A stretch of DNA of 64,000 nt. It comes from an uncultured cyanobacterium. Its GTDB lineage: Bacteria; Cyanobacteriota; Cyanobacteriia; Cyanobacteriales; Nostocaceae. Location: NCBI GenBank assembly GCA_963706595.1, contig OY970166.1, forward strand, positions 5,472,001 through 5,536,000, written 5' to 3'. A program made the position numbers and the translations under genes. Under the pieces are notes generated by a model. That model worked only from the letters and a program-made list of their open reading frames with translations. It was not told where the DNA came from and searched no databases. The stretch's first letter is position 1; each line of letters starts with the position of its first letter. Below are positions 1-64,000 of this stretch, in pieces.

Positions 1-1049
1 TCTGGTGTCGTAAAAATAGCTGTCGGGATATTTTCGTAACTCATGGTGCGAGACTTGTTACCAAATACAGTATCTGCTAACGCCCTACCTTCATTAATCG
101 CCACCGGAGTTAAATTAATATTATCTGTACAATCTCCCAGTGCATAGATATTTTCTTCACTGGTTTGACTGTATTTATCAACTATAACTGCGCCATTCTT
201 GTCTAACTGAACTTTAGTATTTTCCAAGCCCAATTTTTGCGTGTTGGGTTTGCGCCCTGTAGCTGCTAAACTGACGGCATCAACAATTACTGTCTCCTCA
301 GAATCACCATTGTTGCGAACAGTCACCTTTAAGCCTGAGTCAGTCTTCTCTATACCAGTTATTTCGCTATTATTGAGAATTTTGATGCCATGATTACCCA
401 TTGCTTGCTGAATTTCTGTTTGCAAGTCTTCATCAAAACCACGCAAAATTTTGTCATTGCGAATTATCTGGGTGACATGGCTTCCTAGTCCATTCAGGAT
501 ACAAGCAAATTCTGAACCAATATAACCTCCCCCCAAAATGACGAGGCGCTGGGGCTGTTCTTTGAGGTGGAAGATATCATCGGAGGTAATCGCATATTCA
601 ATTCCGGGGATTTCTGGCTTGACAGGATACCCACCCACAGCGATTAAAATCTTGTCTGCGGTAACTTGGCGATCGCCTACTTGAACCGTGTGAGCATCAA
701 TAAATGTACCATATCCCTCCAAGATTTCAACCTTGGATTTATCCAGCATCCCTTTATAAATGCCATTCAGGCGAATCACTTCATTATTGACCGCCGTAAT
801 CATTTTTTCCCAATTTAGACTACTCTTGACTGCACTCCAGCCATATCCTTGGGAATCTTCCAACAACTCAGGAAAATGGGAAGCATAAACCATTAACTTT
901 TTAGGGACACAGCCACGATTTACGCAGGTTCCGCCAAGTCGGTCAAACTCAGCCACCCCTACTTTAGCTCCATATTCCGCAGCCCTTCTAGCGGTTGCAA
1001 TCCCACCAGATCCTGCACCAATTACAAATAAGTCGAAATCGTAACTCAT
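1..1049 (-). CDS. gor: Glutathione reductase (3' end runs off the window)
   Basis: Manual translation from ATG at 1049: MSYDFDLFVIGAGSGG (FAD Rossmann motif), GGTCVNRGCVPKK (redox disulfide), ILGGGYIG (NADPH site). Absent from the ORF track because it is truncated. Confidence 0.95.
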   Translation of the reverse strand, partial: MSYDFDLFVIGAGSGGIATARRAAEYGAKVGVAEFDRLGGTCVNRGCVPKKLMVYASHFPELLEDSQGYGWSAVKSSLNWEKMITAVNNEVIRLNGIYKGMLDKSKVEILEGYGTFIDAHTVQVGDRQVTADKILIAVGGYPVKPEIPGIEYAITSDDIFHLKEQPQRLVILGGGYIGSEFACILNGLGSHVTQIIRNDKILRGFDEDLQTEIQQAMGNHGIKILNNSEITGIEKTDSGLKVTVRNNGDSEETVIVDAVSLAATGRKPNTQKLGLENTKVQLDKNGAVIVDKYSQTSEENIYALGDCTDNINLTPVAINEGRALADTVFGNKSRTMSYENIPTAIFTTP

Positions 1050-1162
1050 GTGTTGTGTCCCTCAATTTTTAAATTTTCAATATGGGGACTGGCCAATGGG
1101 GACTGGGGATGAGTTTTCATCATCCCCCATATCCAACGATCAATGCTCAGTCCCTTCAAATA

Positions 1163-1711
1163 TTACACAGCAGCAGGAGTTTTAGCTTGTTTTAGGTAAT
1201 TAAGCATGGTGTCTGCATCCGAAACTTCAAATGGATCGGTGGGACAGTTATCTTCATAACCAGCTTCAATGAAAATCTTTTCAATTTTGCCGTCATTCAC
1301 GACCATTGAGTAACGCCAAGAGCGCAGACCAAAGCCCAGGTTAGATTTATCAACTAACATTCCCATCTTGCGGGTAAATTCACCGTTACCATCAGGGAGC
1401 AGCTTAACATTTGTAGCGCCTTGTTGCTTGCCCCACTGGAACATGACAAAGGCATCATTCACAGATACACAAACTACATCATCAACTCCCAAGGCTTTGA
1501 ATTGGTCGTAGAGTTCTTCGTAGCGAGGAAGGTGGGATGTGGAACAAGTGGGGGTAAAAGCTCCTGGTAGTGAAAATACTACTACACGCTTACCTGCGAA
1601 AACATCTTGTGTGGTGCGGTCTTCCCAACGGAAGGGGTTAGGACCACCAATGGACTCGTCGCGCACGCGGGTTTTGAATACAACGTTGGGAACTTTTTCG
1701 ATAACAGCCAT
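1163..1711 (-). CDS. Type II (Prx5-like) peroxiredoxin
   Basis: [17 protein letters not shown] peroxidatic-Cys motif, [16 protein letters not shown]; sits between gor and a PerR-like gene. Confidence 0.95.
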
Positions 1712-1766
1712 ATTAATCTTGTGGTCAGTGTAGTTTTAATTTGTGATTGCATTATGCTTTCTCATC

Positions 1767-1781
1767 TCAGAATAATTCTGA
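1767..1781. promoter_or_regulatory. Putative PerR/Fur-type operator (7-1-7 inverted repeat)
   Basis: Perfect TCAGAAT-A-ATTCTGA palindrome between the divergent prx and perR genes. Confidence 0.6.
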
Positions 1782-1903
1782 TTTGCGAAAAGTTCAATAG
1801 TTATAAATACTTAATTTCTGGATTTGTTCAGATATGATACGAATTTATTAATGGCATAGATTAGAATAGGGGAATCCTTAAAATTAAAAATGTAGCAGCA
1901 GAT

Positions 1904-2329
1904 ATGCAGCAAGAGGCACACACAATTATTCAAACCTTAAAATCTAAGGGTTTGAGGGTGACTCCTCAGAGGTTCGCAGTTTATGCAAATTTGTTATCTC
2001 GGTGTGATCACCCCACAGTTGAAACCATCCTGGCGGATCTCAATAAGGATTTCCCAGTGTCGTCTCAGGCGACTATTTACAGTTCTCTACAAGCTCTGAG
2101 AGAAGTGGGTCTTGTGCAGGAGGTTTTACTGGAAGAAGGGGTTTGTCGCTATGATGCGAATGTGGAACCTCATCACCATTTTTGTTGTCGCCGATGTGGT
2201 GCAATTGAAGATATTGCCTGGGAAACTTTCCAGTGTGTAGATATGAAGAGTTTACGCCCTGGTATGCGTGGCGAAAGTTATGAAGTGACTGTTCGGGGTT
2301 GGTGCGATAGTTGTGAAATAACTACTTAA
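1904..2329 (+). CDS. perR: Fur-family peroxide-responsive repressor (PerR, Slr1738-like)
   Basis: LRVTPQR, DHPT, HHHFCCRRCG and C-terminal CDSC Zn motifs; divergent from a type II Prx. Confidence 0.85.
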   Translation: MQQEAHTIIQTLKSKGLRVTPQRFAVYANLLSRCDHPTVETILADLNKDFPVSSQATIYSSLQALREVGLVQEVLLEEGVCRYDANVEPHHHFCCRRCGAIEDIAWETFQCVDMKSLRPGMRGESYEVTVRGWCDSCEITT

Positions 2330-4580
2330 GTATTTCTTGTAAAGACAGTAGTAATTCATTTATGGTATAGGGTTTGGGCAAAAATGTTTGTGTACCAGTG
2401 TCAATCACTTCTGCTAACTTAGTTTTGGACATGAAACCACTGGTAGCAATAATTTTGACCTGGGGGTTAATTTTTTGCAAAGTCCGAATGGCTGTGACTC
2501 CATCTAAGGAAGGTAACATCATATCCATGAGTACAGCGCTAATTTTTTCTGCATATTTAGCATATAGTGCGATCGCCTCAATGCCGTCACTAGCAATTAA
2601 AGTCTGATATTGGTGACTTTCGAGCGAATTTCTGGTGACATCCTGTATCGAAGGTTCATCATCTACAATCAGAATTAATTCCCCATGTCCTGCGGGTATG
2701 GCGATATCTTCAACAGCGAGGGTTTCTGTTCCCCCCACAGCAGGTAAGTACACCTTAAAGCTAGTACCATGCCCTACCTCGCTATAGACATTGATAAAAC
2801 CACCGTGACTTTTAACAATTCCAATCACAGTAGAAAGTCCTAAACCTGTACCTTGTCCCACTGGTTTAGTAGTAAAAAATGGCTCGAAAATTCTATCTAA
2901 AGTTTCCTGGGGTATACCAATTCCTGTATCAGTAACCGTAATTACCACATATAATCCAGCTTCCGCTTCCAAATTCATCCGTGCATAATTTTCATCAACC
3001 ACGAAATTCTCAGCAGATATACTTAAAGTACCCCGATTAGGCATAGCATCGCGGGCGTTGACACAAAGATTCATCACTACCTGATGGAGTTGGGTACTAT
3101 CTCCAGAAACCAGCCACAAGTCGTTAGGAATATCAGTCTGAATTTCGATGCTTCTGGGGAATGTTTCTTTGAGAATTTTGGCAATTTCCACAATCAAATG
3201 CCTAATCTGCAAAGTAATGCGCTTCCCTTCTACACCCCTGGCAAAAGATAGCACCTGCTTCACTAAATCTGCTCCCCGTTTGGCGTTGATTTCCAAAATT
3301 TCCAACAACCGCATAGTCCGTTCATCAGCATCGGGGAATTTCATCGGTAGCAATTGCGCCCCTGCCAAAATTGGTGTTAAAATATTATTCAGATCGTGAG
3401 CAATACCACTAGCTAGTGTACCGATACTTTCCAGACGTTGGGCGCGAAATAATTGTGATTCTAAACGCTTCTTCTCAGTAATATCCGTATCTACAATCAG
3501 AATTGATTTAGGCATTCCCTGTGCGTCGCGTACCAAACTCCAACGACTAGCTACCAGGAGTTCTTTACCAGTTTTAGTGATTTGAGTTAACTCGCCTTGC
3601 CACTTACCTTTAGTCATGACAGACAATAAAGCCTCATGGTTTTCCTGAGCCGCTTCATTATCCAAAAGCTCACTAGCATTTCTGCCTATAGCCTCTTGAA
3701 CTGTCCAACCATAGAGAGTTTCTGCACCTTTATTCCAAAACAGAATCTGATTTTCTAAATCACTCACACAAATTGCATCAGTGGTGATGTCTAGTAAAGC
3801 CGCTTGTTCACGAATTTTGGCTTCGGAAAGCTTGCGTTCGCTGATGTCAATCCCCGCACAAGTTATACCGACAATTTCCTGCGACTCATTTCGCAATGGT
3901 TCCACAGTCAAGTCGTAATATCGAGTCCCTTGGGGGGTAGTGATAGATACTTCATCTCGCATCCCGATGCCGTTTGTCAGTACACTATGTTTAATCGCCG
4001 TCAAACGTTGAGCATCTTTGTCTGGAATCAAATCACAGTCATGTTTACCCAACATATCCTGACTCGTCCATCCAGACATCGGGTTATAAACCCAGGTGTA
4101 AGATAAATTTATGTCTTGGTTAAAAACAAAGATGGGGGAATTTTTTAAAGCTACCCGAAAGCGTTCTTCACTCTGGCGCAACGCATTTTCCGAACGTTGA
4201 CGCTCAATAGCATAACGCATAGAACGCACCAGCAAATCGCCAGTCACTTGACCCTTGACTAAATAATCTTGTGCGCCTGACTGCATCGCTCTTAGTGCCA
4301 GGGTTTCATCATCTAAACCCGTCAACACAATAATCGGAGTGGCTTTGGCATGATGAGCCATGCGGATAAAGGTGTCTAGTCCCTGGCTATCAGGTAATGA
4401 AAGGTCTAAGAGGATGACATCGAAGTTTTCTCTAGCTATACAGTCGAGTGCGTCAAAGAGTTGCTCAAAAGGTTGCAACTCGACGTTAGCTGTAGTTACT
4501 TCCTGTAATAACTCTTGTAGTAAAAAAACATCACCAGGGTTATCTTCGACTAACAAGACTTTAAGAGATTTTCCTGCCAT
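2322..4580 (-). CDS. Hybrid sensor histidine kinase (REC-PAS-PAS-HisKA-HATPase-REC)
   Basis: N-terminal LLVEDN/LDLSLPD receiver, H-box IAHDLNN, N/G boxes [22 protein letters not shown]-terminal receiver. Confidence 0.93.
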
Positions 4581-4588
4581 TGATTATT

Positions 4589-5035
4589 TCACTCCGGTGG
4601 CAGTTTGACAATTGCAAACCAGAAATTTTCTATAGACTGTACAATTTTAACGAATTGGTCAAAATCAACCGGCTTAGTGATAAAACAATTAGCCGAGAGA
4701 TTATAAGCTTTGAGAATATCTTCCTCGGATTGAGAAGTTGTCAACACAACTACAGGAATTCGCCTGAAATTTTGATCGGCTTTGATTTCTGCTAGTACTT
4801 CCCGCCCGTCCTTTCTGGGTAAGTTTAAATCGAGCAGGACAATATCTGGATGAGGTGCATTAGCATAGTTTCCCTGCTTTCGCAAAAATTCCATTGCCTC
4901 TACACCATCTTCCACCACATTCAGGTTAACTGATATTTTGCTATCTTCGAGGGCGATCCTGGTTAGTTGAGCATCGCCGGGATTGTCTTCTACTAACAAA
5001 ACCTCTATGGGCATAATCGTTGTTTTATGATTCAC
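4589..5035 (-). CDS. Single-domain response regulator (Rcp1-like)
   Basis: [20 protein letters not shown], and FW...VKLP C-terminus typical of phytochrome-associated Rcp1 proteins. Confidence 0.9.
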
Positions 5036-7737
5036 GATTTTTTACCTGCCTTTTCTGGAATTGTGAAGTAGAAAGTCGAGCCTTGACCCGGTTTCGACTC
5101 AACCCAGATCCGGCCGCCGTGGCGTTCTATAATCTTTTTACAAATTGCCAACCCAATTCCAGTTCCTGGGTATTTACTTCTACCGTGCAAGCGTTGAAAA
5201 ATTACAAAAATGCGTTCAGCATATTGGGGTTCTATGCCAATTCCATTATCGCTGACGGAGAATAGCCATTCATTTGGGGGAGTGGGGAGTGGGGAGTGGG
5301 GAGTTACTTCGACTTCGCTCAGTAACCGGGGGAGTGGGGAATGGGGAGTGGGGAGTGGGGAGTGGGGAGTGGGGAGTGGGGAATGGGGAATGGGGAGTGG
5401 GGAGTGGGGAATGGGGAGTGGGGAGTGGGGAGTCGGGATTTGTTCTTGTGTTGGTTCTGCTTTCGCTGCTCCCAGATGAATTTTTATTGGTGATTCTCCT
5501 CGGAATTTGATGGCGTTAGCAATTAAGTTTTGTAACACTTGGGTGAGTTGGCTAGGATCAGCCATGACTATCGGTAAAGGATCATGGGTAATGATTGCGC
5601 CACTTTCTTCTATGGTAAATTTGAGATTGGCGATCGCCCGTTCAAAAATTGTCTGAAAATCAACTTCGACAATCGGCTGTCCCCGGCTGGTAACACGAGA
5701 ATAGTTCAACAAATCATTAATTAGGCTTTGCATCCGCCGCGCCCCATCGACAGCGTAGGTGATAAACTGTTCGGCATTAGCATCTAATTCATGTTTATAT
5801 TTGCGTTCTAACAGTTGTAAATAACTTGTCACCATCCGCAACGGCTCTTGTAAATCATGGGAAGCTACATAAGCAAATTGTTCTAATTCAGCATTAGAGC
5901 GAGCTAATTCCTGAGTATGGCGGGTTTCTTGTTCTAATAACTTGGCTTGAGCGATCGCAATGCCAATTTGGTTAGCTATCTGTTGTAACAAATCTAACTC
6001 AAAGCTGTTCCACTGGCGAGGTGTTGCACACTGATGAGCAATCAACAAACCCCAAAGATTTCCTCTGACCAGAATCGGGACTACAAGGTTAGCTTTTACA
6101 CCTAAACTTTGCAGAAATTCCCGATAGCAGTCTTTAATATCAGCTTGTTCAACGTCTACAATTGCAGCAACTCTTCCTAGACGATATTTTTCCACATAGC
6201 CTTGTTCCTTAAAACAGGGGTCGAGGATGTCTTCTCCTAGAACCACAGGCCAACCAGGTAGTACAGCTTCTTGTACCACCGTTCCCGAACCATCAGCCCA
6301 AACTTGAAACATCACAACTCGGTCAGCTTGGAGGAGTTTTTGGACTTCTTTGACGGTAGTTTGCAGAATTTCCTCTAGTTGTAGACTTTCTCTAATTTTC
6401 AGGGTGATTTCTGCGAAAAGTTGGGAGCGCAAATTCTGCCGTTTTAATTCCTCTTCAGCTTGTTTGCGTTCAGCAATATCAGTATGGGAACCTAGCATCC
6501 GCACCACATCACCAGCTTCATTCCAAAGTGCTTGTCCGCGATCTAGAATCCATTTATAACTACCGTCTTTACATAAAAGTCGATGTTCAGTCACATAAAA
6601 CGGTGTTTTCTTGGTAAAATGATTCTCAAAGGCTTGCAAAACACGCTCTAAATCATCAGGATGGACTCGTTTTTCCCATTCATCCCAATGATTAGCAATT
6701 TCCTGGTCTGCATATCCCAGCATTTCCTTCCAGCGAGTGGAGTAAAACACCTCATTGGTTTTGACATTCCAATCCCAAATACCATCATTATTACCTTGTA
6801 ACGCTAATTGCCAACGTTCTTCGCTTTGTCGCAGGGCTGCGGCTATTTGCTGCTTTTCGGTAATATCTTGAAAATACACAGACAAGCCATTGCGCGAGGG
6901 ATAGGCGTGAACGCTAAACCAACCGTTCAGGGGTGGATAGAACTCTTCAAATTCCACACTAACTTGTTGCGCGATCGCCGGAGGCGGGGCTTTGCCCATC
7001 GCTCTGTGATACTCACCATAAAATTTTGTCTCTACCAGTGCTGGGAAAACTTCCCAGATATTTTTACCCAATAGCTGATTTTTGCTTTTTTGTAACAGTC
7101 CTTCTGCTTGACTATTAATATATGTAAATCGCCAATCTTGATCTAGGGCAAAAAAGGCATCAGTGATACTTTCGAGTATATTGGTAATCTGGGTTTTCGC
7201 AGCTTGCTCATGAGTGATCAACTCATCACTAATCAGAGACACTTCCGATACATTACGTCTGAGTTCCAGTTGGTTAATTACCAAGCGACTCAAAGCCACC
7301 AGTGCTTCTACTTGTTGTTGGCTGAGTTGCCGTGGTACTTTGTCAATTACACACAGAGTTCCCAGCATATAGCCCTTCGGTGTAATCAAGGGGACACCAG
7401 CATAAAACCTCACATAGGGATAATCAGTCACCACCGGATTAGTTGCTAACTTGGCATCAGCTAAAGCATCTGGTACTACAACAACATCCCGGATTTCTTG
7501 GCAAAGATAAGATAACCCGACATTACGGGGCATTTCCGGCACATCCAAACCTAGTTTAGCTTTAAACCACTGACGATCTTCATCAATAAAATTGACTAAA
7601 GCAATGGGTGTACCGCAGATAAAAGCAGCTAATTGAGCCAAATCATCATAAGCTTCTTCCGGTTCCGTGTCCAAAATCTGATACTGGCGGAGAACTTCCA
7701 GCCTCACCGCTTCATAATTATTCGATTCAGCATTCAT
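5032..7737 (-). CDS. Multi-sensor histidine kinase, GAF-PAS-PAS-GAF(DXCF cyanobacteriochrome)-HisKA-HATPase
   Basis: Second GAF has DPCF (6211-6222) and DCY (6124-6132) cysteines plus [18 protein letters not shown]-box [23 protein letters not shown]. Confidence 0.9.
5277..5433. repeat. STRR heptamer array (GGGGAGT/GGGGAAT)n in-frame in the kinase, with a nested 24-nt hairpin repeat (5303-5326)
   Basis: Direct reading; encodes (PTPHSPL)n. Nested GTTACT-TCGACTTCGCTC-AGTAAC encodes part of RLLSEVEVT. Confidence 0.95.
6979..7002. repeat. 24-nt HIP1-associated small dispersed repeat, in-frame
   Basis: Minus strand GCGATGGGCAAAGCCCCGCCTCCG abuts GCGATCGC; adds AMGKAPPP to a PAS domain. Confidence 0.75.
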
Positions 7738-7941
7738 CGGGTTTTATAAATAAATTTAAAAAATTTAGGGGATAGTTCTAGTGTAACCAAGTGATGTGAT
7801 TAACCGTTGTTTGCCGGTGCGCTCAATGCAACAGGAGCAACATCACCGTAGTGAATGTTACGCCCTGGGTAAGATACAAATCACGACAATATATATAAGG
7901 CTAGGATATGTGCTTTATATAATTTTTGTCTAATTTACTTA

Positions 7942-8976
7942 GTGCTTGTGATTGATCAACACGCTGAAAAACTGCTCAAAATTACACAAGAAAAAGCATC
8001 AGGTGAAGGTTATAGATTTAGCTGGTTTGACTGGTTTTGTCTGTGCTATCCTCCTGGCTGGCTGGTGTTATTTAACCGCCACTGGCAGCACTATCACCTT
8101 GACCCCGATGGTTGGAATTGGGTAGAATATGGATTATTTTTAGTTCCCGGTGGATTTTACTTGGCACTACTAATGCGATGGTTGCGTCTGGGATGTCGTT
8201 CACCAAGACAAGAAGTTGATGAATATAATCCTCAGTATCAGAAAGTGTTTCGGGAAGAAATTTTAGCTCCCATAGTTAAATATTATTTTCGGGCAGAATT
8301 GCAACAAATTGACAACTTACCGTCACAAACGCCTGTAATTGTAGCGATGAATCATGCAGGGATGTGTTTTCCTTGGGATTTTATCACCTTGGGTTATTTA
8401 TTAAGTAAAACCCAAGGATGGGAAGTGCAACCCCTAGCCAGTGAAACACTATTTGAGCATCCTTGGATGAGTTGGTGGTTACCACCTAAATGGTCCCAGG
8501 TGTTAGGCGCTGTGAGAGCGGACAGAGGTGATTTTGAAAAAGCCATTGCTCAAGGTAAAACACTGCTGTACGCACCAGAAGGAGTACGTGGACCGCTTAA
8601 AGGCTGGAGTCAACGCTATCAACTGCAAAAATTTGATGTGAGTTTTATGCAACTGAGCGATCGCTATCATATTCCCATTCTCCCAGTTGCGTGCATTGGT
8701 AGCGAATCTTTACATCCTGGGACAGTAAACCTCAAGAAATTGCAAAAACTATTTAAATTACCCTTCCTACCCATATCACCATTAATAATTATGTTGATCA
8801 TATTTCCCTCAATGGGAATTTGGGCAATGAGAACCCGCCTCAAATACTTTATCCAACCTGTACAAAAACTCAACTCAATCCAAACACGTGCAGCCACCTA
8901 TAAACAAGCACAGAAACTGCGAGAAACACTACAGATTCAAATTATCGCCTTGCTACAGCTATTTTCAGGTAAATAG
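7942..8976 (+). CDS. Phospholipid/glycerol acyltransferase family protein
   Basis: NHAGMCFPWD and YAPEG motifs, IPILPV; start codon uncertain (GTG at 7942 or 7948). Confidence 0.8.
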   Translation: MLVIDQHAEKLLKITQEKASGEGYRFSWFDWFCLCYPPGWLVLFNRHWQHYHLDPDGWNWVEYGLFLVPGGFYLALLMRWLRLGCRSPRQEVDEYNPQYQKVFREEILAPIVKYYFRAELQQIDNLPSQTPVIVAMNHAGMCFPWDFITLGYLLSKTQGWEVQPLASETLFEHPWMSWWLPPKWSQVLGAVRADRGDFEKAIAQGKTLLYAPEGVRGPLKGWSQRYQLQKFDVSFMQLSDRYHIPILPVACIGSESLHPGTVNLKKLQKLFKLPFLPISPLIIMLIIFPSMGIWAMRTRLKYFIQPVQKLNSIQTRAATYKQAQKLRETLQIQIIALLQLFSGK

Positions 8977-9108
8977 ACCACAAACCGACCTCTCTCCAAA
9001 CCTCTCTCCTGCAAGGAGAGAGGCTTTGATTGACCCCCCTTCCCTTGTAGGGAAGGGGCTGGGGGTTAGGTCTAATAATTGTGCTTCAAATACATAAAAA
9101 CTGCTGTA
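8954..9108. mobile_element. MITE-like element with imperfect TIRs (TACAGC...GCTGTA) and a GC-rich double-hairpin core
   Basis: Ends tacagctattttcaggtaaatagaccaca / tgtgcttcaaatacataaaaactgctgta; core nearly identical to 39889-39973. Confidence 0.75.
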
Positions 9109-9193
9109 AATCAAGATTTATCCCCCGCAGAGTCCCAGACTCCCAGAGAAAAAGAGTAAGAAAAACTCTGCGTACCTTAGCGTACCTCTGCGT

Positions 9194-9889
9194 TTAATCC
9201 ATAGAAGAACTGCCAAAACGGTAGCCTTTGCCGTAAACAGTATGAATTAGTGGCATCTCTTTGCCCACCTCAATCTTACGCCGCAGCAAGCGAATTAATG
9301 CAGCTATGACATTACTATTCGGTTGTTCCTTATCTTGCAACCAAAGATTTTGGAGAATTTGGGCATGAGTGAGTAAATGTCCCGTATTTTCCATAAAATA
9401 TTGGAGAAGCTGACTTTCTTTTTGAGATAACTCAATAATCCGTCCTTGACGATAGGCTACTTGGTTTTCACTATCAAGTTCTAAATCAGCCACTGACAGC
9501 CGTCCAGTTGTAGTTTCATAGCTAGGGGAACCAGCACGACGTAACAAAGCACGAACTCGCGCTAATAACTCCCGCAGTTCAAAGGGTTTGACTAAATAAT
9601 CATCAGCACCCGCGTCTAAACCTTCTACGCGGTCATCGAGAGTATCTTTGGCTGTGAGAAATAGTACAGGAGTGGCTTTACCTTGGCGGCGCAACTCCTG
9701 ACAAATCTCTAAACCAGTTTTTCCTGGTAACATCCAATCTAAAATCAGTAAATCATAAGTACCCACTGCGGCCAAGTCGCTACCAGTTGCGCCATCATAA
9801 GCCATATCCACACTATAACCCTCACGCGTTAACACGCGACTTAGGGGGTCAGTTAGTTCTACTTCGTCATCAACTAATAAAATTCTCAT
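9194..9889 (-). CDS. rppA: OmpR-family response regulator (RppA-like)
   Basis: MRILLVDDE, LDWMLPG, GADDYLVKPF, HTVYGKGYRF; ATG at 9889 preferred over TTG at 9907. Confidence 0.75.
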   Translation of the reverse strand: MRILLVDDEVELTDPLSRVLTREGYSVDMAYDGATGSDLAAVGTYDLLILDWMLPGKTGLEICQELRRQGKATPVLFLTAKDTLDDRVEGLDAGADDYLVKPFELRELLARVRALLRRAGSPSYETTTGRLSVADLELDSENQVAYRQGRIIELSQKESQLLQYFMENTGHLLTHAQILQNLWLQDKEQPNSNVIAALIRLLRRKIEVGKEMPLIHTVYGKGYRFGSSSMD

Positions 9890-10016
9890 GCTGCTTGTGG
9901 TAAGCAATCAAACCGCTACCCAGAGTCATTATTCCTTAGTTAAGCATACTCACGAGGGATATGATTGAACAGAGTGCTTAATTTTTAGCGCTCTTTTATG
10001 ACTCTGAAAAAATAAC

Positions 10017-10107
10017 AGGACTTACGCAACAATTGCCAAAAATCTTGATTTATCGAACCGCCAAGTCGCCAAGAACGCCAAGAAAAGGTAGATTATGCGT
10101 AAGTCCT
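10017..10107. mobile_element. MITE with AGGACTTACGCA terminal inverted repeats
   Basis: Perfect 12-bp TIR AGGACTTACGCA / TGCGTAAGTCCT; internal CGCCAAG repeats. Confidence 0.8.
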
Positions 10108-10121
10108 AAATAAAATAGTCG

Positions 10122-10363
10122 TAGTGGCGTGACAAGGCTAAAATGTTGCAATAGATTTTTGAGAAAATTGGGATAAATCAATGTTTTCTGCTTTTTTCCT
10201 AATGCACTATTTTAAGCTTGTCACACCAGTAGTGCCGTGGCAAGCTTAAAATAGTGCATTATGTTTCTCTTGTGGAACAGGCATCTTGCCTGTTCTGGGC
10301 GGGCTAGAAGCCCACCCCACAATATTTATGCTGATGCAACATTTTAGCCTTGCCACGCCAGTA
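10122..10363. mobile_element. Two abutting MITEs of one family (10122-10231 and 10230-10363)
   Basis: Related imperfect TIRs of the form TAGTGSCGTGRCAAG...CTTGYCACRCCAGTA in both copies, joined at a shared TA. Confidence 0.7.
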
Positions 10364-10503
10364 GTTTGCCGAAGGCGTAACCCAACACCAACAATTTTTA
10401 GTTTTGTTTGGTTTCCCAAAGCCTCAACCCAACCTCAGCCTAAATTCACTAATGACTACTTAATCGAGATATTCTGCTATATGAATCAACTGCCAAAAAG
10501 AAA

Positions 10504-11151
10504 ATGTTAACTGTTGCGTTACCCAAAGGGGAACTACTCAAAAATAGCATCCGCCTGCTGAAATCTGTAGGTTTGGATTTTAGCGCTTTTTTAGATTCAA
10601 GAACCCGCCAACTGCAAATTTCTGATGCTAGCGGACAAGCAAAGGGACTGTTAGTGCGGGGGCAAGATGTGCCTGTATATGTAGAATATGGTCAGGCACA
10701 GTTGGGAATTATTGGTTACGATGTGCTACGGGAGAAAAAGCCGCAAGTTGCACATTTAGTTGATTTACAGTTTGGTCATTGTCGAATGTCAGTGGCTGTA
10801 AAAGCATCTAGTGCCTATAAATCACCCTTAGATTTACCTCCTCATGGTCGAGTTGCTTCTAAGTATGTCAATTGCGCTCGTGAATATTTCCATAGTCTGG
10901 ATATACCTATAGAAATCGTACCCTTATATGGTTCTGTGGAGCTAGGTCCGATTACGGGAATGTCAGAAGCGATTGTGGATATAGTCTCTACTGGGCAGAC
11001 TTTGCGCGAAAATGGTTTAATTGAGATTACAACTTTGTATGAAAGTACGGCGCGTTTAATTGGTCATCCTCTGAGTTATCGTCTCAACACAGGTAACTTG
11101 CATCAATTCGTTGAGCAACTGCGCCAGGAAGCTTCTTTAACTGCCGTTTAA
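10504..11151 (+). CDS. hisG: ATP phosphoribosyltransferase (short form)
   Basis: [47 protein letters not shown]. Confidence 0.97.
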
Positions 11152-11245
11152 CTCTAACAAAGCCTCCAGAATGATTTGGACATTCTGGAGTGGCGACCAG
11201 CGCCGCTCGAAGTTAGCCAAAAATTATCTTTTGCAAAATATCTAA

Positions 11246-12982
11246 ATGATCACAAAGATTGTACCCGCCGTTGTGGTACTGGGTCAAAACAGCGTGCCAG
11301 TAGCCCGCCAAATAATCAGCATTTTGCCAGGGGCGACATTATACGGTTTGGCAGGACGCACGTCTGGTGTTGATGTCACTTTCACGAATTTTGGTGACAC
11401 AGTGCGGGAGTTGTTCGCCGAAGGAACACCGTTAATTGGTATTTGCGCTGCTGGCATTCTCATCAGAACCATAGCACCAATGCTTTCCGATAAAAAACAA
11501 GAACCGCCAGTATTAGCCGTAGCTGAAGATGGTAGTGCTGTAGTTCCGCTTTTGGGGGGACTGAATGGCGTGAATGATTTGGCGCGACGCATTGCTGAGG
11601 TACTTAATGTTCAACCTGCAATCACCACCACAGGCGATATTCGCTTCCGGACAGCGTTATTATCTCCGCCGCCTGGATATCATTTAGCCAACCCAGATGA
11701 CGCAAAGAAATTTATCTCAGATTTATTAGCTGGGGCGCAAGTTAAGCTCGAAGGTTCAGCGCCTTGGTTGAGTAATAGTCAATTACCCATAGACCCCAAC
11801 GGTGATTTGACCATCCAGGTTACAGAAAGATTAGTGACTTCTGCACCCAACTGTCTAGTTTATCACCCAGCAACTATAGCGATTATCGCCATCAGTGATA
11901 CCCTTGATATAGCTTTAGTACAACAGCTGTTAGCAGATGCCGAACTTTCCCCCGCATCAGTAGCAGGGATATTTGCACCTATCACCCTAGCCACAAATCC
12001 AGCTATAAAAGCCATTACTAACGCCTTTAAAGTACCTACACGCTTCTTTACCTCAGATAAACTAGAAAATTTGATATCACAAGGTTATAGCCCCGCCCAA
12101 GCTATAGCCCTCACCGCAACTGGTTCGTCTCCCTTATCCTCCTCATCTCCCCACCTAGCACTCGCAATTGCTCCCACACCCATTGACCCCAACACTATCG
12201 GTCAAGCACAGGGACGGTTAGCAATTATTGGCACTGGGCCAGGTGGTTCACAGTGGATGTCTCCAGAGGTGACAGAAATACTCAAATCTGCAACTGATTT
12301 AGTGGGTTACAAAACATACATAAATTTAATTGGTTCTCTAGCTGATGGTAAACAACTGCACGAGTCCGACAACCGTGAAGAAATTGCACGGGCGACAATG
12401 GCGCTGGATTTGGCAGCAGAGGGGCGATATGTAGCAGTAGTTTCTTCTGGTGATCCTGGGATATATGCAATGGCTGCGGCTGTATTTGAGGTATGCGATC
12501 GCGAAGCGCTCCGTAGGAATCGCAACCCCAAACCGGAGTGGGATAGTATAGATATTCATGTTGCACCAGGGATATCAGCCATGCAAGCGGCGGCTGCAAG
12601 TATTGGTGCGCCTTTGGGACATGACTTCTGCGCGATATCACTGTCTGATATTTTAAAACCTTGGTCAATTATCGAACAACGCATTGCTGCGGCTGCTGAA
12701 GCTGACTTTGCGATCGCCTTTTATAATCCTGTGTCCAAAGAGCGCACTTGGCAACTAGCAGCAGCGAAAAATATTTTACTGCAACATAGAACACCAGACA
12801 CCCCAGTAGTATTAGCCAGAAATCTCGGCAGACCAGGGCAGATGGTGAAGGTAATCAAACTGAACGAATTAACACCAGATTCAGCCGATATGCGGACAGT
12901 GATTCTAGTTGGTTCCAGCCAAACCCGAACAATTCAGCGCAGTGATGGAACTGTTGCGGTTTATACGCCACGACGGTACTAG
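11246..12982 (+). CDS. cobJ: CbiG/precorrin-3B C17-methyltransferase fusion
   Basis: N-terminal CbiG (PLLGG..G.N.LA, ITTTGD); C-terminal GTGPG, VSSGDPGIYAMA, GAPLGHDFCAISLSD, YTPRRY. Confidence 0.93.
   Translation: MITKIVPAVVVLGQNSVPVARQIISILPGATLYGLAGRTSGVDVTFTNFGDTVRELFAEGTPLIGICAAGILIRTIAPMLSDKKQEPPVLAVAEDGSAVVPLLGGLNGVNDLARRIAEVLNVQPAITTTGDIRFRTALLSPPPGYHLANPDDAKKFISDLLAGAQVKLEGSAPWLSNSQLPIDPNGDLTIQVTERLVTSAPNCLVYHPATIAIIAISDTLDIALVQQLLADAELSPASVAGIFAPITLATNPAIKAITNAFKVPTRFFTSDKLENLISQGYSPAQAIALTATGSSPLSSSSPHLALAIAPTPIDPNTIGQAQGRLAIIGTGPGGSQWMSPEVTEILKSATDLVGYKTYINLIGSLADGKQLHESDNREEIARATMALDLAAEGRYVAVVSSGDPGIYAMAAAVFEVCDREALRRNRNPKPEWDSIDIHVAPGISAMQAAAASIGAPLGHDFCAISLSDILKPWSIIEQRIAAAAEADFAIAFYNPVSKERTWQLAAAKNILLQHRTPDTPVVLARNLGRPGQMVKVIKLNELTPDSADMRTVILVGSSQTRTIQRSDGTVAVYTPRRY
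12503..12523. repeat. 21-nt HIP1-targeted small dispersed repeat, in-frame in cobJ
   Basis: GCGATCGC followed by GAAGCGCTCCGTAGGAATCGC, which regenerates ATCGC; adds EALRRNR. Confidence 0.75.
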
Positions 12983-13049
12983 GAATATAGCTTTTGCCAA
13001 TAGTTTTAGCACACAGCAGATTTGACAAAAGAATTACCAGATGACGAAT

Positions 13050-13143
13050 TCACCACTTTTCCCACACAGAGCGAAAATATCGGATCATGACGTAGATTTT
13101 TATGGTCATTTATATCTTCATAGCCCATGATTAATCCATATAC
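13050..13143 (-). pseudogene. IS1380-family transposase fragment
   Basis: Manual translation VYGLIMGYEDINDHKNLRHDPIFSLCVGK matches the recalled IS1380 GYED.NDH..LR.DP signature; no intact ORF. Confidence 0.7.
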
Positions 13144-13188
13144 ATCTTATTCTTATCATTGTTATTCCCTACTACTAAGTCTTGGAGT

Positions 13189-13229
13189 GTTAACCTCGTA
13201 ATGGCGTGATTCATCATTACGAGGTTAAC
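13189..13229. terminator. Strong hairpin downstream of the redox/carbohydrate cluster
   Basis: Perfect 15-bp stem GTTAACCTCGTAATG / CATTACGAGGTTAAC with 11-nt loop; no clear U-tract. Confidence 0.55.
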
Positions 13230-13289
13230 TGTCGTACTGTTTTCTTCTGCAAAGCCACTAAGACTCTGAAGCCGTTACACTGTTATTTC

Positions 13290-16085
13290 CTACTCAGGGT
13301 TTTTTCCTTGAGCAGTGTAATCTCCATGTTGTTGGATTAGTTTTGCCACTACTCCTGTCCAACCTGTTTGATGACTAGCCCCAATTCCCGCACCATTATC
13401 TCCATGAAAATATTCATAGAAGAGAATGTATTGATTCCAATTGGGGTCATCTTGAAACTTTTTAGTGCTTCCATAAACAGGTCGCTCACTTTGACCTTCT
13501 GTTTTTGGCAAGAAAATATTGATCAATCTTTGAGAAATTTCAGTAGACACTTCCCAGAGGTTCATCATCTTGCCTGAACCAGTCGGATATTCTACTTTGA
13601 AATCATCTCCTAAATAACGATGAAATTTTTGGAGTGATTCAATAATCAAGAAATTCACAGGCATCCAAATCGGACCACGCCAATTAGAATTGCCACCAAA
13701 TAGACCAAATCTCGATTCTCCTGGTTCGTATTCTACTAAAGGTTGCTCGAAACTGCCATCTTCCATTCTGATTTTAAAAGGTAAGAGATAAGGATGGGGT
13801 GGCTCGTGTGATTTAGATAAAGCTCGAATGCCATATTGTCCTAAAAATTCAGATTCATCGAGCATTCTTTTGAGAATTAATTTCAGTCTTGCAGGGTTGA
13901 CTAGGGATAAAGCTAATCCTCCTTCCATGAAATTACTGGTTGTGTTATCGAAGTAAATATTCTGGTTTTCGGTCAAATCTTTACGGTTCTTGAGGAACCA
14001 ATCCGCCCTTTTTTTGAAGTCAGAAGTCAAATATTTGTCTAGTGTTTCCTGATCAATCGCTTCCACTGCAAATAGAGGAATAAGTCCTACCATAGAACGG
14101 ACTTTCATCGAGAAAGAAAAGGGATCATTTCCTCCCTCTATGGCATTAGCAGGAAGTTTCAAAATGTCATAGAAAAAGCCATCCTTATCATCCCAAACAT
14201 CAACATCATTTCCTCCCAGCTTGTTCAGAGCTTCGGCAATCAACAAAAAGTGCTGGAAGTATTTTGAGGCCATATCGTCATAAACTTTTGAATTTGTATG
14301 GGTTTTGGCTAACTCTGTTGCCATCTTCAACAAGTTGAGACAAAACATTCCCATCCAGCTAGTACCATCTGATTGCTCAATACTAGCACCGGCAATTTTC
14401 AAATTACTGCGGTCAAAAACCCCAATATTATCTAACCCCAGGAAACCGCCTCCAAACAGATTGTTTCCATCTACATCTTTGCGGTTTATCCACCAAGTAA
14501 AGTAGAGGGATAATTTCTGAAATAGTTGTTCGAGGAATCCTCCGTCTGCATTGCCATACATTTTCTCTTCTATTTTATAAACCCGCCAAGCTGCCCAGGC
14601 ATGAACTGGAGGATTTACGTCGCTAAAGTTCCACTCATAGGCTGGTATTTGACCGTTAGGGTGCATAAACCATTCTCTGGTGAAGAGATATAATTGCTTT
14701 TTAGCAAATTCTGGGTCAATTAAGGCTAGAGGGATGGTGTGAAATGCCAAGTCCCAAGCAGCAAACCAAGGATATTCCCATTTGTCAGGCATGGAGATGA
14801 TATCTTCGTTAAACAGGTGAGTCCACTCACTGTTTCTACCAGAGTTTTTGCGTTGCGCTGGTGGTGGTGCGCCTGGGTCGCCATTGATCCAATCTTGCAC
14901 AACATAGTGGAAAAATTGCTTACTCCATAACATCCCTGCAAAGGCTTGTCGTTGGACGTTACGCATTTCAACTGGTAATTCTTCGCTGGGGGTGACTGCT
15001 TGATAGAATTGATCCGCCTCATTTTTGCGTTGTTCAAATACTGACCCAAATTCACTACCAAAGGGTGTTGCTAAATCGTCAATATCACTGAGGCGGAGTC
15101 GCACGATTTTGGTTTCCCCAGGGGCAAGATTTAAGCGATAATGGGGTGAAACTTTGGTTCCTTGTGGATGAGGATTTACTGCACCTGTTTTACCATTAAC
15201 AATATAATCGTTAATGCCATCTTTGACGTAAGAATCATTCTTTCCCCATCCAAACTTTTCTTTATTGGTTTCGTTTTCCGTGTACAGCATGGCATTGGGG
15301 GTTTCGCAATAAAGCCATTTCTTGACCTCCGGTTGCGCTGATTTCAGGTCAGTAAATTGAGCTTTAACTACCTTAAAATCTCCACTAGAGTTAACGCTTT
15401 CCAGGGAGGGTTTACCTTCCTCTGTGGGTCCCCAAGACCAAGTGTTACGAAACCAAAGAGTCGGTGCTAGATGCAACTCTTTAGCTTCTGGACCATGATT
15501 AACAACCGTGATTTGAATCAAGATATCTTCGGGAGAATTTTTGGCATATTCGACGAAAACATCAAAATAGCGGTTATCGTCAAATATCCCTGTATCCATC
15601 AACTCAAATTCAAAGGCGCGAGAATCTTGGGCTTTGCGGCGACCATTTTCCTTGACTAATTGTTCATAGGGAAAGGCATTATGGGGATATTTGTACAGCC
15701 CTTTCATGTAAGAGTGGGTGGGGGTACTATCCAAATAAAAGTAATACTCTTTGACATCTTCTCCGTGATTTCCCTCACTATTTGTTAATCCAAATAGCCT
15801 TTCTTTGAGGATGGCATCTTTTCCATTCCAGAGAGCGATCGCAAAACAAAGACGTTGGTGATTATCAGAAATCCCCATAATCCCATCCTCACCCCAGCGA
15901 TAGGTACGGGAACGAGATTGATCATGGGAAAAATAGTCCCAAGCGTTACCATCAGCACTATAATCTTCTCGCACTGTTCCCCATTGGCGATCGCTTAAAT
16001 AAGGACCCCACTGTTTCCAGTGTTTCTCCCGGTTGCTATCTTCAACGAGTCTTTTTCTTTCGACTGTGTCTTGAATTTTAATCAT
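13290..16085 (-). CDS. GH63 / MGH1-like glycoside hydrolase
   Basis: [66 protein letters not shown]; start ATG 16085 or TTG 16097. Confidence 0.9.
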
Positions 16086-16148
16086 GATTTTTGGCAATTT
16101 AATAAATGAACTGTTGGCAATAATAGTCTTAATTAGCTAGAGAAATCT

Positions 16149-17582
16149 CTAATCTAAACTCGTCAGAAAACTAATACTAGGAGCGAAGAAATATTCTCCA
16201 CCTTTCATTTTCACCCATAGCTCAAAATGATACTCCTTAGTTTCCTTTTCACCCCATTTTGTTGGCCATTTTGATACTACAGTTTTTGGATCACCCTTTG
16301 GTTTTCCTGGCTGACCAATTACCGGATCAAGTCCTACCCCAACATCAACAAAACGATCAGGATTTGCCCATCTTGACTGCATAAAATTAAATTGGTTTTC
16401 AATATCTGCTTGGAAACAAAGAAACAATAATCCTGAACCCTCTGTCGGTTTTGCAGTGGGATCATGTTCTCCATAACTCACTGCCCGTCGGGCAATGCGA
16501 TGATCTCTTTCTATCCTTAAAGCTTCATCAAATTCAGGAGCAGATTCAACCCGTCCTGTATCACCACGCGGGTTTGTTTTGCGAATATGGGCATGAAATG
16601 GACATTTTGTAGCTGCTATATCCTGATCATAATTAAAGATATTAGTTGGAGTTACAGCATAGGTAGGAATATCTGATTTAGTCACAGGAGTTCCATCCGC
16701 AAACCGACCCATCACCAAAGCCCCTGCCAAATCATTTTTGATGTTTAAAGTTTCAGCAAGTTTCTGTTGATCCTCATGAAATGCTTTAACATTTTGTTCG
16801 AGTTTTCGGTAAACTAAATAGCTACCATAACTATCCTCGGTTTTCCCATTGTAATCTTTAACGAGAATGATATCTAAAGAAGCTCTAGGGTCCCATTGAC
16901 TGAAATTGCAATCATTGGTTTGCGCTCTCATAATGTCTCGTTTGATAAATAAAGGCTGACTGACTCCATCCACAAACCCAAAATGTTCAATTATTTGTCC
17001 TGCTTTATTTCTGAGAATAAAGCCATCTTCTCGGTGAATAATCACAGCAACTTGACGCAAACTTTGAGAAATTTTATTGACGGTTTGCAACAAATTAATC
17101 AAGTTATCATCAGCAATCAATAGTAAGGCATGGATATCTTTTTGAAATCCTGCTTCCCAGTCTTCAACCTCCGGATCTTTTAAAAAATCTTGCCTGATTT
17201 GCTCGTTTTTCATCCCCATAGTAAAGGGCTGATCTTTCGGCACTTGAAAAGGCTTAAATCCTAAAGCCTCATAACCACGACGAGTTAGTAAAAAGTTAGC
17301 AAAAACCTTGCCGGAAATGCCTTCTTGTCGGTAGCATAAAGCCTCATCTGCTTGCTGTTTAGCTGATGTTACATAACATTTAGTAAAGGTTTGTATCCAG
17401 TTCTTAGCTTCAGCAACTTGTTCCGATTTCCATTCTAAAAAGAGATGCACACTGTAATCTCGTCCATGTCCTTTTAAAATGTTTCCCTGTAAGTCTTGCA
17501 GAAGTCCTTGATACTTGCCCGCATTTTCTGGATCAATTCCAGTTTCTGGAAGATTTTTTAAGTCTTCTTCTGTTAGTGCCAC
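16149..17582 (-). CDS. DyP-type peroxidase (AnaPX-like)
   Basis: EHFGFVDGVSQP (GxxDG), CPFHAHIRKTNPR (proximal His), RIARR, GGEYFFAPS. GTG start at 17582 after AGGTGG gives MALTEEDLKNLPE, closely resembling the Anabaena AnaPX sequence as I recall it. Confidence 0.93.
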   Translation of the reverse strand: MALTEEDLKNLPETGIDPENAGKYQGLLQDLQGNILKGHGRDYSVHLFLEWKSEQVAEAKNWIQTFTKCYVTSAKQQADEALCYRQEGISGKVFANFLLTRRGYEALGFKPFQVPKDQPFTMGMKNEQIRQDFLKDPEVEDWEAGFQKDIHALLLIADDNLINLLQTVNKISQSLRQVAVIIHREDGFILRNKAGQIIEHFGFVDGVSQPLFIKRDIMRAQTNDCNFSQWDPRASLDIILVKDYNGKTEDSYGSYLVYRKLEQNVKAFHEDQQKLAETLNIKNDLAGALVMGRFADGTPVTKSDIPTYAVTPTNIFNYDQDIAATKCPFHAHIRKTNPRGDTGRVESAPEFDEALRIERDHRIARRAVSYGEHDPTAKPTEGSGLLFLCFQADIENQFNFMQSRWANPDRFVDVGVGLDPVIGQPGKPKGDPKTVVSKWPTKWGEKETKEYHFELWVKMKGGEYFFAPSISFLTSLD

Positions 17583-17610
17583 AAATTTCCACCTTTTTGA
17601 TGACTGTTTT

Positions 17611-19575
17611 TTATCCAGCTTGAAGTTTGACAATTTTGGCTTTAGCAGGTTTGCCTATGTCATTGAGATAAAACATCATGTAGTATCCAGGAGGATAGAG
17701 ATTAGCGTTGTCAGGTGCTGTAAATTCCACTAATGAACTATCATCCGAGACCTTAGTGGGCAATTCTGCTAACCGTTGTCCATAATCAAAAGAATGGGTA
17801 ACAGCCCCCAATTTGGCAAGTACCAGCGATGGGTTTTTAGTGCCATTTTTCACCCTAATTGTCCCTGGTTTTCCATATTCAAGAGTGTCAGGAGCTTGAT
17901 TGATTTGAGGGCGATCGCCAGATTTAAAGAGATAGGGAGGACTAAAAATTTCTCCTTGCCAAATTTCCGCCGGCACAAAGGGTTCAGAATCTCCTTGAGC
18001 ATAATAATGTTGGGGATCTTTGTAAAAGGTGTCGAGATCAAATTCTTCAGGTTCTCCTGATTTATTGTGCAGCTTGGCAAAGGTAAAAAATGTTTGAGGA
18101 TCACCGAGAACATCCACACGAACTGTGCCGTCTTTTTTAAGTGCGGCTCGGTTGGCATTCCCACCCACAATTAACACACGGGCATCCGGTAGTAAAACAG
18201 CCCCATTATGGTACAGTCTGGGGAATTTGCCAGGGTTTAAGGACTTGGTTCTATAACCTGCGGTGGCCTTTTCATCTGGGGTCATGAGTAAGGGTTCGTA
18301 AACTGGCTGATATTCGGGATATCGCCCCCCATTAATCACTAAAATTTCTTTGGTGGGTAAAATGACGGCTTGGAGGTTAGCTCTGGGTTTATCGAGGAAA
18401 TGGTCAAATATTTCCCATTTACCAATCTTGTTATTACTTTTTTCAGTAGGTGCAATCCAATGTTGTAAACTGCTGGCTACCCTGACCTCTTTGGGAAATC
18501 CTGCTGTACTACCACCCCGTCCAAAACTGATATTGTTAGTACCGATAATGCCACCTAATAAAATGACATCTTCGGAATTAGGGACTTGTAGGGCAGTTCC
18601 ATAGGCTTTGTTGGTTTCTAAGCGATCTGGCCCTACTTCAAAACTAATGGAAATATTGCCATTATCTACTTCCTGAATACTCATTAAATAGCTTTTTTTA
18701 CTGAAATGGGGAACTGACACTCCGGCAATACCGGCTTCGTCTCCTGTAATCAGTAATCTGCCATCTTTTAAGGGAAACACGCGGGGATAAAGGTCAATGC
18801 TATCGTAAACGTCCTCACCTTCTACTTTGGTGTTGAAGGGACTGTTTTCAATCAGTCTGGGGTCAAAGTATTGGAGTTTCTCTGTTTTGGGATCGTAAAT
18901 TTCAATACTGGGGTTAATTTGGTTAGGTTTATCCCATTTTAAACCTGAAAAAATGACCACTTTCCCACTAGCGAGGGGAATTAAACTGGGATACCAACGT
19001 CCATCTTTTGTCTCCCCGATCGCTTTCCATTCTCCTGTTTGCCACTTGTACAGGTTAATCTGCTTGCTGCCGGTAAAAGCTCCACCTGGGTAATAACGTC
19101 CTGTTCCCCCGATGAATAGGACGTTACCATCGGCTAATTGAACATGACCCAGACAAAAGAGATCGTTAGTTGTCCCATTTTGTGAAGCTGGAGGTGAGGG
19201 AATACGTTCAAATTTTCCCGTTGCGGGGTCAAGTAAACCTGTATTATTGATGGCATTGTAGTTTTTTGGATCTACACCTTCTTTAAACTTATATTTTCCA
19301 TCTTCTTCAATGAGGGTGCTACGAAAACTACTACCATTGACCATTAAAACTTTGCCATTCGGTAGCACAATGGTATGGACAGACTGCATCCGATCTTCTG
19401 TCGGTGGCATGGGGATGGTTTTCCATTTTCCCATGGTTTCTTTGGGTCCCATCGCTGGACTGGCGATCGCTACATCCCAACCTAACAATGTTAGGCATAA
19501 GGACAGGAAAAACACCAAAAAAACTGAGACAATCTTGATGCCTTTGGGTAATGGTTTAACTATCATGATAATCAA
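17611..19575 (-). CDS. Secreted copper radical oxidase (galactose/glyoxal oxidase family, AA5; Kelch + DUF1929)
   Basis: Signal peptide ending AIA; DLFC (cofactor Cys), RWYPS (cofactor Tyr), RLYHN (axial Tyr and His), VTHS (His), PPGYYMMF. Confidence 0.9.
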   Translation of the reverse strand: MIIMIVKPLPKGIKIVSVFLVFFLSLCLTLLGWDVAIASPAMGPKETMGKWKTIPMPPTEDRMQSVHTIVLPNGKVLMVNGSSFRSTLIEEDGKYKFKEGVDPKNYNAINNTGLLDPATGKFERIPSPPASQNGTTNDLFCLGHVQLADGNVLFIGGTGRYYPGGAFTGSKQINLYKWQTGEWKAIGETKDGRWYPSLIPLASGKVVIFSGLKWDKPNQINPSIEIYDPKTEKLQYFDPRLIENSPFNTKVEGEDVYDSIDLYPRVFPLKDGRLLITGDEAGIAGVSVPHFSKKSYLMSIQEVDNGNISISFEVGPDRLETNKAYGTALQVPNSEDVILLGGIIGTNNISFGRGGSTAGFPKEVRVASSLQHWIAPTEKSNNKIGKWEIFDHFLDKPRANLQAVILPTKEILVINGGRYPEYQPVYEPLLMTPDEKATAGYRTKSLNPGKFPRLYHNGAVLLPDARVLIVGGNANRAALKKDGTVRVDVLGDPQTFFTFAKLHNKSGEPEEFDLDTFYKDPQHYYAQGDSEPFVPAEIWQGEIFSPPYLFKSGDRPQINQAPDTLEYGKPGTIRVKNGTKNPSLVLAKLGAVTHSFDYGQRLAELPTKVSDDSSLVEFTAPDNANLYPPGYYMMFYLNDIGKPAKAKIVKLQAG

Positions 19576-19628
19576 GTCTCTAAATCAGAATTTATGTCCA
19601 TAGCAAATAGTCATTTCCCTAATAAAAG

Positions 19629-20654
19629 TTAGCCATGCTTAAGAGCTTTTTTGATTTCCTTTTTGGTTGCTTGAATAGCTTTATCCGCAATATCGTAAGC
19701 ACTAGGATAGAAAGGATGGGGTTGATCTTCCCCTGGTATCCAAAATTTGCGTCGAGACAAGCGCAGAGAGTTAATAAATGGCGGAATAGCATTGAAAATT
19801 TCCACAGCAATTGGTCCTGTGTAAACTTCTAAAACTGGTTTGAGAAATGACTGCCAAGGTAGCCAACTGGTATGAAGTGCGCCACGATCAGGAGGTGAAA
19901 CTTGAATGTAATGTAGGCGGTTTTGTTTGGCTAAATCGGTAACTTGCTCTGAGAATTTTTCTGGTCCGTCTCCATCTAAGATTTCATGGGCGCTATCAAT
20001 GACAACCCCCACTTGTTTACTTTCTACGCCTTTGAGAAAGTTAATTACTTGAGATAATTTATTTGGTCCAGGAGTTTCCCAATGAGTAATAGGTTCAATT
20101 GCTAATTTGACCTTTTTTCCTTCAGCATATTTACCCAATTCATTAAGAACAGGTTGAGCATTTTGATAACGTACAGCTAAATGCTCCTGTAGTTGATCAC
20201 TCCAAATAGGATCATTAAAGTCTGTAGTTGGAAAAACACCATAGGGAATGACAATAGGACCCATCATAATTTCCCCTCCTAAAGCAGCCGTAATATCAAC
20301 TCTTGATTTCAGATATTCTAGGGCTTCTTGTCTTTGTTTGGGATAGGGAGAACTAGGATCAAAAGTTCTGGTTGCTCCAACATTGGTGGATATTTTAATA
20401 TCTGCTAAACCTTCGCCATCAAGATAGTGACGTAAATTTTGATAATTTTCCAAATCCTGGGCATAATTTTGAGGATTGGTTAAAGCAATGGGAAATTCAA
20501 ACCCAGTATAACCAAAATTCTTCAGTTCTTTGATATGTTTTACTACAGTTTTCCGATATTCTAAATTATCAGGGTTTAAATCTGTAGTAAACATGAAAAA
20601 GCTCAGGTAAATATTGGGCAAAGATGATGAGTTGTTCATTTTATTACGCTCCAA
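19629..20654 (-). CDS. Sugar phosphate isomerase/epimerase TIM barrel (ketose 3-epimerase-like)
   Basis: LAIEPITHWE, VVIDSAH, DRG, AVEIF metal-site pattern; start may be ATG 20639. Confidence 0.8.
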   Translation of the reverse strand: MERNKMNNSSSLPNIYLSFFMFTTDLNPDNLEYRKTVVKHIKELKNFGYTGFEFPIALTNPQNYAQDLENYQNLRHYLDGEGLADIKISTNVGATRTFDPSSPYPKQRQEALEYLKSRVDITAALGGEIMMGPIVIPYGVFPTTDFNDPIWSDQLQEHLAVRYQNAQPVLNELGKYAEGKKVKLAIEPITHWETPGPNKLSQVINFLKGVESKQVGVVIDSAHEILDGDGPEKFSEQVTDLAKQNRLHYIQVSPPDRGALHTSWLPWQSFLKPVLEVYTGPIAVEIFNAIPPFINSLRLSRRKFWIPGEDQPHPFYPSAYDIADKAIQATKKEIKKALKHG

Positions 20655-20698
20655 AAAACTCCCAGTAAACTTGAATTACAGTACGATATTTTCCCTGA

Positions 20699-20783
20699 TA
20701 TAGCGATTTTCATCCAAATGAGGTACACCGAAAAAAATTAACCGCAGATAAATTTGTCCCTCAGCAGACTAGAAAATGCTATA
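20699..20783. mobile_element. Short MITE (TATAGC...GCTATA family)
   Basis: Imperfect TIR tatagcgattttc / gaaaatgctata. Confidence 0.6.
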
Positions 20784-20795
20784 TCTCTGCAAGAA

Positions 20796-21188
20796 TTATA
20801 AAGGTTTCTTGTTCCAAATTTGACGGTCAATTTTCCAGATTCCTGCATCTTTTTTCATTAACCATAAAGCCCGAAATTTTACCTGTTTTGCCGGACTACC
20901 ATCATGAGGACAAATAGTTGCGATAGAGATCCCAATGACATAACCAAAATCACCCATCACTTCAATTTCATCGGCAGTAAAAATTGGATCAATATCTTGG
21001 GTTGCAATACTTTGGGCAAATCCTTCTACAATATCTCCCCTACCACAGCGATCATCTACATCCGGTGCCATCCAAAGTGCATCTTCGGTATACATATCAC
21101 TATAACCACAAAGATTTCTAGTTCTTACATTCTCGGCATAGGTTTCTTCAAACACTTTTCTGATTTCGTCTTTATCGTGAGAATACAT
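20796..21188 (-). CDS. NTF2/SnoaL-like (DUF4440-type) protein
   Basis: 130 aa with YTEDALWMAP, GRGDI and WKIDRQIWN patterns; RBS AGGAG. Confidence 0.8.
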   Translation of the reverse strand: MYSHDKDEIRKVFEETYAENVRTRNLCGYSDMYTEDALWMAPDVDDRCGRGDIVEGFAQSIATQDIDPIFTADEIEVMGDFGYVIGISIATICPHDGSPAKQVKFRALWLMKKDAGIWKIDRQIWNKKPL

Positions 21189-21260
21189 ATCTAAACTCCT
21201 AATAATTGTTGTTGAGTTGTGTAGAAATAGTTGTCTTGGGCAGGAAAATTTACTATTTAA

Positions 21261-21306
21261 TATTTACCAAAAGTCAGTAGATAAAATTTCCGACTTTTAG
21301 TAAATA
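21261..21306. terminator. Intergenic hairpin between the iolE-like and SnoaL-like genes
   Basis: tatttaccaaaagtc ... gacttttagtaaata inverted repeat. Confidence 0.45.
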
Positions 21307-21311
21307 AAAAA

Positions 21312-22427
21312 TTACAAGCCAGTCACTCCACGGAGATACCGTCGGGACATGAGGGCATATTCTAAAGGCTCACGTAAAGGCTTAATTTTGGTATTGCTGG
21401 GATCTTGTTCTGCTTCTACCATTAACCAGCCTTGATACTTAACTTCGGCTAGTTTAGTTAAAATGCTCTTAAAGTCAATGATTCCATTTTTATCCCCAGG
21501 AACTGTAAAAACTCCAGAGCGAATTGCACTTAAAAAGCTGAGTTGCTTTTGTTTTGCTTCGTCCAAGATATTTTGACGAATATTTTTGAGGTGAACGTGC
21601 TTAATGCGGCTACCATAGGTGCTAATCAAATCCAAAATTTCATCTTGGGTAACACCTGAATAGTAAAGATGGCCAGTATCAAGTAGTAGGTTCACATTGT
21701 GATCTTTTGTTCCTGCCATGAGACGATCAATATCTGCGCGGATTTCTACTCCCGTGCCGACGTGGGGATGGTAACACAAGATCATGCCATTGGCAAAGGC
21801 TTGATCTCCTAGAGAATTTAAGCCATCAATCAAGAGTTGCCATTGTTCATCAGTAAACTGGGGACGATTATTTAAGGGTTCAATGGGTTGTTGATGGACA
21901 GCCCCTCCGAGTTCGGCAACGACAATTGCTTTACTATCAAAATTCTTCATGAACGCCATCTGATCCTCGAAGATTTTTTGGCTATCTTCTTTCGCTCCGA
22001 TGGTGAAGAAAGTCCCAACCCAGGGTTCAGAAATTGTTAAACCCCTAACTTCTAGGTCTTTTTTTAATGTAGCGATGTCTTTGGGAAATTTAGGAGCGCC
22101 TTGAAGACCTTGAAACCCTGCTAGGGCAATTTCACTGATAATCTGTTTGTAGGAGATGGGAGGATTGAGATCCATTGTGAGATCATCACTGTTACTCCAA
22201 CCTGTAGGGGTAATACCTAAACGGACTTCTTCTGGATTAAAAAGGGGAGTGTTAGGAACTCTTTTGACTTCAGCATTAGCAGGAAGTGTGCTAGTGATTC
22301 CCATGAGAATCACTATGAATAGGGAAATCAATAAACGACTGATTTGTTTACAAAGGGATTTTATCCCATTGGGAAAAGTCGCAGAAATTTGTACTTGTGT
22401 TTTGATTTTTTCGGAGCTTTGTATCAC
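21312..22427 (-). CDS. myo-inosose-2 dehydratase (IolE)-like protein with N-terminal signal peptide
   Basis: LGITPTGWSNSD, CYHPHVGT, LLLDTGH, HVHLKN, GVFTVPGD, WLMVEAEQDP; preceded by a hydrophobic segment ending PANA. Confidence 0.85.
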   Translation of the reverse strand: MIQSSEKIKTQVQISATFPNGIKSLCKQISRLLISLFIVILMGITSTLPANAEVKRVPNTPLFNPEEVRLGITPTGWSNSDDLTMDLNPPISYKQIISEIALAGFQGLQGAPKFPKDIATLKKDLEVRGLTISEPWVGTFFTIGAKEDSQKIFEDQMAFMKNFDSKAIVVAELGGAVHQQPIEPLNNRPQFTDEQWQLLIDGLNSLGDQAFANGMILCYHPHVGTGVEIRADIDRLMAGTKDHNVNLLLDTGHLYYSGVTQDEILDLISTYGSRIKHVHLKNIRQNILDEAKQKQLSFLSAIRSGVFTVPGDKNGIIDFKSILTKLAEVKYQGWLMVEAEQDPSNTKIKPLREPLEYALMSRRYLRGVTGL

Positions 22428-22494
22428 GAGAATTCCTCTGTTTTTTTTATTCTGAACAATTTATTTCTTTACTTAGGAATTAACCATTTTTGTG

Positions 22495-22624
22495 TAAGTA
22501 AGTCGGCGTGAAAATTTCGATGTATGTCATTGCGAGTGGAACGCAGTGGAATGAAGCAATCGCAAGGCTTTTGGGAGTTTTACATTCTGTTACATAATTG
22601 GGTTTATTTGCGCCGACTTACTTA
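22495..22624. mobile_element. MITE with 14-bp perfect TIRs
   Basis: TAAGTAAGTCGGCG ... CGCCGACTTACTTA. Confidence 0.8.
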
Positions 22625-22638
22625 ATGTTGCAGGAGTA

Positions 22639-22774
22639 TATAGCAATCCTATTTGAGTTGTGAGAAATCCGGGATAAGTGATTTACTCAGGTGAGGATAC
22701 TCAAAACCTTAGCCAGATAGACTTACGGTGATACCATCTATGCTCTGGTTTGATCATCAAATAGGGTTGCTATA
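22639..22774. mobile_element. MITE (TATAGC...GCTATA family)
   Basis: TATAGCAATCCTATTTGA ... TCAAATAGGGTTGCTATA. Confidence 0.8.
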
Positions 22775-22826
22775 CCAGAAAGATTTTCCTAACTATCCCG
22801 TTCCTGACGATATGTTAACTATGAGC

Positions 22827-23507
22827 CTATTGATAAGCCCCAAATTGAGCGACATTTCCGTTATATACGGTATCATTAGGCATTCTGGCACGAAACAAAT
22901 CGGCATCAATGAAGTTAGTCTTCGTCAGAGTAGCCCCTGATAATCTGACATTTCTCAGGACAGCATCAGCAAAATCTGCACCATCTAACTTAGAGCTAGA
23001 TAGAAATGCGTTGGTGAAATTTGCTTCCTTGGCGATCGCATCGGAAAAATTTGCACCAGAGGCGATCGCATATTCTAGAACAGACCCTGTGAGATTCGCC
23101 CCTGACAAGTTAACTCCTGCCATCTCTGCATTACCCAATTGAGCATTTGTGAGATTGGCGTTAGTTAAAATGGCGTTGTTTAACCTGATTCCTAAAAGGC
23201 TGGCTCCCGATAGATTCGCTCCTGTCAGATTTGCTTCATCTAGCTTGGCTTCATTCAGCAAAGTATTCGATAGATTAGCCCCTGTGAGATTTGCTTTCAG
23301 GAGAGCGCTACCATACAAATCTTTATTCGATAAATCCACTCCCGACAGATCACAGCTATTACACTCGTTTGTTTCAAGTAAATGAGCAAGAGCAAGACGG
23401 CTATTAGTAGCAACAAAGGCATTAGCAGGTAAACTAAACAGCGTTAAACTCAGAACAATTGTCAGAACAAAAGCAGAAAGTCCACGAAACCAAAGTTTAA
23501 TATTCAT
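22827..23507 (-). CDS. Exported pentapeptide-repeat protein
   Basis: Signal peptide ending PANA, CxxC cap (CNSC), A(D/N)LxG repeats. Confidence 0.9.
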   Translation of the reverse strand: MNIKLWFRGLSAFVLTIVLSLTLFSLPANAFVATNSRLALAHLLETNECNSCDLSGVDLSNKDLYGSALLKANLTGANLSNTLLNEAKLDEANLTGANLSGASLLGIRLNNAILTNANLTNAQLGNAEMAGVNLSGANLTGSVLEYAIASGANFSDAIAKEANFTNAFLSSSKLDGADFADAVLRNVRLSGATLTKTNFIDADLFRARMPNDTVYNGNVAQFGAYQ

Positions 23508-23550
23508 GTTGTATCTCCATTAAAATTGTTTTCTAGCAATTAAGTTGTGA

Positions 23551-24039
23551 TTAACTCAAACTAACTGAAGGAGGCTCACTCCAAGTCCCATAACCAGGTG
23601 CTTTCGCTCCAGGAGGATTAACCCCAATAGCCCGCCAGACAAGTCCTTCGGGATAGGCTTGGGGACTGGGAATAAAAGGGCTATTTGTTTGGTCAATTCC
23701 ATACCAGGACTCCAAAGACTTGGGAAGTTTATCCCAGGTAGCTGTATACCACAGCTTGATGATGTTGCGAGCAACAGGTCCTAGTGTGGCAGAAGTGAGA
23801 ATTTCCGAACGTAATCCCTCAGTTAAAATTGTGGGATTATGTTTCTTGTTTGCACTCTTATCAAACTTATGAAAGGTTTCTAGCAATTCTGTCAATATTT
23901 TCTCACCAATCATGTTCAGAACGGTGTCAAAGTAAAGTTCAGCTTGTCCAGTTCCTTCAAGGTCAAACCGAGAAAATCCTGTTACCTCTGCTGATAAATC
24001 CAGGAAATACCCCATGAATTCAGGTGTCTTAATACTCAC
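23551..24039 (-). CDS. Sorbitol/gluconate dehydrogenase small (gamma) subunit-like protein
   Basis: FLDLSAEVTGF, ARNIIKLWYTATW, AYPEGLVW and YGTWSEPP patterns typical of proteins accompanying GMC flavoproteins; GTG start with GGAGG RBS. Confidence 0.65.
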   Translation of the reverse strand: MSIKTPEFMGYFLDLSAEVTGFSRFDLEGTGQAELYFDTVLNMIGEKILTELLETFHKFDKSANKKHNPTILTEGLRSEILTSATLGPVARNIIKLWYTATWDKLPKSLESWYGIDQTNSPFIPSPQAYPEGLVWRAIGVNPPGAKAPGYGTWSEPPSVSLS

Positions 24040-24106
24040 TCGTTATTTACCTCCACAAAGTTTCTAGGTTTTTATTTCTAGGTTTTTGAGTCCCAACTTT
24101 TGCTCT

Positions 24107-25222
24107 TTACTCAAACTTATAAATCGGACCTGCATTAACACCACTCAGTCCAGGAATGGGGTTACGAATCAGACTATTAGCTAATTCCTTGAGTCGGAAC
24201 ATACTTCCCACCGCAGGAAGCAACTGTTCAGGATGACCATTAAAGGAATATTCAATCTCTGCAAGAAACCTGCTGTAAGCTTGCTGGAACTCCAGTGCGT
24301 GAGCATATAATTCTGAATCTGCGTCACAATAATTTCTCAGCTTACTCAGAGTCAGATTCTCCATGACGGGATAAACAGCGCCCCAATCTACAGTAATATC
24401 TTCGCCTGTAGGATAATCAGGCTGATCTGAGTTCATTGGATCTTCCTTGTCTATCACATAGTAGCGACCCTTCAGTAGTTGCTGGAAACGATAGTAATGA
24501 GAAAGTTCTTTTTCAGAATCATAGATCGTTGTAGTTCCAGACCCTTCACCTTGGGTTTGAATTATATACAATGCTTTGATAGCAGAGTCAAGATCCGTCA
24601 CCTTGACGATATCTCCCGCACCATCATAGTAATATTCAGGGGTAATTTGCTTTTTAGGATCACCAATGAAGAGATTCTTACCTTCTTTCTTATAGTGTTT
24701 ATCGAGTGCCTTTAAGCCCCGAATCACCTCTGTATAGAACAATCCAATGGTGTGATAGCTCAGGTTGTCATTTCTACCAGCAAGTCTTAAAAAATTGTGT
24801 CTTCTTGTTTGTCTGGTTCGAGATTCTACTAATGGTGCATTCTCATCTACATGATGAGAACGTTCAATCTTGAGAAATGTCTCTATTGTTTCTTGGGAAA
24901 ACTTGCCGACATTAACTTCAAAGTCATCTTCTCTCGTAGGTAAGTAAGTCGGGTATGTGGGAACAAAGTCAGGATTGGTCAAAACTCCTTGGATATCTCC
25001 TCCCACCGCATTAAACACATTGGCTACTAGAGTGAGATGGAGCATTTCCTCCACAGCAATAGTGCGAATAAAGTGGAAAGCCTCCAGATTTGAGCCTGGC
25101 TTCAGGGAATAAAGGGCAGTCAGATAAGGGGGAAGGGTTGCGTGTTCTATCATCATGCCCTGGATGAGATAGTAATGCAGGTCTTCAACCGTTGTAATCA
25201 ACTCTAAACTATCAATCATCAA
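24107..25222 (-). CDS. Ferritin-like diiron protein (VioB C-terminal-like family)
   Basis: IEHATLPPYLTALYS, AVEEMLHL, QGEG, SHYYRF. Confidence 0.85.
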   Translation of the reverse strand: MMIDSLELITTVEDLHYYLIQGMMIEHATLPPYLTALYSLKPGSNLEAFHFIRTIAVEEMLHLTLVANVFNAVGGDIQGVLTNPDFVPTYPTYLPTREDDFEVNVGKFSQETIETFLKIERSHHVDENAPLVESRTRQTRRHNFLRLAGRNDNLSYHTIGLFYTEVIRGLKALDKHYKKEGKNLFIGDPKKQITPEYYYDGAGDIVKVTDLDSAIKALYIIQTQGEGSGTTTIYDSEKELSHYYRFQQLLKGRYYVIDKEDPMNSDQPDYPTGEDITVDWGAVYPVMENLTLSKLRNYCDADSELYAHALEFQQAYSRFLAEIEYSFNGHPEQLLPAVGSMFRLKELANSLIRNPIPGLSGVNAGPIYKFE

Positions 25223-25283
25223 ATACCTCTGCTGACAATATTTTCAAAAGTTGTATAATCAGTGCGCTTTGTTGTTTTTACTT

Positions 25284-27141
25284 TTAGGCATAGACAAGTT
25301 TAGATGCAATATCTAATTCTTTAAGCATCTCCTCAGTAGCCATGTAAGTTAGAGCAGCAATACTCAATGTAGTATTAGAACTACCAATGGAGGGCATACT
25401 TCCTGCACCAACCATGTAAAGATTCTGATGATCCCAAGAACGCATATATTTATCAACAACCGAGTTGTATTTAGTCGTTCCCATGACGTGAGTTTCCGGA
25501 AAAGTGATTTCCTCCTCGGAACCAGTAGCCTTCACCCTCATACTCAAAATAGGCCGGGTCTGTGTCATCGTAGTGGGTATGATCTTCCGCACCTAAATGA
25601 TTGAAAATAGTCTTGGAGAGATTTCGGGCGTAAGCAAAGGTTTTTTTGCAATAATCAGGTAGGTCAAAATGAATCACGGGACGATAATTACCCAATTGAT
25701 CTTTATATCGGGGATCAATGGTAACTCGATTATTGTAATCGGCGGGTAACTCGCACATGAAGGCTAATAGTAATTGCCGTGATATCTTGGTGATTAGTTC
25801 TTTACGTAGTTCAGCACCATACATATTGCCTTTTTCTACAGCATCTCTCACTATGTCAGTAGCGCCTGTTCCTGACCATCCCCAACCATCATTATGGATA
25901 TCCATCGCAAATGTGCATTGGTTGTGACGAAACTTACCTTTACGGAAAGTCCCGATTCCTGATGTCACTAGGGGTCCTCGCATTGTCCCAGTCACTTCCG
26001 GCATCAAAGCCCAAGCTAAGAGGAAAGGATGATCCATAAGATTGCGTCCCATCAGATCATTACTACTCTTCAAATCGGAAGCAAGCATTAGCTTGGCATT
26101 TTCGACTGCATGGGCAGCTAAGACAAATAAAGTACCTTTGGCAATACCAACGGTATGGGTAGGAGAGTTCTTATCTTGATAGTGCTTGTAGTGAATAGCG
26201 GTAACACGACCGTTATCGGGATCAACTTCTACCTTATAGGCTACAGCCTGGGCAAGTAAATCTACTCGATCAGGAAAAGCTATGGTATTTAAGGTTTTGC
26301 GGGCATCATACTTCGCTTGCACTGGACAGATAGGTACACAGTTCGCGTTACCTTGGCAACGTTCCCCATACTCTACAGGTTTGACACTGGCCACGCCATC
26401 AGGAACAAAGCGATTATCAGCTTTATGTCCGTACTCGTTGTACTGGGGATTAGGTATACTATTGCGACCTTGGGGAAAGGTACTGAGTTCTAATTTAATA
26501 GTCTCGCCCTCAAGTTCGACGGTAGCTCCATTCAGTCCCTCAGTAACTTTCTTATCCAAGTAAGAAGGAGGAAGCTCAAGCATAGGGAAAACATAGCCAT
26601 CTTTAAAGGGGACACCTAGACCTTTTTGTCCTTCTACGTCTCCAGAAACCCCCATTTCATACTCCGCTTGGCGGTAGTAGGGCATGATTTCTTCATACTT
26701 GATTGGCCAGTCAAGACCTTTTCCATATTTAGTTTGTAATTCAAAATCTTCGGGTAACATTCGGATGGTTTTCCCTTCCCAGTGCATGGTAGTTCCACCC
26801 AATACCCTTGTATAAGAACCACTCAGAGGTAATGGTCCTTTTTCTTCAAAATAATGATTAGCGCCATCAGTGGGGCTAAGGGCATTGCGGTTTACGGGAT
26901 AAGGGGAGTTGGCATTTTTGTCTACTGCGCCATAGAAGGTATCAACGTGACTTTGAAAGCCCTCAAGGGTTAAACCATAACCAGTTCCCGCTTCCAGGAT
27001 TAAAACTCGCTTTCCCTGTTCACTAAGTTGTTTGGCAACAATGGCTCCAGCTACTCCCGCTCCGACTATGACTACATCGTAAAAGGTTTGAGAAACAGTC
27101 TCACAAGTGACTAATTTTATCGTAGTCCGACTTTGGCTCAT
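25284..27141 (-). pseudogene. GMC-family FAD oxidoreductase with a +1 frameshift at 25493-25495 (618 aa if repaired)
   Basis: GAGVAG Rossmann motif, GGTTMHW, CQGNANCVPICP, GRNLMDH. Deleting one A from TCCGGAAACTCAC joins NHFSG to THVMG...NLYMVGAGSMP...NTTLSIAAL. Confidence 0.85.
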
Positions 27142-27288
27142 ATATTACTCCTTAGCACGTATTTAATTGACCCAATGGTGTCAGGAACTTTCCCGTCAGT
27201 AATGTATCAAGCATCAATGTGGTTAGTCAACACTTAGTAGATAATTGTTTTATACACTTGATTGTAAAGGATTTGTGGCTCAACAATG

Positions 27289-27350
27289 TATTTAATATTG
27301 GGTTAATATCAGTAAATACTTGGTTAATACTTAGTAAATGTTCCGTAATT
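27289..27350 (-). promoter_or_regulatory. Helically phased direct repeats upstream of the cluster
   Basis: Minus strand ATTTACTA-agt-ATTAACCA-agt-ATTTACTG-at-ATTAACCC-aat-ATTAAATA, 10-11-bp period. Confidence 0.45.
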
Positions 27351-27443
27351 TTTCTGAATAAATCTGTTGAAATATAAGCAAATTGTGCGATTTTAACGGG
27401 ATTATTGAATATTTCATAAGCTTTATTGATATTTTAGTGGTAA

Positions 27444-27473
27444 TTAGTAATATTTAGTAATATTTAGTAATAT
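27444..27473. repeat. Three tandem 10-bp repeats (TTAGTAATAT)3
   Basis: Direct reading. Confidence 0.85.
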
Positions 27474-27768
27474 TATGCCAAAAATCTTAGTATTCTGCAT
27501 GAAAAAACAGAAGATAAGCTAAAGATAAGAGTAATCTTCGGAAATATGTGTATTGTTCAGTATTTGCAGTTAGATTTCTCTCTGCCAGTGAACTATAATG
27601 TCAGTATTATTGCTATAAAGTTAGAAGCAACTTGAAGATTAGTATAGTAACCGGATTTAATGTATGAGTTAATTGACGTAGAGATAGTGGGAAAAGCAGG
27701 ATAGATAACTACTGAGTTTGGTATGGACACACCACACCAGCTATAAATAACCAAATAGGAGTCCTAAT

Positions 27769-28470
27769 ATGTTACAAAATTTTTCTGAAGAAACAAGAGC
27801 CTTATTCCGTAAAGAAATACAAGAATATGGATTTATGAAGGATGAATTAGTTGGTAGAGACATTGACAGGGAAGTTTACGGAGTGAATATTGCCTGTGCT
27901 TGGCCTCTTCCTACGGAAATCAGGGAAATTTATGAGGAAATGTCTGAGAAATTGCAAGAATTAGAATGTGCTTATATATATCCATATACCCAAACACACA
28001 TTACAATCGTAACAGTTATTAACTTTAAAAAAAGGCTGAATAAAATTAAAAAATACTTAGATGCTGAGATATTAAAACTGTTAAAGATGAGAATAGAAAA
28101 TATAGTACAGCACAAGCCAATTAAAATATTTATTGATTCTCCAGTATTATTAAGGTCTGCTGCATTCTTCCCCGTATACAATCCTGGTGGAGAAATATAT
28201 GAAATACGAAAAGAAGCTCTGAATATTTTAAAAGGTGATAACAGAGATTATGATTTAGATACGCCAATATCCATTCATTCAACAATTTTACGCTTCCAGG
28301 AAGTTCCTACAGATAGTGAAAAGTTTCTTCATAGATTTGAAGAAATTACCAAAAATTTCTCTGTGGTGGAAGGAATAGTGAGGGAAGTGTATGTAACGGA
28401 GGAGTTAAAGCCTTACATGAAACAGGGAAGTATTTTAGAAAAAATTGACTGCGGAAACTTGGCTTTGTAA
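27769..28470 (+). CDS. 2H phosphoesterase superfamily protein
   Basis: Two Hx(S/T) motifs, THITIV and IHSTIL, about 90 aa apart; very AT-rich; RBS AGGAG. Confidence 0.65.
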   Translation: MLQNFSEETRALFRKEIQEYGFMKDELVGRDIDREVYGVNIACAWPLPTEIREIYEEMSEKLQELECAYIYPYTQTHITIVTVINFKKRLNKIKKYLDAEILKLLKMRIENIVQHKPIKIFIDSPVLLRSAAFFPVYNPGGEIYEIRKEALNILKGDNRDYDLDTPISIHSTILRFQEVPTDSEKFLHRFEEITKNFSVVEGIVREVYVTEELKPYMKQGSILEKIDCGNLAL

Positions 28471-28644
28471 AGCTCTAATTTTTCATGACTGAAGATAATA
28501 ATTAAATCTAGTTCGCAGTTGTTCTATTGTTAAATCTTCAATCCAATACTCTATTAAAGCATGACCAAACGCCCAAGCATTGCGATCTGGTGTAGAAGGG
28601 TTTTCTAACAACTTAGTGACAGAATAGGGATATAACCTAAGCAT

Positions 28645-28681
28645 AAAAACAAACCCCCTCATGATAGTAATGAGAGGGTTT
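28645..28681 (-). terminator. rRNA operon terminator
   Basis: Minus-strand hairpin AAACCCTCTCAT...ATGAGGGGGTTT followed by GTTTTT, just downstream of 5S. Confidence 0.75.
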
Positions 28682-28700
28682 ATTTTTATTCAATTGATAA

Positions 28701-28819
28701 ACCTGGCATCGAGCTATTTTTGCAGAGGGCTACCCCAAAACTATCGTCGCCGCAGCAGCGTTTCACCTCTGAGTTCGGGAAGGGATCAGTGTGGTTCCAC
28801 CGCGCAATAAACACCAGGA
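28701..28819 (-). rRNA. rrf: 5S rRNA
   Basis: TCCTGGTG...CCGAACTCAGAGGTGAAACG...GATGCCAGGT; ends approximate. Confidence 0.95.
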
Positions 28820-28945
28820 AAGAATTCAAAATTCAAAATTCAAAATTCAAAATAGAATCAGGAATTTTCAATTCGAGGGTTTCAGAAACCCTGAAGGCTG
28901 CACAGTAACGCGAAATAATGAGCAATTCACACAAGCAATGATCTG

Positions 28946-31773
<2,828 letters not shown>

Positions 31774-32124
31774 ACTTTTTCATTGGTGTTTTTCTGCAAA
31801 CTTTTTTTCGTTCTGTTTACTTCTTTCTTTGCACTGATTTTACTCAGCACTCATCAAAGAAGCAATCAGGACTCCAATTCGTCTGCCTGCTTTTTTTCGC
31901 GTTACTATGCAGTTTTCAAGGTTCTGGCTGGATAAATACCCAGCAGTTCGATTGTACAAGACAATCAATTGCTGAATTTCTATTCCAATTAAAAATTGAG
32001 ATGTTTATAAACTGAACCAAAGATACTTTGAAAGCTTTTACCAATTCTCGAACGACCTAGGAATGACCAACTCAGTCTCTAATTGCAATTTGCTTTCGAT
32101 GTTTGAGTGGATTCGGTCTCCCTA
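31774..32124 (-). other. 16S-23S ITS without tRNA genes
   Basis: About 350 nt with D1-D1' helix, Box B hairpin and Box A GAACCTTGAAAACTGCATAG (31905-31924); no tRNA-Ile or tRNA-Ala sequence. Confidence 0.9.
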
Positions 32125-33612
<1,488 letters not shown>

Positions 33613-33795
33613 TTGTTGTGCTTAGAGTTTTATCCGAAACAACAAGTTGTTTCAGAATCCTGTGAATTTTTTTGATTAACGTTTGGGTTTTTTTCCCAAA
33701 CTAAATATTCTTGACGAGGATTGGTTCTTATTTAGCTTTCAAAGTATTTTGTTTTCACGGTTCAGGTGTTGCGGCTCTCGCCTTGGCACTTATTT

Positions 33796-33824
33796 AAGAT
33801 AACAACTCTCTCTGGTTTCGTCAA
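33796..33824 (-). promoter_or_regulatory. rrn sigma70-type promoter
   Basis: TTGACG - 17 nt - TATCTT with extended -10 TG, upstream of a leader Box A-like GAACCGTGAAAAC. Confidence 0.75.
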
Positions 33825-34004
33825 GGGGTTGAGCAAAGTTTTTTTTGAGGGGGAAGTAAATTGACTCTAAGCTTTTTGTAATCAATGTTTAGCGGAACTC
33901 TGCTATCTGGATAAAGGCGCATCAGAGTTGTGGGCTGTTTTTGTAGTGAAGGCTTCGCAGCCAGTGGGGTTGGGGGCGAATAGCCTGTTTGAATTTTGCT
34001 ATAT

Positions 34005-34157
34005 ATTGTAATCCGCTTTGATTTTTGTTCGCGTAGCGTGGCGTAGCCATATTTATTTACTTGTGTAGGTGGGGAGTGGAGAGTGGGAAAAAGCCATTTT
34101 GAGTTGTAAACGCAAAGCGCAGGCTACGCCAACAGAAATCAAATAGGAGTCCTAATA
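34005..34157. mobile_element. Degenerate MITE with nested small repeats
   Basis: Ends tattgtaatccgctttgatttttg / cagaaatcaaataggagtcctaata; internal GGGGAGT units. Confidence 0.55.
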
Positions 34158-34414
34158 CTGATATGGCGACATGGAGATCACAACCCATATCCTATACATA
34201 TACAAGTAGGCAGGAATATTCATAACTATATCAAGACTGAAGAAGTCAAGCAGCAGCGCAATGTAGCGTCAAAAATTTATTTCAAAAGATTTTCGCAGTA
34301 AATAGGCATAATTAAGCGTAAAATACCATAATTAGCTGATAAAAATTCTCTTTTATTCTCTCATCCGATCTGAAATCAGCCTCCCCAATCCGCCTTGCTG
34401 ACTGCTAAAACTTT

Positions 34415-36175
34415 ATGAAAATTGGACTACGGCAATACTGGAATTTACTTGTAGACTATCTTAAACCCCAAAAAGGTCGGGTTGTTAAGTTTGCGATCGC
34501 ACTCCTCGCCAGCATCGGACTACAATTAGTCAACCCCCAAATTCTGCGCTATTTCATTGACACAGCCGTAGCTGGTGGTTCAGGGCGAAACTTACTCATA
34601 TCTGCCTTCCTATTTATTGGTGTAGCTTTAGTCACGCAACTAATCACCGTTGCTGCTACCTACTACGGTGAAAACGTCGCCTGGAGAGCTACCAACGCCT
34701 TACGTGCTGACTTAGTTGAGCATTGTTTGCAACTAGATTTATCCTTTCATAAATTCTCTACACCCGGTGAATTACTAGAGAGAGTAGACGGTGATGTTCA
34801 CACTCTTTCGCAATTCTTTTCCAAATTTACCGTTTACATCTTGGGCAATTTGCTCTTGATGTCTGGCGTAATTGTAGTTCTATTTGCCGAAGATTGGCGT
34901 GCTGGGATTGCGATCGCCTTTTTTAGCCTGACAGCATTAGGAACTTTAATACGTCTGCGTTCCATAGCCGTTCCCTATTGGAGAACCTATCGTCAAATTA
35001 GTGCTGATTTCTTTGGTTTCGTCGGGGAACAACTGGCTGGGATGGAAGACGTACGCGCCAATGGTGCTAAAAGCTATGTCATGCAACGCTTCCACAAAAT
35101 TTTGCAAGGCTGGCTACCCATTTATCACAAAGCTCGTTTTGCCAGTACAATACTTTGGGCGACAACAAACGGTATCTTTACATTAGGAACTGCGATCGCC
35201 TTAAGCGTCGGTGCTTACCTTTGGAGTCAAAATATTGTTACCATTGGTACGGTATATTTACTGTACTATTACACCAACTTACTCAGCGAACCAATTGAGC
35301 AAATTCGCAACCAATTTGAAGAACTCCAACAAGCAGAAGCCAGTATTTACCGCATTCAAGACTTACTGCAAGAAAAATCCCAACTCAGTGCAGGAGGAGA
35401 AAAAAGACTTCCTCAAGGCGCACTTTCCGTAAATTTTGATCACCTTTCCTTTAGCTATAACGACCGGAAATCCGAAGAGGGAGACTTAATACTGCAAGAC
35501 ATATCCTTTAATTTACCTGCTGGACAACTATTAGGTTTACTGGGGCGTACAGGTAGCGGCAAATCCTCCCTAGCACGGTTATTACTGAGATTATATGATG
35601 CAAAATCAGGCTCAATTCACTTGGGAGGCTTACCAATTAATCAGACAGACTTAACAGATTTACCTCAAAAAATTGGCTTAGTCACCCAGGATGTACAACT
35701 GTTTCAAACAACAGTGCGGAATAACCTCACCTTTTTTAACCAGGAAATTAGCGACGAACGCATCTATGAAACCTTAGAAATATTAGGATTATCACAATGG
35801 TTGCATTCATTACCCCAAGGCTTAGATACAAACTTGGGGCCAGATAGTAGCGGCTTATCAGCCGGACAAGCGCAGTTACTCGCCTTTACGCGCGTATTTC
35901 TTAAAGACCCTGGTTTAGTCATATTAGATGAAGCCTCCTCACGCCTCGACCCCATTACCGAAAAACTAATTGAAAAAGCCGTTGATAAATTACTAACTGG
36001 ACGTACAGGCATAATTATTGCCCATCGTTTAGCCACCGTACAAAAAGCAAATCAAATATTAATTTTAGAGCAAGGTCGAATTAGAGAATATGGTCAACGA
36101 GAAGAATTACTTAAAGATCCCGAATCACGTTTTGCCCAATTATTAGAAACAGGCTTAACCGACTTATTAATTTAA
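34415..36175 (+). CDS. ABC transporter, fused permease/ATPase (half transporter A)
   Basis: N-terminal transmembrane domain, Walker A GRTGSGKS, signature LSAGQ, ILDEASS, IAHRL. Confidence 0.93.
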   Translation: MKIGLRQYWNLLVDYLKPQKGRVVKFAIALLASIGLQLVNPQILRYFIDTAVAGGSGRNLLISAFLFIGVALVTQLITVAATYYGENVAWRATNALRADLVEHCLQLDLSFHKFSTPGELLERVDGDVHTLSQFFSKFTVYILGNLLLMSGVIVVLFAEDWRAGIAIAFFSLTALGTLIRLRSIAVPYWRTYRQISADFFGFVGEQLAGMEDVRANGAKSYVMQRFHKILQGWLPIYHKARFASTILWATTNGIFTLGTAIALSVGAYLWSQNIVTIGTVYLLYYYTNLLSEPIEQIRNQFEELQQAEASIYRIQDLLQEKSQLSAGGEKRLPQGALSVNFDHLSFSYNDRKSEEGDLILQDISFNLPAGQLLGLLGRTGSGKSSLARLLLRLYDAKSGSIHLGGLPINQTDLTDLPQKIGLVTQDVQLFQTTVRNNLTFFNQEISDERIYETLEILGLSQWLHSLPQGLDTNLGPDSSGLSAGQAQLLAFTRVFLKDPGLVILDEASSRLDPITEKLIEKAVDKLLTGRTGIIIAHRLATVQKANQILILEQGRIREYGQREELLKDPESRFAQLLETGLTDLLI

Positions 36176-36353
36176 CACCGCAGGGCGGAAGTCAAAAACT
36201 TGATTCTATAGGATTTTGATCAGATGAAAATAGTTGCTTTATGTACACCATTGTACTTTGCGTACTTTGCGGTTTCCATATAATTCATCCGTCCGGCTCC
36301 CTCTCCTTGCTAAGGAGAGGGCTGGGGTGAGGTTTTTCTCTTTACTAACTATC

Positions 36354-38159
36354 ATGAATTCAACAAAAAAGCCTAAACATTGGGAACTAATATGGCAACT
36401 AATTCGCTACAAACCAAAACTATATATCCTTGATAGCATCTACTGGATATTAATCATGGGTTTGCCAGCCCTACCCGGCTTAATCATCCGAGAATTTTTC
36501 AATCGTTTGACAAACGAGACACAATTAGGACTATCACCTCTAGCCTTAATTGCATTATTACTAGCCCTGAATTTAGGACATATAATAGTTATATTTGCCG
36601 GCCGAGTTACCAAAAGCCAACACCGTTTTTTGATGCGGTCATTACTGCGAAATAATTTATTAGATCGCCTGTTTAAAAATCCCACATCACAGCCAATAGT
36701 TGTTAATGAAAATTCAGAAAAAACCGTATCTCAAGGTGAAATAATTAGCTATTTTCGTGATGATGCCGAACAAATAGAAGACAATGTAGCCTGGATATCA
36801 GAAGTATCAGGACAAGGAATATTTGCCGTTATTTGTTTAGTGGTTTTATTGACTATTAATGTGCGGATGACACTGTTTGTATTTCTGCCATTAGTAGGAA
36901 TGGTAGCGATTCTGCAACGTGCGGAAAGCAAGATTAAACAGTACAGAAAAGCCAGCCGCAAAGCCACCGAAAAAGTTACAGGAATTTTAGGTGAAATCTT
37001 TGCTTCAGTGCAAGCGATTAAAGTAGCTGGCGCAGAAGAAAATGTGTTGGATTATTTTCGCACCTTAAATGACCAACGCCGTCAGACAATGATTAAGGAT
37101 AGTTTGTTTAACGCTATTCTCAATTCTTCCTTTCAAAATATGGTGAATTTGGGGACAGGGATAATTCTGCTGTTAGCTTCTCAATTAATGCAGAGTGGTG
37201 TGAATCAATTAACAGTAGGTGACTTTGCTTTATTTGTGTATAACCTGTCATTTGTAACTAGCTTTTTTACTTCTGTTGGTGGTTTTATGGCGTTATCTAA
37301 GCACACAGAAGTATCTTTTGATCGGATGACTAGTTTACTCTCTGGCGCATCAGCAGATACATTGGTAGCCCCCAATCAACTTTATCTGAATGATTTGAAT
37401 AATCGCCAAAAAGATTTACCCACAATAGAACAACCTTTGCGGAATGAAAAAGATAATCTTCAATCTTTGAAAGTTTTTCATCTAACTTATATTTATCCTG
37501 GTACAAACCAAGGAATTACAGATATCAGCTTTGAAATTCAGCGCGGTACTTTGACTGTAATTACTGGTCAAATTGGTTCTGGTAAAACTACATTAATGCG
37601 GCTGTTATTAGGATTATTACCTAAACAAAGCGGGGAAATTTACTGGAATGAAAATATTGTAGAAAACCCTGCAATTTTCTTTGTTCCGCCTCGCAGTGCT
37701 TATACTCCCCAAATTCCCCAGTTATTTAGCTATACTCTGCGCGAAAATATTTTGTTGGGTTTGTCTAAAAATAATCAAGATATCGCCACAGCTTTAGACA
37801 TGGCTGTATTTGATCAAGATTTAGCAACCATGAATGAAAGCCTAGAAACCTTAGTTGGTTCCAAAGGTGTGCGACTTTCTGGTGGACAAATGCAACGAGT
37901 AGCAGCAGCGCGAATGTTTATCCGTCAACCGGAATTATTAGTATTTGATGACCTTTCCAGCGCCTTGGATGTGGAGACAGAATTGGCGTTATGGTCGAGG
38001 ATATTTGTGAATAGTACTGAACAAGGGAAAAATCCTTGGACACCAACTTGTCTTGTAGTTTCTCATCGCCCTTCTGTGTTGCGTCGCGCTGACCAGATTA
38101 TTCTGATGAAAGCAGGTAGAGTAGAAGCGCAAGGTAAATTTGATCAGATTTTTCCATAG
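36354..38159 (+). CDS. ABC transporter, fused permease/ATPase (half transporter B1)
   Basis: GQIGSGKT, LSGGQ, VFDDLSSALD, VSHR; ATG 36354 preferred because the upstream extension is repeat-derived. Confidence 0.92.
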   Translation: MNSTKKPKHWELIWQLIRYKPKLYILDSIYWILIMGLPALPGLIIREFFNRLTNETQLGLSPLALIALLLALNLGHIIVIFAGRVTKSQHRFLMRSLLRNNLLDRLFKNPTSQPIVVNENSEKTVSQGEIISYFRDDAEQIEDNVAWISEVSGQGIFAVICLVVLLTINVRMTLFVFLPLVGMVAILQRAESKIKQYRKASRKATEKVTGILGEIFASVQAIKVAGAEENVLDYFRTLNDQRRQTMIKDSLFNAILNSSFQNMVNLGTGIILLLASQLMQSGVNQLTVGDFALFVYNLSFVTSFFTSVGGFMALSKHTEVSFDRMTSLLSGASADTLVAPNQLYLNDLNNRQKDLPTIEQPLRNEKDNLQSLKVFHLTYIYPGTNQGITDISFEIQRGTLTVITGQIGSGKTTLMRLLLGLLPKQSGEIYWNENIVENPAIFFVPPRSAYTPQIPQLFSYTLRENILLGLSKNNQDIATALDMAVFDQDLATMNESLETLVGSKGVRLSGGQMQRVAAARMFIRQPELLVFDDLSSALDVETELALWSRIFVNSTEQGKNPWTPTCLVVSHRPSVLRRADQIILMKAGRVEAQGKFDQIFP

Positions 38160-38486
38160 AAAGTTTTGTAGTAAGGACTTCAGTCCTTTCCATAAAACAC
38201 CGAAAATCAAACATGGTTGGTTAAACGGTTCCTAACCCACCCAACAAGATATATCCGTTATGGCATCAAAATCTAACGCTTTCACAATTAACAAGAATAT
38301 TTTCTATTTAAAGTCAGTAAACCTTGACCTAACTGTATCTTTTAGGATGTAATTATTGTGATAGAACTGTTTAGATATGCTTGTAAATTACTGAATTAAC
38401 CAATCATGACCAAACTTTTCAGAACACAGCTATAAATCTTTGATGCAGAGATATCAGTTTTTAGTTACACATCTTACTACATTCTT

Positions 38487-38505
38487 TTTGAGAAATATTC
38501 TCTAA
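38487..38505. promoter_or_regulatory. Putative Fur box upstream of araC
   Basis: TTTGAGAAATATTCTCTAA, a near-palindromic 19-mer. Confidence 0.6.
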
Positions 38506-38556
38506 TTTCTGCTAATATAGGTTATAAATATTACCTTCAAAAATGTGCAACTAGAT

Positions 38557-39540
38557 ATGGCTGGTATCTTATCAATCCAAAATATAGATGAAATGTTTGA
38601 AGAAACACCTAGTAACGGTAATTTAGATCATTCATCTGAAAATGACATTGTTTTGAAATATTCAAAGTCTATTGGTAAAGGATATTGGCAGCGCATATTC
38701 CTACAGGATGGTATTTCTATAGATATTGAAAATAATCAATTCTTCAAGGATATTATCTTTGAGGAACCAGAAGGCGAGGAAAAAAGTCCTGAAATAGGTT
38801 TTCGTCTCTCAGGAAACCGTAAATTATATACAGGTGAGGTGATGCAAGGTGGTCAAAACTTCTTGCGCTTATCGGATGTCGGTCGCGGAGGGATAACAGA
38901 GTGGGCGGGTAATCAACGACACCTGAAAGTTGATATTAACCTCACGCCGGAAATTTGGGTAAATTTGATTCAGCAACACTTACAATACTTATCTCCACAC
39001 CAGCAACTTCCGCTTTTTGGGGCTAAAAATGCACCCTACTATGAACTGCGAACTACTACAACGGCAATGCAGTCGGTGTTATACCAAATTATTAACTGTC
39101 CCTACCGAGATTTTGTCCGAAAAATTTATCTCCAAAGCAAAGCACTGGAACTTGTGGCTTTGTGGCTGGCGCAGGAACTAGAGTATCGACAGGTTAGCCA
39201 ATCTACAGTTCAACTTTCCCCAGAAGATATAGAACGTATTTACTATGCCAGAGATATTCTCATTACTAACTTACTTCATCCGCCAACATTGTTAGAAATC
39301 GGGCAACAAGTTGCTATTAATCAACAAAAACTGAAGCAAGGTTTTCGTCAGATATTTGGAACTACAGTTTTTGGCTACCTCCATGATCATCGCATGGAAC
39401 AAGCTAAACAAATGTTGGCAGAACAAAAATTGACTGTTGCCCAAGTAGCCCATGCTGTTGGCTATTCTCACCTGAGTCACTTTGCTGCTGCCTTTAAAAA
39501 GAAATTTGAGGTAAATCCCAGTGCTTACCGACAAAAATAG
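38557..39540 (+). CDS. AraC-family (PchR-like) regulator
   Basis: YLQSKALEL, KLKQGFRQIFGTTVFGYL, VGYSHLSHFAAAFKKKF; start ATG 38557 or GTG 38545. Confidence 0.93.
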   Translation: MAGILSIQNIDEMFEETPSNGNLDHSSENDIVLKYSKSIGKGYWQRIFLQDGISIDIENNQFFKDIIFEEPEGEEKSPEIGFRLSGNRKLYTGEVMQGGQNFLRLSDVGRGGITEWAGNQRHLKVDINLTPEIWVNLIQQHLQYLSPHQQLPLFGAKNAPYYELRTTTTAMQSVLYQIINCPYRDFVRKIYLQSKALELVALWLAQELEYRQVSQSTVQLSPEDIERIYYARDILITNLLHPPTLLEIGQQVAINQQKLKQGFRQIFGTTVFGYLHDHRMEQAKQMLAEQKLTVAQVAHAVGYSHLSHFAAAFKKKFEVNPSAYRQK

Positions 39541-39655
39541 TCCGTCTATGGATAAATAATTGTCCATAGTCCAAAAATAAACTCCGTCTATGGATAGACA
39601 CAGTACCCGCATAAGCATCAAAATACTTGCCAGATAGTTGAAAAGTATTCCTAAC
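39541..39655 (+). promoter_or_regulatory. Putative AraC operator repeats plus Fur-like box for the TonB-dependent receptor
   Basis: TCCGTCTATGGATA at 39541 and 39583 (42-bp spacing); GTTGAAAAGTATTCCTAAC at 39637-39655. Confidence 0.55.
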
Positions 39656-39724
39656 TAGTAGGTGAAAACTGTAGTTTTAATGTGCTTTTCAGGGTGATGT
39701 AACTGTGGTTTGAGGGTGATTACT

Positions 39725-42439
39725 GTGAATCAACAAATTTTTTGTAGTCTTTGCGTAACAGGTATTGTATCTGCGTTTATTGTGCCGTCTGCGTCTGCTG
39801 AGGTAGTTCAGACAAAATCAGGCGTTTCGCAAGATATGACGCAAAAAAGACTAAGTGAACGTCTTGACTTTTCACGGGATCTGGAAAACCCCTCTCCAAA
39901 CCTCTCCCCTGCAAGGAGAGAGGCTTTAAATTTTCCCCCTTCCCTGGTAGGGAAGGGGGTTAGGGGGTTAGGTTTTACACATAACGTGAAAAGTCAGGAA
40001 CGTCTTGCAACTAAAGCTGAATTACTTTCTCAAGTACCTAATTCCCCCACACTGGTGGAAGTAACAGGAGTGGAAGCGACTCCCACAGAGCAAGGTGTGG
40101 AGGTGATTTTACAGACAACTCAAGGACAACAGTTACAAATCACCAATCGCAGTGCCGATAATAACTTTATCGCTGATATTCCCAATGCTCAATTAGTTTT
40201 ACCCAGTGGCGATGGGTTCATATTCCGTTCCGAAAACCCAACAGAGGGAATTACTGAAATCACAGTAACAAACTTGGATGCAAATACTATCCGCCTGACT
40301 GTGGCGGGTGAGGCGGGATTACCCAGTGTGGCGTTATTTGACAGTGATGAAGGTCTGATTTTCGGCTTCACACCAGTTGTATCTTCTGCCCAGACTCCAC
40401 AATTACCAGCAGAAGAACCAGAAAGTGAAACTCAAACAGAAGAAGCATCAACTCCAGACCAGCCGATTGAATTGGTGGTGACAGGTCAGCAAGATAGATA
40501 CAGTGTACCCAATGCCACAACTGCGACGCGAACGGAAACAGCCCTGCGTGACATTCCCCAATCCATTCAAGCAATTCCTCGACAGGTGTTAGAGGACAGA
40601 CAGGTGATTCGAGTTTCAGATGCACTGCGTAACGTCAGTGGCGTGCAGCAGGGAAATAAAGTTGGCGGTACATCCGAGGTATTTAATATTCGTGGTTTTC
40701 CACAATTTGGAGGGAATCTCCGTGATGGCTTTAACAATAGAAACAATTTTTCTATTGTAGAAACGGCAAATTTGGAACGGATAGAAGTCCTCAAAGGACC
40801 GGCTTCTGTACTCTATGGTAATTTAGACCCTGGTGGTGTGATTAACTTCGTTACCAAAAAACCCCTCTCAGAGCCTTTTTTTGCTGCGGGATTGCAGGTT
40901 GGAAGTTTTGGTTTAGTGCGACCAACCCTTGATTTATCAGGCCCCTTAAACCCAGAGCGGACACTGCTCTATCGGTTGAATACAGCTTATGAGAGAGGCG
41001 GAAACTTTCGGAACTTTGACACTGAAGTTGAGAGATTTTTTATCTCACCTGTCGTTACTTGGAAGATTAGCGATCGCACTGACGTAACATTTGAATTGGA
41101 GTATTCAAACGATAAGCGTCCATATGATCGGGGATTAGTTGCTTTTGGTACAGGGGTTGCTGATATTCCCTTTGATCGAGTTTTGGGTGAACCAGACGAC
41201 TTCAGTGAAAGAACAAATTTTTTAGCAGGATATCGATTAGAGCATCGTTTCAATGATGACTGGAGACTCCGGAATCAGTTTCGATACTCTTCCTCTGACC
41301 AAACCAATAATCGGTTTGAACCGGGCCGTCTCAACGAATCTACTGGGGAACTAGATAGAGGCTTTGATGATGCTGAATTTACCAGAAGAAATTATGAAGT
41401 GCAAACCGATCTAGTGGGAAATTTTGCTACGGGATCAATCCAGCACACCCTGCTATTTGGCGTTGATTTGTCTTGGCAAAATGATGGAGGAGTATCTCGT
41501 TTTGAAACCGCTCCTAGCATTAATATCTTTAATCCTGTTTATGGAATCGCTCCCCGACCTAGTAGAGATGAATCTTTAGATGTATTTTCTTCTGAGTCTC
41601 AAACAAATACTCTTGGCTTCTTTCTGCAAGATCAAATTACCCTAGCTGAAAACTTAAAACTACTGGTAGGTGGACGCTTTGACACTATCAATCAAAGCTC
41701 TCCTTCTAATGAACGACAATATCAAGCCTTTAGTCCGCGAGTAGGCATTGTCTATCAACCGATTCAGCCAATTTCTCTATATACCAGCTTCAGTAGATCA
41801 TTTCAACCGAATAATAGAACTCGTGTAGATGGCTCTCTGCTTGAACCAGTGCGCGGTACGCAGTATGAAGTTGGTGTCAGAGGTGAGTTTCTCAATGGTA
41901 GACTGACCACAAATCTAGCTGCTTATGAAATCACCTTGAATAATCTTGCGGTTCCTGATCCAGATAATACAAGGTTTTCCCTTCCATCAGGAGAGCAAAG
42001 AAGCCGGGGTATTGAGTTGGATGTCACAGGACAAGTTCTTCCAGGATGGAATTTGATTGCTTCCTACGCTTACACTGATGCCAGAGTTACTAAAGATAAC
42101 AATCTACAGCCTGGTAATTTGCTGGATGGTGTGCCGTTTAATTCAGCCAGTTTGTGGTCAACTTATGAAATTCAAGCAGGAGATTTCCAAGGCTTAGGAT
42201 TTGGCTTGGGTTTATTTTATGTGGGTGAACGCCAAGGTGATTTGAATAACTCTTTTCAAGTGCCTAGCTACGTGCGTACTGATGCCAGTATATTCTATCG
42301 GAGAAATAACTGGCGGGCTGGCATTAATGTTAATAACCTTTTCAATGTCGATTATATCGAAGATAGTGGCCAGCGCCGGAATCGTATTAACCCTGGTGCG
42401 CCGTTCACGGTGAGAGGAACGGTGTCAGTGGAGTTTTAG
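39725..42439 (+). CDS. TonB-dependent siderophore receptor with N-terminal AMIN domain
   Basis: Signal peptide, AMIN region, TonB-box-like IELVVTG, plug LERIEVLKGPASVLYG..PGG, C-terminal F; GTG 39725 probable start. Confidence 0.95.
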   Translation: MNQQIFCSLCVTGIVSAFIVPSASAEVVQTKSGVSQDMTQKRLSERLDFSRDLENPSPNLSPARREALNFPPSLVGKGVRGLGFTHNVKSQERLATKAELLSQVPNSPTLVEVTGVEATPTEQGVEVILQTTQGQQLQITNRSADNNFIADIPNAQLVLPSGDGFIFRSENPTEGITEITVTNLDANTIRLTVAGEAGLPSVALFDSDEGLIFGFTPVVSSAQTPQLPAEEPESETQTEEASTPDQPIELVVTGQQDRYSVPNATTATRTETALRDIPQSIQAIPRQVLEDRQVIRVSDALRNVSGVQQGNKVGGTSEVFNIRGFPQFGGNLRDGFNNRNNFSIVETANLERIEVLKGPASVLYGNLDPGGVINFVTKKPLSEPFFAAGLQVGSFGLVRPTLDLSGPLNPERTLLYRLNTAYERGGNFRNFDTEVERFFISPVVTWKISDRTDVTFELEYSNDKRPYDRGLVAFGTGVADIPFDRVLGEPDDFSERTNFLAGYRLEHRFNDDWRLRNQFRYSSSDQTNNRFEPGRLNESTGELDRGFDDAEFTRRNYEVQTDLVGNFATGSIQHTLLFGVDLSWQNDGGVSRFETAPSINIFNPVYGIAPRPSRDESLDVFSSESQTNTLGFFLQDQITLAENLKLLVGGRFDTINQSSPSNERQYQAFSPRVGIVYQPIQPISLYTSFSRSFQPNNRTRVDGSLLEPVRGTQYEVGVRGEFLNGRLTTNLAAYEITLNNLAVPDPDNTRFSLPSGEQRSRGIELDVTGQVLPGWNLIASYAYTDARVTKDNNLQPGNLLDGVPFNSASLWSTYEIQAGDFQGLGFGLGLFYVGERQGDLNNSFQVPSYVRTDASIFYRRNNWRAGINVNNLFNVDYIEDSGQRRNRINPGAPFTVRGTVSVEF
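39863..39998. mobile_element. 136-bp MITE with 14-bp TIRs and 5-bp target duplication, in-frame in the receptor
   Basis: AACGT|CTTGACTTTTCACG...CGTGAAAAGTCAGG|AACGT; 136+5 = 141 nt = 47 codons. Confidence 0.9.
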
Positions 42440-42480
42440 ATTATCCTGCACTTCGAGTAGAACTAAATCAACTTTTTAAA

Positions 42481-43431
42481 ATGTATAAAATTCGTCGTGG
42501 ACTTGGGTTCTTTGGGTTAACACTTTTGGCAATTGTGCTATTTTCTGCTTGTGCTAATAATGTCTCACAAAACTTAACTAGCTCTGTTGAGTTATTGCCT
42601 TCACAGTGCAGAATAGTCAAACACCTTATGGGTGAAACCTGCGTTCCTAATAACCCACAACGGATAGTAGTGCTAGATGGAGCAAGTTTAGAGATTCCAC
42701 TTGTTTTGGGTATTAAACCTGTAGGTGCTTCTATCTTCTTTGGCGATGTACCTGCTTATTTGCAGAATAACGCTCAAGGAGTGGCAATGGTGGGTGATTC
42801 TGGACAACCCAATTTAGAAAAAATTTTGACGCTGAAGCCAGACGTTATTCTTTCTGTTTCTAATTGGAGACAACAAGGAAGTTTATATAATCAACTGTCG
42901 CAAATTGCACCGACAGTTATCTGTGAAGGGTGGGGCGGTAAAGGCTTTCGTTGGCAGGAATGCTTTCAATCCTTCGCTGAAGCATTGGGTAAATCATCTG
43001 AGGCTGATATTGTTATCAATAATTATCAGCAACGGGTAACAAAGTTACAACAGGCATTAGGCGATTCTCTCCATACAACAGAGGTTTCACTCGTCAGGAT
43101 TTATGCAGATAGAATTCGTTTACGAGGGGAAGGAGGACATCTATGCAGCATGGTCATTCAGGATGTGGGTTTACCTCGTTCTCCCATTCAAAAAAAGGGC
43201 ATTGATATTTCTATTGAGAGTATTGAATATGCAGATGGAGATGTAATTTTTCTGCAACAGCATCCACAAGCAGATAACTATAATTACATTCTTAACCATC
43301 CTTTATGGCTCCAATTAAATGCAGTTCAGTCGGGCAGAGTCTATGAGGTAGGTGATGATTATTGGCACGGTGGTAGCTACATTGCCGCTAATCTCATTCT
43401 TGATGATTTGTTTAAATATTTAGTGAAGTAA
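42481..43431 (+). CDS. Iron-siderophore ABC substrate-binding lipoprotein (FhuD/FecB-like)
   Basis: Lipobox-like LFSAC, PQRIVVLD, PNLEKILTLKPDVI, LSQIAPTV. Confidence 0.93.
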   Translation: MYKIRRGLGFFGLTLLAIVLFSACANNVSQNLTSSVELLPSQCRIVKHLMGETCVPNNPQRIVVLDGASLEIPLVLGIKPVGASIFFGDVPAYLQNNAQGVAMVGDSGQPNLEKILTLKPDVILSVSNWRQQGSLYNQLSQIAPTVICEGWGGKGFRWQECFQSFAEALGKSSEADIVINNYQQRVTKLQQALGDSLHTTEVSLVRIYADRIRLRGEGGHLCSMVIQDVGLPRSPIQKKGIDISIESIEYADGDVIFLQQHPQADNYNYILNHPLWLQLNAVQSGRVYEVGDDYWHGGSYIAANLILDDLFKYLVK

Positions 43432-43439
43432 TCATCAAT

Positions 43440-44435
43440 ATGTCAACCAACAAAACTCAAAACAATTGTCGTTTTTGTTCTGAGATTTCCCAAGCTAACG
43501 GTGAAGATCCCATTGGTTCAGCGAACAATGCTGAACAATACTTCATTATTGAAGCTGCACAACCTTGGCCAGATAACATTTGGATAAACCCTAACTCTAT
43601 ACCACAGGATGTATTAGACCCGTTACAATGTATTTGGGGAAATGGTGGGTCAATTCGACCACTGGCGATCGCACCAGATAAAGAATACTCCCATCCAGGT
43701 TATACTCGTGTATTCTACTATCGCAGACCAACTAAGTTTTTTGCTCAATTTGAGAAACATGAGTTTATCGTACCTCATGCTTTACTGGGTTCTCTGGCAT
43801 TAGCTTTAGTCAAAAATCCCGAAGAATTACCAAACTTTGACCAATATCGCCAACAAACAAACCACATTCGAGAAATACTCGTTTGTAACCACGGGAATGT
43901 AGATGCTGCTTGTAGCAGATTTGGTTATCCGATTTATCAAAAATTACGTTCTGAATACGCTGCTGCAACTAACAGGAACTTACGTTTTTGGCGATGTAGT
44001 CATTTTGGTGGACACGAATTTGCACCTACCTTAGTTGACTTACCCCAAGGACAATATTGGGGTCATTTAAAACCAGAAATTTTAGATTTATTAGTCCGAC
44101 GTAATGGTTCAGTCAAAGAACTATATCCCTACTATCGAGGCTGGGGTGGTTTATCCTTCTTTGAACAAATTGCCGAACGAGAAATTTGGATGCTTGAAGG
44201 TTGGAACTGGCTGGAATATCATAAAGCCGGTCAAGTTTTAGCAAGTGATGAAATTAACCAAGAATGGGCGGATGTTCGCATTGATTTCACCACAGCCGAT
44301 GGAAATATTAGTAGTGCATATCAAGCCAGGGTGGAGGTGAAAGGTTCCGTCATGACAGCCTGGAAATCAGGAGCAAACCCAACTTTAGAAAAAGTCAAGC
44401 AGTATCACGCCCGTAATTTAGTGAAATTGGCATGA
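43440..44435 (+). CDS. Sucrase/ferredoxin-like protein
   Basis: CRFCS..S...GEDPIG, LVCNHGNVDAAC, CSHFGGHEFAPT (Cys2His2-type 2Fe-2S ligand pattern). Confidence 0.85.
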   Translation: MSTNKTQNNCRFCSEISQANGEDPIGSANNAEQYFIIEAAQPWPDNIWINPNSIPQDVLDPLQCIWGNGGSIRPLAIAPDKEYSHPGYTRVFYYRRPTKFFAQFEKHEFIVPHALLGSLALALVKNPEELPNFDQYRQQTNHIREILVCNHGNVDAACSRFGYPIYQKLRSEYAAATNRNLRFWRCSHFGGHEFAPTLVDLPQGQYWGHLKPEILDLLVRRNGSVKELYPYYRGWGGLSFFEQIAEREIWMLEGWNWLEYHKAGQVLASDEINQEWADVRIDFTTADGNISSAYQARVEVKGSVMTAWKSGANPTLEKVKQYHARNLVKLA

Positions 44436-44455
44436 TGAAAATTGGATTACAGCCC

Positions 44456-44574
44456 CGGCGATTAGAAATAGCAGCTACGCAAACTAAGTCCGCCTGCGCG
44501 GACTAAGGTCAAATCAAGATTTTTAACCCGCGTAGGCTGGTTTTGCCTGTGTAGCAGTGACTTCAAGTCGCCTG
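44456..44574. repeat. Palindromic dispersed repeat
   Basis: ggcgattagaaat...gctac / gtagc...acttcaagtcgcc arms with internal hairpin AGTCCGCCTGCGCGGACT. Confidence 0.6.
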
Positions 44575-44591
44575 TTACAAGATGTAAGCGC

Positions 44592-44951
44592 TTATCGCGC
44601 AGCTTTTCTAACTTCTGCAACATCTACTTCCAGGGCTTCTGCTACCTGCTCCAAAGTCAACCCCAACTTCAATAACCGAGGTACTGCTTCGAGTTTACCC
44701 TCAACGCGCCCCTTACGCTCTCCGTCTTCCAAGCCTTCTTGGTAAACCTTTGTTTGTTTCAAATCGCCTAATCCTAACATTGCCTGAATCTCCGCTTGAC
44801 TCTTTTGAGGAAACTTATAAACAATGATTGTCTCTATTAATTCTACTAATTTTCTACTGACTTCCGCTTCCACTGGAGATTGACCTAGCAATTCAAAGAA
44901 AACGCCAGGAAATGTTTTAAACAGTCGATAGAGAATTGAATCAGTTTTCAC
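44592..44951 (-). CDS. Internally deleted Rpn/DUF2887-family protein
   Basis: Family N-terminus MKTDSILYRLF..FP..FFEL joined directly to C-terminus ELIETIIVYKFP...KQTKVYQEG...LTLEQVAEAL; nuclease core missing. Confidence 0.75.
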   Translation of the reverse strand: MKTDSILYRLFKTFPGVFFELLGQSPVEAEVSRKLVELIETIIVYKFPQKSQAEIQAMLGLGDLKQTKVYQEGLEDGERKGRVEGKLEAVPRLLKLGLTLEQVAEALEVDVAEVRKAAR

Positions 44952-45148
44952 ACACTAAATAAAGCTACATAGGTAAATTACTATATCAAAATTAAGCATA
45001 CAATACGCGCAGATTTAGTTAAGCATTATTTACACCTAAACTTATCCTTTCATACATTCTCCACCCCAACGCTTAGATACAAAAAATCCGGCTCCCTCTC
45101 CTTAGCAAGGAGAGGGCTGGGGTGAGGTTCTTCTCTTTACTAACTATC

Positions 45149-46963
45149 ATGCCATTAACAAAAAAGCGCAAACATTGGAAATTATTGTGGCAACTTATGT
45201 GCTACACGCCAAAACTATACACAATTGATTTCGGCTTCTGGATATTAATTATGGGTTTACCAGCCCTACCTGGATTAATCATTCGGGAATTTTTCAACAG
45301 TTTGACTAATGAGGCACAATTTGGATTATCACCTCTAGCTTTAATTATGTTATTACTAGCACTGAATTTAGGACAAATTGCAGCTTTATTTGCCGGACGT
45401 ATTACCAAAACTCAGTATCGTTTTACTATGGGGTCATTACTGCGACATAATTTACTAGACCGCCTTTTCACGAATCCTACAGCACAGCCAATGGTTGTGA
45501 CTAAAGAGGCTGAAATGAATATATCTCAGGGCGAAATAATCAGTTATTTTCGTGATGATGCTGAACAAATAGAAGAAAATGTGGCATTATTCTCACAAGT
45601 TGTAGGACAAGGAATATTTGCTGTTATTTGTTTAATTATTTTATTAAGTATAAATTTACAGATGACGCTGTTTGTATTTCTGCCCTTAGTAGGGATGATA
45701 GTAATTGTTCGCCAAGCAGAAACTCGGATTAAACATTATAGAAAAGCCAGTCGCCAAGCCACCGAAAAGGTGACAGGGATTTTAGGTGAAATATTTGCTT
45801 CAGTTCAAGCAATTAAGGTGGCTGGTGCAGAAGAAAATGTACTCAATTATTTTCGCACTTTGAATGAGAAACGCCGCCAGATGATGATTAAGGATAGTTT
45901 ATTTAACGCTATTCTCAATTCTCTATTTCAAAATATGGTAAGTATAGGGACAGGGATAATTTTATTATTAGCTTCTCGATTAATGCAGAGTCAGGTTGGT
46001 CAGTTAACAGTAGGTGATTTTGCTTTATTTATCTATAACCTCTCTTTTGTGACTAGCTTTTTTTATTATCTAGGTAACTTCATGGCTTTGTCTAAGCATA
46101 CAGAAGTGTCTTTTGAAAGAATGGCTAGTTTACTCTCTGGTGCATCAGCAGATATTTTAGTAGCGCCCAATCAACTTTATCTGAATGATTTGAATAATCG
46201 CCAGAAAGATTTGCCAGCAATAGAAGAACCTTTGAGAAATGAGAAAGATAATTTTAAATCTTTGAGAATCTCTCATCTAACTTATATTTATCCTGGTACT
46301 AACCAAGGCGTTACAGATATTAGCTTTGAAGTTCAGCGTGGTAGTTTAACTGTAATTACTGGTCAGATTGGTTCTGGTAAAACTACATTACTGCGGCTAT
46401 TATTAGGATTGTTACCTAAACAAAGTGGGGAAATTTACTGGAATGGAAATATTGTAGAAAACCCTGCAACTTTTTTTGTTCCCCCTCGCAGTGCTTATAC
46501 TCCCCAAATTCCGCAATTATTTAGCTATACCCTGCGCGAAAATATTTTGTTGGGCTTGTCTAAAAATGAACTAGATATCGCCACAGCTTTAAATATGGCT
46601 GTATTTGAACAAGATTTAGCAACTATGAATGAAAGCCTAGAAACATTAGTTGGTTCCAAAGGTGTGCGACTTTCTGGGGGACAAATGCAACGAGTCGCAG
46701 CAGCGCGGATGTTTATCCGTCAACCGGAATTATTAGTATTTGATGACCTTTCTAGCGCTTTGGATGTGGAGACAGAATTGGCGTTATGGTCGCGGATATT
46801 TGTGAATACAGAACAAGAAAAAAATCCTTGGACACCAACCTGTCTTGTAGTTTCTCATCGCCCTTCTGTGTTGCGTCGCGCTGACCACATTATTCTGATG
46901 AAAGCAGGTAGAATAGAAGCCCAAGGTAAATTTGATCAAATTTTCCAGCAGGAAGGTTTGTAG
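45149..46963 (+). CDS. ABC transporter, fused permease/ATPase (half transporter B2, paralog of B1)
   Basis: Same motifs as, and long near-identical stretches with, 36354-38159. Confidence 0.92.
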   Translation: MPLTKKRKHWKLLWQLMCYTPKLYTIDFGFWILIMGLPALPGLIIREFFNSLTNEAQFGLSPLALIMLLLALNLGQIAALFAGRITKTQYRFTMGSLLRHNLLDRLFTNPTAQPMVVTKEAEMNISQGEIISYFRDDAEQIEENVALFSQVVGQGIFAVICLIILLSINLQMTLFVFLPLVGMIVIVRQAETRIKHYRKASRQATEKVTGILGEIFASVQAIKVAGAEENVLNYFRTLNEKRRQMMIKDSLFNAILNSLFQNMVSIGTGIILLLASRLMQSQVGQLTVGDFALFIYNLSFVTSFFYYLGNFMALSKHTEVSFERMASLLSGASADILVAPNQLYLNDLNNRQKDLPAIEEPLRNEKDNFKSLRISHLTYIYPGTNQGVTDISFEVQRGSLTVITGQIGSGKTTLLRLLLGLLPKQSGEIYWNGNIVENPATFFVPPRSAYTPQIPQLFSYTLRENILLGLSKNELDIATALNMAVFEQDLATMNESLETLVGSKGVRLSGGQMQRVAAARMFIRQPELLVFDDLSSALDVETELALWSRIFVNTEQEKNPWTPTCLVVSHRPSVLRRADHIILMKAGRIEAQGKFDQIFQQEGL

Positions 46964-46992
46964 TCAGGACTTTAGTTCTTTCCATACTGGGG

Positions 46993-47106
46993 TCATTTAT
47001 TCAGGTAATTTGCTTCCAGTATAAGAAATAATTTACATCGTCTGCTTCTTCGTGAGAGAGAACGGTACTGCAAAGATTTACAAACAAATAAGGTATGAAT
47101 TGTCAT
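46993..47106 (-). pseudogene. Possible DUF1636-like N-terminal remnant
   Basis: MTIHTLFVCKS; removing one T gives CKSC, resembling DUF1636 N-termini as recalled; early stop. Confidence 0.35.
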
Positions 47107-47243
47107 TACCCAGACCTTTTGCCGTTTCTGACTGGAAAATAAAAGACAAGCGATGCCTGAAGTAGGCATCGCTTACGCCCAAAGTATACTCAGGCGATCG
47201 CTTATTTTTTTGTATTCAAAAATCTAGCTTAACTAGCCAGAAA

Positions 47244-47885
47244 TTACAACAGTTTCAGGTTGGAGAACACAAACTCTTGAGTAGAAGTTTTTCCGGCTGT
47301 TTCAGTGCGAATTTCCCGCCGATTTAAAATGAAATATTCACCAACTTTTTCATATTCATCGGTAAACTCACTTCTACCACCCTTTTGTTCCCCGGTTTTG
47401 GGGTCATGGTATACAGAGTCATAGGTGTGAGACAAGTAACCTGCACCAGTGTCATGACTGCTGAAAGTGTCAATGGTCACAAAAGTACCGTGAATTAAAC
47501 GGTGAACGTGGCAAACTTCATTATTGCGAACTTTATATTTATCGCCTTCACCTTTACCACCAACTAAAATTTCAGTTGCACCAGTTTCGTCAGTGTTACC
47601 ATAGCTGAATTGATTGGCGCTGTGGGTATCTTCAAAGCTGCGACGGACACGGTGAATAGCAATTTCCCAAGCTTGTCCGTGGATGGCTTTTTTGGCTGAC
47701 TCATCTTCTACGTCCAACACTTCGGCTTTGAGATTACCGTCAATGATTACTTTACCTGTAAATACTTGATCGTCGTATTTATAAGTAATATCTGCGGTAT
47801 AACCGGGAAAAGTGTTGTCCCAAGTGTAGCGATTTTCATAAGCAGCTTGGAAAAGTTCCCTAGCTGAAAGTTTTGTAATTGTCAT
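47244..47885 (-). CDS. DUF3386-like protein
   Basis: ARELFQAAYENRYTWD..FPGY pattern. Confidence 0.75.
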   Translation of the reverse strand: MTITKLSARELFQAAYENRYTWDNTFPGYTADITYKYDDQVFTGKVIIDGNLKAEVLDVEDESAKKAIHGQAWEIAIHRVRRSFEDTHSANQFSYGNTDETGATEILVGGKGEGDKYKVRNNEVCHVHRLIHGTFVTIDTFSSHDTGAGYLSHTYDSVYHDPKTGEQKGGRSEFTDEYEKVGEYFILNRREIRTETAGKTSTQEFVFSNLKLL

Positions 47886-47987
47886 TGGCTTCTCCTAACG
47901 TGACTAGCTATATTAGCGTTTTATCTTGGCTAGTATTAGCATAGAGGTAAATATGAAGCTTCGCATAGTCCCCAAGTGGGTACACTT

Positions 47988-48662
47988 ATGCCTAATTCTC
48001 TTTACGTTGTATTTCAAGCGATCGCTAATGTCAAGAACGAGGAGCAACTAAGACTGGCTCTCATGGATAAAATTGGTGAGTATTTTGGCGTACAACATTG
48101 CGGGATCTATCTGATTGATGAACAGCCAAATTCGGAAATTAATGTTCAGACTATTCCCGCAGTTTGTATGGAGAATAACCCCGTCGGGCGCTATGTGGTA
48201 GAAAGGCACGCTCCCGCCCATGAGCAATTAATATTATCACCAGGAGATTGGAAACATTTCTGTTCGCGTCAAGACCATGAACACGTGATGACTGGGCCGA
48301 TTGTTTGCGATGGTCAGCTTGTGGGGACGTTAAATTTAGCCCGCAATCAAGGAACTGAAGCTTTTAATGCCGATGACATCGCGGATTTGAGCGCTTTGTG
48401 CATTCATTTATCAGCCAAACTTGCCACTCTGCGAGCAAAAGAAGCAAAAATATCGAATTCGCTGTTAGTAAGTCCTTTAACCGCCCGTGAGCTAGAAATT
48501 GCTGAGTTGGTAGCCCAGGGGTTAACGAATGCGGAAATTGGTCGCAGATTGTGGATAACGCAAAATTCTGTCAAGCAAGCCTTAAAACGGATGTTCCGGA
48601 AGCTTGGTGTTTCAGCCCGGAGTGAAATGGTTGCAAAGCTACATTTAATTTCTCTTAATTAG
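47988..48662 (+). CDS. GAF-LuxR transcriptional regulator
   Basis: GAF-like GPIVCDGQLVGTL; LTARELEIAELVAQGLTNAEI helix-turn-helix; start ATG 47988 or GTG 47976. Confidence 0.9.
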   Translation: MPNSLYVVFQAIANVKNEEQLRLALMDKIGEYFGVQHCGIYLIDEQPNSEINVQTIPAVCMENNPVGRYVVERHAPAHEQLILSPGDWKHFCSRQDHEHVMTGPIVCDGQLVGTLNLARNQGTEAFNADDIADLSALCIHLSAKLATLRAKEAKISNSLLVSPLTARELEIAELVAQGLTNAEIGRRLWITQNSVKQALKRMFRKLGVSARSEMVAKLHLISLN

Positions 48663-48667
48663 TTGGA

Positions 48668-48727
48668 AGGGCGGGTTTACAAAGATTTGCTTCTTCCTAC
48701 AAATAACTTCGGCGAACCCGCCCCTAC
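48668..48727. repeat. REP-like palindrome / bidirectional terminator
   Basis: GGGCGGGTT ... AACCCGCCCCTAC between convergent genes. Confidence 0.55.
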
Positions 48728-48734
48728 CTTTTTT

Positions 48735-49136
48735 TTAACCACGAGGCGCGTTGAAAGCGTCCCAGGCGGCTTGGGCTGCATCTTGCAAGCGATCGCTAAA
48801 ATCTGTTATTTCTTTAACTAGCAAGTGCCAGTTTTTCTCAGTTTCTTCCTGCATATTAGCCCAAGAATTCTCCAGGCGATCGCGCGAAATCAGTTTTTCC
48901 CGTTCAATGGCTTCTCTGGCTTGGCGCACAGCATTCAGATAAGTTTCACGAGTCAGAGTCCCGGCTGAATCAGCCTCACTTTGAGCGCGTCTTTTGAGCG
49001 CTTCAATCAAAGCCTTAGTTTCCCGCTTAATTTCATCAGTCTCACCAGCCATTTCAGTTTCTATCATTTCGTCAGTTTGAGAACGGATTTCCACAATGGC
49101 TGTAGATTTTCTCGGTTCGTTGTTGTTAGCATTCAT
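48735..49136 (-). CDS. Hypothetical helical protein
   Basis: 133-aa ORF with ATG and RBS; charged, helical composition. Confidence 0.75.
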   Translation of the reverse strand: MNANNNEPRKSTAIVEIRSQTDEMIETEMAGETDEIKRETKALIEALKRRAQSEADSAGTLTRETYLNAVRQAREAIEREKLISRDRLENSWANMQEETEKNWHLLVKEITDFSDRLQDAAQAAWDAFNAPRG

Positions 49137-49262
49137 AATTTAATATCCTTAAATTGCAAAACTTCTGTTTCAGTTCAGAACTACAAACGCAGTTTATTTA
49201 CCAAACTTAGACATTTCCGGCATCTTCCCCAACTTGATCATGCAAATTAAATCTGCAATAAT

Positions 49263-50135
49263 TTAGTAAACCCTGCCTGGAAATTGTGGCTCTAATTTCA
49301 GTAATTCTTTAACTCTTGCATCCGTAGCCGGGTGACTAGAGAATAAATTACCCAAAAACTTCCCCGAAATCGGATTAATAATTAATAACGGCTCAAAAGC
49401 TGGGTTAGTATTTAAAGGTAATTCCCTGGCTGTAGCCTCTAACCTTTGCAGCGCCTGAGCCAAAGCACGAGGATTCCCAGTCAATCTAGCAGCACCAGCA
49501 TCGGCGGAAAACTCCCGTGTGCGCGAAATTGCTAATTGAATAATTGTGGCTGCGATGGGTGCAAGTATGACAGTTAACAAAATACCAAAAATATTTCCAC
49601 CTCTGTCACCATCTCGCGAACCTCCACCACCAAACCATAAACTGTAACTAACCATTTGAGCCAAAAACGAAATCGCCCCCGCAATTGTCGCCGCAACAGC
49701 TTGGGTGAGAGTGTCACGATTAGTAATGTGAGTCAATTCGTGAGCAATTACGCCTTCGAGTTCATCATCTGGTAATATGTTCAAAATGCCTTCAGTCACA
49801 GCTACAGCCGCGTGTTCAGGGTCGCGTCCCGTAGCAAAAGCGTTGGCAGTTTGGCTGGGAACAATGTAAACTCCTGGCATGGGAATATTGGCGCGATCGC
49901 TCAATTTTCGTACCATACTATAGAGTCCCGGTGCTTGAGCTTCACTCACAGGACGGGCGCGGTATACTCTCAGCGCAATCTGATCTGATTGATACCAGGA
50001 AAACAGGTTTGTGGCTGCGGCTAAACCGATTCCGATCATTAAGCCAGCAGTACCGCCAATTATCCAGTAGCTAATAGCAATTAAAAGACCACTAAGAACA
50101 GCCAGCAAAGCCACCGTTTTCAATTGATTGTTCAT
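49263..50135 (-). CDS. htpX: Zinc metalloprotease HtpX (M48)
   Basis: NAFATGRDP, HELTH, SRTREFSAD, FSSHP. Confidence 0.95.
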   Translation of the reverse strand: MNNQLKTVALLAVLSGLLIAISYWIIGGTAGLMIGIGLAAATNLFSWYQSDQIALRVYRARPVSEAQAPGLYSMVRKLSDRANIPMPGVYIVPSQTANAFATGRDPEHAAVAVTEGILNILPDDELEGVIAHELTHITNRDTLTQAVAATIAGAISFLAQMVSYSLWFGGGGSRDGDRGGNIFGILLTVILAPIAATIIQLAISRTREFSADAGAARLTGNPRALAQALQRLEATARELPLNTNPAFEPLLIINPISGKFLGNLFSSHPATDARVKELLKLEPQFPGRVY

Positions 50136-50578
50136 AATTTTGCCCTCCCGCTAATGCTGCATGGGGTTTCTCAGACAACAGCATCACTTAAGTCGCATTT
50201 TTATTCTATCTAGCTAAACTCAGATATTGGTGCAGAAAACCTCTCATTTTGAGTACGGATTTCCCGCTTCAATTTTGGCCTAGTATTTACACTTATACGA
50301 GCCTGTTTAGTTTTTTAAGCTACTTTTTTTCATCAAAGAATATGTATAGTTTCTTAAAAAAGGATATACTTTAGGAGTAGTAACAATTATATTTACAGTA
50401 GTTTCCCGCAAACAATCAGTCTAAAATGTAGTGAGGCAAATAGAGTAACATTAAATACTTGAATTTGTCAACACCTTCTCAACTGATAGACTAGCTTGTG
50501 ATTAAAGCTAAAATCCCATATTTAGTAAGATCACAATATAATGTTTAACCAAGCAGCACGATTAAACGTGCATAAACA

Positions 50579-50866
50579 ATGCCAGATACTTCAAATTTAA
50601 TTTCCGAATTTGAAACATTATTTAGACAAAAATTAAAATTAAACAACTGTAAACTGAAAAAGAAAAAGCAAGAGAATAATTATGAAATTATTACTCCAGC
50701 CAAAGATATTTTTTTAATGTCCTGGTGCGATTTTCCAGACATTAACTTGATATATCAACCAATAGGAGTACGCACACAGCAAACTCTAGTTTACGAAAGA
50801 GCCATCCGTTCCCACATTAGTTTCTGTTTAAATAGTATCAAGGATAATACACAGACAGCCGTATAG
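50579..50866 (+). CDS. Hypothetical protein
   Basis: 95-aa ATG ORF followed by hairpin GGGGTGAGT...ACTCACCTC (50881-50901). Confidence 0.65.
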   Translation: MPDTSNLISEFETLFRQKLKLNNCKLKKKKQENNYEIITPAKDIFLMSWCDFPDINLIYQPIGVRTQQTLVYERAIRSHISFCLNSIKDNTQTAV

Positions 50867-50911
50867 ATTTAAGAATATTTGGGGTGAGTAGCACTCACCT
50901 CCAAGCATTAC

Positions 50912-52246
50912 TTACTCTCGTGGTAAGCCTAAATCTGGCAATCTTTTCACAATTTTGACTGTTTCTAAACTCACAGTCACCACCTGTTTAATTAATCTCA
51001 CAATATACTCCTCATCATCCAGGCGATTGGGATCGTTTGTAATACCGCTACGTTTATCTGTGGTAACTTGATATTGGTCTATAATCCAATCTAAAGCAGA
51101 ACGATTGCCTAAGCGATAGGCAAATACTTCTGGCGGTATACCTGTTAATGTCAGAAAGTCGTTATATTTGATTTGGGTTTTATCTTTGGAAAGGCGCATC
51201 TTCTCCACACGCCAATCAATTGGTAAGTCTTTATTTTCTAGATGTTTCAGACGATATTCGGGCTGTTTTTCATAGTTAATATGAATTTCTGCAAGTTGTT
51301 TTCCGGCTATTGCGAAAGGATGAAATTCTGGCGCTAAGGGAATACGGGGAAGTTCTCGTTTTAGGTTCGCTGCGTAGCGTTCCCGGTAGTCGGGATGATG
51401 GAGAACTGAGTATATATAATAGAAAATATCCCATTTAGTAATGGTGGTATCTTGGTAATGGTTGCGATATTGTTCTAACGCCCAATCAGTAATATTTTCT
51501 CGGCGGTTGGTTCCGTCTTCGTCATAGGTGTAAAAGGGGAAACATTGCGCTTTTTCAAAAGCAAAATCCAACGCCAGAACAAACTTTGAAATAAAAATTC
51601 CAAAAGCTTTTCTATTTCCAATTCCGGGAAGACAAATCACCTGATTTTCTTGCTCAGTTTCAGGAGTTGGCAATATTAAATGCTGTTGGTATCTACGATG
51701 ATTTAGCAAATCATCGAAATAAATAAGCTTTTGAGTAAACGGACGATAAAGCGAATTCCTAATTTTTGACTCTTCAAACAAAAGTAAATCTCTGTTTTTT
51801 AGCGCTGTTTTCAGTCTATCTGTCCACTTGATGAAACTACAGTCAGTGTTAAGAAAACTTTCAATATTAGGTCTTAATTGCTGTGCAAAGTATCTATTTA
51901 CTTCAAAATTATAATTATGAATAAATTTTTGTATTTTTTTGTCTAGATCATTTTTACAAAAAGAAAACATCCATTCATCTCGATTAGATGCCACACCAAG
52001 ACTAAATAATTTAAAAATGACTGGTGGATTCTGTGTTTTTTGTTTCTTTACTTCTTTTGAGCCAATTGCTATAAAACTTTCAAATTCGTTTTCTAAACCT
52101 TCGGTTAACCAATTATGATTTTTATCGGGTTTAAGTTCTTGCCATTCTACATCACCAGTATGCTGAAGCTTTTCTAAATATGCTAACTTTTCTTCTTTGC
52201 GCCAAAGTTCATCCATACGAGCATAATAAATTTTCGCTTTTCTCAT
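50912..52246 (-). CDS. Type IIG/ISP-like restriction-modification enzyme, C-terminal specificity part
   Basis: SNRDEW, LYRPF, CFPFYTY, YRERYAANLKRELPRIP, YRLGNRSALDWIIDQY; probable ATG 52246 (MRKAKIYYAR). Confidence 0.85.
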   Translation of the reverse strand: MRKAKIYYARMDELWRKEEKLAYLEKLQHTGDVEWQELKPDKNHNWLTEGLENEFESFIAIGSKEVKKQKTQNPPVIFKLFSLGVASNRDEWMFSFCKNDLDKKIQKFIHNYNFEVNRYFAQQLRPNIESFLNTDCSFIKWTDRLKTALKNRDLLLFEESKIRNSLYRPFTQKLIYFDDLLNHRRYQQHLILPTPETEQENQVICLPGIGNRKAFGIFISKFVLALDFAFEKAQCFPFYTYDEDGTNRRENITDWALEQYRNHYQDTTITKWDIFYYIYSVLHHPDYRERYAANLKRELPRIPLAPEFHPFAIAGKQLAEIHINYEKQPEYRLKHLENKDLPIDWRVEKMRLSKDKTQIKYNDFLTLTGIPPEVFAYRLGNRSALDWIIDQYQVTTDKRSGITNDPNRLDDEEYIVRLIKQVVTVSLETVKIVKRLPDLGLPRE

Positions 52247-52295
52247 AAATCTTCTGGTTGTAATCCTGTTTTCTTTACTATACGAGCAAGCATTT

Positions 52296-52523
52296 TCAAG
52301 ATGCTGCAACAAAGGTGAGACTTGTCAAACCTAAGCAAATTTCTCCATGTTCCAATTTATCAGCAATCACTCGCAAAGCTAAAGCCTGAACATTGGATAT
52401 AGCTTGTTGTTGAGTAAAAGCATACACTAAAACACCAGGTATTTCTAAAATTTCTGCAATCCAACGACCGTCATCTTCTTGTTCAACTTCAATAGTAAAC
52501 TGAGAGGGTATTGAGCTTTGCAT
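52296..52523 (-). CDS. HicB-like (UPF0150) antitoxin-fold protein
   Basis: FTIEVEQEDDGRWIAEILEIPGVLVYA.TQQQAI; RBS GAGGTG. Confidence 0.8.
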   Translation of the reverse strand: MQSSIPSQFTIEVEQEDDGRWIAEILEIPGVLVYAFTQQQAISNVQALALRVIADKLEHGEICLGLTSLTFVAAS

Positions 52524-52533
52524 AAAATCACCT

Positions 52534-54297
52534 CTAGACTCTTTTTTTTACAAATATATTAACACTGACTCCCACCTGAATACCAAATACATTATGAGTT
52601 GTACCAGACAACTTGGGATTTTTGCGAACATTCCCCCCTAAATCAAATATATAAATTTGATCAAACTTCTTTTCTAGTTCCTGTCTCATCCCATCAAAAG
52701 CTATTTGCTCAATAAAACTGTTATTAGTGACAAAGGCAATAATACCTTCATCATTAATTCTCTCACTTGCCCAGCGAATCGCTTTTACATAAGGATCTGC
52801 TAGTTTATTTTTTAATGTTGCTTTTGATGCTTTTCCGTAAGTTTCGGAAACAAGATCATCAATCCCCGTTTTATCTTTATTAGTATATTTGCGGTTTTTA
52901 TTATTATCATTTTCATTCAACTGCCCTACATTATAAGGGGGATTGCCAATAATTACAAAAAGATTTGACTGTCTTTGTTTTTCTACCCGCTTCATATTCT
53001 CCGGGCTAAATAAATCTAATTGTGTGATATTTTGGTCTTCAAAAGTATCAACTAAACAAATACCCTCAAAAGATTTATATTCCCCAGCTTGCTCAAAATA
53101 TTCATGCTCAATATTCATTGCAGCAATATAATAAGGCAACAACATCACCTCATTACAATGCAACTCATGCTCAAATTTATAAGGTAAAGCTGATTTTTGA
53201 ATCTCGGCGATTTCTCGCATTATCCGAATAATAAAATTACCCGTTCCCACAAAGGGGTCAAGAATATGTACACCTTTATCAACTAACGACTTCCCAAACT
53301 CCCGTTGTAAAATCTCCTCCACACTTTTCACCATGAAATTTACAATTGGCTGAGGAGTGTAAACAATTCCATGAGTATCCGCAACTTTTACAGAAAACCC
53401 TTGAAAAAACTTCTCATAAATTTTATTCAGAAAATCTTGTTTTTGAGAAAAATCATCAATGGTAGCTGCGGTTTCCTCAATCGCCCCATAAAACCGATCT
53501 AAACCGCTTAAAAAATGACTACGACTAAAAGCTTTAGAAGTTAACGCGTTAATTACCTTTTCAATTTCTACCGCAATAATATTCCGTTGAGCAAAATCAG
53601 GATTATTAAACACACTTCTAAAAATGCGCTCAGTCAATAAATGCTGAATCAACATTTCCTCAACTGCTGCTTCAGAAAGATTGGGGTTAATTGACTGACG
53701 ACAAAGTAGTAAAAAATCTGAGAAAGCATCAATAAACTTTTTATTCTTCTTCCTCTGTTCTCGAATTAATTCTAACAATCCTGTAGCGTTTTCCTTAACC
53801 CGATGTCCAAACTCATCAGCCGCCTTTTCCCATTGTGCGATCGCTGGAGGACGATATTCAAAAAACTGCCGCACCACATCCACTAACATTTGCGGTTTAG
53901 TAATATCTTCATCCATTACCAATTTCCCATCTTGGTAAAGAATTGCCCGATCTGGTTGCTGAAAAATAATGTTATCTTTGGGATAATTAACAGCCAATTT
54001 TTTTTGTATTTCTTTCTTTAAATTATCCTGACTATCCTTAGCTTCCCAATAAGCACGAGGTAAATTAAAATCGTCAACTAAAGCCCCATCAACCCGTAGT
54101 GGTGGTTTTTTCGATCTTTTAATCGCATATTCTTGTATCAGAGTCCATTTAAATTGCTGACAGCAAGACTCAAGCAACTTTTGAAAAGCAGCTTTTACCG
54201 CCGTCTCATGCACAACCCCCAATCTTTTAAACTGTGCTAATTCTTCGTAATATTGCTTAATCGGTTTGTGGGTTGGCTTAAGATTCAGATTTTGCAT
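52534..54297 (-). CDS. Type IIG/ISP-like restriction-modification enzyme, N-terminal nuclease + N6-adenine methyltransferase part
   Basis: VDG...WEAK PD-(D/E)xK-like motif, GIVYTPQP, LDPFVGTG (motif I), IIGNPPY (motif IV), HNVFGIQVGV. Confidence 0.88.
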   Translation of the reverse strand: MQNLNLKPTHKPIKQYYEELAQFKRLGVVHETAVKAAFQKLLESCCQQFKWTLIQEYAIKRSKKPPLRVDGALVDDFNLPRAYWEAKDSQDNLKKEIQKKLAVNYPKDNIIFQQPDRAILYQDGKLVMDEDITKPQMLVDVVRQFFEYRPPAIAQWEKAADEFGHRVKENATGLLELIREQRKKNKKFIDAFSDFLLLCRQSINPNLSEAAVEEMLIQHLLTERIFRSVFNNPDFAQRNIIAVEIEKVINALTSKAFSRSHFLSGLDRFYGAIEETAATIDDFSQKQDFLNKIYEKFFQGFSVKVADTHGIVYTPQPIVNFMVKSVEEILQREFGKSLVDKGVHILDPFVGTGNFIIRIMREIAEIQKSALPYKFEHELHCNEVMLLPYYIAAMNIEHEYFEQAGEYKSFEGICLVDTFEDQNITQLDLFSPENMKRVEKQRQSNLFVIIGNPPYNVGQLNENDNNKNRKYTNKDKTGIDDLVSETYGKASKATLKNKLADPYVKAIRWASERINDEGIIAFVTNNSFIEQIAFDGMRQELEKKFDQIYIFDLGGNVRKNPKLSGTTHNVFGIQVGVSVNIFVKKRV

Positions 54298-54467
54298 ATA
54301 AATGCTGAGTGTGAAAATACAATAAAATTATCTTTTATTAGGATAATATAGTGAACTTTATGGATATTATTACTCTGTTTGCAAAACTATAGACTACTGG
54401 GTTTAATCTTGAATCTGTTAGGGTGCATGACACAGCTAAAATAATCCATTAGTCCCTTCCAAAGGAA

Positions 54468-54720
54468 CCACCGTGTACACACAAGTCTAAAAACCTTGAT
54501 TTGGGTAGGGTGTGTTATGGACGTTAGTCCTAACGTATCGAAAATCTAGGATGGTGCGTTGCGCTACGCGACAACACACCCTACAAAAAAAAGATTTGGA
54601 GTAATTTAATGATTTATGTCTACACCTTGGTTCCTTGCAAAGGGGAGGGAACTAGATTTTCCGGTTTCCCCCCTTTCCAAGGGGATGTGAAAGCCACGAC
54701 GATTTGTGTGTATACCGTAG
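54468..54720. mobile_element. Nested MITE/REP-like repeats
   Basis: Outer gtgtacacacaagtc / gatttgtgtgtatac arms; inner GTAGGGTGTGTT...AACACACCCTAC. Confidence 0.6.
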
Positions 54721-54785
54721 CCCTATCGATTTGATATTTTAAAACTTTATTTAAACCAAAATCAAACTAATTTATTTGTGATCTG

Positions 54786-54830
54786 AAAAATAAAAAGCTA
54801 GAGCATAATTGTGAAATTACTACTCTAGCT
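54786..54830 (-). terminator. Intrinsic terminator of nifH
   Basis: Minus strand AGCTAGAG-TAGTAAT...ATTATG-CTCTAGCT followed by TTTTATTTTT. Confidence 0.8.
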
Positions 54831-54883
54831 AAGGATATTTTTTAAAAGTTAAGAATGTGGTGGGTGCTACCCATCCTCAATAA

Positions 54884-55792
<909 letters not shown>

Positions 55793-56874
55793 CTACAATT
55801 ATTTTGTTGATTGGTCTGAACGTTTCTATCACTCTTTCAGGCTTGGTTAGGTATAGTTAAACCACCACGAGCCTGACATTTGCAGCGAATTCTGCCACGT
55901 TTTCCAGTTGAGAAGCTGACACCTGGAGGTCAGTTCTCATCCATATATCACCTCTGCCAAAAAGTTGCGTTGATGCAGAGTAAATTTTTTAGGAAATTGC
56001 TCAAGTGATATTGCAAGTGTTACCAGATGCACCGATGACGCAGCTTTCAAAAGCTTAAATCAAGCATTATTAGTTGTTGTAGTATCCCCATCGGTTGCTC
56101 AGACCTTAAGAGTAGTTGCAGCAGGAATTTAACTTTATGTAGAGTGCATCCCTGAACTACATAACCAACCAACCAACATTGCAATTTACTCTTAATGGTG
56201 ACTACAATTTTCCTGATTTTGCTGATGTTATGAACGCCAAGAACTTCTAATTCATTGAATTAGCCATATCATGAGTAATACAAGGAGATAAATCCTCGCC
56301 TAAAAGTGGCACTCTTGCGTCGGCAATTTCTTGGTGATGTTTGACAATATGGTTAAATTCCTGGATATGTGGAACAGTATCAGCTCGGCTTGAACTTGAT
56401 GTTCCAACAGATAAGAATGCTATAACTTAGTTCGCGGTTAAGAATATTTTTCGCCGCTTGTGCTAAGTCAATAACCGTTCTAATTTCTATTGAATTGTTA
56501 AGTTTTACTAAAAGTCTTTCTTCCTAGACTCTAAGTTTAATTGCATCTGGAGGGTAATCCCAACTAGGTTAGCCAAATCTTACTAGCCTATACCAAGGCA
56601 GTTTTGATTGACTTCAAGTTGTTACGAAAGTTACTATCCTACCTAGCCTGAGTTTACCTATTCGTTACAAAAAGCGGTAACGAATCGAAGTGAATTTACC
56701 AGAGCAAAAAAACTTTATTGAGCTTGTCTCAATTATGTGAATTTTTCTACTGCTTTTACTTTTCTGATTCCTATACGAAGCATAACATATAAATTTCTAA
56801 TCTATTTATGGAATGCAAATTCATTTTTTTCATTTAAGCAAAGTGGATATTGTTATTAGTATCGTAAATAGCAA

Positions 56875-56980
56875 TATAGCGGTTATCAGTTAAGTGAGAT
56901 ATAAGAACCCCACCCCCAACCCCCTCCTCGCTTGCGGGGAGGGGGCTATGATGTATTTCATTGAAGTGCATACCGCTATA
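56875..56980. mobile_element. MITE (TATAGC...GCTATA family)
   Basis: TATAGCGGT...ACCGCTATA ends; GC hairpin CCCCCTCCTCGCTTGCGGGGAGGGGG. Confidence 0.75.
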
Positions 56981-57212
56981 GTTATAGTGAAGAGCGATCG
57001 CTCTGATTTTCGCAGGGCTTTGACTGGGATTTCTGACAAAGAAATCAAAAAAAGGGTCAAAAACTGCGAAAATGTATATAGAAAAAGCATTTAATCTCGC
57101 CTCGCCAATAGTGAAGAGCGATTTTTTTATATGATGATTTTTTTCTCTTGTGAGAAATCCGGGTTACTCATATCATAAGTTTAAGTATAAATCTATAGCT
57201 TAAGCTTGTGTA

Positions 57213-57983
57213 ATGAAAAGCCCAATTTTAGCCACAGCCGTATTTTTAACTACCATTAGTCTGACCACAACTGCCCAAGCAGCCAACTTTGAACACGTCA
57301 GACAGTTATTAGCCACCAAACAATGTCAAAACTGTGATCTAAGTAATGCCGGTTTAGTCATGGCTGACTTATCTGGAGCGGATTTAAGCGGTGCTAATCT
57401 CACAAATGCTAACCTCAGCCGTGCCAATTTAAGCGGCGCTGATCTACGAGGCGCAAACTTAAGCGGTGCTGGTTTATTTGGTGTTAACCTCAGCCAAGCG
57501 AAACTCAGTGGCGCGAACCTAATCGGTGCTGATTTGAGAAACACCTTTTTAGCCAATACAGAATTTAATGGTGCTTCCCTTGATGGTGTTAACTTTCAAG
57601 GCGCAGTTGGTATACCCATGCAAATTGCTACACCAGAAGAATTTTATGCTTTAGGGGTTGCAGAAGCACAAAAAGGTAATCAAAAGCAAGCAATTAATTA
57701 TTTTGATCAAGCGATCGCATCTCAGCCAGAATACGCAGGTGCTTACTTAGCCCGTGGTGTTGCTCGTTACCAAATATTTGACCGAGCAGGCGCATTCCAA
57801 GATGCTCAAACTGCCGAAAAAATGTTTAAAGCCCAAGAAAACGAGGTAGGAATTCAAACCGCAGAAGCTTTTATGAAAGAACTACAAACACCCTTCTCTG
57901 AGAAAGTGACTACTGGTAAACCCAGCTTTTTCGACTTTGTAGGCAGTCTTGGCTCAGTTTTACTCCAGTTTTTACCATTTTAA
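57213..57983 (+). CDS. Exported pentapeptide-repeat/TPR protein
   Basis: Signal peptide ending AQA, CQNC, A(D/N)LSG repeats, TPR-like AINYFDQAI...AYLARG. Confidence 0.9.
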   Translation: MKSPILATAVFLTTISLTTTAQAANFEHVRQLLATKQCQNCDLSNAGLVMADLSGADLSGANLTNANLSRANLSGADLRGANLSGAGLFGVNLSQAKLSGANLIGADLRNTFLANTEFNGASLDGVNFQGAVGIPMQIATPEEFYALGVAEAQKGNQKQAINYFDQAIASQPEYAGAYLARGVARYQIFDRAGAFQDAQTAEKMFKAQENEVGIQTAEAFMKELQTPFSEKVTTGKPSFFDFVGSLGSVLLQFLPF

Positions 57984-57986
57984 GGA

Positions 57987-58086
57987 GGGAGTGGGGAGTG
58001 GGGAGTGGGGAGTGGGGAGTAGGGAGTAGGGAGTAGGGGGGAGAAGATGGTAACTTCCCAATGACAAATGACAAATGACCAATGAC
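57987..58086. repeat. STRR arrays (GGGAGTG/A)n and (CAAATGA)n
   Basis: Direct reading; the last aatgac unit contains the tenA ATG. Confidence 0.9.
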
Positions 58087-58705
58087 TCTATCTACTGAAT
58101 TATGGGCAGCAAATCAAGATTTAGCACAAGCTTGTCTAGAGCATCCTTTTGTCAAAGGCATAGCCGATGGTACTCTAGAACCAGCTAAATTTGCCAATTA
58201 TATCGGGCAAGATGCTTTTTTCTTAGAAGCCTTTGCTCGTGCATATAGTATAGCCGCAGCGAAAGCCCCAGATTGGCAAGGTTTTACGACATTTCACGCC
58301 TTAGCAGATGGCGTGTTAACAGAACTAAAGCTACATCAAAACTATGCTACCCAGTGGGGCGTTGATTTGCGTACTGTAGAACCTGGAACTGCTACCCGTC
58401 GCTATACTGACTTTTTATTAGCTACCGCCTGGAGTAATGATGTAGGTATCACGGCTGCGGCCATGTCCCCCTGTATGCGTCTTTACGCTTTTTTGGGACA
58501 ACAGTTAGCCCGTGATGGTATTCCTGAACATAAGTATGCCGATTGGATTAAGGCTTACAGTGGTGCAGATTTTCAACCCCTGACACAACAATTAGAAACT
58601 TTGGTAGAACATTATGCTACTGCTGCTAGTCCCTTAATTCACTCAACTTACCGTTATGCCATGTTTTGTGAACTAGACTTTTTTCAAGCTGTTTGGGCAA
58701 AATAA
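58082..58705 (+). CDS. tenA: TenA/thiaminase II family protein
   Basis: HPFV, YIGQDAFFL, AMSPCMRLY (catalytic Cys), YADWI, ELDFF. Confidence 0.88.
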   Translation: MTLSTELWAANQDLAQACLEHPFVKGIADGTLEPAKFANYIGQDAFFLEAFARAYSIAAAKAPDWQGFTTFHALADGVLTELKLHQNYATQWGVDLRTVEPGTATRRYTDFLLATAWSNDVGITAAAMSPCMRLYAFLGQQLARDGIPEHKYADWIKAYSGADFQPLTQQLETLVEHYATAASPLIHSTYRYAMFCELDFFQAVWAK

Positions 58706-58797
58706 CTGTTGACCCAGGCTGAATTATGCTATCTATACATGGGAAAATCAGGTAATACAATCGCAATCCCAGCGATGATGGCACAGAAGGAAAAAAG

Positions 58798-60489
58798 ATG
58801 TCGGAAAATTTAAGAAGCCAAGTTGTAACCCAAGGAGTGCAGCGATCGCCTAATCGAGCTATGCTGCGTGCAGTGGGTTTTCAGGACGAAGATTTTAATA
58901 AAGCCATTGTCGGCATTGCTAATGGCTACAGTACAATCACTCCCTGCAATATGGGAATTAATAAACTAGCACTAAGAGCCGAAATTGGTGTCAGAGAAGC
59001 TGGGGCAATGCCGCAGATGTTCGGTACTATCACCATTAGTGATGGGATTTCTATGGGAACCGAGGGAATGAAATATTCCCTAGTATCACGAGAAGTTATC
59101 GCTGATTCCATTGAAACCGCCTGTACTGGGCAAAGTATGGATGGGGTTTTGGCTATTGGTGGCTGTGATAAAAATATGCCTGGGGCAATGCTAGCGATGG
59201 CGCGCATGAATATTCCTGCTATTTTTGTTTACGGTGGCACAATTAAACCCGGTCACTACGATGGTAAAGATTTAACCGTTGTCAGTTCCTTTGAAGCCGT
59301 TGGTCAATACAGCGCCGGTAAAATTGATGGTGATGAACTCTTAGCAGTGGAACGTGAAGCTTGTCCTGGTGCTGGTTCCTGCGGTGGGATGTTTACAGCA
59401 AATACCATGTCTTCTGCTTTTGAAGCAATGGGTATGAGCTTACCTTATTCTTCCACAATGGCAGCCGAAGATGCTGAAAAAGCCGACAGTACGGAAAAAT
59501 CAGCCATTGCTTTAGTCGAAGCCATTCGCAAGCAAATCTTACCTCGCCAGATTATCACCCGTAAATCTATAGAAAATGCCATTTCAGTAATTATGGCAGT
59601 GGGTGGTTCCACAAATGCAGTATTGCACTTTTTGGCGATCGCTCGTGCAGCTGGAGTAGAACTCATACTAGATGACTTTGAAACCATTCGTGGACGTGTC
59701 CCAGTTATCTGTGATTTAAAACCCAGTGGTAGATATGTCGCCACAGACCTGCACAAAGCCGGTGGAATTCCCCAAGTCATGAAAATGTTACTTGTGCATG
59801 ATTTACTCCACGGCGACTGCTTAACTATTAGTGGTCAAACAGTAGCAGAAGTCTTGGCAGATATCCCCGCAGAACCACGCACCGACCAAGATGTGATTCG
59901 TCCTTGGAATAACCCGATGTATGCACAAGGACACTTAGCCATCCTCAAAGGCAATTTAGCCACAGAAGGGGCTGTAGCCAAAATCACCGGAGTTAAAAAG
60001 CCGATTATTACTGGACCTGCACGGGTATTTGAGTCTGAAGAATCCTGTTTAGATGCAATTTTGGCAGGTAAGATTCAAGCCGGTGATGTTCTGGTTATTC
60101 GTTACGAAGGACCCAAAGGTGGTCCGGGAATGCGAGAAATGTTAGCTCCCACCTCAGCAATTATTGGGGCTGGGTTAGGCGATGCCGTAGGTTTAATTAC
60201 TGATGGGCGCTTTTCCGGTGGTACTTACGGCATGGTAGTTGGTCACGTAGCCCCAGAAGCAGCCGTTGGTGGTGCGATCGCCCTTGTCGAAGAAGGTGAT
60301 AGCATTACCATTGATGCCACTAATCGCCTATTGCAATTAAACCTACCAGATGAAGAAATAGCCCGCAGACGTGCCAATTGGCAACCCCTACCACCCCGTT
60401 ATACCAAAGGCGTACTTGCTAAATATGCCAAATTAGTATCTTCGAGCAGTGTTGGTGCAGTCACAGATTTAGACTTATTTAATGGTTAG
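58798..60489 (+). CDS. ilvD: Dihydroxy-acid dehydratase
   Basis: [53 protein letters not shown]. Confidence 0.97.
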
Positions 60490-61477
60490 CCATTAGTTAT
60501 TCATAGATGAGCGGTATCTTTATAGACTCCGACTCATCTCATAAATCCATGCCCACATACAGCACTTTCCCAGTAAACGCGATATTCATCCATGAAAAAT
60601 ACTCAACATCCACCCGGCAGTTTTGGCTTACCTATAATAGGTGAGACATTTGCCTTTGTGCGTGACTCCTATAATTTTGTCAAAACCCGCTATCACCAGC
60701 ATGGGACTGTATTTAAAACTAATATTTTAGGTAGACCAACTGTAGTCATGGTAGGACCAGAAGCAATTGAGTTCTTACTGTCCAGCCATATAGAATATTT
60801 TTCTTGGCGTGAGGGATGGCCTGAGAATTTCAAAACCTTATTAGGTAAATCACTTTTCATCCAAGATGGAGAAGAACACCGCAGAAATCGCCGCCTGATC
60901 ATGCCAGCCCTACATGGTCCCGCCCTGGCTGATTATGTAGCCACCATGAAAGAAATAACAGATAATTATCTGCAACAATGGCAAAATAAACAAGAATTTA
61001 CTTGGTTTGAAGAATTTAAAAAACTCACATTTGATATTGCTAGTCAACTGTTATTAGGTACTAATTCTGTTGCCGACAATAGTCGCTTGAGTCAGTTATT
61101 TACACAACTGACAAATGGTTTATTTGCCATTAACCCGCTAGTATTACCATTTACTACACTGGGAAAAGCGATAGCAGCGCGGAATCAAATTTTAGAACAT
61201 TTAGCGGCAGTTGTTAAAGAACGCCAGGAACATCCTAGCAAAGACGCTATTAGTTTGTTAGTTCAAGCCAAAGATGAAGATGGTAATAGTTTAAGCCAAA
61301 CAGAACTGATGGCACAAGCGGTGCTGTTACTCTTTGCCGGACATGAAACCACAACCTCAATGCTAACTTGGTTATGTGTAGAATTAGCCCGACATCCAGA
61401 AATATTGCAACGCGCGCGCGAAGAACAATTACAACTTTTGACATACTCCCCAGCCTGAAGGCATGGGGATTCTAGGC

Positions 61478-62602
61478 TCAAACAGCAATTGCTGGCGTAG
61501 CCAGTCTGACATCACCTAACCCAACAGTCGATGCCCCGACTGCACAAATTACTCTGGATGCGTTCTCGTCTCTCCCGTTCACTGACGAACAGGAAGGACA
61601 GCGCCATTCCCTAACAGACAAATCTAAACTTTCTAAAACGTGTCCACAACTAGAACAAGTCTTACTACTGGGATACCATCGGTCGATGAACACAAGCAGT
61701 TTATTTTTCTTTTTGGCAACCCATTCGAGGATTTGTATAAACTCACCAAAAGCTAAATCTGATATTTTCCTACCCCAAAGACGTTGCATCCCCTTCAGGT
61801 TTAAAGTCTCAAAGCAGAGAATATCGAACTTGTTGGTTAATTGATGTGCCAACTTCCAAAACCAGTCACGTCTACGATGAGAAATATCCTCATATTTGCG
61901 TACTAAGTTTTTCCTTGCCCGTTCTCTGTTAGATGAACCCTTTAATTTTTGAGAGTGATGTTTACTCGCTTTTTTGATGGCATTAAGTGATTGCTGAAAA
62001 AATTGGGGAGACTCGATTTTAGTACCATCTGAGCAAGTGAGGAATGTTTTTAGCCCGAAGTCGAAACCAGCGATTTTACCTGTCTTAATTTCCACTTCAG
62101 GCTTACTACCTTCATCAACAACCACAACCATGAATAATTCACCCAACGGTGTACGCTTTATGGTTAGAGTTTTGACTGTTCCCTCAATCTCTCTAGATTT
62201 CCAAAATTGATAAATCTTACTTGCAATCTTGACTCGGTTGCCACCTATAAACTTATAACCTGCTTGCTTGAGAGTGAATGATTTGTACTTCTTAACTTTC
62301 TTAAATCCTGGTGGTCTAACTCCCTTTTTATTATGTTTGAAAAACAATTGGTAGGCTTTATCAATGCGTTGGCAAATATCCTGCACTGCTTGAGAACCTA
62401 CCGATTGCCAAAATGGATTACGCTTTCTTAGTTTGGCAATGTGAGCCTGAAGTTTTGCACAATTTAAATGTTTGCTCCACATCCGGTAGTACCGCTTATG
62501 GAGAGCAATGCAATGGTTATAAATCACCCCAGCAGCGTTAACTGTACGCTTGAGATGCCTATTCCGTTTGTGTTGGTAGAGTTTAAACTTCAGGGTTTTC
62601 AT
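61478..62602 (-). CDS. tnpB: RNA-guided endonuclease TnpB
   Basis: RuvC residues GFDFG, FETLN, RDENAS and Zn finger CSSC/CPSC all intact; ATG 62602 (or 62611) preferred. Confidence 0.95.
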   Translation of the reverse strand: MKTLKFKLYQHKRNRHLKRTVNAAGVIYNHCIALHKRYYRMWSKHLNCAKLQAHIAKLRKRNPFWQSVGSQAVQDICQRIDKAYQLFFKHNKKGVRPPGFKKVKKYKSFTLKQAGYKFIGGNRVKIASKIYQFWKSREIEGTVKTLTIKRTPLGELFMVVVVDEGSKPEVEIKTGKIAGFDFGLKTFLTCSDGTKIESPQFFQQSLNAIKKASKHHSQKLKGSSNRERARKNLVRKYEDISHRRRDWFWKLAHQLTNKFDILCFETLNLKGMQRLWGRKISDLAFGEFIQILEWVAKKKNKLLVFIDRWYPSSKTCSSCGHVLESLDLSVREWRCPSCSSVNGRDENASRVICAVGASTVGLGDVRLATPAIAV

Positions 62603-62644
62603 ATCACTCATGATACCATTAATGGGTAGCCATTGGATAACGAA

Positions 62645-62782
62645 ATGAAAGAGAGGTTGAGTGTGCGGGTTGACCCTCAAAGGCTTGAGAAATTAAGAAG
62701 AATTGCCAAGCAGAAACGAAAAACTATGACTCAAATGATTGAAGACTGGATTGATAGGTTGCACGAAGAAAAGCCGTCCTAG
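62645..62782 (+). CDS. Small ribbon-helix-helix (CopG-like) protein inside the IS
   Basis: Manual translation MKERLSVRVDPQRLEKLRRIAKQKRKTMTQMIEDWIDRLHEEKPS (45 aa): alternating beta strand then two helices; below the ORF-track cutoff. Confidence 0.75.
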   Translation: MKERLSVRVDPQRLEKLRRIAKQKRKTMTQMIEDWIDRLHEEKPS

Positions 62783-63290
62783 AAGGACAGGGCTTTAGAC
62801 CCGGATTTTTGGTAAATCAAGGTGATTTGGATTTAGAACAATTGGGAAAAATGCCTTATTTAGAGCAGATTTTATCAGAAGTTGAAAGACTTCATCCCCC
62901 AGTTGGCGGTGGATTTCGTGGTGTTGTCAAAGATTTTGAATTTAATGGGTTTCATATTCCCGCAGGTTGGCAAGTGCTGTATTCCATAGGTATGACTCAC
63001 CGTCTAGAGAAAATTTATTCCCACCCAGAGATTTTTGACCCAGACCGTTTCAGTCCTCAACGTCAAGAACACAAAAAATATCCTTATAGTTTAATTGGTT
63101 TTGGCGGTGGTCCAAGGGTTTGTATTGGCATCGCCTTTGCCAAAATGGAAATGAAAATAGTTGCTGCTCATCTTCTCCGCAGCTATCATTGGGAAATACT
63201 GCCTCATCAAAGTTTAGATCCAGTGATGATTCCCAGCAATCATCCGAAAGATGGGTTCAGAGTTCGCTTCGGTCAGTGGTAAGATATGCT

Positions 63291-64000
63291 ATGGCTTCTC
63301 AAATAGACATAAATTTGTCCGAAGAAGTTTTACAACGCTGGCAAACAGCGAAAAGTGCTGTAAACCAAAGCGTTAACTCCATAAATAATTCAGCACAGCA
63401 GTTTAGCCAGTCTTTTAAGGAAACAGCAAATACAACAACTGATCAAGCCCTTGATACAGTTACAACTACTTTTGAAAAAGCTAAAGATTCCATAGAACAA
63501 ACTTGGCAAACTGCGGAACAGATAAAAAGCACAACTTCATTAGCACTGCAAACTGCTGTTACTTCCTCTGTTAATGATTGGCTGCATCAACACCCGGCAT
63601 TTTTGCAATTATTTCATATCCTTAATTGGGCAGTTAATCACCCAATTATCAGTTTCATAATTCTGCTTTTAGTAATTGCTCTGATTTTGAGTATGATCAA
63701 AGCAATTATTCGCCTGATTCAAACAGCTAGTTGGTCAATACTGCAAATTCCACTCAAATTAATTTGGGCTTTTCTTCAAGTTAGCTTTGTATCTTTAACT
63801 AAATTTAGAGCTTTTAATATTCAACTAGTAAGAGATCATAAAACAACTAACAAAGTAGTAGATTTTTCAGCAGACCCTCAAAGCATTTATCAAGACAAAT
63901 ACCAGCGATTATCCGAAATTTCTAGCCGATTAGCAGAAATTCAACAAGAACAACAAGAACTTTTACAAGAAGCCGCAGATTTAATTGCTACAGAAAAAAT
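63291..64000 (+). CDS. Hypothetical membrane protein (3' end runs off the window)
   Basis: Open frame MASQIDINLSEEVLQRW... with hydrophobic segment HPIISFIILLLVIALIL and coiled-coil-like tail; no stop before the window end. Confidence 0.75.
   Translation, partial: MASQIDINLSEEVLQRWQTAKSAVNQSVNSINNSAQQFSQSFKETANTTTDQALDTVTTTFEKAKDSIEQTWQTAEQIKSTTSLALQTAVTSSVNDWLHQHPAFLQLFHILNWAVNHPIISFIILLLVIALILSMIKAIIRLIQTASWSILQIPLKLIWAFLQVSFVSLTKFRAFNIQLVRDHKTTNKVVDFSADPQSIYQDKYQRLSEISSRLAEIQQEQQELLQEAADLIATEK

Follow-up and report, generated by a model that had tools for sequence, protein, structure and literature searches.

Dehydrogenases of the FADGDH and fructose dehydrogenase type work with a triheme cytochrome c partner, and glucoside 3-dehydrogenases are among the members of the same family. 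The DyP-type peroxidase AnaPX is known for its dye peroxidase activity in vitro. According to PMC9727119, the 3Fe-4S cluster is the primary acceptor for FAD in complexes of the FADGDH and fructose dehydrogenase type, and their cytochrome subunit contacts the catalytic and small subunits alike. GlxA and DtpA act as a functional pair in Streptomyces, as stated in PMC8197335 and PMC4736821, which is a published precedent for a copper radical oxidase and a DyP occurring together. An earlier note on the DNA described here had named a prior published pathway as a refuter of its proposal; for this gene set none was found in the literature searched, which lay mostly outside subscription journals.

The window, i.e. 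the whole stretch of 64,000 nucleotides that was analysed, comes from a Dolichospermum-like cyanobacterium, and its positions 13290-27141 carry ten co-oriented genes, all on the minus strand, in the order and with the identities first described:

25284..27141, minus strand: predicted GMC-family FAD/3Fe-4S dehydrogenase catalytic subunit (Pfam GMC_oxred_N, GMC_oxred_C)
24107..25222, minus strand: PF12902 ferritin-like protein, candidate dimetal electron-accepting subunit (Pfam E 4e-67)
23551..24039, minus strand: small subunit, predicted FdhS fold (AF2 model and Foldseek; Pfam and NCBIfam empty)
22827..23507, minus strand: pentapeptide-repeat protein, predicted exported (PF00805 E 2e-35)
22428..22826, no strand: intergenic gap of about 400 bp, likely boundary of two transcription units
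21312..22427, minus strand: IolE-family AP_endonuc_2 TIM barrel with a signal-like N-terminus (TIGR04379 307.2 bits)
20796..21188, minus strand: DUF4440/SnoaL (NTF2-like) protein (PF14534 E 3e-13)
19629..20654, minus strand: second AP_endonuc_2 TIM barrel, ketose-3-epimerase-like (PDB 2qw5 orthologue)
17611..19575, minus strand: copper-radical-oxidase-like protein of the GlxA/galactose oxidase type, predicted exported (PF09118)
16149..17633, minus strand: DyP-type peroxidase, AnaPX (Alr1585) orthologue by sequence (PDB 5c2i E 3e-230)
13290..16097, minus strand: GH63/MGH1-like (alpha/alpha)6 glycoside hydrolase, 935 aa (PF22422, PF03200)

Intergenic distances range from -23 to 141 bp, except for the gap between the pentapeptide and IolE-like genes, the length of which differs among environmental relatives. 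The block from the GMC to the pentapeptide gene is inverted relative to the block from the IolE-like to the GH63 gene in loci L011, L013, L014, L022, L032, L039 and L040. A single surplus base near 25493 breaks the GMC gene itself into the frames 25471-27141 and 25284-25592. Neither of two close relatives (L003 and L005) has this base, and the contigs obtained from four environmental runs (two of DNA and two of RNA libraries) lack it as well; the pathway may thus be inactive in this strain, unless the base is an assembly error. Most of the cluster genes are partly covered by RNA-library contigs of close relatives, which is only a weak hint that the cluster is expressed. Our main reading, which we hold tentatively and in which we infer both substrate and product, is that the cluster would take a glucose unit of an alpha-glucoside or glucan through oxidation, epimerisation and dehydration and so yield a reactive keto-sugar product.

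Related loci were gathered with the epimerase-like barrel as bait (61 cyanobacterial and 19 non-cyanobacterial), so that the counts given here describe the companions of that gene and not how often the others occur without it. Where flanks of at least 8 kb are available on either side, 29 of 38 cyanobacterial loci keep nine of the genes and 20 of 38 all ten, and 13 of the 14 non-cyanobacterial loci with such flanks hold a five-gene core of the GMC, ferritin-like, small subunit, IolE-like and epimerase-like barrel genes. The non-cyanobacteria bearing the core belong to the Actinomycetota, Pseudomonadota, Myxococcota and Acidobacteriota. The pentapeptide gene occurs in none of the 19 non-cyanobacterial loci, and the DUF4440/SnoaL gene in 54 of the 61 cyanobacterial and one of the 19 other loci. 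Gene order is shuffled between loci while linkage is retained; for instance, the oxidase and DyP genes lie between the GMC and ferritin-like genes in L037 and L038, and GH63 lies upstream in Microcoleus-type loci. Co-conservation had been set beforehand as one point on which the idea of a pathway could fail; the genes were found to be strongly co-conserved across genomes, and the idea withstood this check. The cluster is present in 9 of 301 cyanobacterial genomes, is known mostly from filamentous or sheathed cyanobacteria, and appears to be a patchy, mobile accessory element that has moved between lineages.

An automatic annotation would call the IolE-like gene 'myo-inosose-2 dehydratase', and the other genes bear generic names, which could be taken to mean that unrelated genes lie together by chance or that the locus serves ordinary myo-inositol catabolism. 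Either is highly improbable, being contradicted by linkage that is kept across five phyla despite rearrangement, by three gene fusions, and by the lack of iol pathway genes in cluster and genome alike: Pfam and NCBIfam find no transporter, kinase, NAD-reductase or iolB/C/D gene within the cluster, as had been claimed, and in the whole genome no IolD scores above the cut-off and KduI/IolB has zero matches.

The split GMC gene matches GMC_oxred_N with 30.2 bits and GMC_oxred_C with 46.1 bits in Pfam. An intact orthologue (L005:3727-5583, 618 aa), used for comparison with the PDB, matches the alpha subunit of the B. cepacia FAD-GDH (6a2u_B) at E 2e-71 and the large subunit of fructose dehydrogenase (7w2j) at E 3e-59. 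Every one of 60 orthologues carries the motif C262-x5-C268-x3-C272, which lines up with the Cys-rich stretch of 6a2u_B. The GMC protein is thereby shown by sequence comparison to be a predicted FAD/3Fe-4S catalytic subunit of a dehydrogenase complex of the FADGDH/fructose-dehydrogenase type and not an oxidase, and it has no cytochrome partner here: no open frame of at least 60 aa between 13000 and 28000 contains CxxCH, and the cluster core has neither a Tat signal nor a c-type cytochrome. This protein type, the five-gene core in four other phyla, the mobility of the cluster and the GlxA/DtpA precedent had all been missed before.

The small protein, which has no family match in Pfam or NCBIfam, was modelled with AF2 at a pLDDT of 86.2. 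The top three Foldseek rows for the model are chain B of 8jej, 8k6j and 9jqa, and VIA-align superposes it on chain B of fructose dehydrogenase with Z 9.4-9.6 and rmsd 3.0-3.6 over 110-116 residues, the next row having Z 2.8; its predicted fold is that of FdhS, the small subunit of fructose dehydrogenase. The hydropathy test finds no signal-like segment at the N-termini of the small subunits.

Where FADGDH and fructose dehydrogenase have the triheme cytochrome c, the cluster has the PF12902 ferritin-like protein. Its gene adjoins the GMC gene in nearly all loci and is fused to the small subunit gene in Sorangium (L050:2442-4070), and in five genomes searched PF12902 has one or two full-length matches per genome, all within cluster loci, with a third, partial match outside the cluster in one of them. 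All of 64 sequences keep residues E26, H27, E58, E59, H62, E120, E226 and H242; the ferritin-like part of the earlier label 'ferritin-like diiron' is sound on the PF12902 match, and these conserved Glu and His residues would be a candidate metal site. The AF2 model (pLDDT 88.4) has the uncharacterised 3hl1 as its sole clear PDB neighbour and is weakly like Dps-like and thioferritin dimetal proteins (Foldseek E 0.4-0.6). In complex prediction, the GMC and ferritin-like proteins reached a median ipSAE of 0.46 vs 0.00 for the best control, with at least 67% of contacts agreeing between runs, a partner pLDDT of at least 79, and one of three runs at only 0.10. This was rated weak support. In the calibration, 116 of the 157 solved complexes reached the mark, as did 2 of the 215 mismatches; at scores of 0.60 or lower only 18 solved complexes passed, along with both passing mismatches. 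The ferritin-like metal protein seems to replace the usual cytochrome partner of the sugar dehydrogenase.

Two observations on the same protein run against our main reading, namely the weakness of this complex prediction and the fact that VioB-type enzymes are its nearest named relatives (NCBIfam E 0.008); these contain haem and couple substrates instead of carrying electrons.

Dehydrogenase and ferritin-like protein might alternatively serve as a sink like rubrerythrin or flavodiiron proteins, in which storage-glucan sugar is burnt and O2 or H2O2 is turned into water, with the barrels recycling the keto-sugar, the DyP removing peroxide and no special product being made. The ferritin-like fold with its conserved Glu/His and weak likeness to Dps-like proteins and thioferritin, the lack of any other visible acceptor, the DyP within the cluster and the linked storage-glucan hydrolases are in line with such a safety valve. 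It is nevertheless improbable, as it leaves unexplained why a dehydratase, a pentapeptide protein and an H2O2-producing oxidase are exported and why there are two dedicated barrels with 49-96% identity across phyla, and the patchy distribution (9/301) would be odd for a general stress function.

The three exported proteins that had been claimed are upheld by an N-terminal hydropathy test, which was applied instead of a signal-peptide predictor. A hydrophobic or signal-like N-terminus is found in 47 of 50 cyanobacterial orthologues of the pentapeptide protein, in 53 of 55 of the copper radical oxidase, and in 51 of 55 of the IolE-like protein, vs 1 of 17 IolE-like orthologues elsewhere; in L037 and L038 the pentapeptide and IolE-like proteins form a single fusion. 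The oxidase type given earlier is likewise borne out by PF09118 (GO-like E-set, 79.8 bits) and by GlxA as best NCBIfam match (175 bits vs a cut-off of 800), and it may belong to AA5 by these domains and by its motifs; the residues C141, Y195, Y455-H456 and H594 are invariant in 56 sequences. The peroxidase, rightly labelled 'AnaPX-like', matches 5c2i (the Alr1585 protein) at E 3e-230, Amycolatopsis DyP2 (4g2c) at E 5e-79 and TIGR01413 with 111 bits (cut-off 100.5), and is by these matches an AnaPX orthologue; only 2 of its 51 orthologues have a hydrophobic N-terminus.

By analogy with GlxA, CslA and DtpA of Streptomyces, the cluster might remodel envelope or sheath polysaccharide, the oxidase acting on a surface glycan, the DyP supplying or using H2O2 or maturing the oxidase, and the cytoplasmic genes making or recycling the sugar. 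The GlxA match, the functional GlxA-DtpA pair described in the two Streptomyces papers, the three predicted exported proteins and the filamentous or sheathed hosts all fit this alternative, which we consider unlikely. DtpA meets GlxA, whereas the DyP of the cluster, without a signal peptide in 49 of 51 orthologues, cannot so meet the exported oxidase; the GlxA score is far under its cut-off; 18 of the 19 non-cyanobacterial loci have the core five without oxidase or DyP; and neither the cluster nor related loci contain a glycosyltransferase or synthase.

The IolE-like barrel exceeds the cut-off of TIGR04379 (290 bits) and matches 9zmu (E 1e-58), 3cny (E 1e-52) and, in part, 8ro4 (E 1.5e-7), a 2-hydroxy-3-keto-glucal hydratase; it is probably of the keto-sugar or keto-cyclitol dehydratase type. 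For the second barrel, IolO and psicose 3-epimerase are the best NCBIfam matches, both far under cut-off; the uncharacterised PDB entry 2qw5 matches at E 1e-179, and a profile search returns ketose, tagatose and allulose 3-epimerases (E 1e-13 to 1e-5) and IolI (E 7.5e-5). Residues E187, D220 and E285 are the same in all of 71 sequences, at least 90% of which also have H248.

The recurrent accessory genes encode glucoside hydrolases (GH63, GDE, GH15), never transporters or kinases. GH63 (75 bits to PF22422, 25.5 bits to PF03200, zero matches in a PDB sequence search at E 1e-5) accompanies the cluster in 34 of the 61 cyanobacterial loci, where its position varies, and one or more of the three hydrolases occur in 43 of these 61 loci and in 14 of the 19 others. 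Their absence from the remaining 18 and 5 loci, for which short contigs are part of the cause, speaks against our main reading. Some related clusters contain GH15 proteins with a trehalase-like N-domain. The view that the locus does not serve simple sugar utilisation holds and is strengthened, since no annotated locus contains a transporter, kinase or aldolase.

A sugar dehydrogenase adjoined by two AP_endonuc_2 barrels also suggests non-hydrolytic glycoside breakdown via a 3-keto-glycoside, in which the GMC protein would be one of the glucoside 3-dehydrogenases of its family and the barrels a C-O lyase and a 2-hydroxy-3-keto-glucal hydratase, recycling for carbon a hydrolysis-resistant alpha-glucoside such as trehalose. 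We regard this as rather unlikely in spite of the partial match to 8ro4 and the trehalase-like GH15 domains. The IolE-like protein is far nearer to IolE than to the hydratase, and in cyanobacteria it is exported and the dehydrogenase is not, by hydropathy; the second barrel is epimerase-like, unlike known lyases; a lyase would be redundant given the hydrolases in the same clusters; and no annotated locus has a 3-keto-glucose reductase, kinase or transporter.

The score of the IolE-like protein is that of a true IolE, which points to a cyclitol rather than a pyranose and is at odds with our main reading. The GMC protein would then oxidise inositol to inosose, the barrels (the second IolI-like, in keeping with its weak match) and the NTF2 protein would convert it to a polyhydroxybenzene or quinone, and DyP, laccase or yellow-type enzymes would couple the product into a pigment or cross-linker; by our own arithmetic, inosose minus two waters gives tetrahydroxybenzene. 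Related clusters contain a multicopper oxidase (5/61 cyanobacterial loci), an MRJP/yellow-like protein (8/61) or, in some, a glyoxalase/dioxygenase-fold protein. This route is quite unlikely all the same: 18 Pfam-annotated loci contain no inositol synthase, phosphatase or transporter, the recurrent glucoside hydrolases have no role in it, and the genome has neither IolD above cut-off nor IolB, although this shows only that catabolism is absent. Among the chemistries proposed in the earlier note, a keto-sugar-derived pyranone or reductone fits best: the accessory genes that recur encode glucoside hydrolases, and the core itself comprises a single oxidation and two barrels for keto-sugars. The inosose proposal is weakened, as the genome has no iol genes and related clusters neither make nor release inositol, and the exported half may serve polysaccharide remodelling. 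An aromatic or quinone end product may still be formed, given that multicopper oxidase, MRJP and glyoxalase genes occur here and there in related clusters.

In our main reading, the GMC, small and ferritin-like proteins would form a soluble cytoplasmic dehydrogenase, in which the ferritin-like protein stands in for the triheme cytochrome c and electrons would pass from the 3Fe-4S cluster to its carboxylate/histidine metal site and on to O2 or H2O2. The substrate would be a glucose unit released from an alpha-glucoside or alpha-glucan by GH63, GDE or GH15. The epimerase-like barrel would epimerise the keto-sugar next to the carbonyl and the IolE-like barrel would remove water from it, so that a reactive compound of dicarbonyl, enone or pyranone type would arise instead of a central metabolite. 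The dehydratase of cyanobacteria would act together with its pentapeptide partner and the copper radical oxidase outside the cytoplasmic membrane, where the product would be finished and oxidised further with release of H2O2; a core so split across the membrane would need an exporter or a diffusible intermediate, and the cluster encodes neither. The NTF2-like protein and the AnaPX DyP would remain cytoplasmic, the latter using up H2O2 or coupling the product. The ten-gene cluster recurs in many bacteria without a published function, and what is new here is the 3Fe-4S type of its GMC protein, the predicted FdhS-fold protein, the missing cytochrome, the links to glucoside hydrolases and the orthology of its DyP to AnaPX.

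Ten co-oriented genes around an AnaPX-type DyP had been described here by an earlier note, and ten minus-strand open reading frames (ORFs) do occupy positions 13290-27141 in the same order. The gene identities it assigned were borne out by Pfam and NCBIfam searches, as was the lack of a transporter, a kinase and an NAD-dependent reductase in the cluster; an aldolase is absent as well. The genes and the borders of the cluster are as follows.

Genes of the cluster from GMC to GH63, followed by its borders (window positions; short names in brackets)
minus strand, GMC oxidoreductase in two pieces (GMC), Pfam/NCBIfam
minus strand, PF12902 ferritin-like protein (Ferr), Pfam/NCBIfam
minus strand, 162-aa small protein without a family match (Small)
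minus strand, pentapeptide-repeat protein (Penta), Pfam/NCBIfam
21312-22427, minus strand, IolE-family AP_endonuc_2 barrel (IolE-like), TIGR04379 at 307.2 bits, cut-off 290
minus strand, DUF4440/SnoaL protein (NTF2-like), Pfam/NCBIfam
19629-20654, minus strand, second AP_endonuc_2 barrel (epimerase-like), Pfam/NCBIfam
17611-19575, minus strand, galactose-oxidase/GlxA-like protein (oxidase), Pfam/NCBIfam
minus strand, DyP, Pfam/NCBIfam
minus strand, GH63/MGH1-like hydrolase (GH63), Pfam/NCBIfam
11246-12982, border on one side, convergent cbiG/cobJ-type gene
27769-28470, plus strand, border on the other side, 233-aa ORF without a Pfam match
28701-33614, minus strand, rRNA operon beyond the 233-aa ORF

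The genome is a single contig of 5.57 Mb, of which the window covers 5,472,001-5,536,000, and the closest relatives of the cluster genes are found in Dolichospermum and Anabaena isolates; for the epimerase-like barrel, identity to the counterpart in Dolichospermum sp. UHCC 0259 reaches 96%. The rRNA operon is complete (16S, 23S and 5S) and is the immediate upstream neighbour of the cluster, whose strand it shares, with only the 233-aa plus-strand ORF and a spacer of ~630 bp in between. A scan of 12900-28000 for promoters and terminators was uninformative, yielding 37 promoter-like sites (38.0 expected) and 6 terminator-like sites (11.8 expected). Both RNA libraries lack depth across 27529-28000, where the DNA runs have it, a weak hint from contigs that derive from relatives 90-95% alike and that give no information on transcript ends, strand or level. 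Elsewhere in the window, a peroxiredoxin-type gene (Redoxin/AhpC-TSA, minus strand) at the window start is divergent from a FUR-family regulator (plus strand; 1163-2329), a pair that resembles a PerR/Fur-controlled peroxide defence pair, and a row of plus-strand genes at 34415-42439 has the appearance of an island for siderophores or metal uptake, as it encodes two ABC exporter-type proteins (membrane and ATPase domains in one chain), an AraC-family regulator and a TonB-dependent receptor that carries an AMIN domain. G+C content falls to 0.35 in 50001-54000 against the usual ~0.42 of the window, with a GC skew of -0.23 at 52001-54000.

The GMC reading frame is disrupted near 25493, the rest of the gene being intact. 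Two close relatives (L003 and L005) have one base fewer at this point and encode a continuous GMC of 618 aa, and contigs from two DNA runs on lake water and from two RNA-library runs lack the extra base as well. The break may be either a recent pseudogene or an assembly error, as none of the sequencing runs contains the strain of the window (best share of words, 0.17).

For the comparison across genomes, the epimerase-like barrel was used as bait against one representative genome per species (185,579 species), which yielded 80 loci, taken together with at most 10 kb of flanking sequence to either side; their gene content was determined by tblastn with all window proteins. In 38 of the cyanobacterial loci the flanks extend for 8 kb or more in both directions; 29 of these contain the nine genes GMC through DyP and 20 contain all ten, counts that carry the bias of a single bait through which every locus was found. 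The five genes encoding GMC, Ferr, Small and the IolE-like and epimerase-like barrels form a core that is present in 13 of the 14 non-cyanobacterial loci of the same span, from Streptomyces, Solirubrobacterales, Kineosporiaceae, Azospirillum, Sorangium and Methylovulum, and likewise in a shorter Terriglobia locus. In cyanobacteria, this core is joined by Penta, NTF2-like, oxidase and DyP, of which one methanotroph (L054) shares all but Penta. The gene set of the earlier note thus retains its linkage across genomes, so that the neighbourhood is not due to chance, and gene fusions strengthen the case: Sorangium (L050:2442-4070, 542 aa) and one cyanobacterial metagenome-assembled genome (L075) encode Ferr and Small as a single chain, and Penta and the IolE-like barrel form one protein of ~530 aa, predicted to be exported, in Moorena and Symploca (L037:8217-9806 and L038). 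The latter fusion suggests that Penta and the IolE-like barrel may act as a pair in the window, too.

Linkage is constant across the loci and gene order is variable. The oxidase and DyP genes are placed between GMC and Ferr in Moorena and Symploca, GH63 lies upstream of GMC in Microcoleus-type loci, and the GMC-Ferr-Small-Penta block is inverted relative to the block from IolE-like to GH63 in seven loci. Together with a gap of ~400 bp between Penta and IolE-like in the window, this inversion suggests that the cluster may comprise two transcription units, split between these two genes.

The intact GMC orthologue resembles the catalytic subunits of two dehydrogenases: at E 2e-71 that of the FAD-glucose dehydrogenase (FAD-GDH) of Burkholderia cepacia (6a2u_B), and at E 3e-59 the large subunit of the fructose dehydrogenase of Gluconobacter (7w2j). 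Pyranose oxidases match it at only ~E 1e-8, far below these two, and the C-terminal piece in the window has a weak pyranose oxidase match in NCBIfam (E 6e-5). The FAD-binding fold is evident from the GMC_oxred_N and GMC_oxred_C domains in Pfam and from invariant G27, G29 and G32. Furthermore, all 60 orthologues compared keep C262, C268 and C272 (C-x5-C-x3-C), which line up with a Cys-rich stretch in 6a2u_B and are predicted to be the ligands of a 3Fe-4S cluster. According to the available portions of the literature, complexes of this type combine FAD with a 3Fe-4S cluster as the primary acceptor, a small 'hitch-hiker' subunit serves their Tat export, and the third-haem region of a triheme cytochrome c contacts both the catalytic and the small subunit (PMC9727119).

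The second component of such a complex is also encoded in the cluster. Small has no match in the PDB at the sequence level beyond noise and is annotated as 'hypothetical protein' almost always among the 120 listed homologues. The top three Foldseek matches of its structural model (pLDDT 86) are chain B of fructose dehydrogenase entries, and VIA-align superposes it on chain B of 8jej, 9jqa and 8k6j with Z scores of 9.4-9.6 and an rmsd of 3.0-3.6 A over 110-116 residues, the next row being at Z 2.8. The cluster thus has the catalytic subunit, the Cys motif and the small-subunit fold in common with the FAD-GDH of B. cepacia (6a2u/8grj) and the fructose dehydrogenase of Gluconobacter japonicus (7w2j/8jej), but it lacks their Tat signal and their triheme cytochrome c, as well as the alpha-gamma disulfide Cys of the B. 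cepacia enzyme. No Tat-like N-terminus was found among the Small orthologues, and a hydrophobic N-terminal segment occurs in none of the 50 cyanobacterial and in one of the 17 other orthologues. The CxxCH motif is absent from the ten proteins and from every open frame of at least 60 aa in 13000-28000, nor do the 18 related loci annotated with Pfam encode any cytochrome family. At the GMC position next to the Cys motif where 6a2u_B carries the disulfide Cys, a Gln is found (numbering of the B. cepacia residues from the available portion of PMC9727119). Because Small lacks a Tat signal and the region lacks CxxCH, GMC and Small are predicted to form a cytoplasmic and soluble, cytochrome-less variant of an enzyme class whose known members are periplasmic and membrane-bound. 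A second GMC gene is present in 13 of the 19 non-cyanobacterial loci, with the same Cys motif in all four second copies checked, and a Lipocalin_5 protein in 12 of the 19.

Where the known enzymes have cytochrome c, the cluster has Ferr, whose gene adjoins GMC in nearly every locus. E26, H27, E58, E59, H62, E120, E226 and H242 are invariant in this protein, which is modelled as a helical bundle (pLDDT 88). A fold search with the model returned a single clear neighbour, the uncharacterised CC_0557 (3hl1), all other rows being above E 0.3, including Dps-like dimetal proteins at E 0.4-0.6. We know of no established function of PF12902 outside VioB-type enzymes. The three runs of a complex prediction for GMC and Ferr scored 0.10, 0.52 and 0.46, with a median of 0.46, and all three controls scored 0.00, a result that the tool itself rates as 'weak support'. 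As Ferr is fused to Small in some genomes, as the published electron-transfer subunit contacts both of the other subunits, and as no other acceptor is present, we infer that Ferr takes the place of the cytochrome in the dehydrogenase complex, where it would carry electrons to O2 or H2O2, or spend them on oxygenation. The first of these fates would also suit a rival explanation in which the cluster is purely a redox sink; the core five that recur across phyla comprise, besides this predicted complex, two TIM barrels.

Of these barrels, the IolE-like protein matches the structures 3cny (E 1e-52) and 9zmu (E 1e-58). The epimerase-like barrel is the orthologue of an orphan structure, 2qw5 (E 1e-179), and a profile search places it nearest, among characterised proteins, to ketose 3-epimerases (at best E 1e-13) and to IolI, the latter a weak match. 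It stays below the equivalog cut-offs for psicose 3-epimerase (36.6 bits) and IolO (47.1 bits), both of which are 300. E187, D220 and E285 are invariant and H248 is found in at least 90% of 71 sequences, with an epimerase-like spacing; these residues are candidates for the Glu-Asp-His-Glu metal and catalytic tetrad. Given this kinship with IolE and with ketose 3-epimerases and IolI, both barrels probably belong with enzymes that abstract a proton beside the carbonyl of a keto-sugar or keto-cyclitol.

A keto-cyclitol would agree with a rival explanation in which a cyclitol is converted to a quinone, and the IolE-like barrel does exceed the TIGR04379 cut-off. However, neither iolD, iolB, iolG, iolC nor iolJ was found within the cluster by Pfam and NCBIfam, and in the whole genome the best match to the IolD model reaches 212 bits against a cut-off of 715 and no KduI/IolB match was obtained. 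Since neither IolD nor IolB is encoded in the genome, its gene content rules out ordinary inositol catabolism. Moreover, unlike IolE, the IolE-like proteins of cyanobacteria carry a predicted export signal and are linked to glucoside hydrolases rather than to inositol genes. A second rival is the salvage of 3-keto-glycosides. The 3-keto-glycoside pathways of Agrobacterium and Bacteroides, as well as C-glycoside deglycosylation, are generally known to place a sugar dehydrogenase beside two xylose-isomerase-like TIM barrels, as the cluster does, and the IolE-like protein partially matches the 2-hydroxy-3-keto-glucal hydratase 8ro4 (E 1.5e-7). The cluster differs from these pathways in that its barrels are closer to IolE and ketose 3-epimerases, its dehydrogenase belongs to the 3Fe-4S type and has a ferritin-like protein as its predicted partner, and no NAD(P)-dependent reductase family, which could supply a 3-keto-sugar reductase to close the cycle, is present in the cluster or in the annotated related loci.

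The sole accessory genes recurring across phyla encode (alpha/alpha)6 glucoside hydrolases, which are of three types: GH63, GDE-type amylo-alpha-1,6-glucosidase, and GH15 with glucodextranase-like or trehalase-like N-domains. One or more of them occur in 43 of the 61 loci from cyanobacteria and in 14 of the 19 others. The GH63 of the cluster matches PF03200 at 25.5 bits (cut-off 22.4) and PF22422 at 75 bits, and is distant from all solved members, with no match in the PDB at E 1e-5. Its identification as the glucosylglycerol hydrolase GghA (Slr1670) was considered and dropped, Slr1670 being described as a GHL5-type protein of 885 aa (PMC5002435). Nostoc-type loci carry a GDE gene within the cluster, between DyP and GH63, and a GDE-type gene lies elsewhere on the chromosome of the window (G000:C1:1434128-1435243, in a frame of 667 aa). 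Since glucoside hydrolases recur and no transporter occurs in the 18 related loci annotated with Pfam, the gene content points to an internal alpha-glucoside or a storage glucan as the probable sugar source. As to the product, DUF4904 (18/61), MRJP/yellow-like (8/61) and multicopper oxidase (5/61) genes are scattered among the cyanobacterial loci, and a glyoxalase-fold protein was seen in the one locus checked for it, L043 from Kamptonema; these extras are a hint that the product can be oxidised and is possibly an enol or a phenol.

The cyanobacterial additions to the core include two candidate oxidative enzymes. AnaPX is a structurally solved DyP, and the DyP of the cluster, called AnaPX-like in the earlier note, is indeed the orthologue of AnaPX (Alr1585), matching 5c2i over residues 19-493 with E 3e-230 and TIGR01413 at 111 bits (cut-off 100.5). 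Across 52 sequences, conservation is complete for D222, which lies in a GxxDG-like motif, and for several His and Arg residues, their roles being presumed. In the copper-radical-oxidase-like protein, C141, Y195, Y455-H456 and H594 are invariant in 56 sequences and are candidate counterparts of the Cys-Tyr cofactor and Cu ligands of galactose oxidase. Its best named relative is GlxA, at 175 bits against an equivalog cut-off of 800 (NF052501). The next PDB neighbour of the DyP after 5c2i is Amycolatopsis DyP2, for which oxidative coupling of phenolic O-glycosides in vitro is described in the available part of PMC11107159. In Kamptonema, a second, longer DyP-like gene (L043:11158-13167, 669 aa) lies between the epimerase-like barrel and the oxidase, beside the AnaPX-type DyP.

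A hydropathy test places Penta, the IolE-like barrel and the oxidase outside the cytoplasm, the same three proteins that had been read as exported, and all remaining cluster proteins inside it; the non-cyanobacterial IolE-like proteins lack a signal. Of all features of the cluster, this division of its core by the membrane is the one least well understood. Exported proteins of this kind would suit a further rival, the remodelling of an envelope glycan, for which Streptomyces lividans offers a parallel: the radical copper oxidase GlxA makes H2O2 that is used by the DyP DtpA, as stated in the accessible portions of PMC8197335 and PMC4736821. The cluster likewise pairs an oxidase with a DyP. In contrast to the GlxA/DtpA pair, however, its oxidase and DyP genes are adjacent, its DyP is of class V (AnaPX type), without a Tat signal and predicted to be cytoplasmic with the oxidase exported, and a cslA-like synthase is missing. 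What DyPs do physiologically was still called unclear in the available part of a 2021 review (PMC8197335).

The distribution of the cluster is patchy. Ferr is encoded in nine of 301 sampled cyanobacterial genomes, the genome of the window among them, and in six of 37 genomes of its family with that genome excluded. In five genomes searched, PF12902 gives one or two full-length matches per genome, all within cluster loci, and among 14 control genomes only Caulobacter has one. Nostoc sp. C117 (locus L088) has an extra, partial match outside the cluster (G005:C1:1906495-1906806; 45.5 bits, profile positions 6-106, in an open frame of 727 aa), which may represent the ferritin-like domain in another architecture. 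In a quick maximum-likelihood tree of 60 GMC sequences, those from cyanobacteria stand apart from the others (SH-aLRT 99), and the branching departs from taxonomy inside both sides, the Dolichospermum/Anabaena group standing beside marine unicellular and Spirulina-type sequences and Sorangium being nested within Azospirillaceae. Given this patchiness and this tree, the cluster is an accessory element that seems to have moved between lineages.

Taken together, the reading that we set against these rivals is an oxidise-epimerise-dehydrate route from a glucose unit, in which the complex, the electron path, the substrate, the product and the compartments are all predicted. What the analysis demonstrates are the identities of the genes, their synteny and fusions, the relationships in motif and fold, and the lack of a cytochrome, a Tat signal and iol genes. 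A new three-protein dehydrogenase (GMC, Small and Ferr) would drive the oxidation of the glucose unit, the two barrels would then epimerise and dehydrate the keto-sugar to a reactive product, and in cyanobacteria the final steps as well as further oxidation would take place outside the membrane; we regard this route as a possibility falling somewhat short of an even chance. In fungi, pyranose oxidase and aldos-2-ulose dehydratase lead to cortalcerone, and glucose is converted to kojic acid, one oxidation followed by dehydrations giving a reactive pyranone. By analogy with this chemistry the cluster may follow the same logic, but with unrelated enzymes, that is, a 3Fe-4S dehydrogenase and TIM barrels instead of an H2O2-forming oxidase and a propeller or cupin dehydratase. 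The earlier note had proposed an undescribed pathway, and a literature search, with most subscription journals outside its coverage, found no account of the cluster.

The cluster combines a predicted dehydrogenase complex with keto-sugar barrels, both of known kinds, and there is a real chance that it holds a new redox partnership. FAD/3Fe-4S dehydrogenase complexes underlie direct-electron-transfer glucose and fructose biosensors, and to our knowledge are known solely as periplasmic enzymes dependent on a cytochrome c subunit; a soluble one with a ferritin-like acceptor would, if true, be a new electron-transfer design. In the fuller proposal, which we advance tentatively as less likely than not, PF12902 proteins are new redox partners of FAD/3Fe-4S sugar dehydrogenases in a cytoplasmic, cytochrome-free complex. 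The complex would pass electrons from the sugar to a predicted dimetal centre, which would reduce O2 or H2O2 or oxygenate the keto-sugar itself, and, with its two dedicated TIM barrels, would make an undescribed reactive metabolite from storage glucan. Knowing the function of the cluster would annotate many genomes, as Small is mostly labelled hypothetical and two other members are represented by orphan structural-genomics entries (2qw5 and 3hl1). If true, the proposal would also provide the first physiological setting for the AnaPX DyP, in cyanobacteria, and for a bacterial copper radical oxidase beyond Streptomyces, and the steady genomic partnership of AnaPX with a copper radical oxidase, a sugar dehydrogenase and two keto-sugar barrels makes its role testable.
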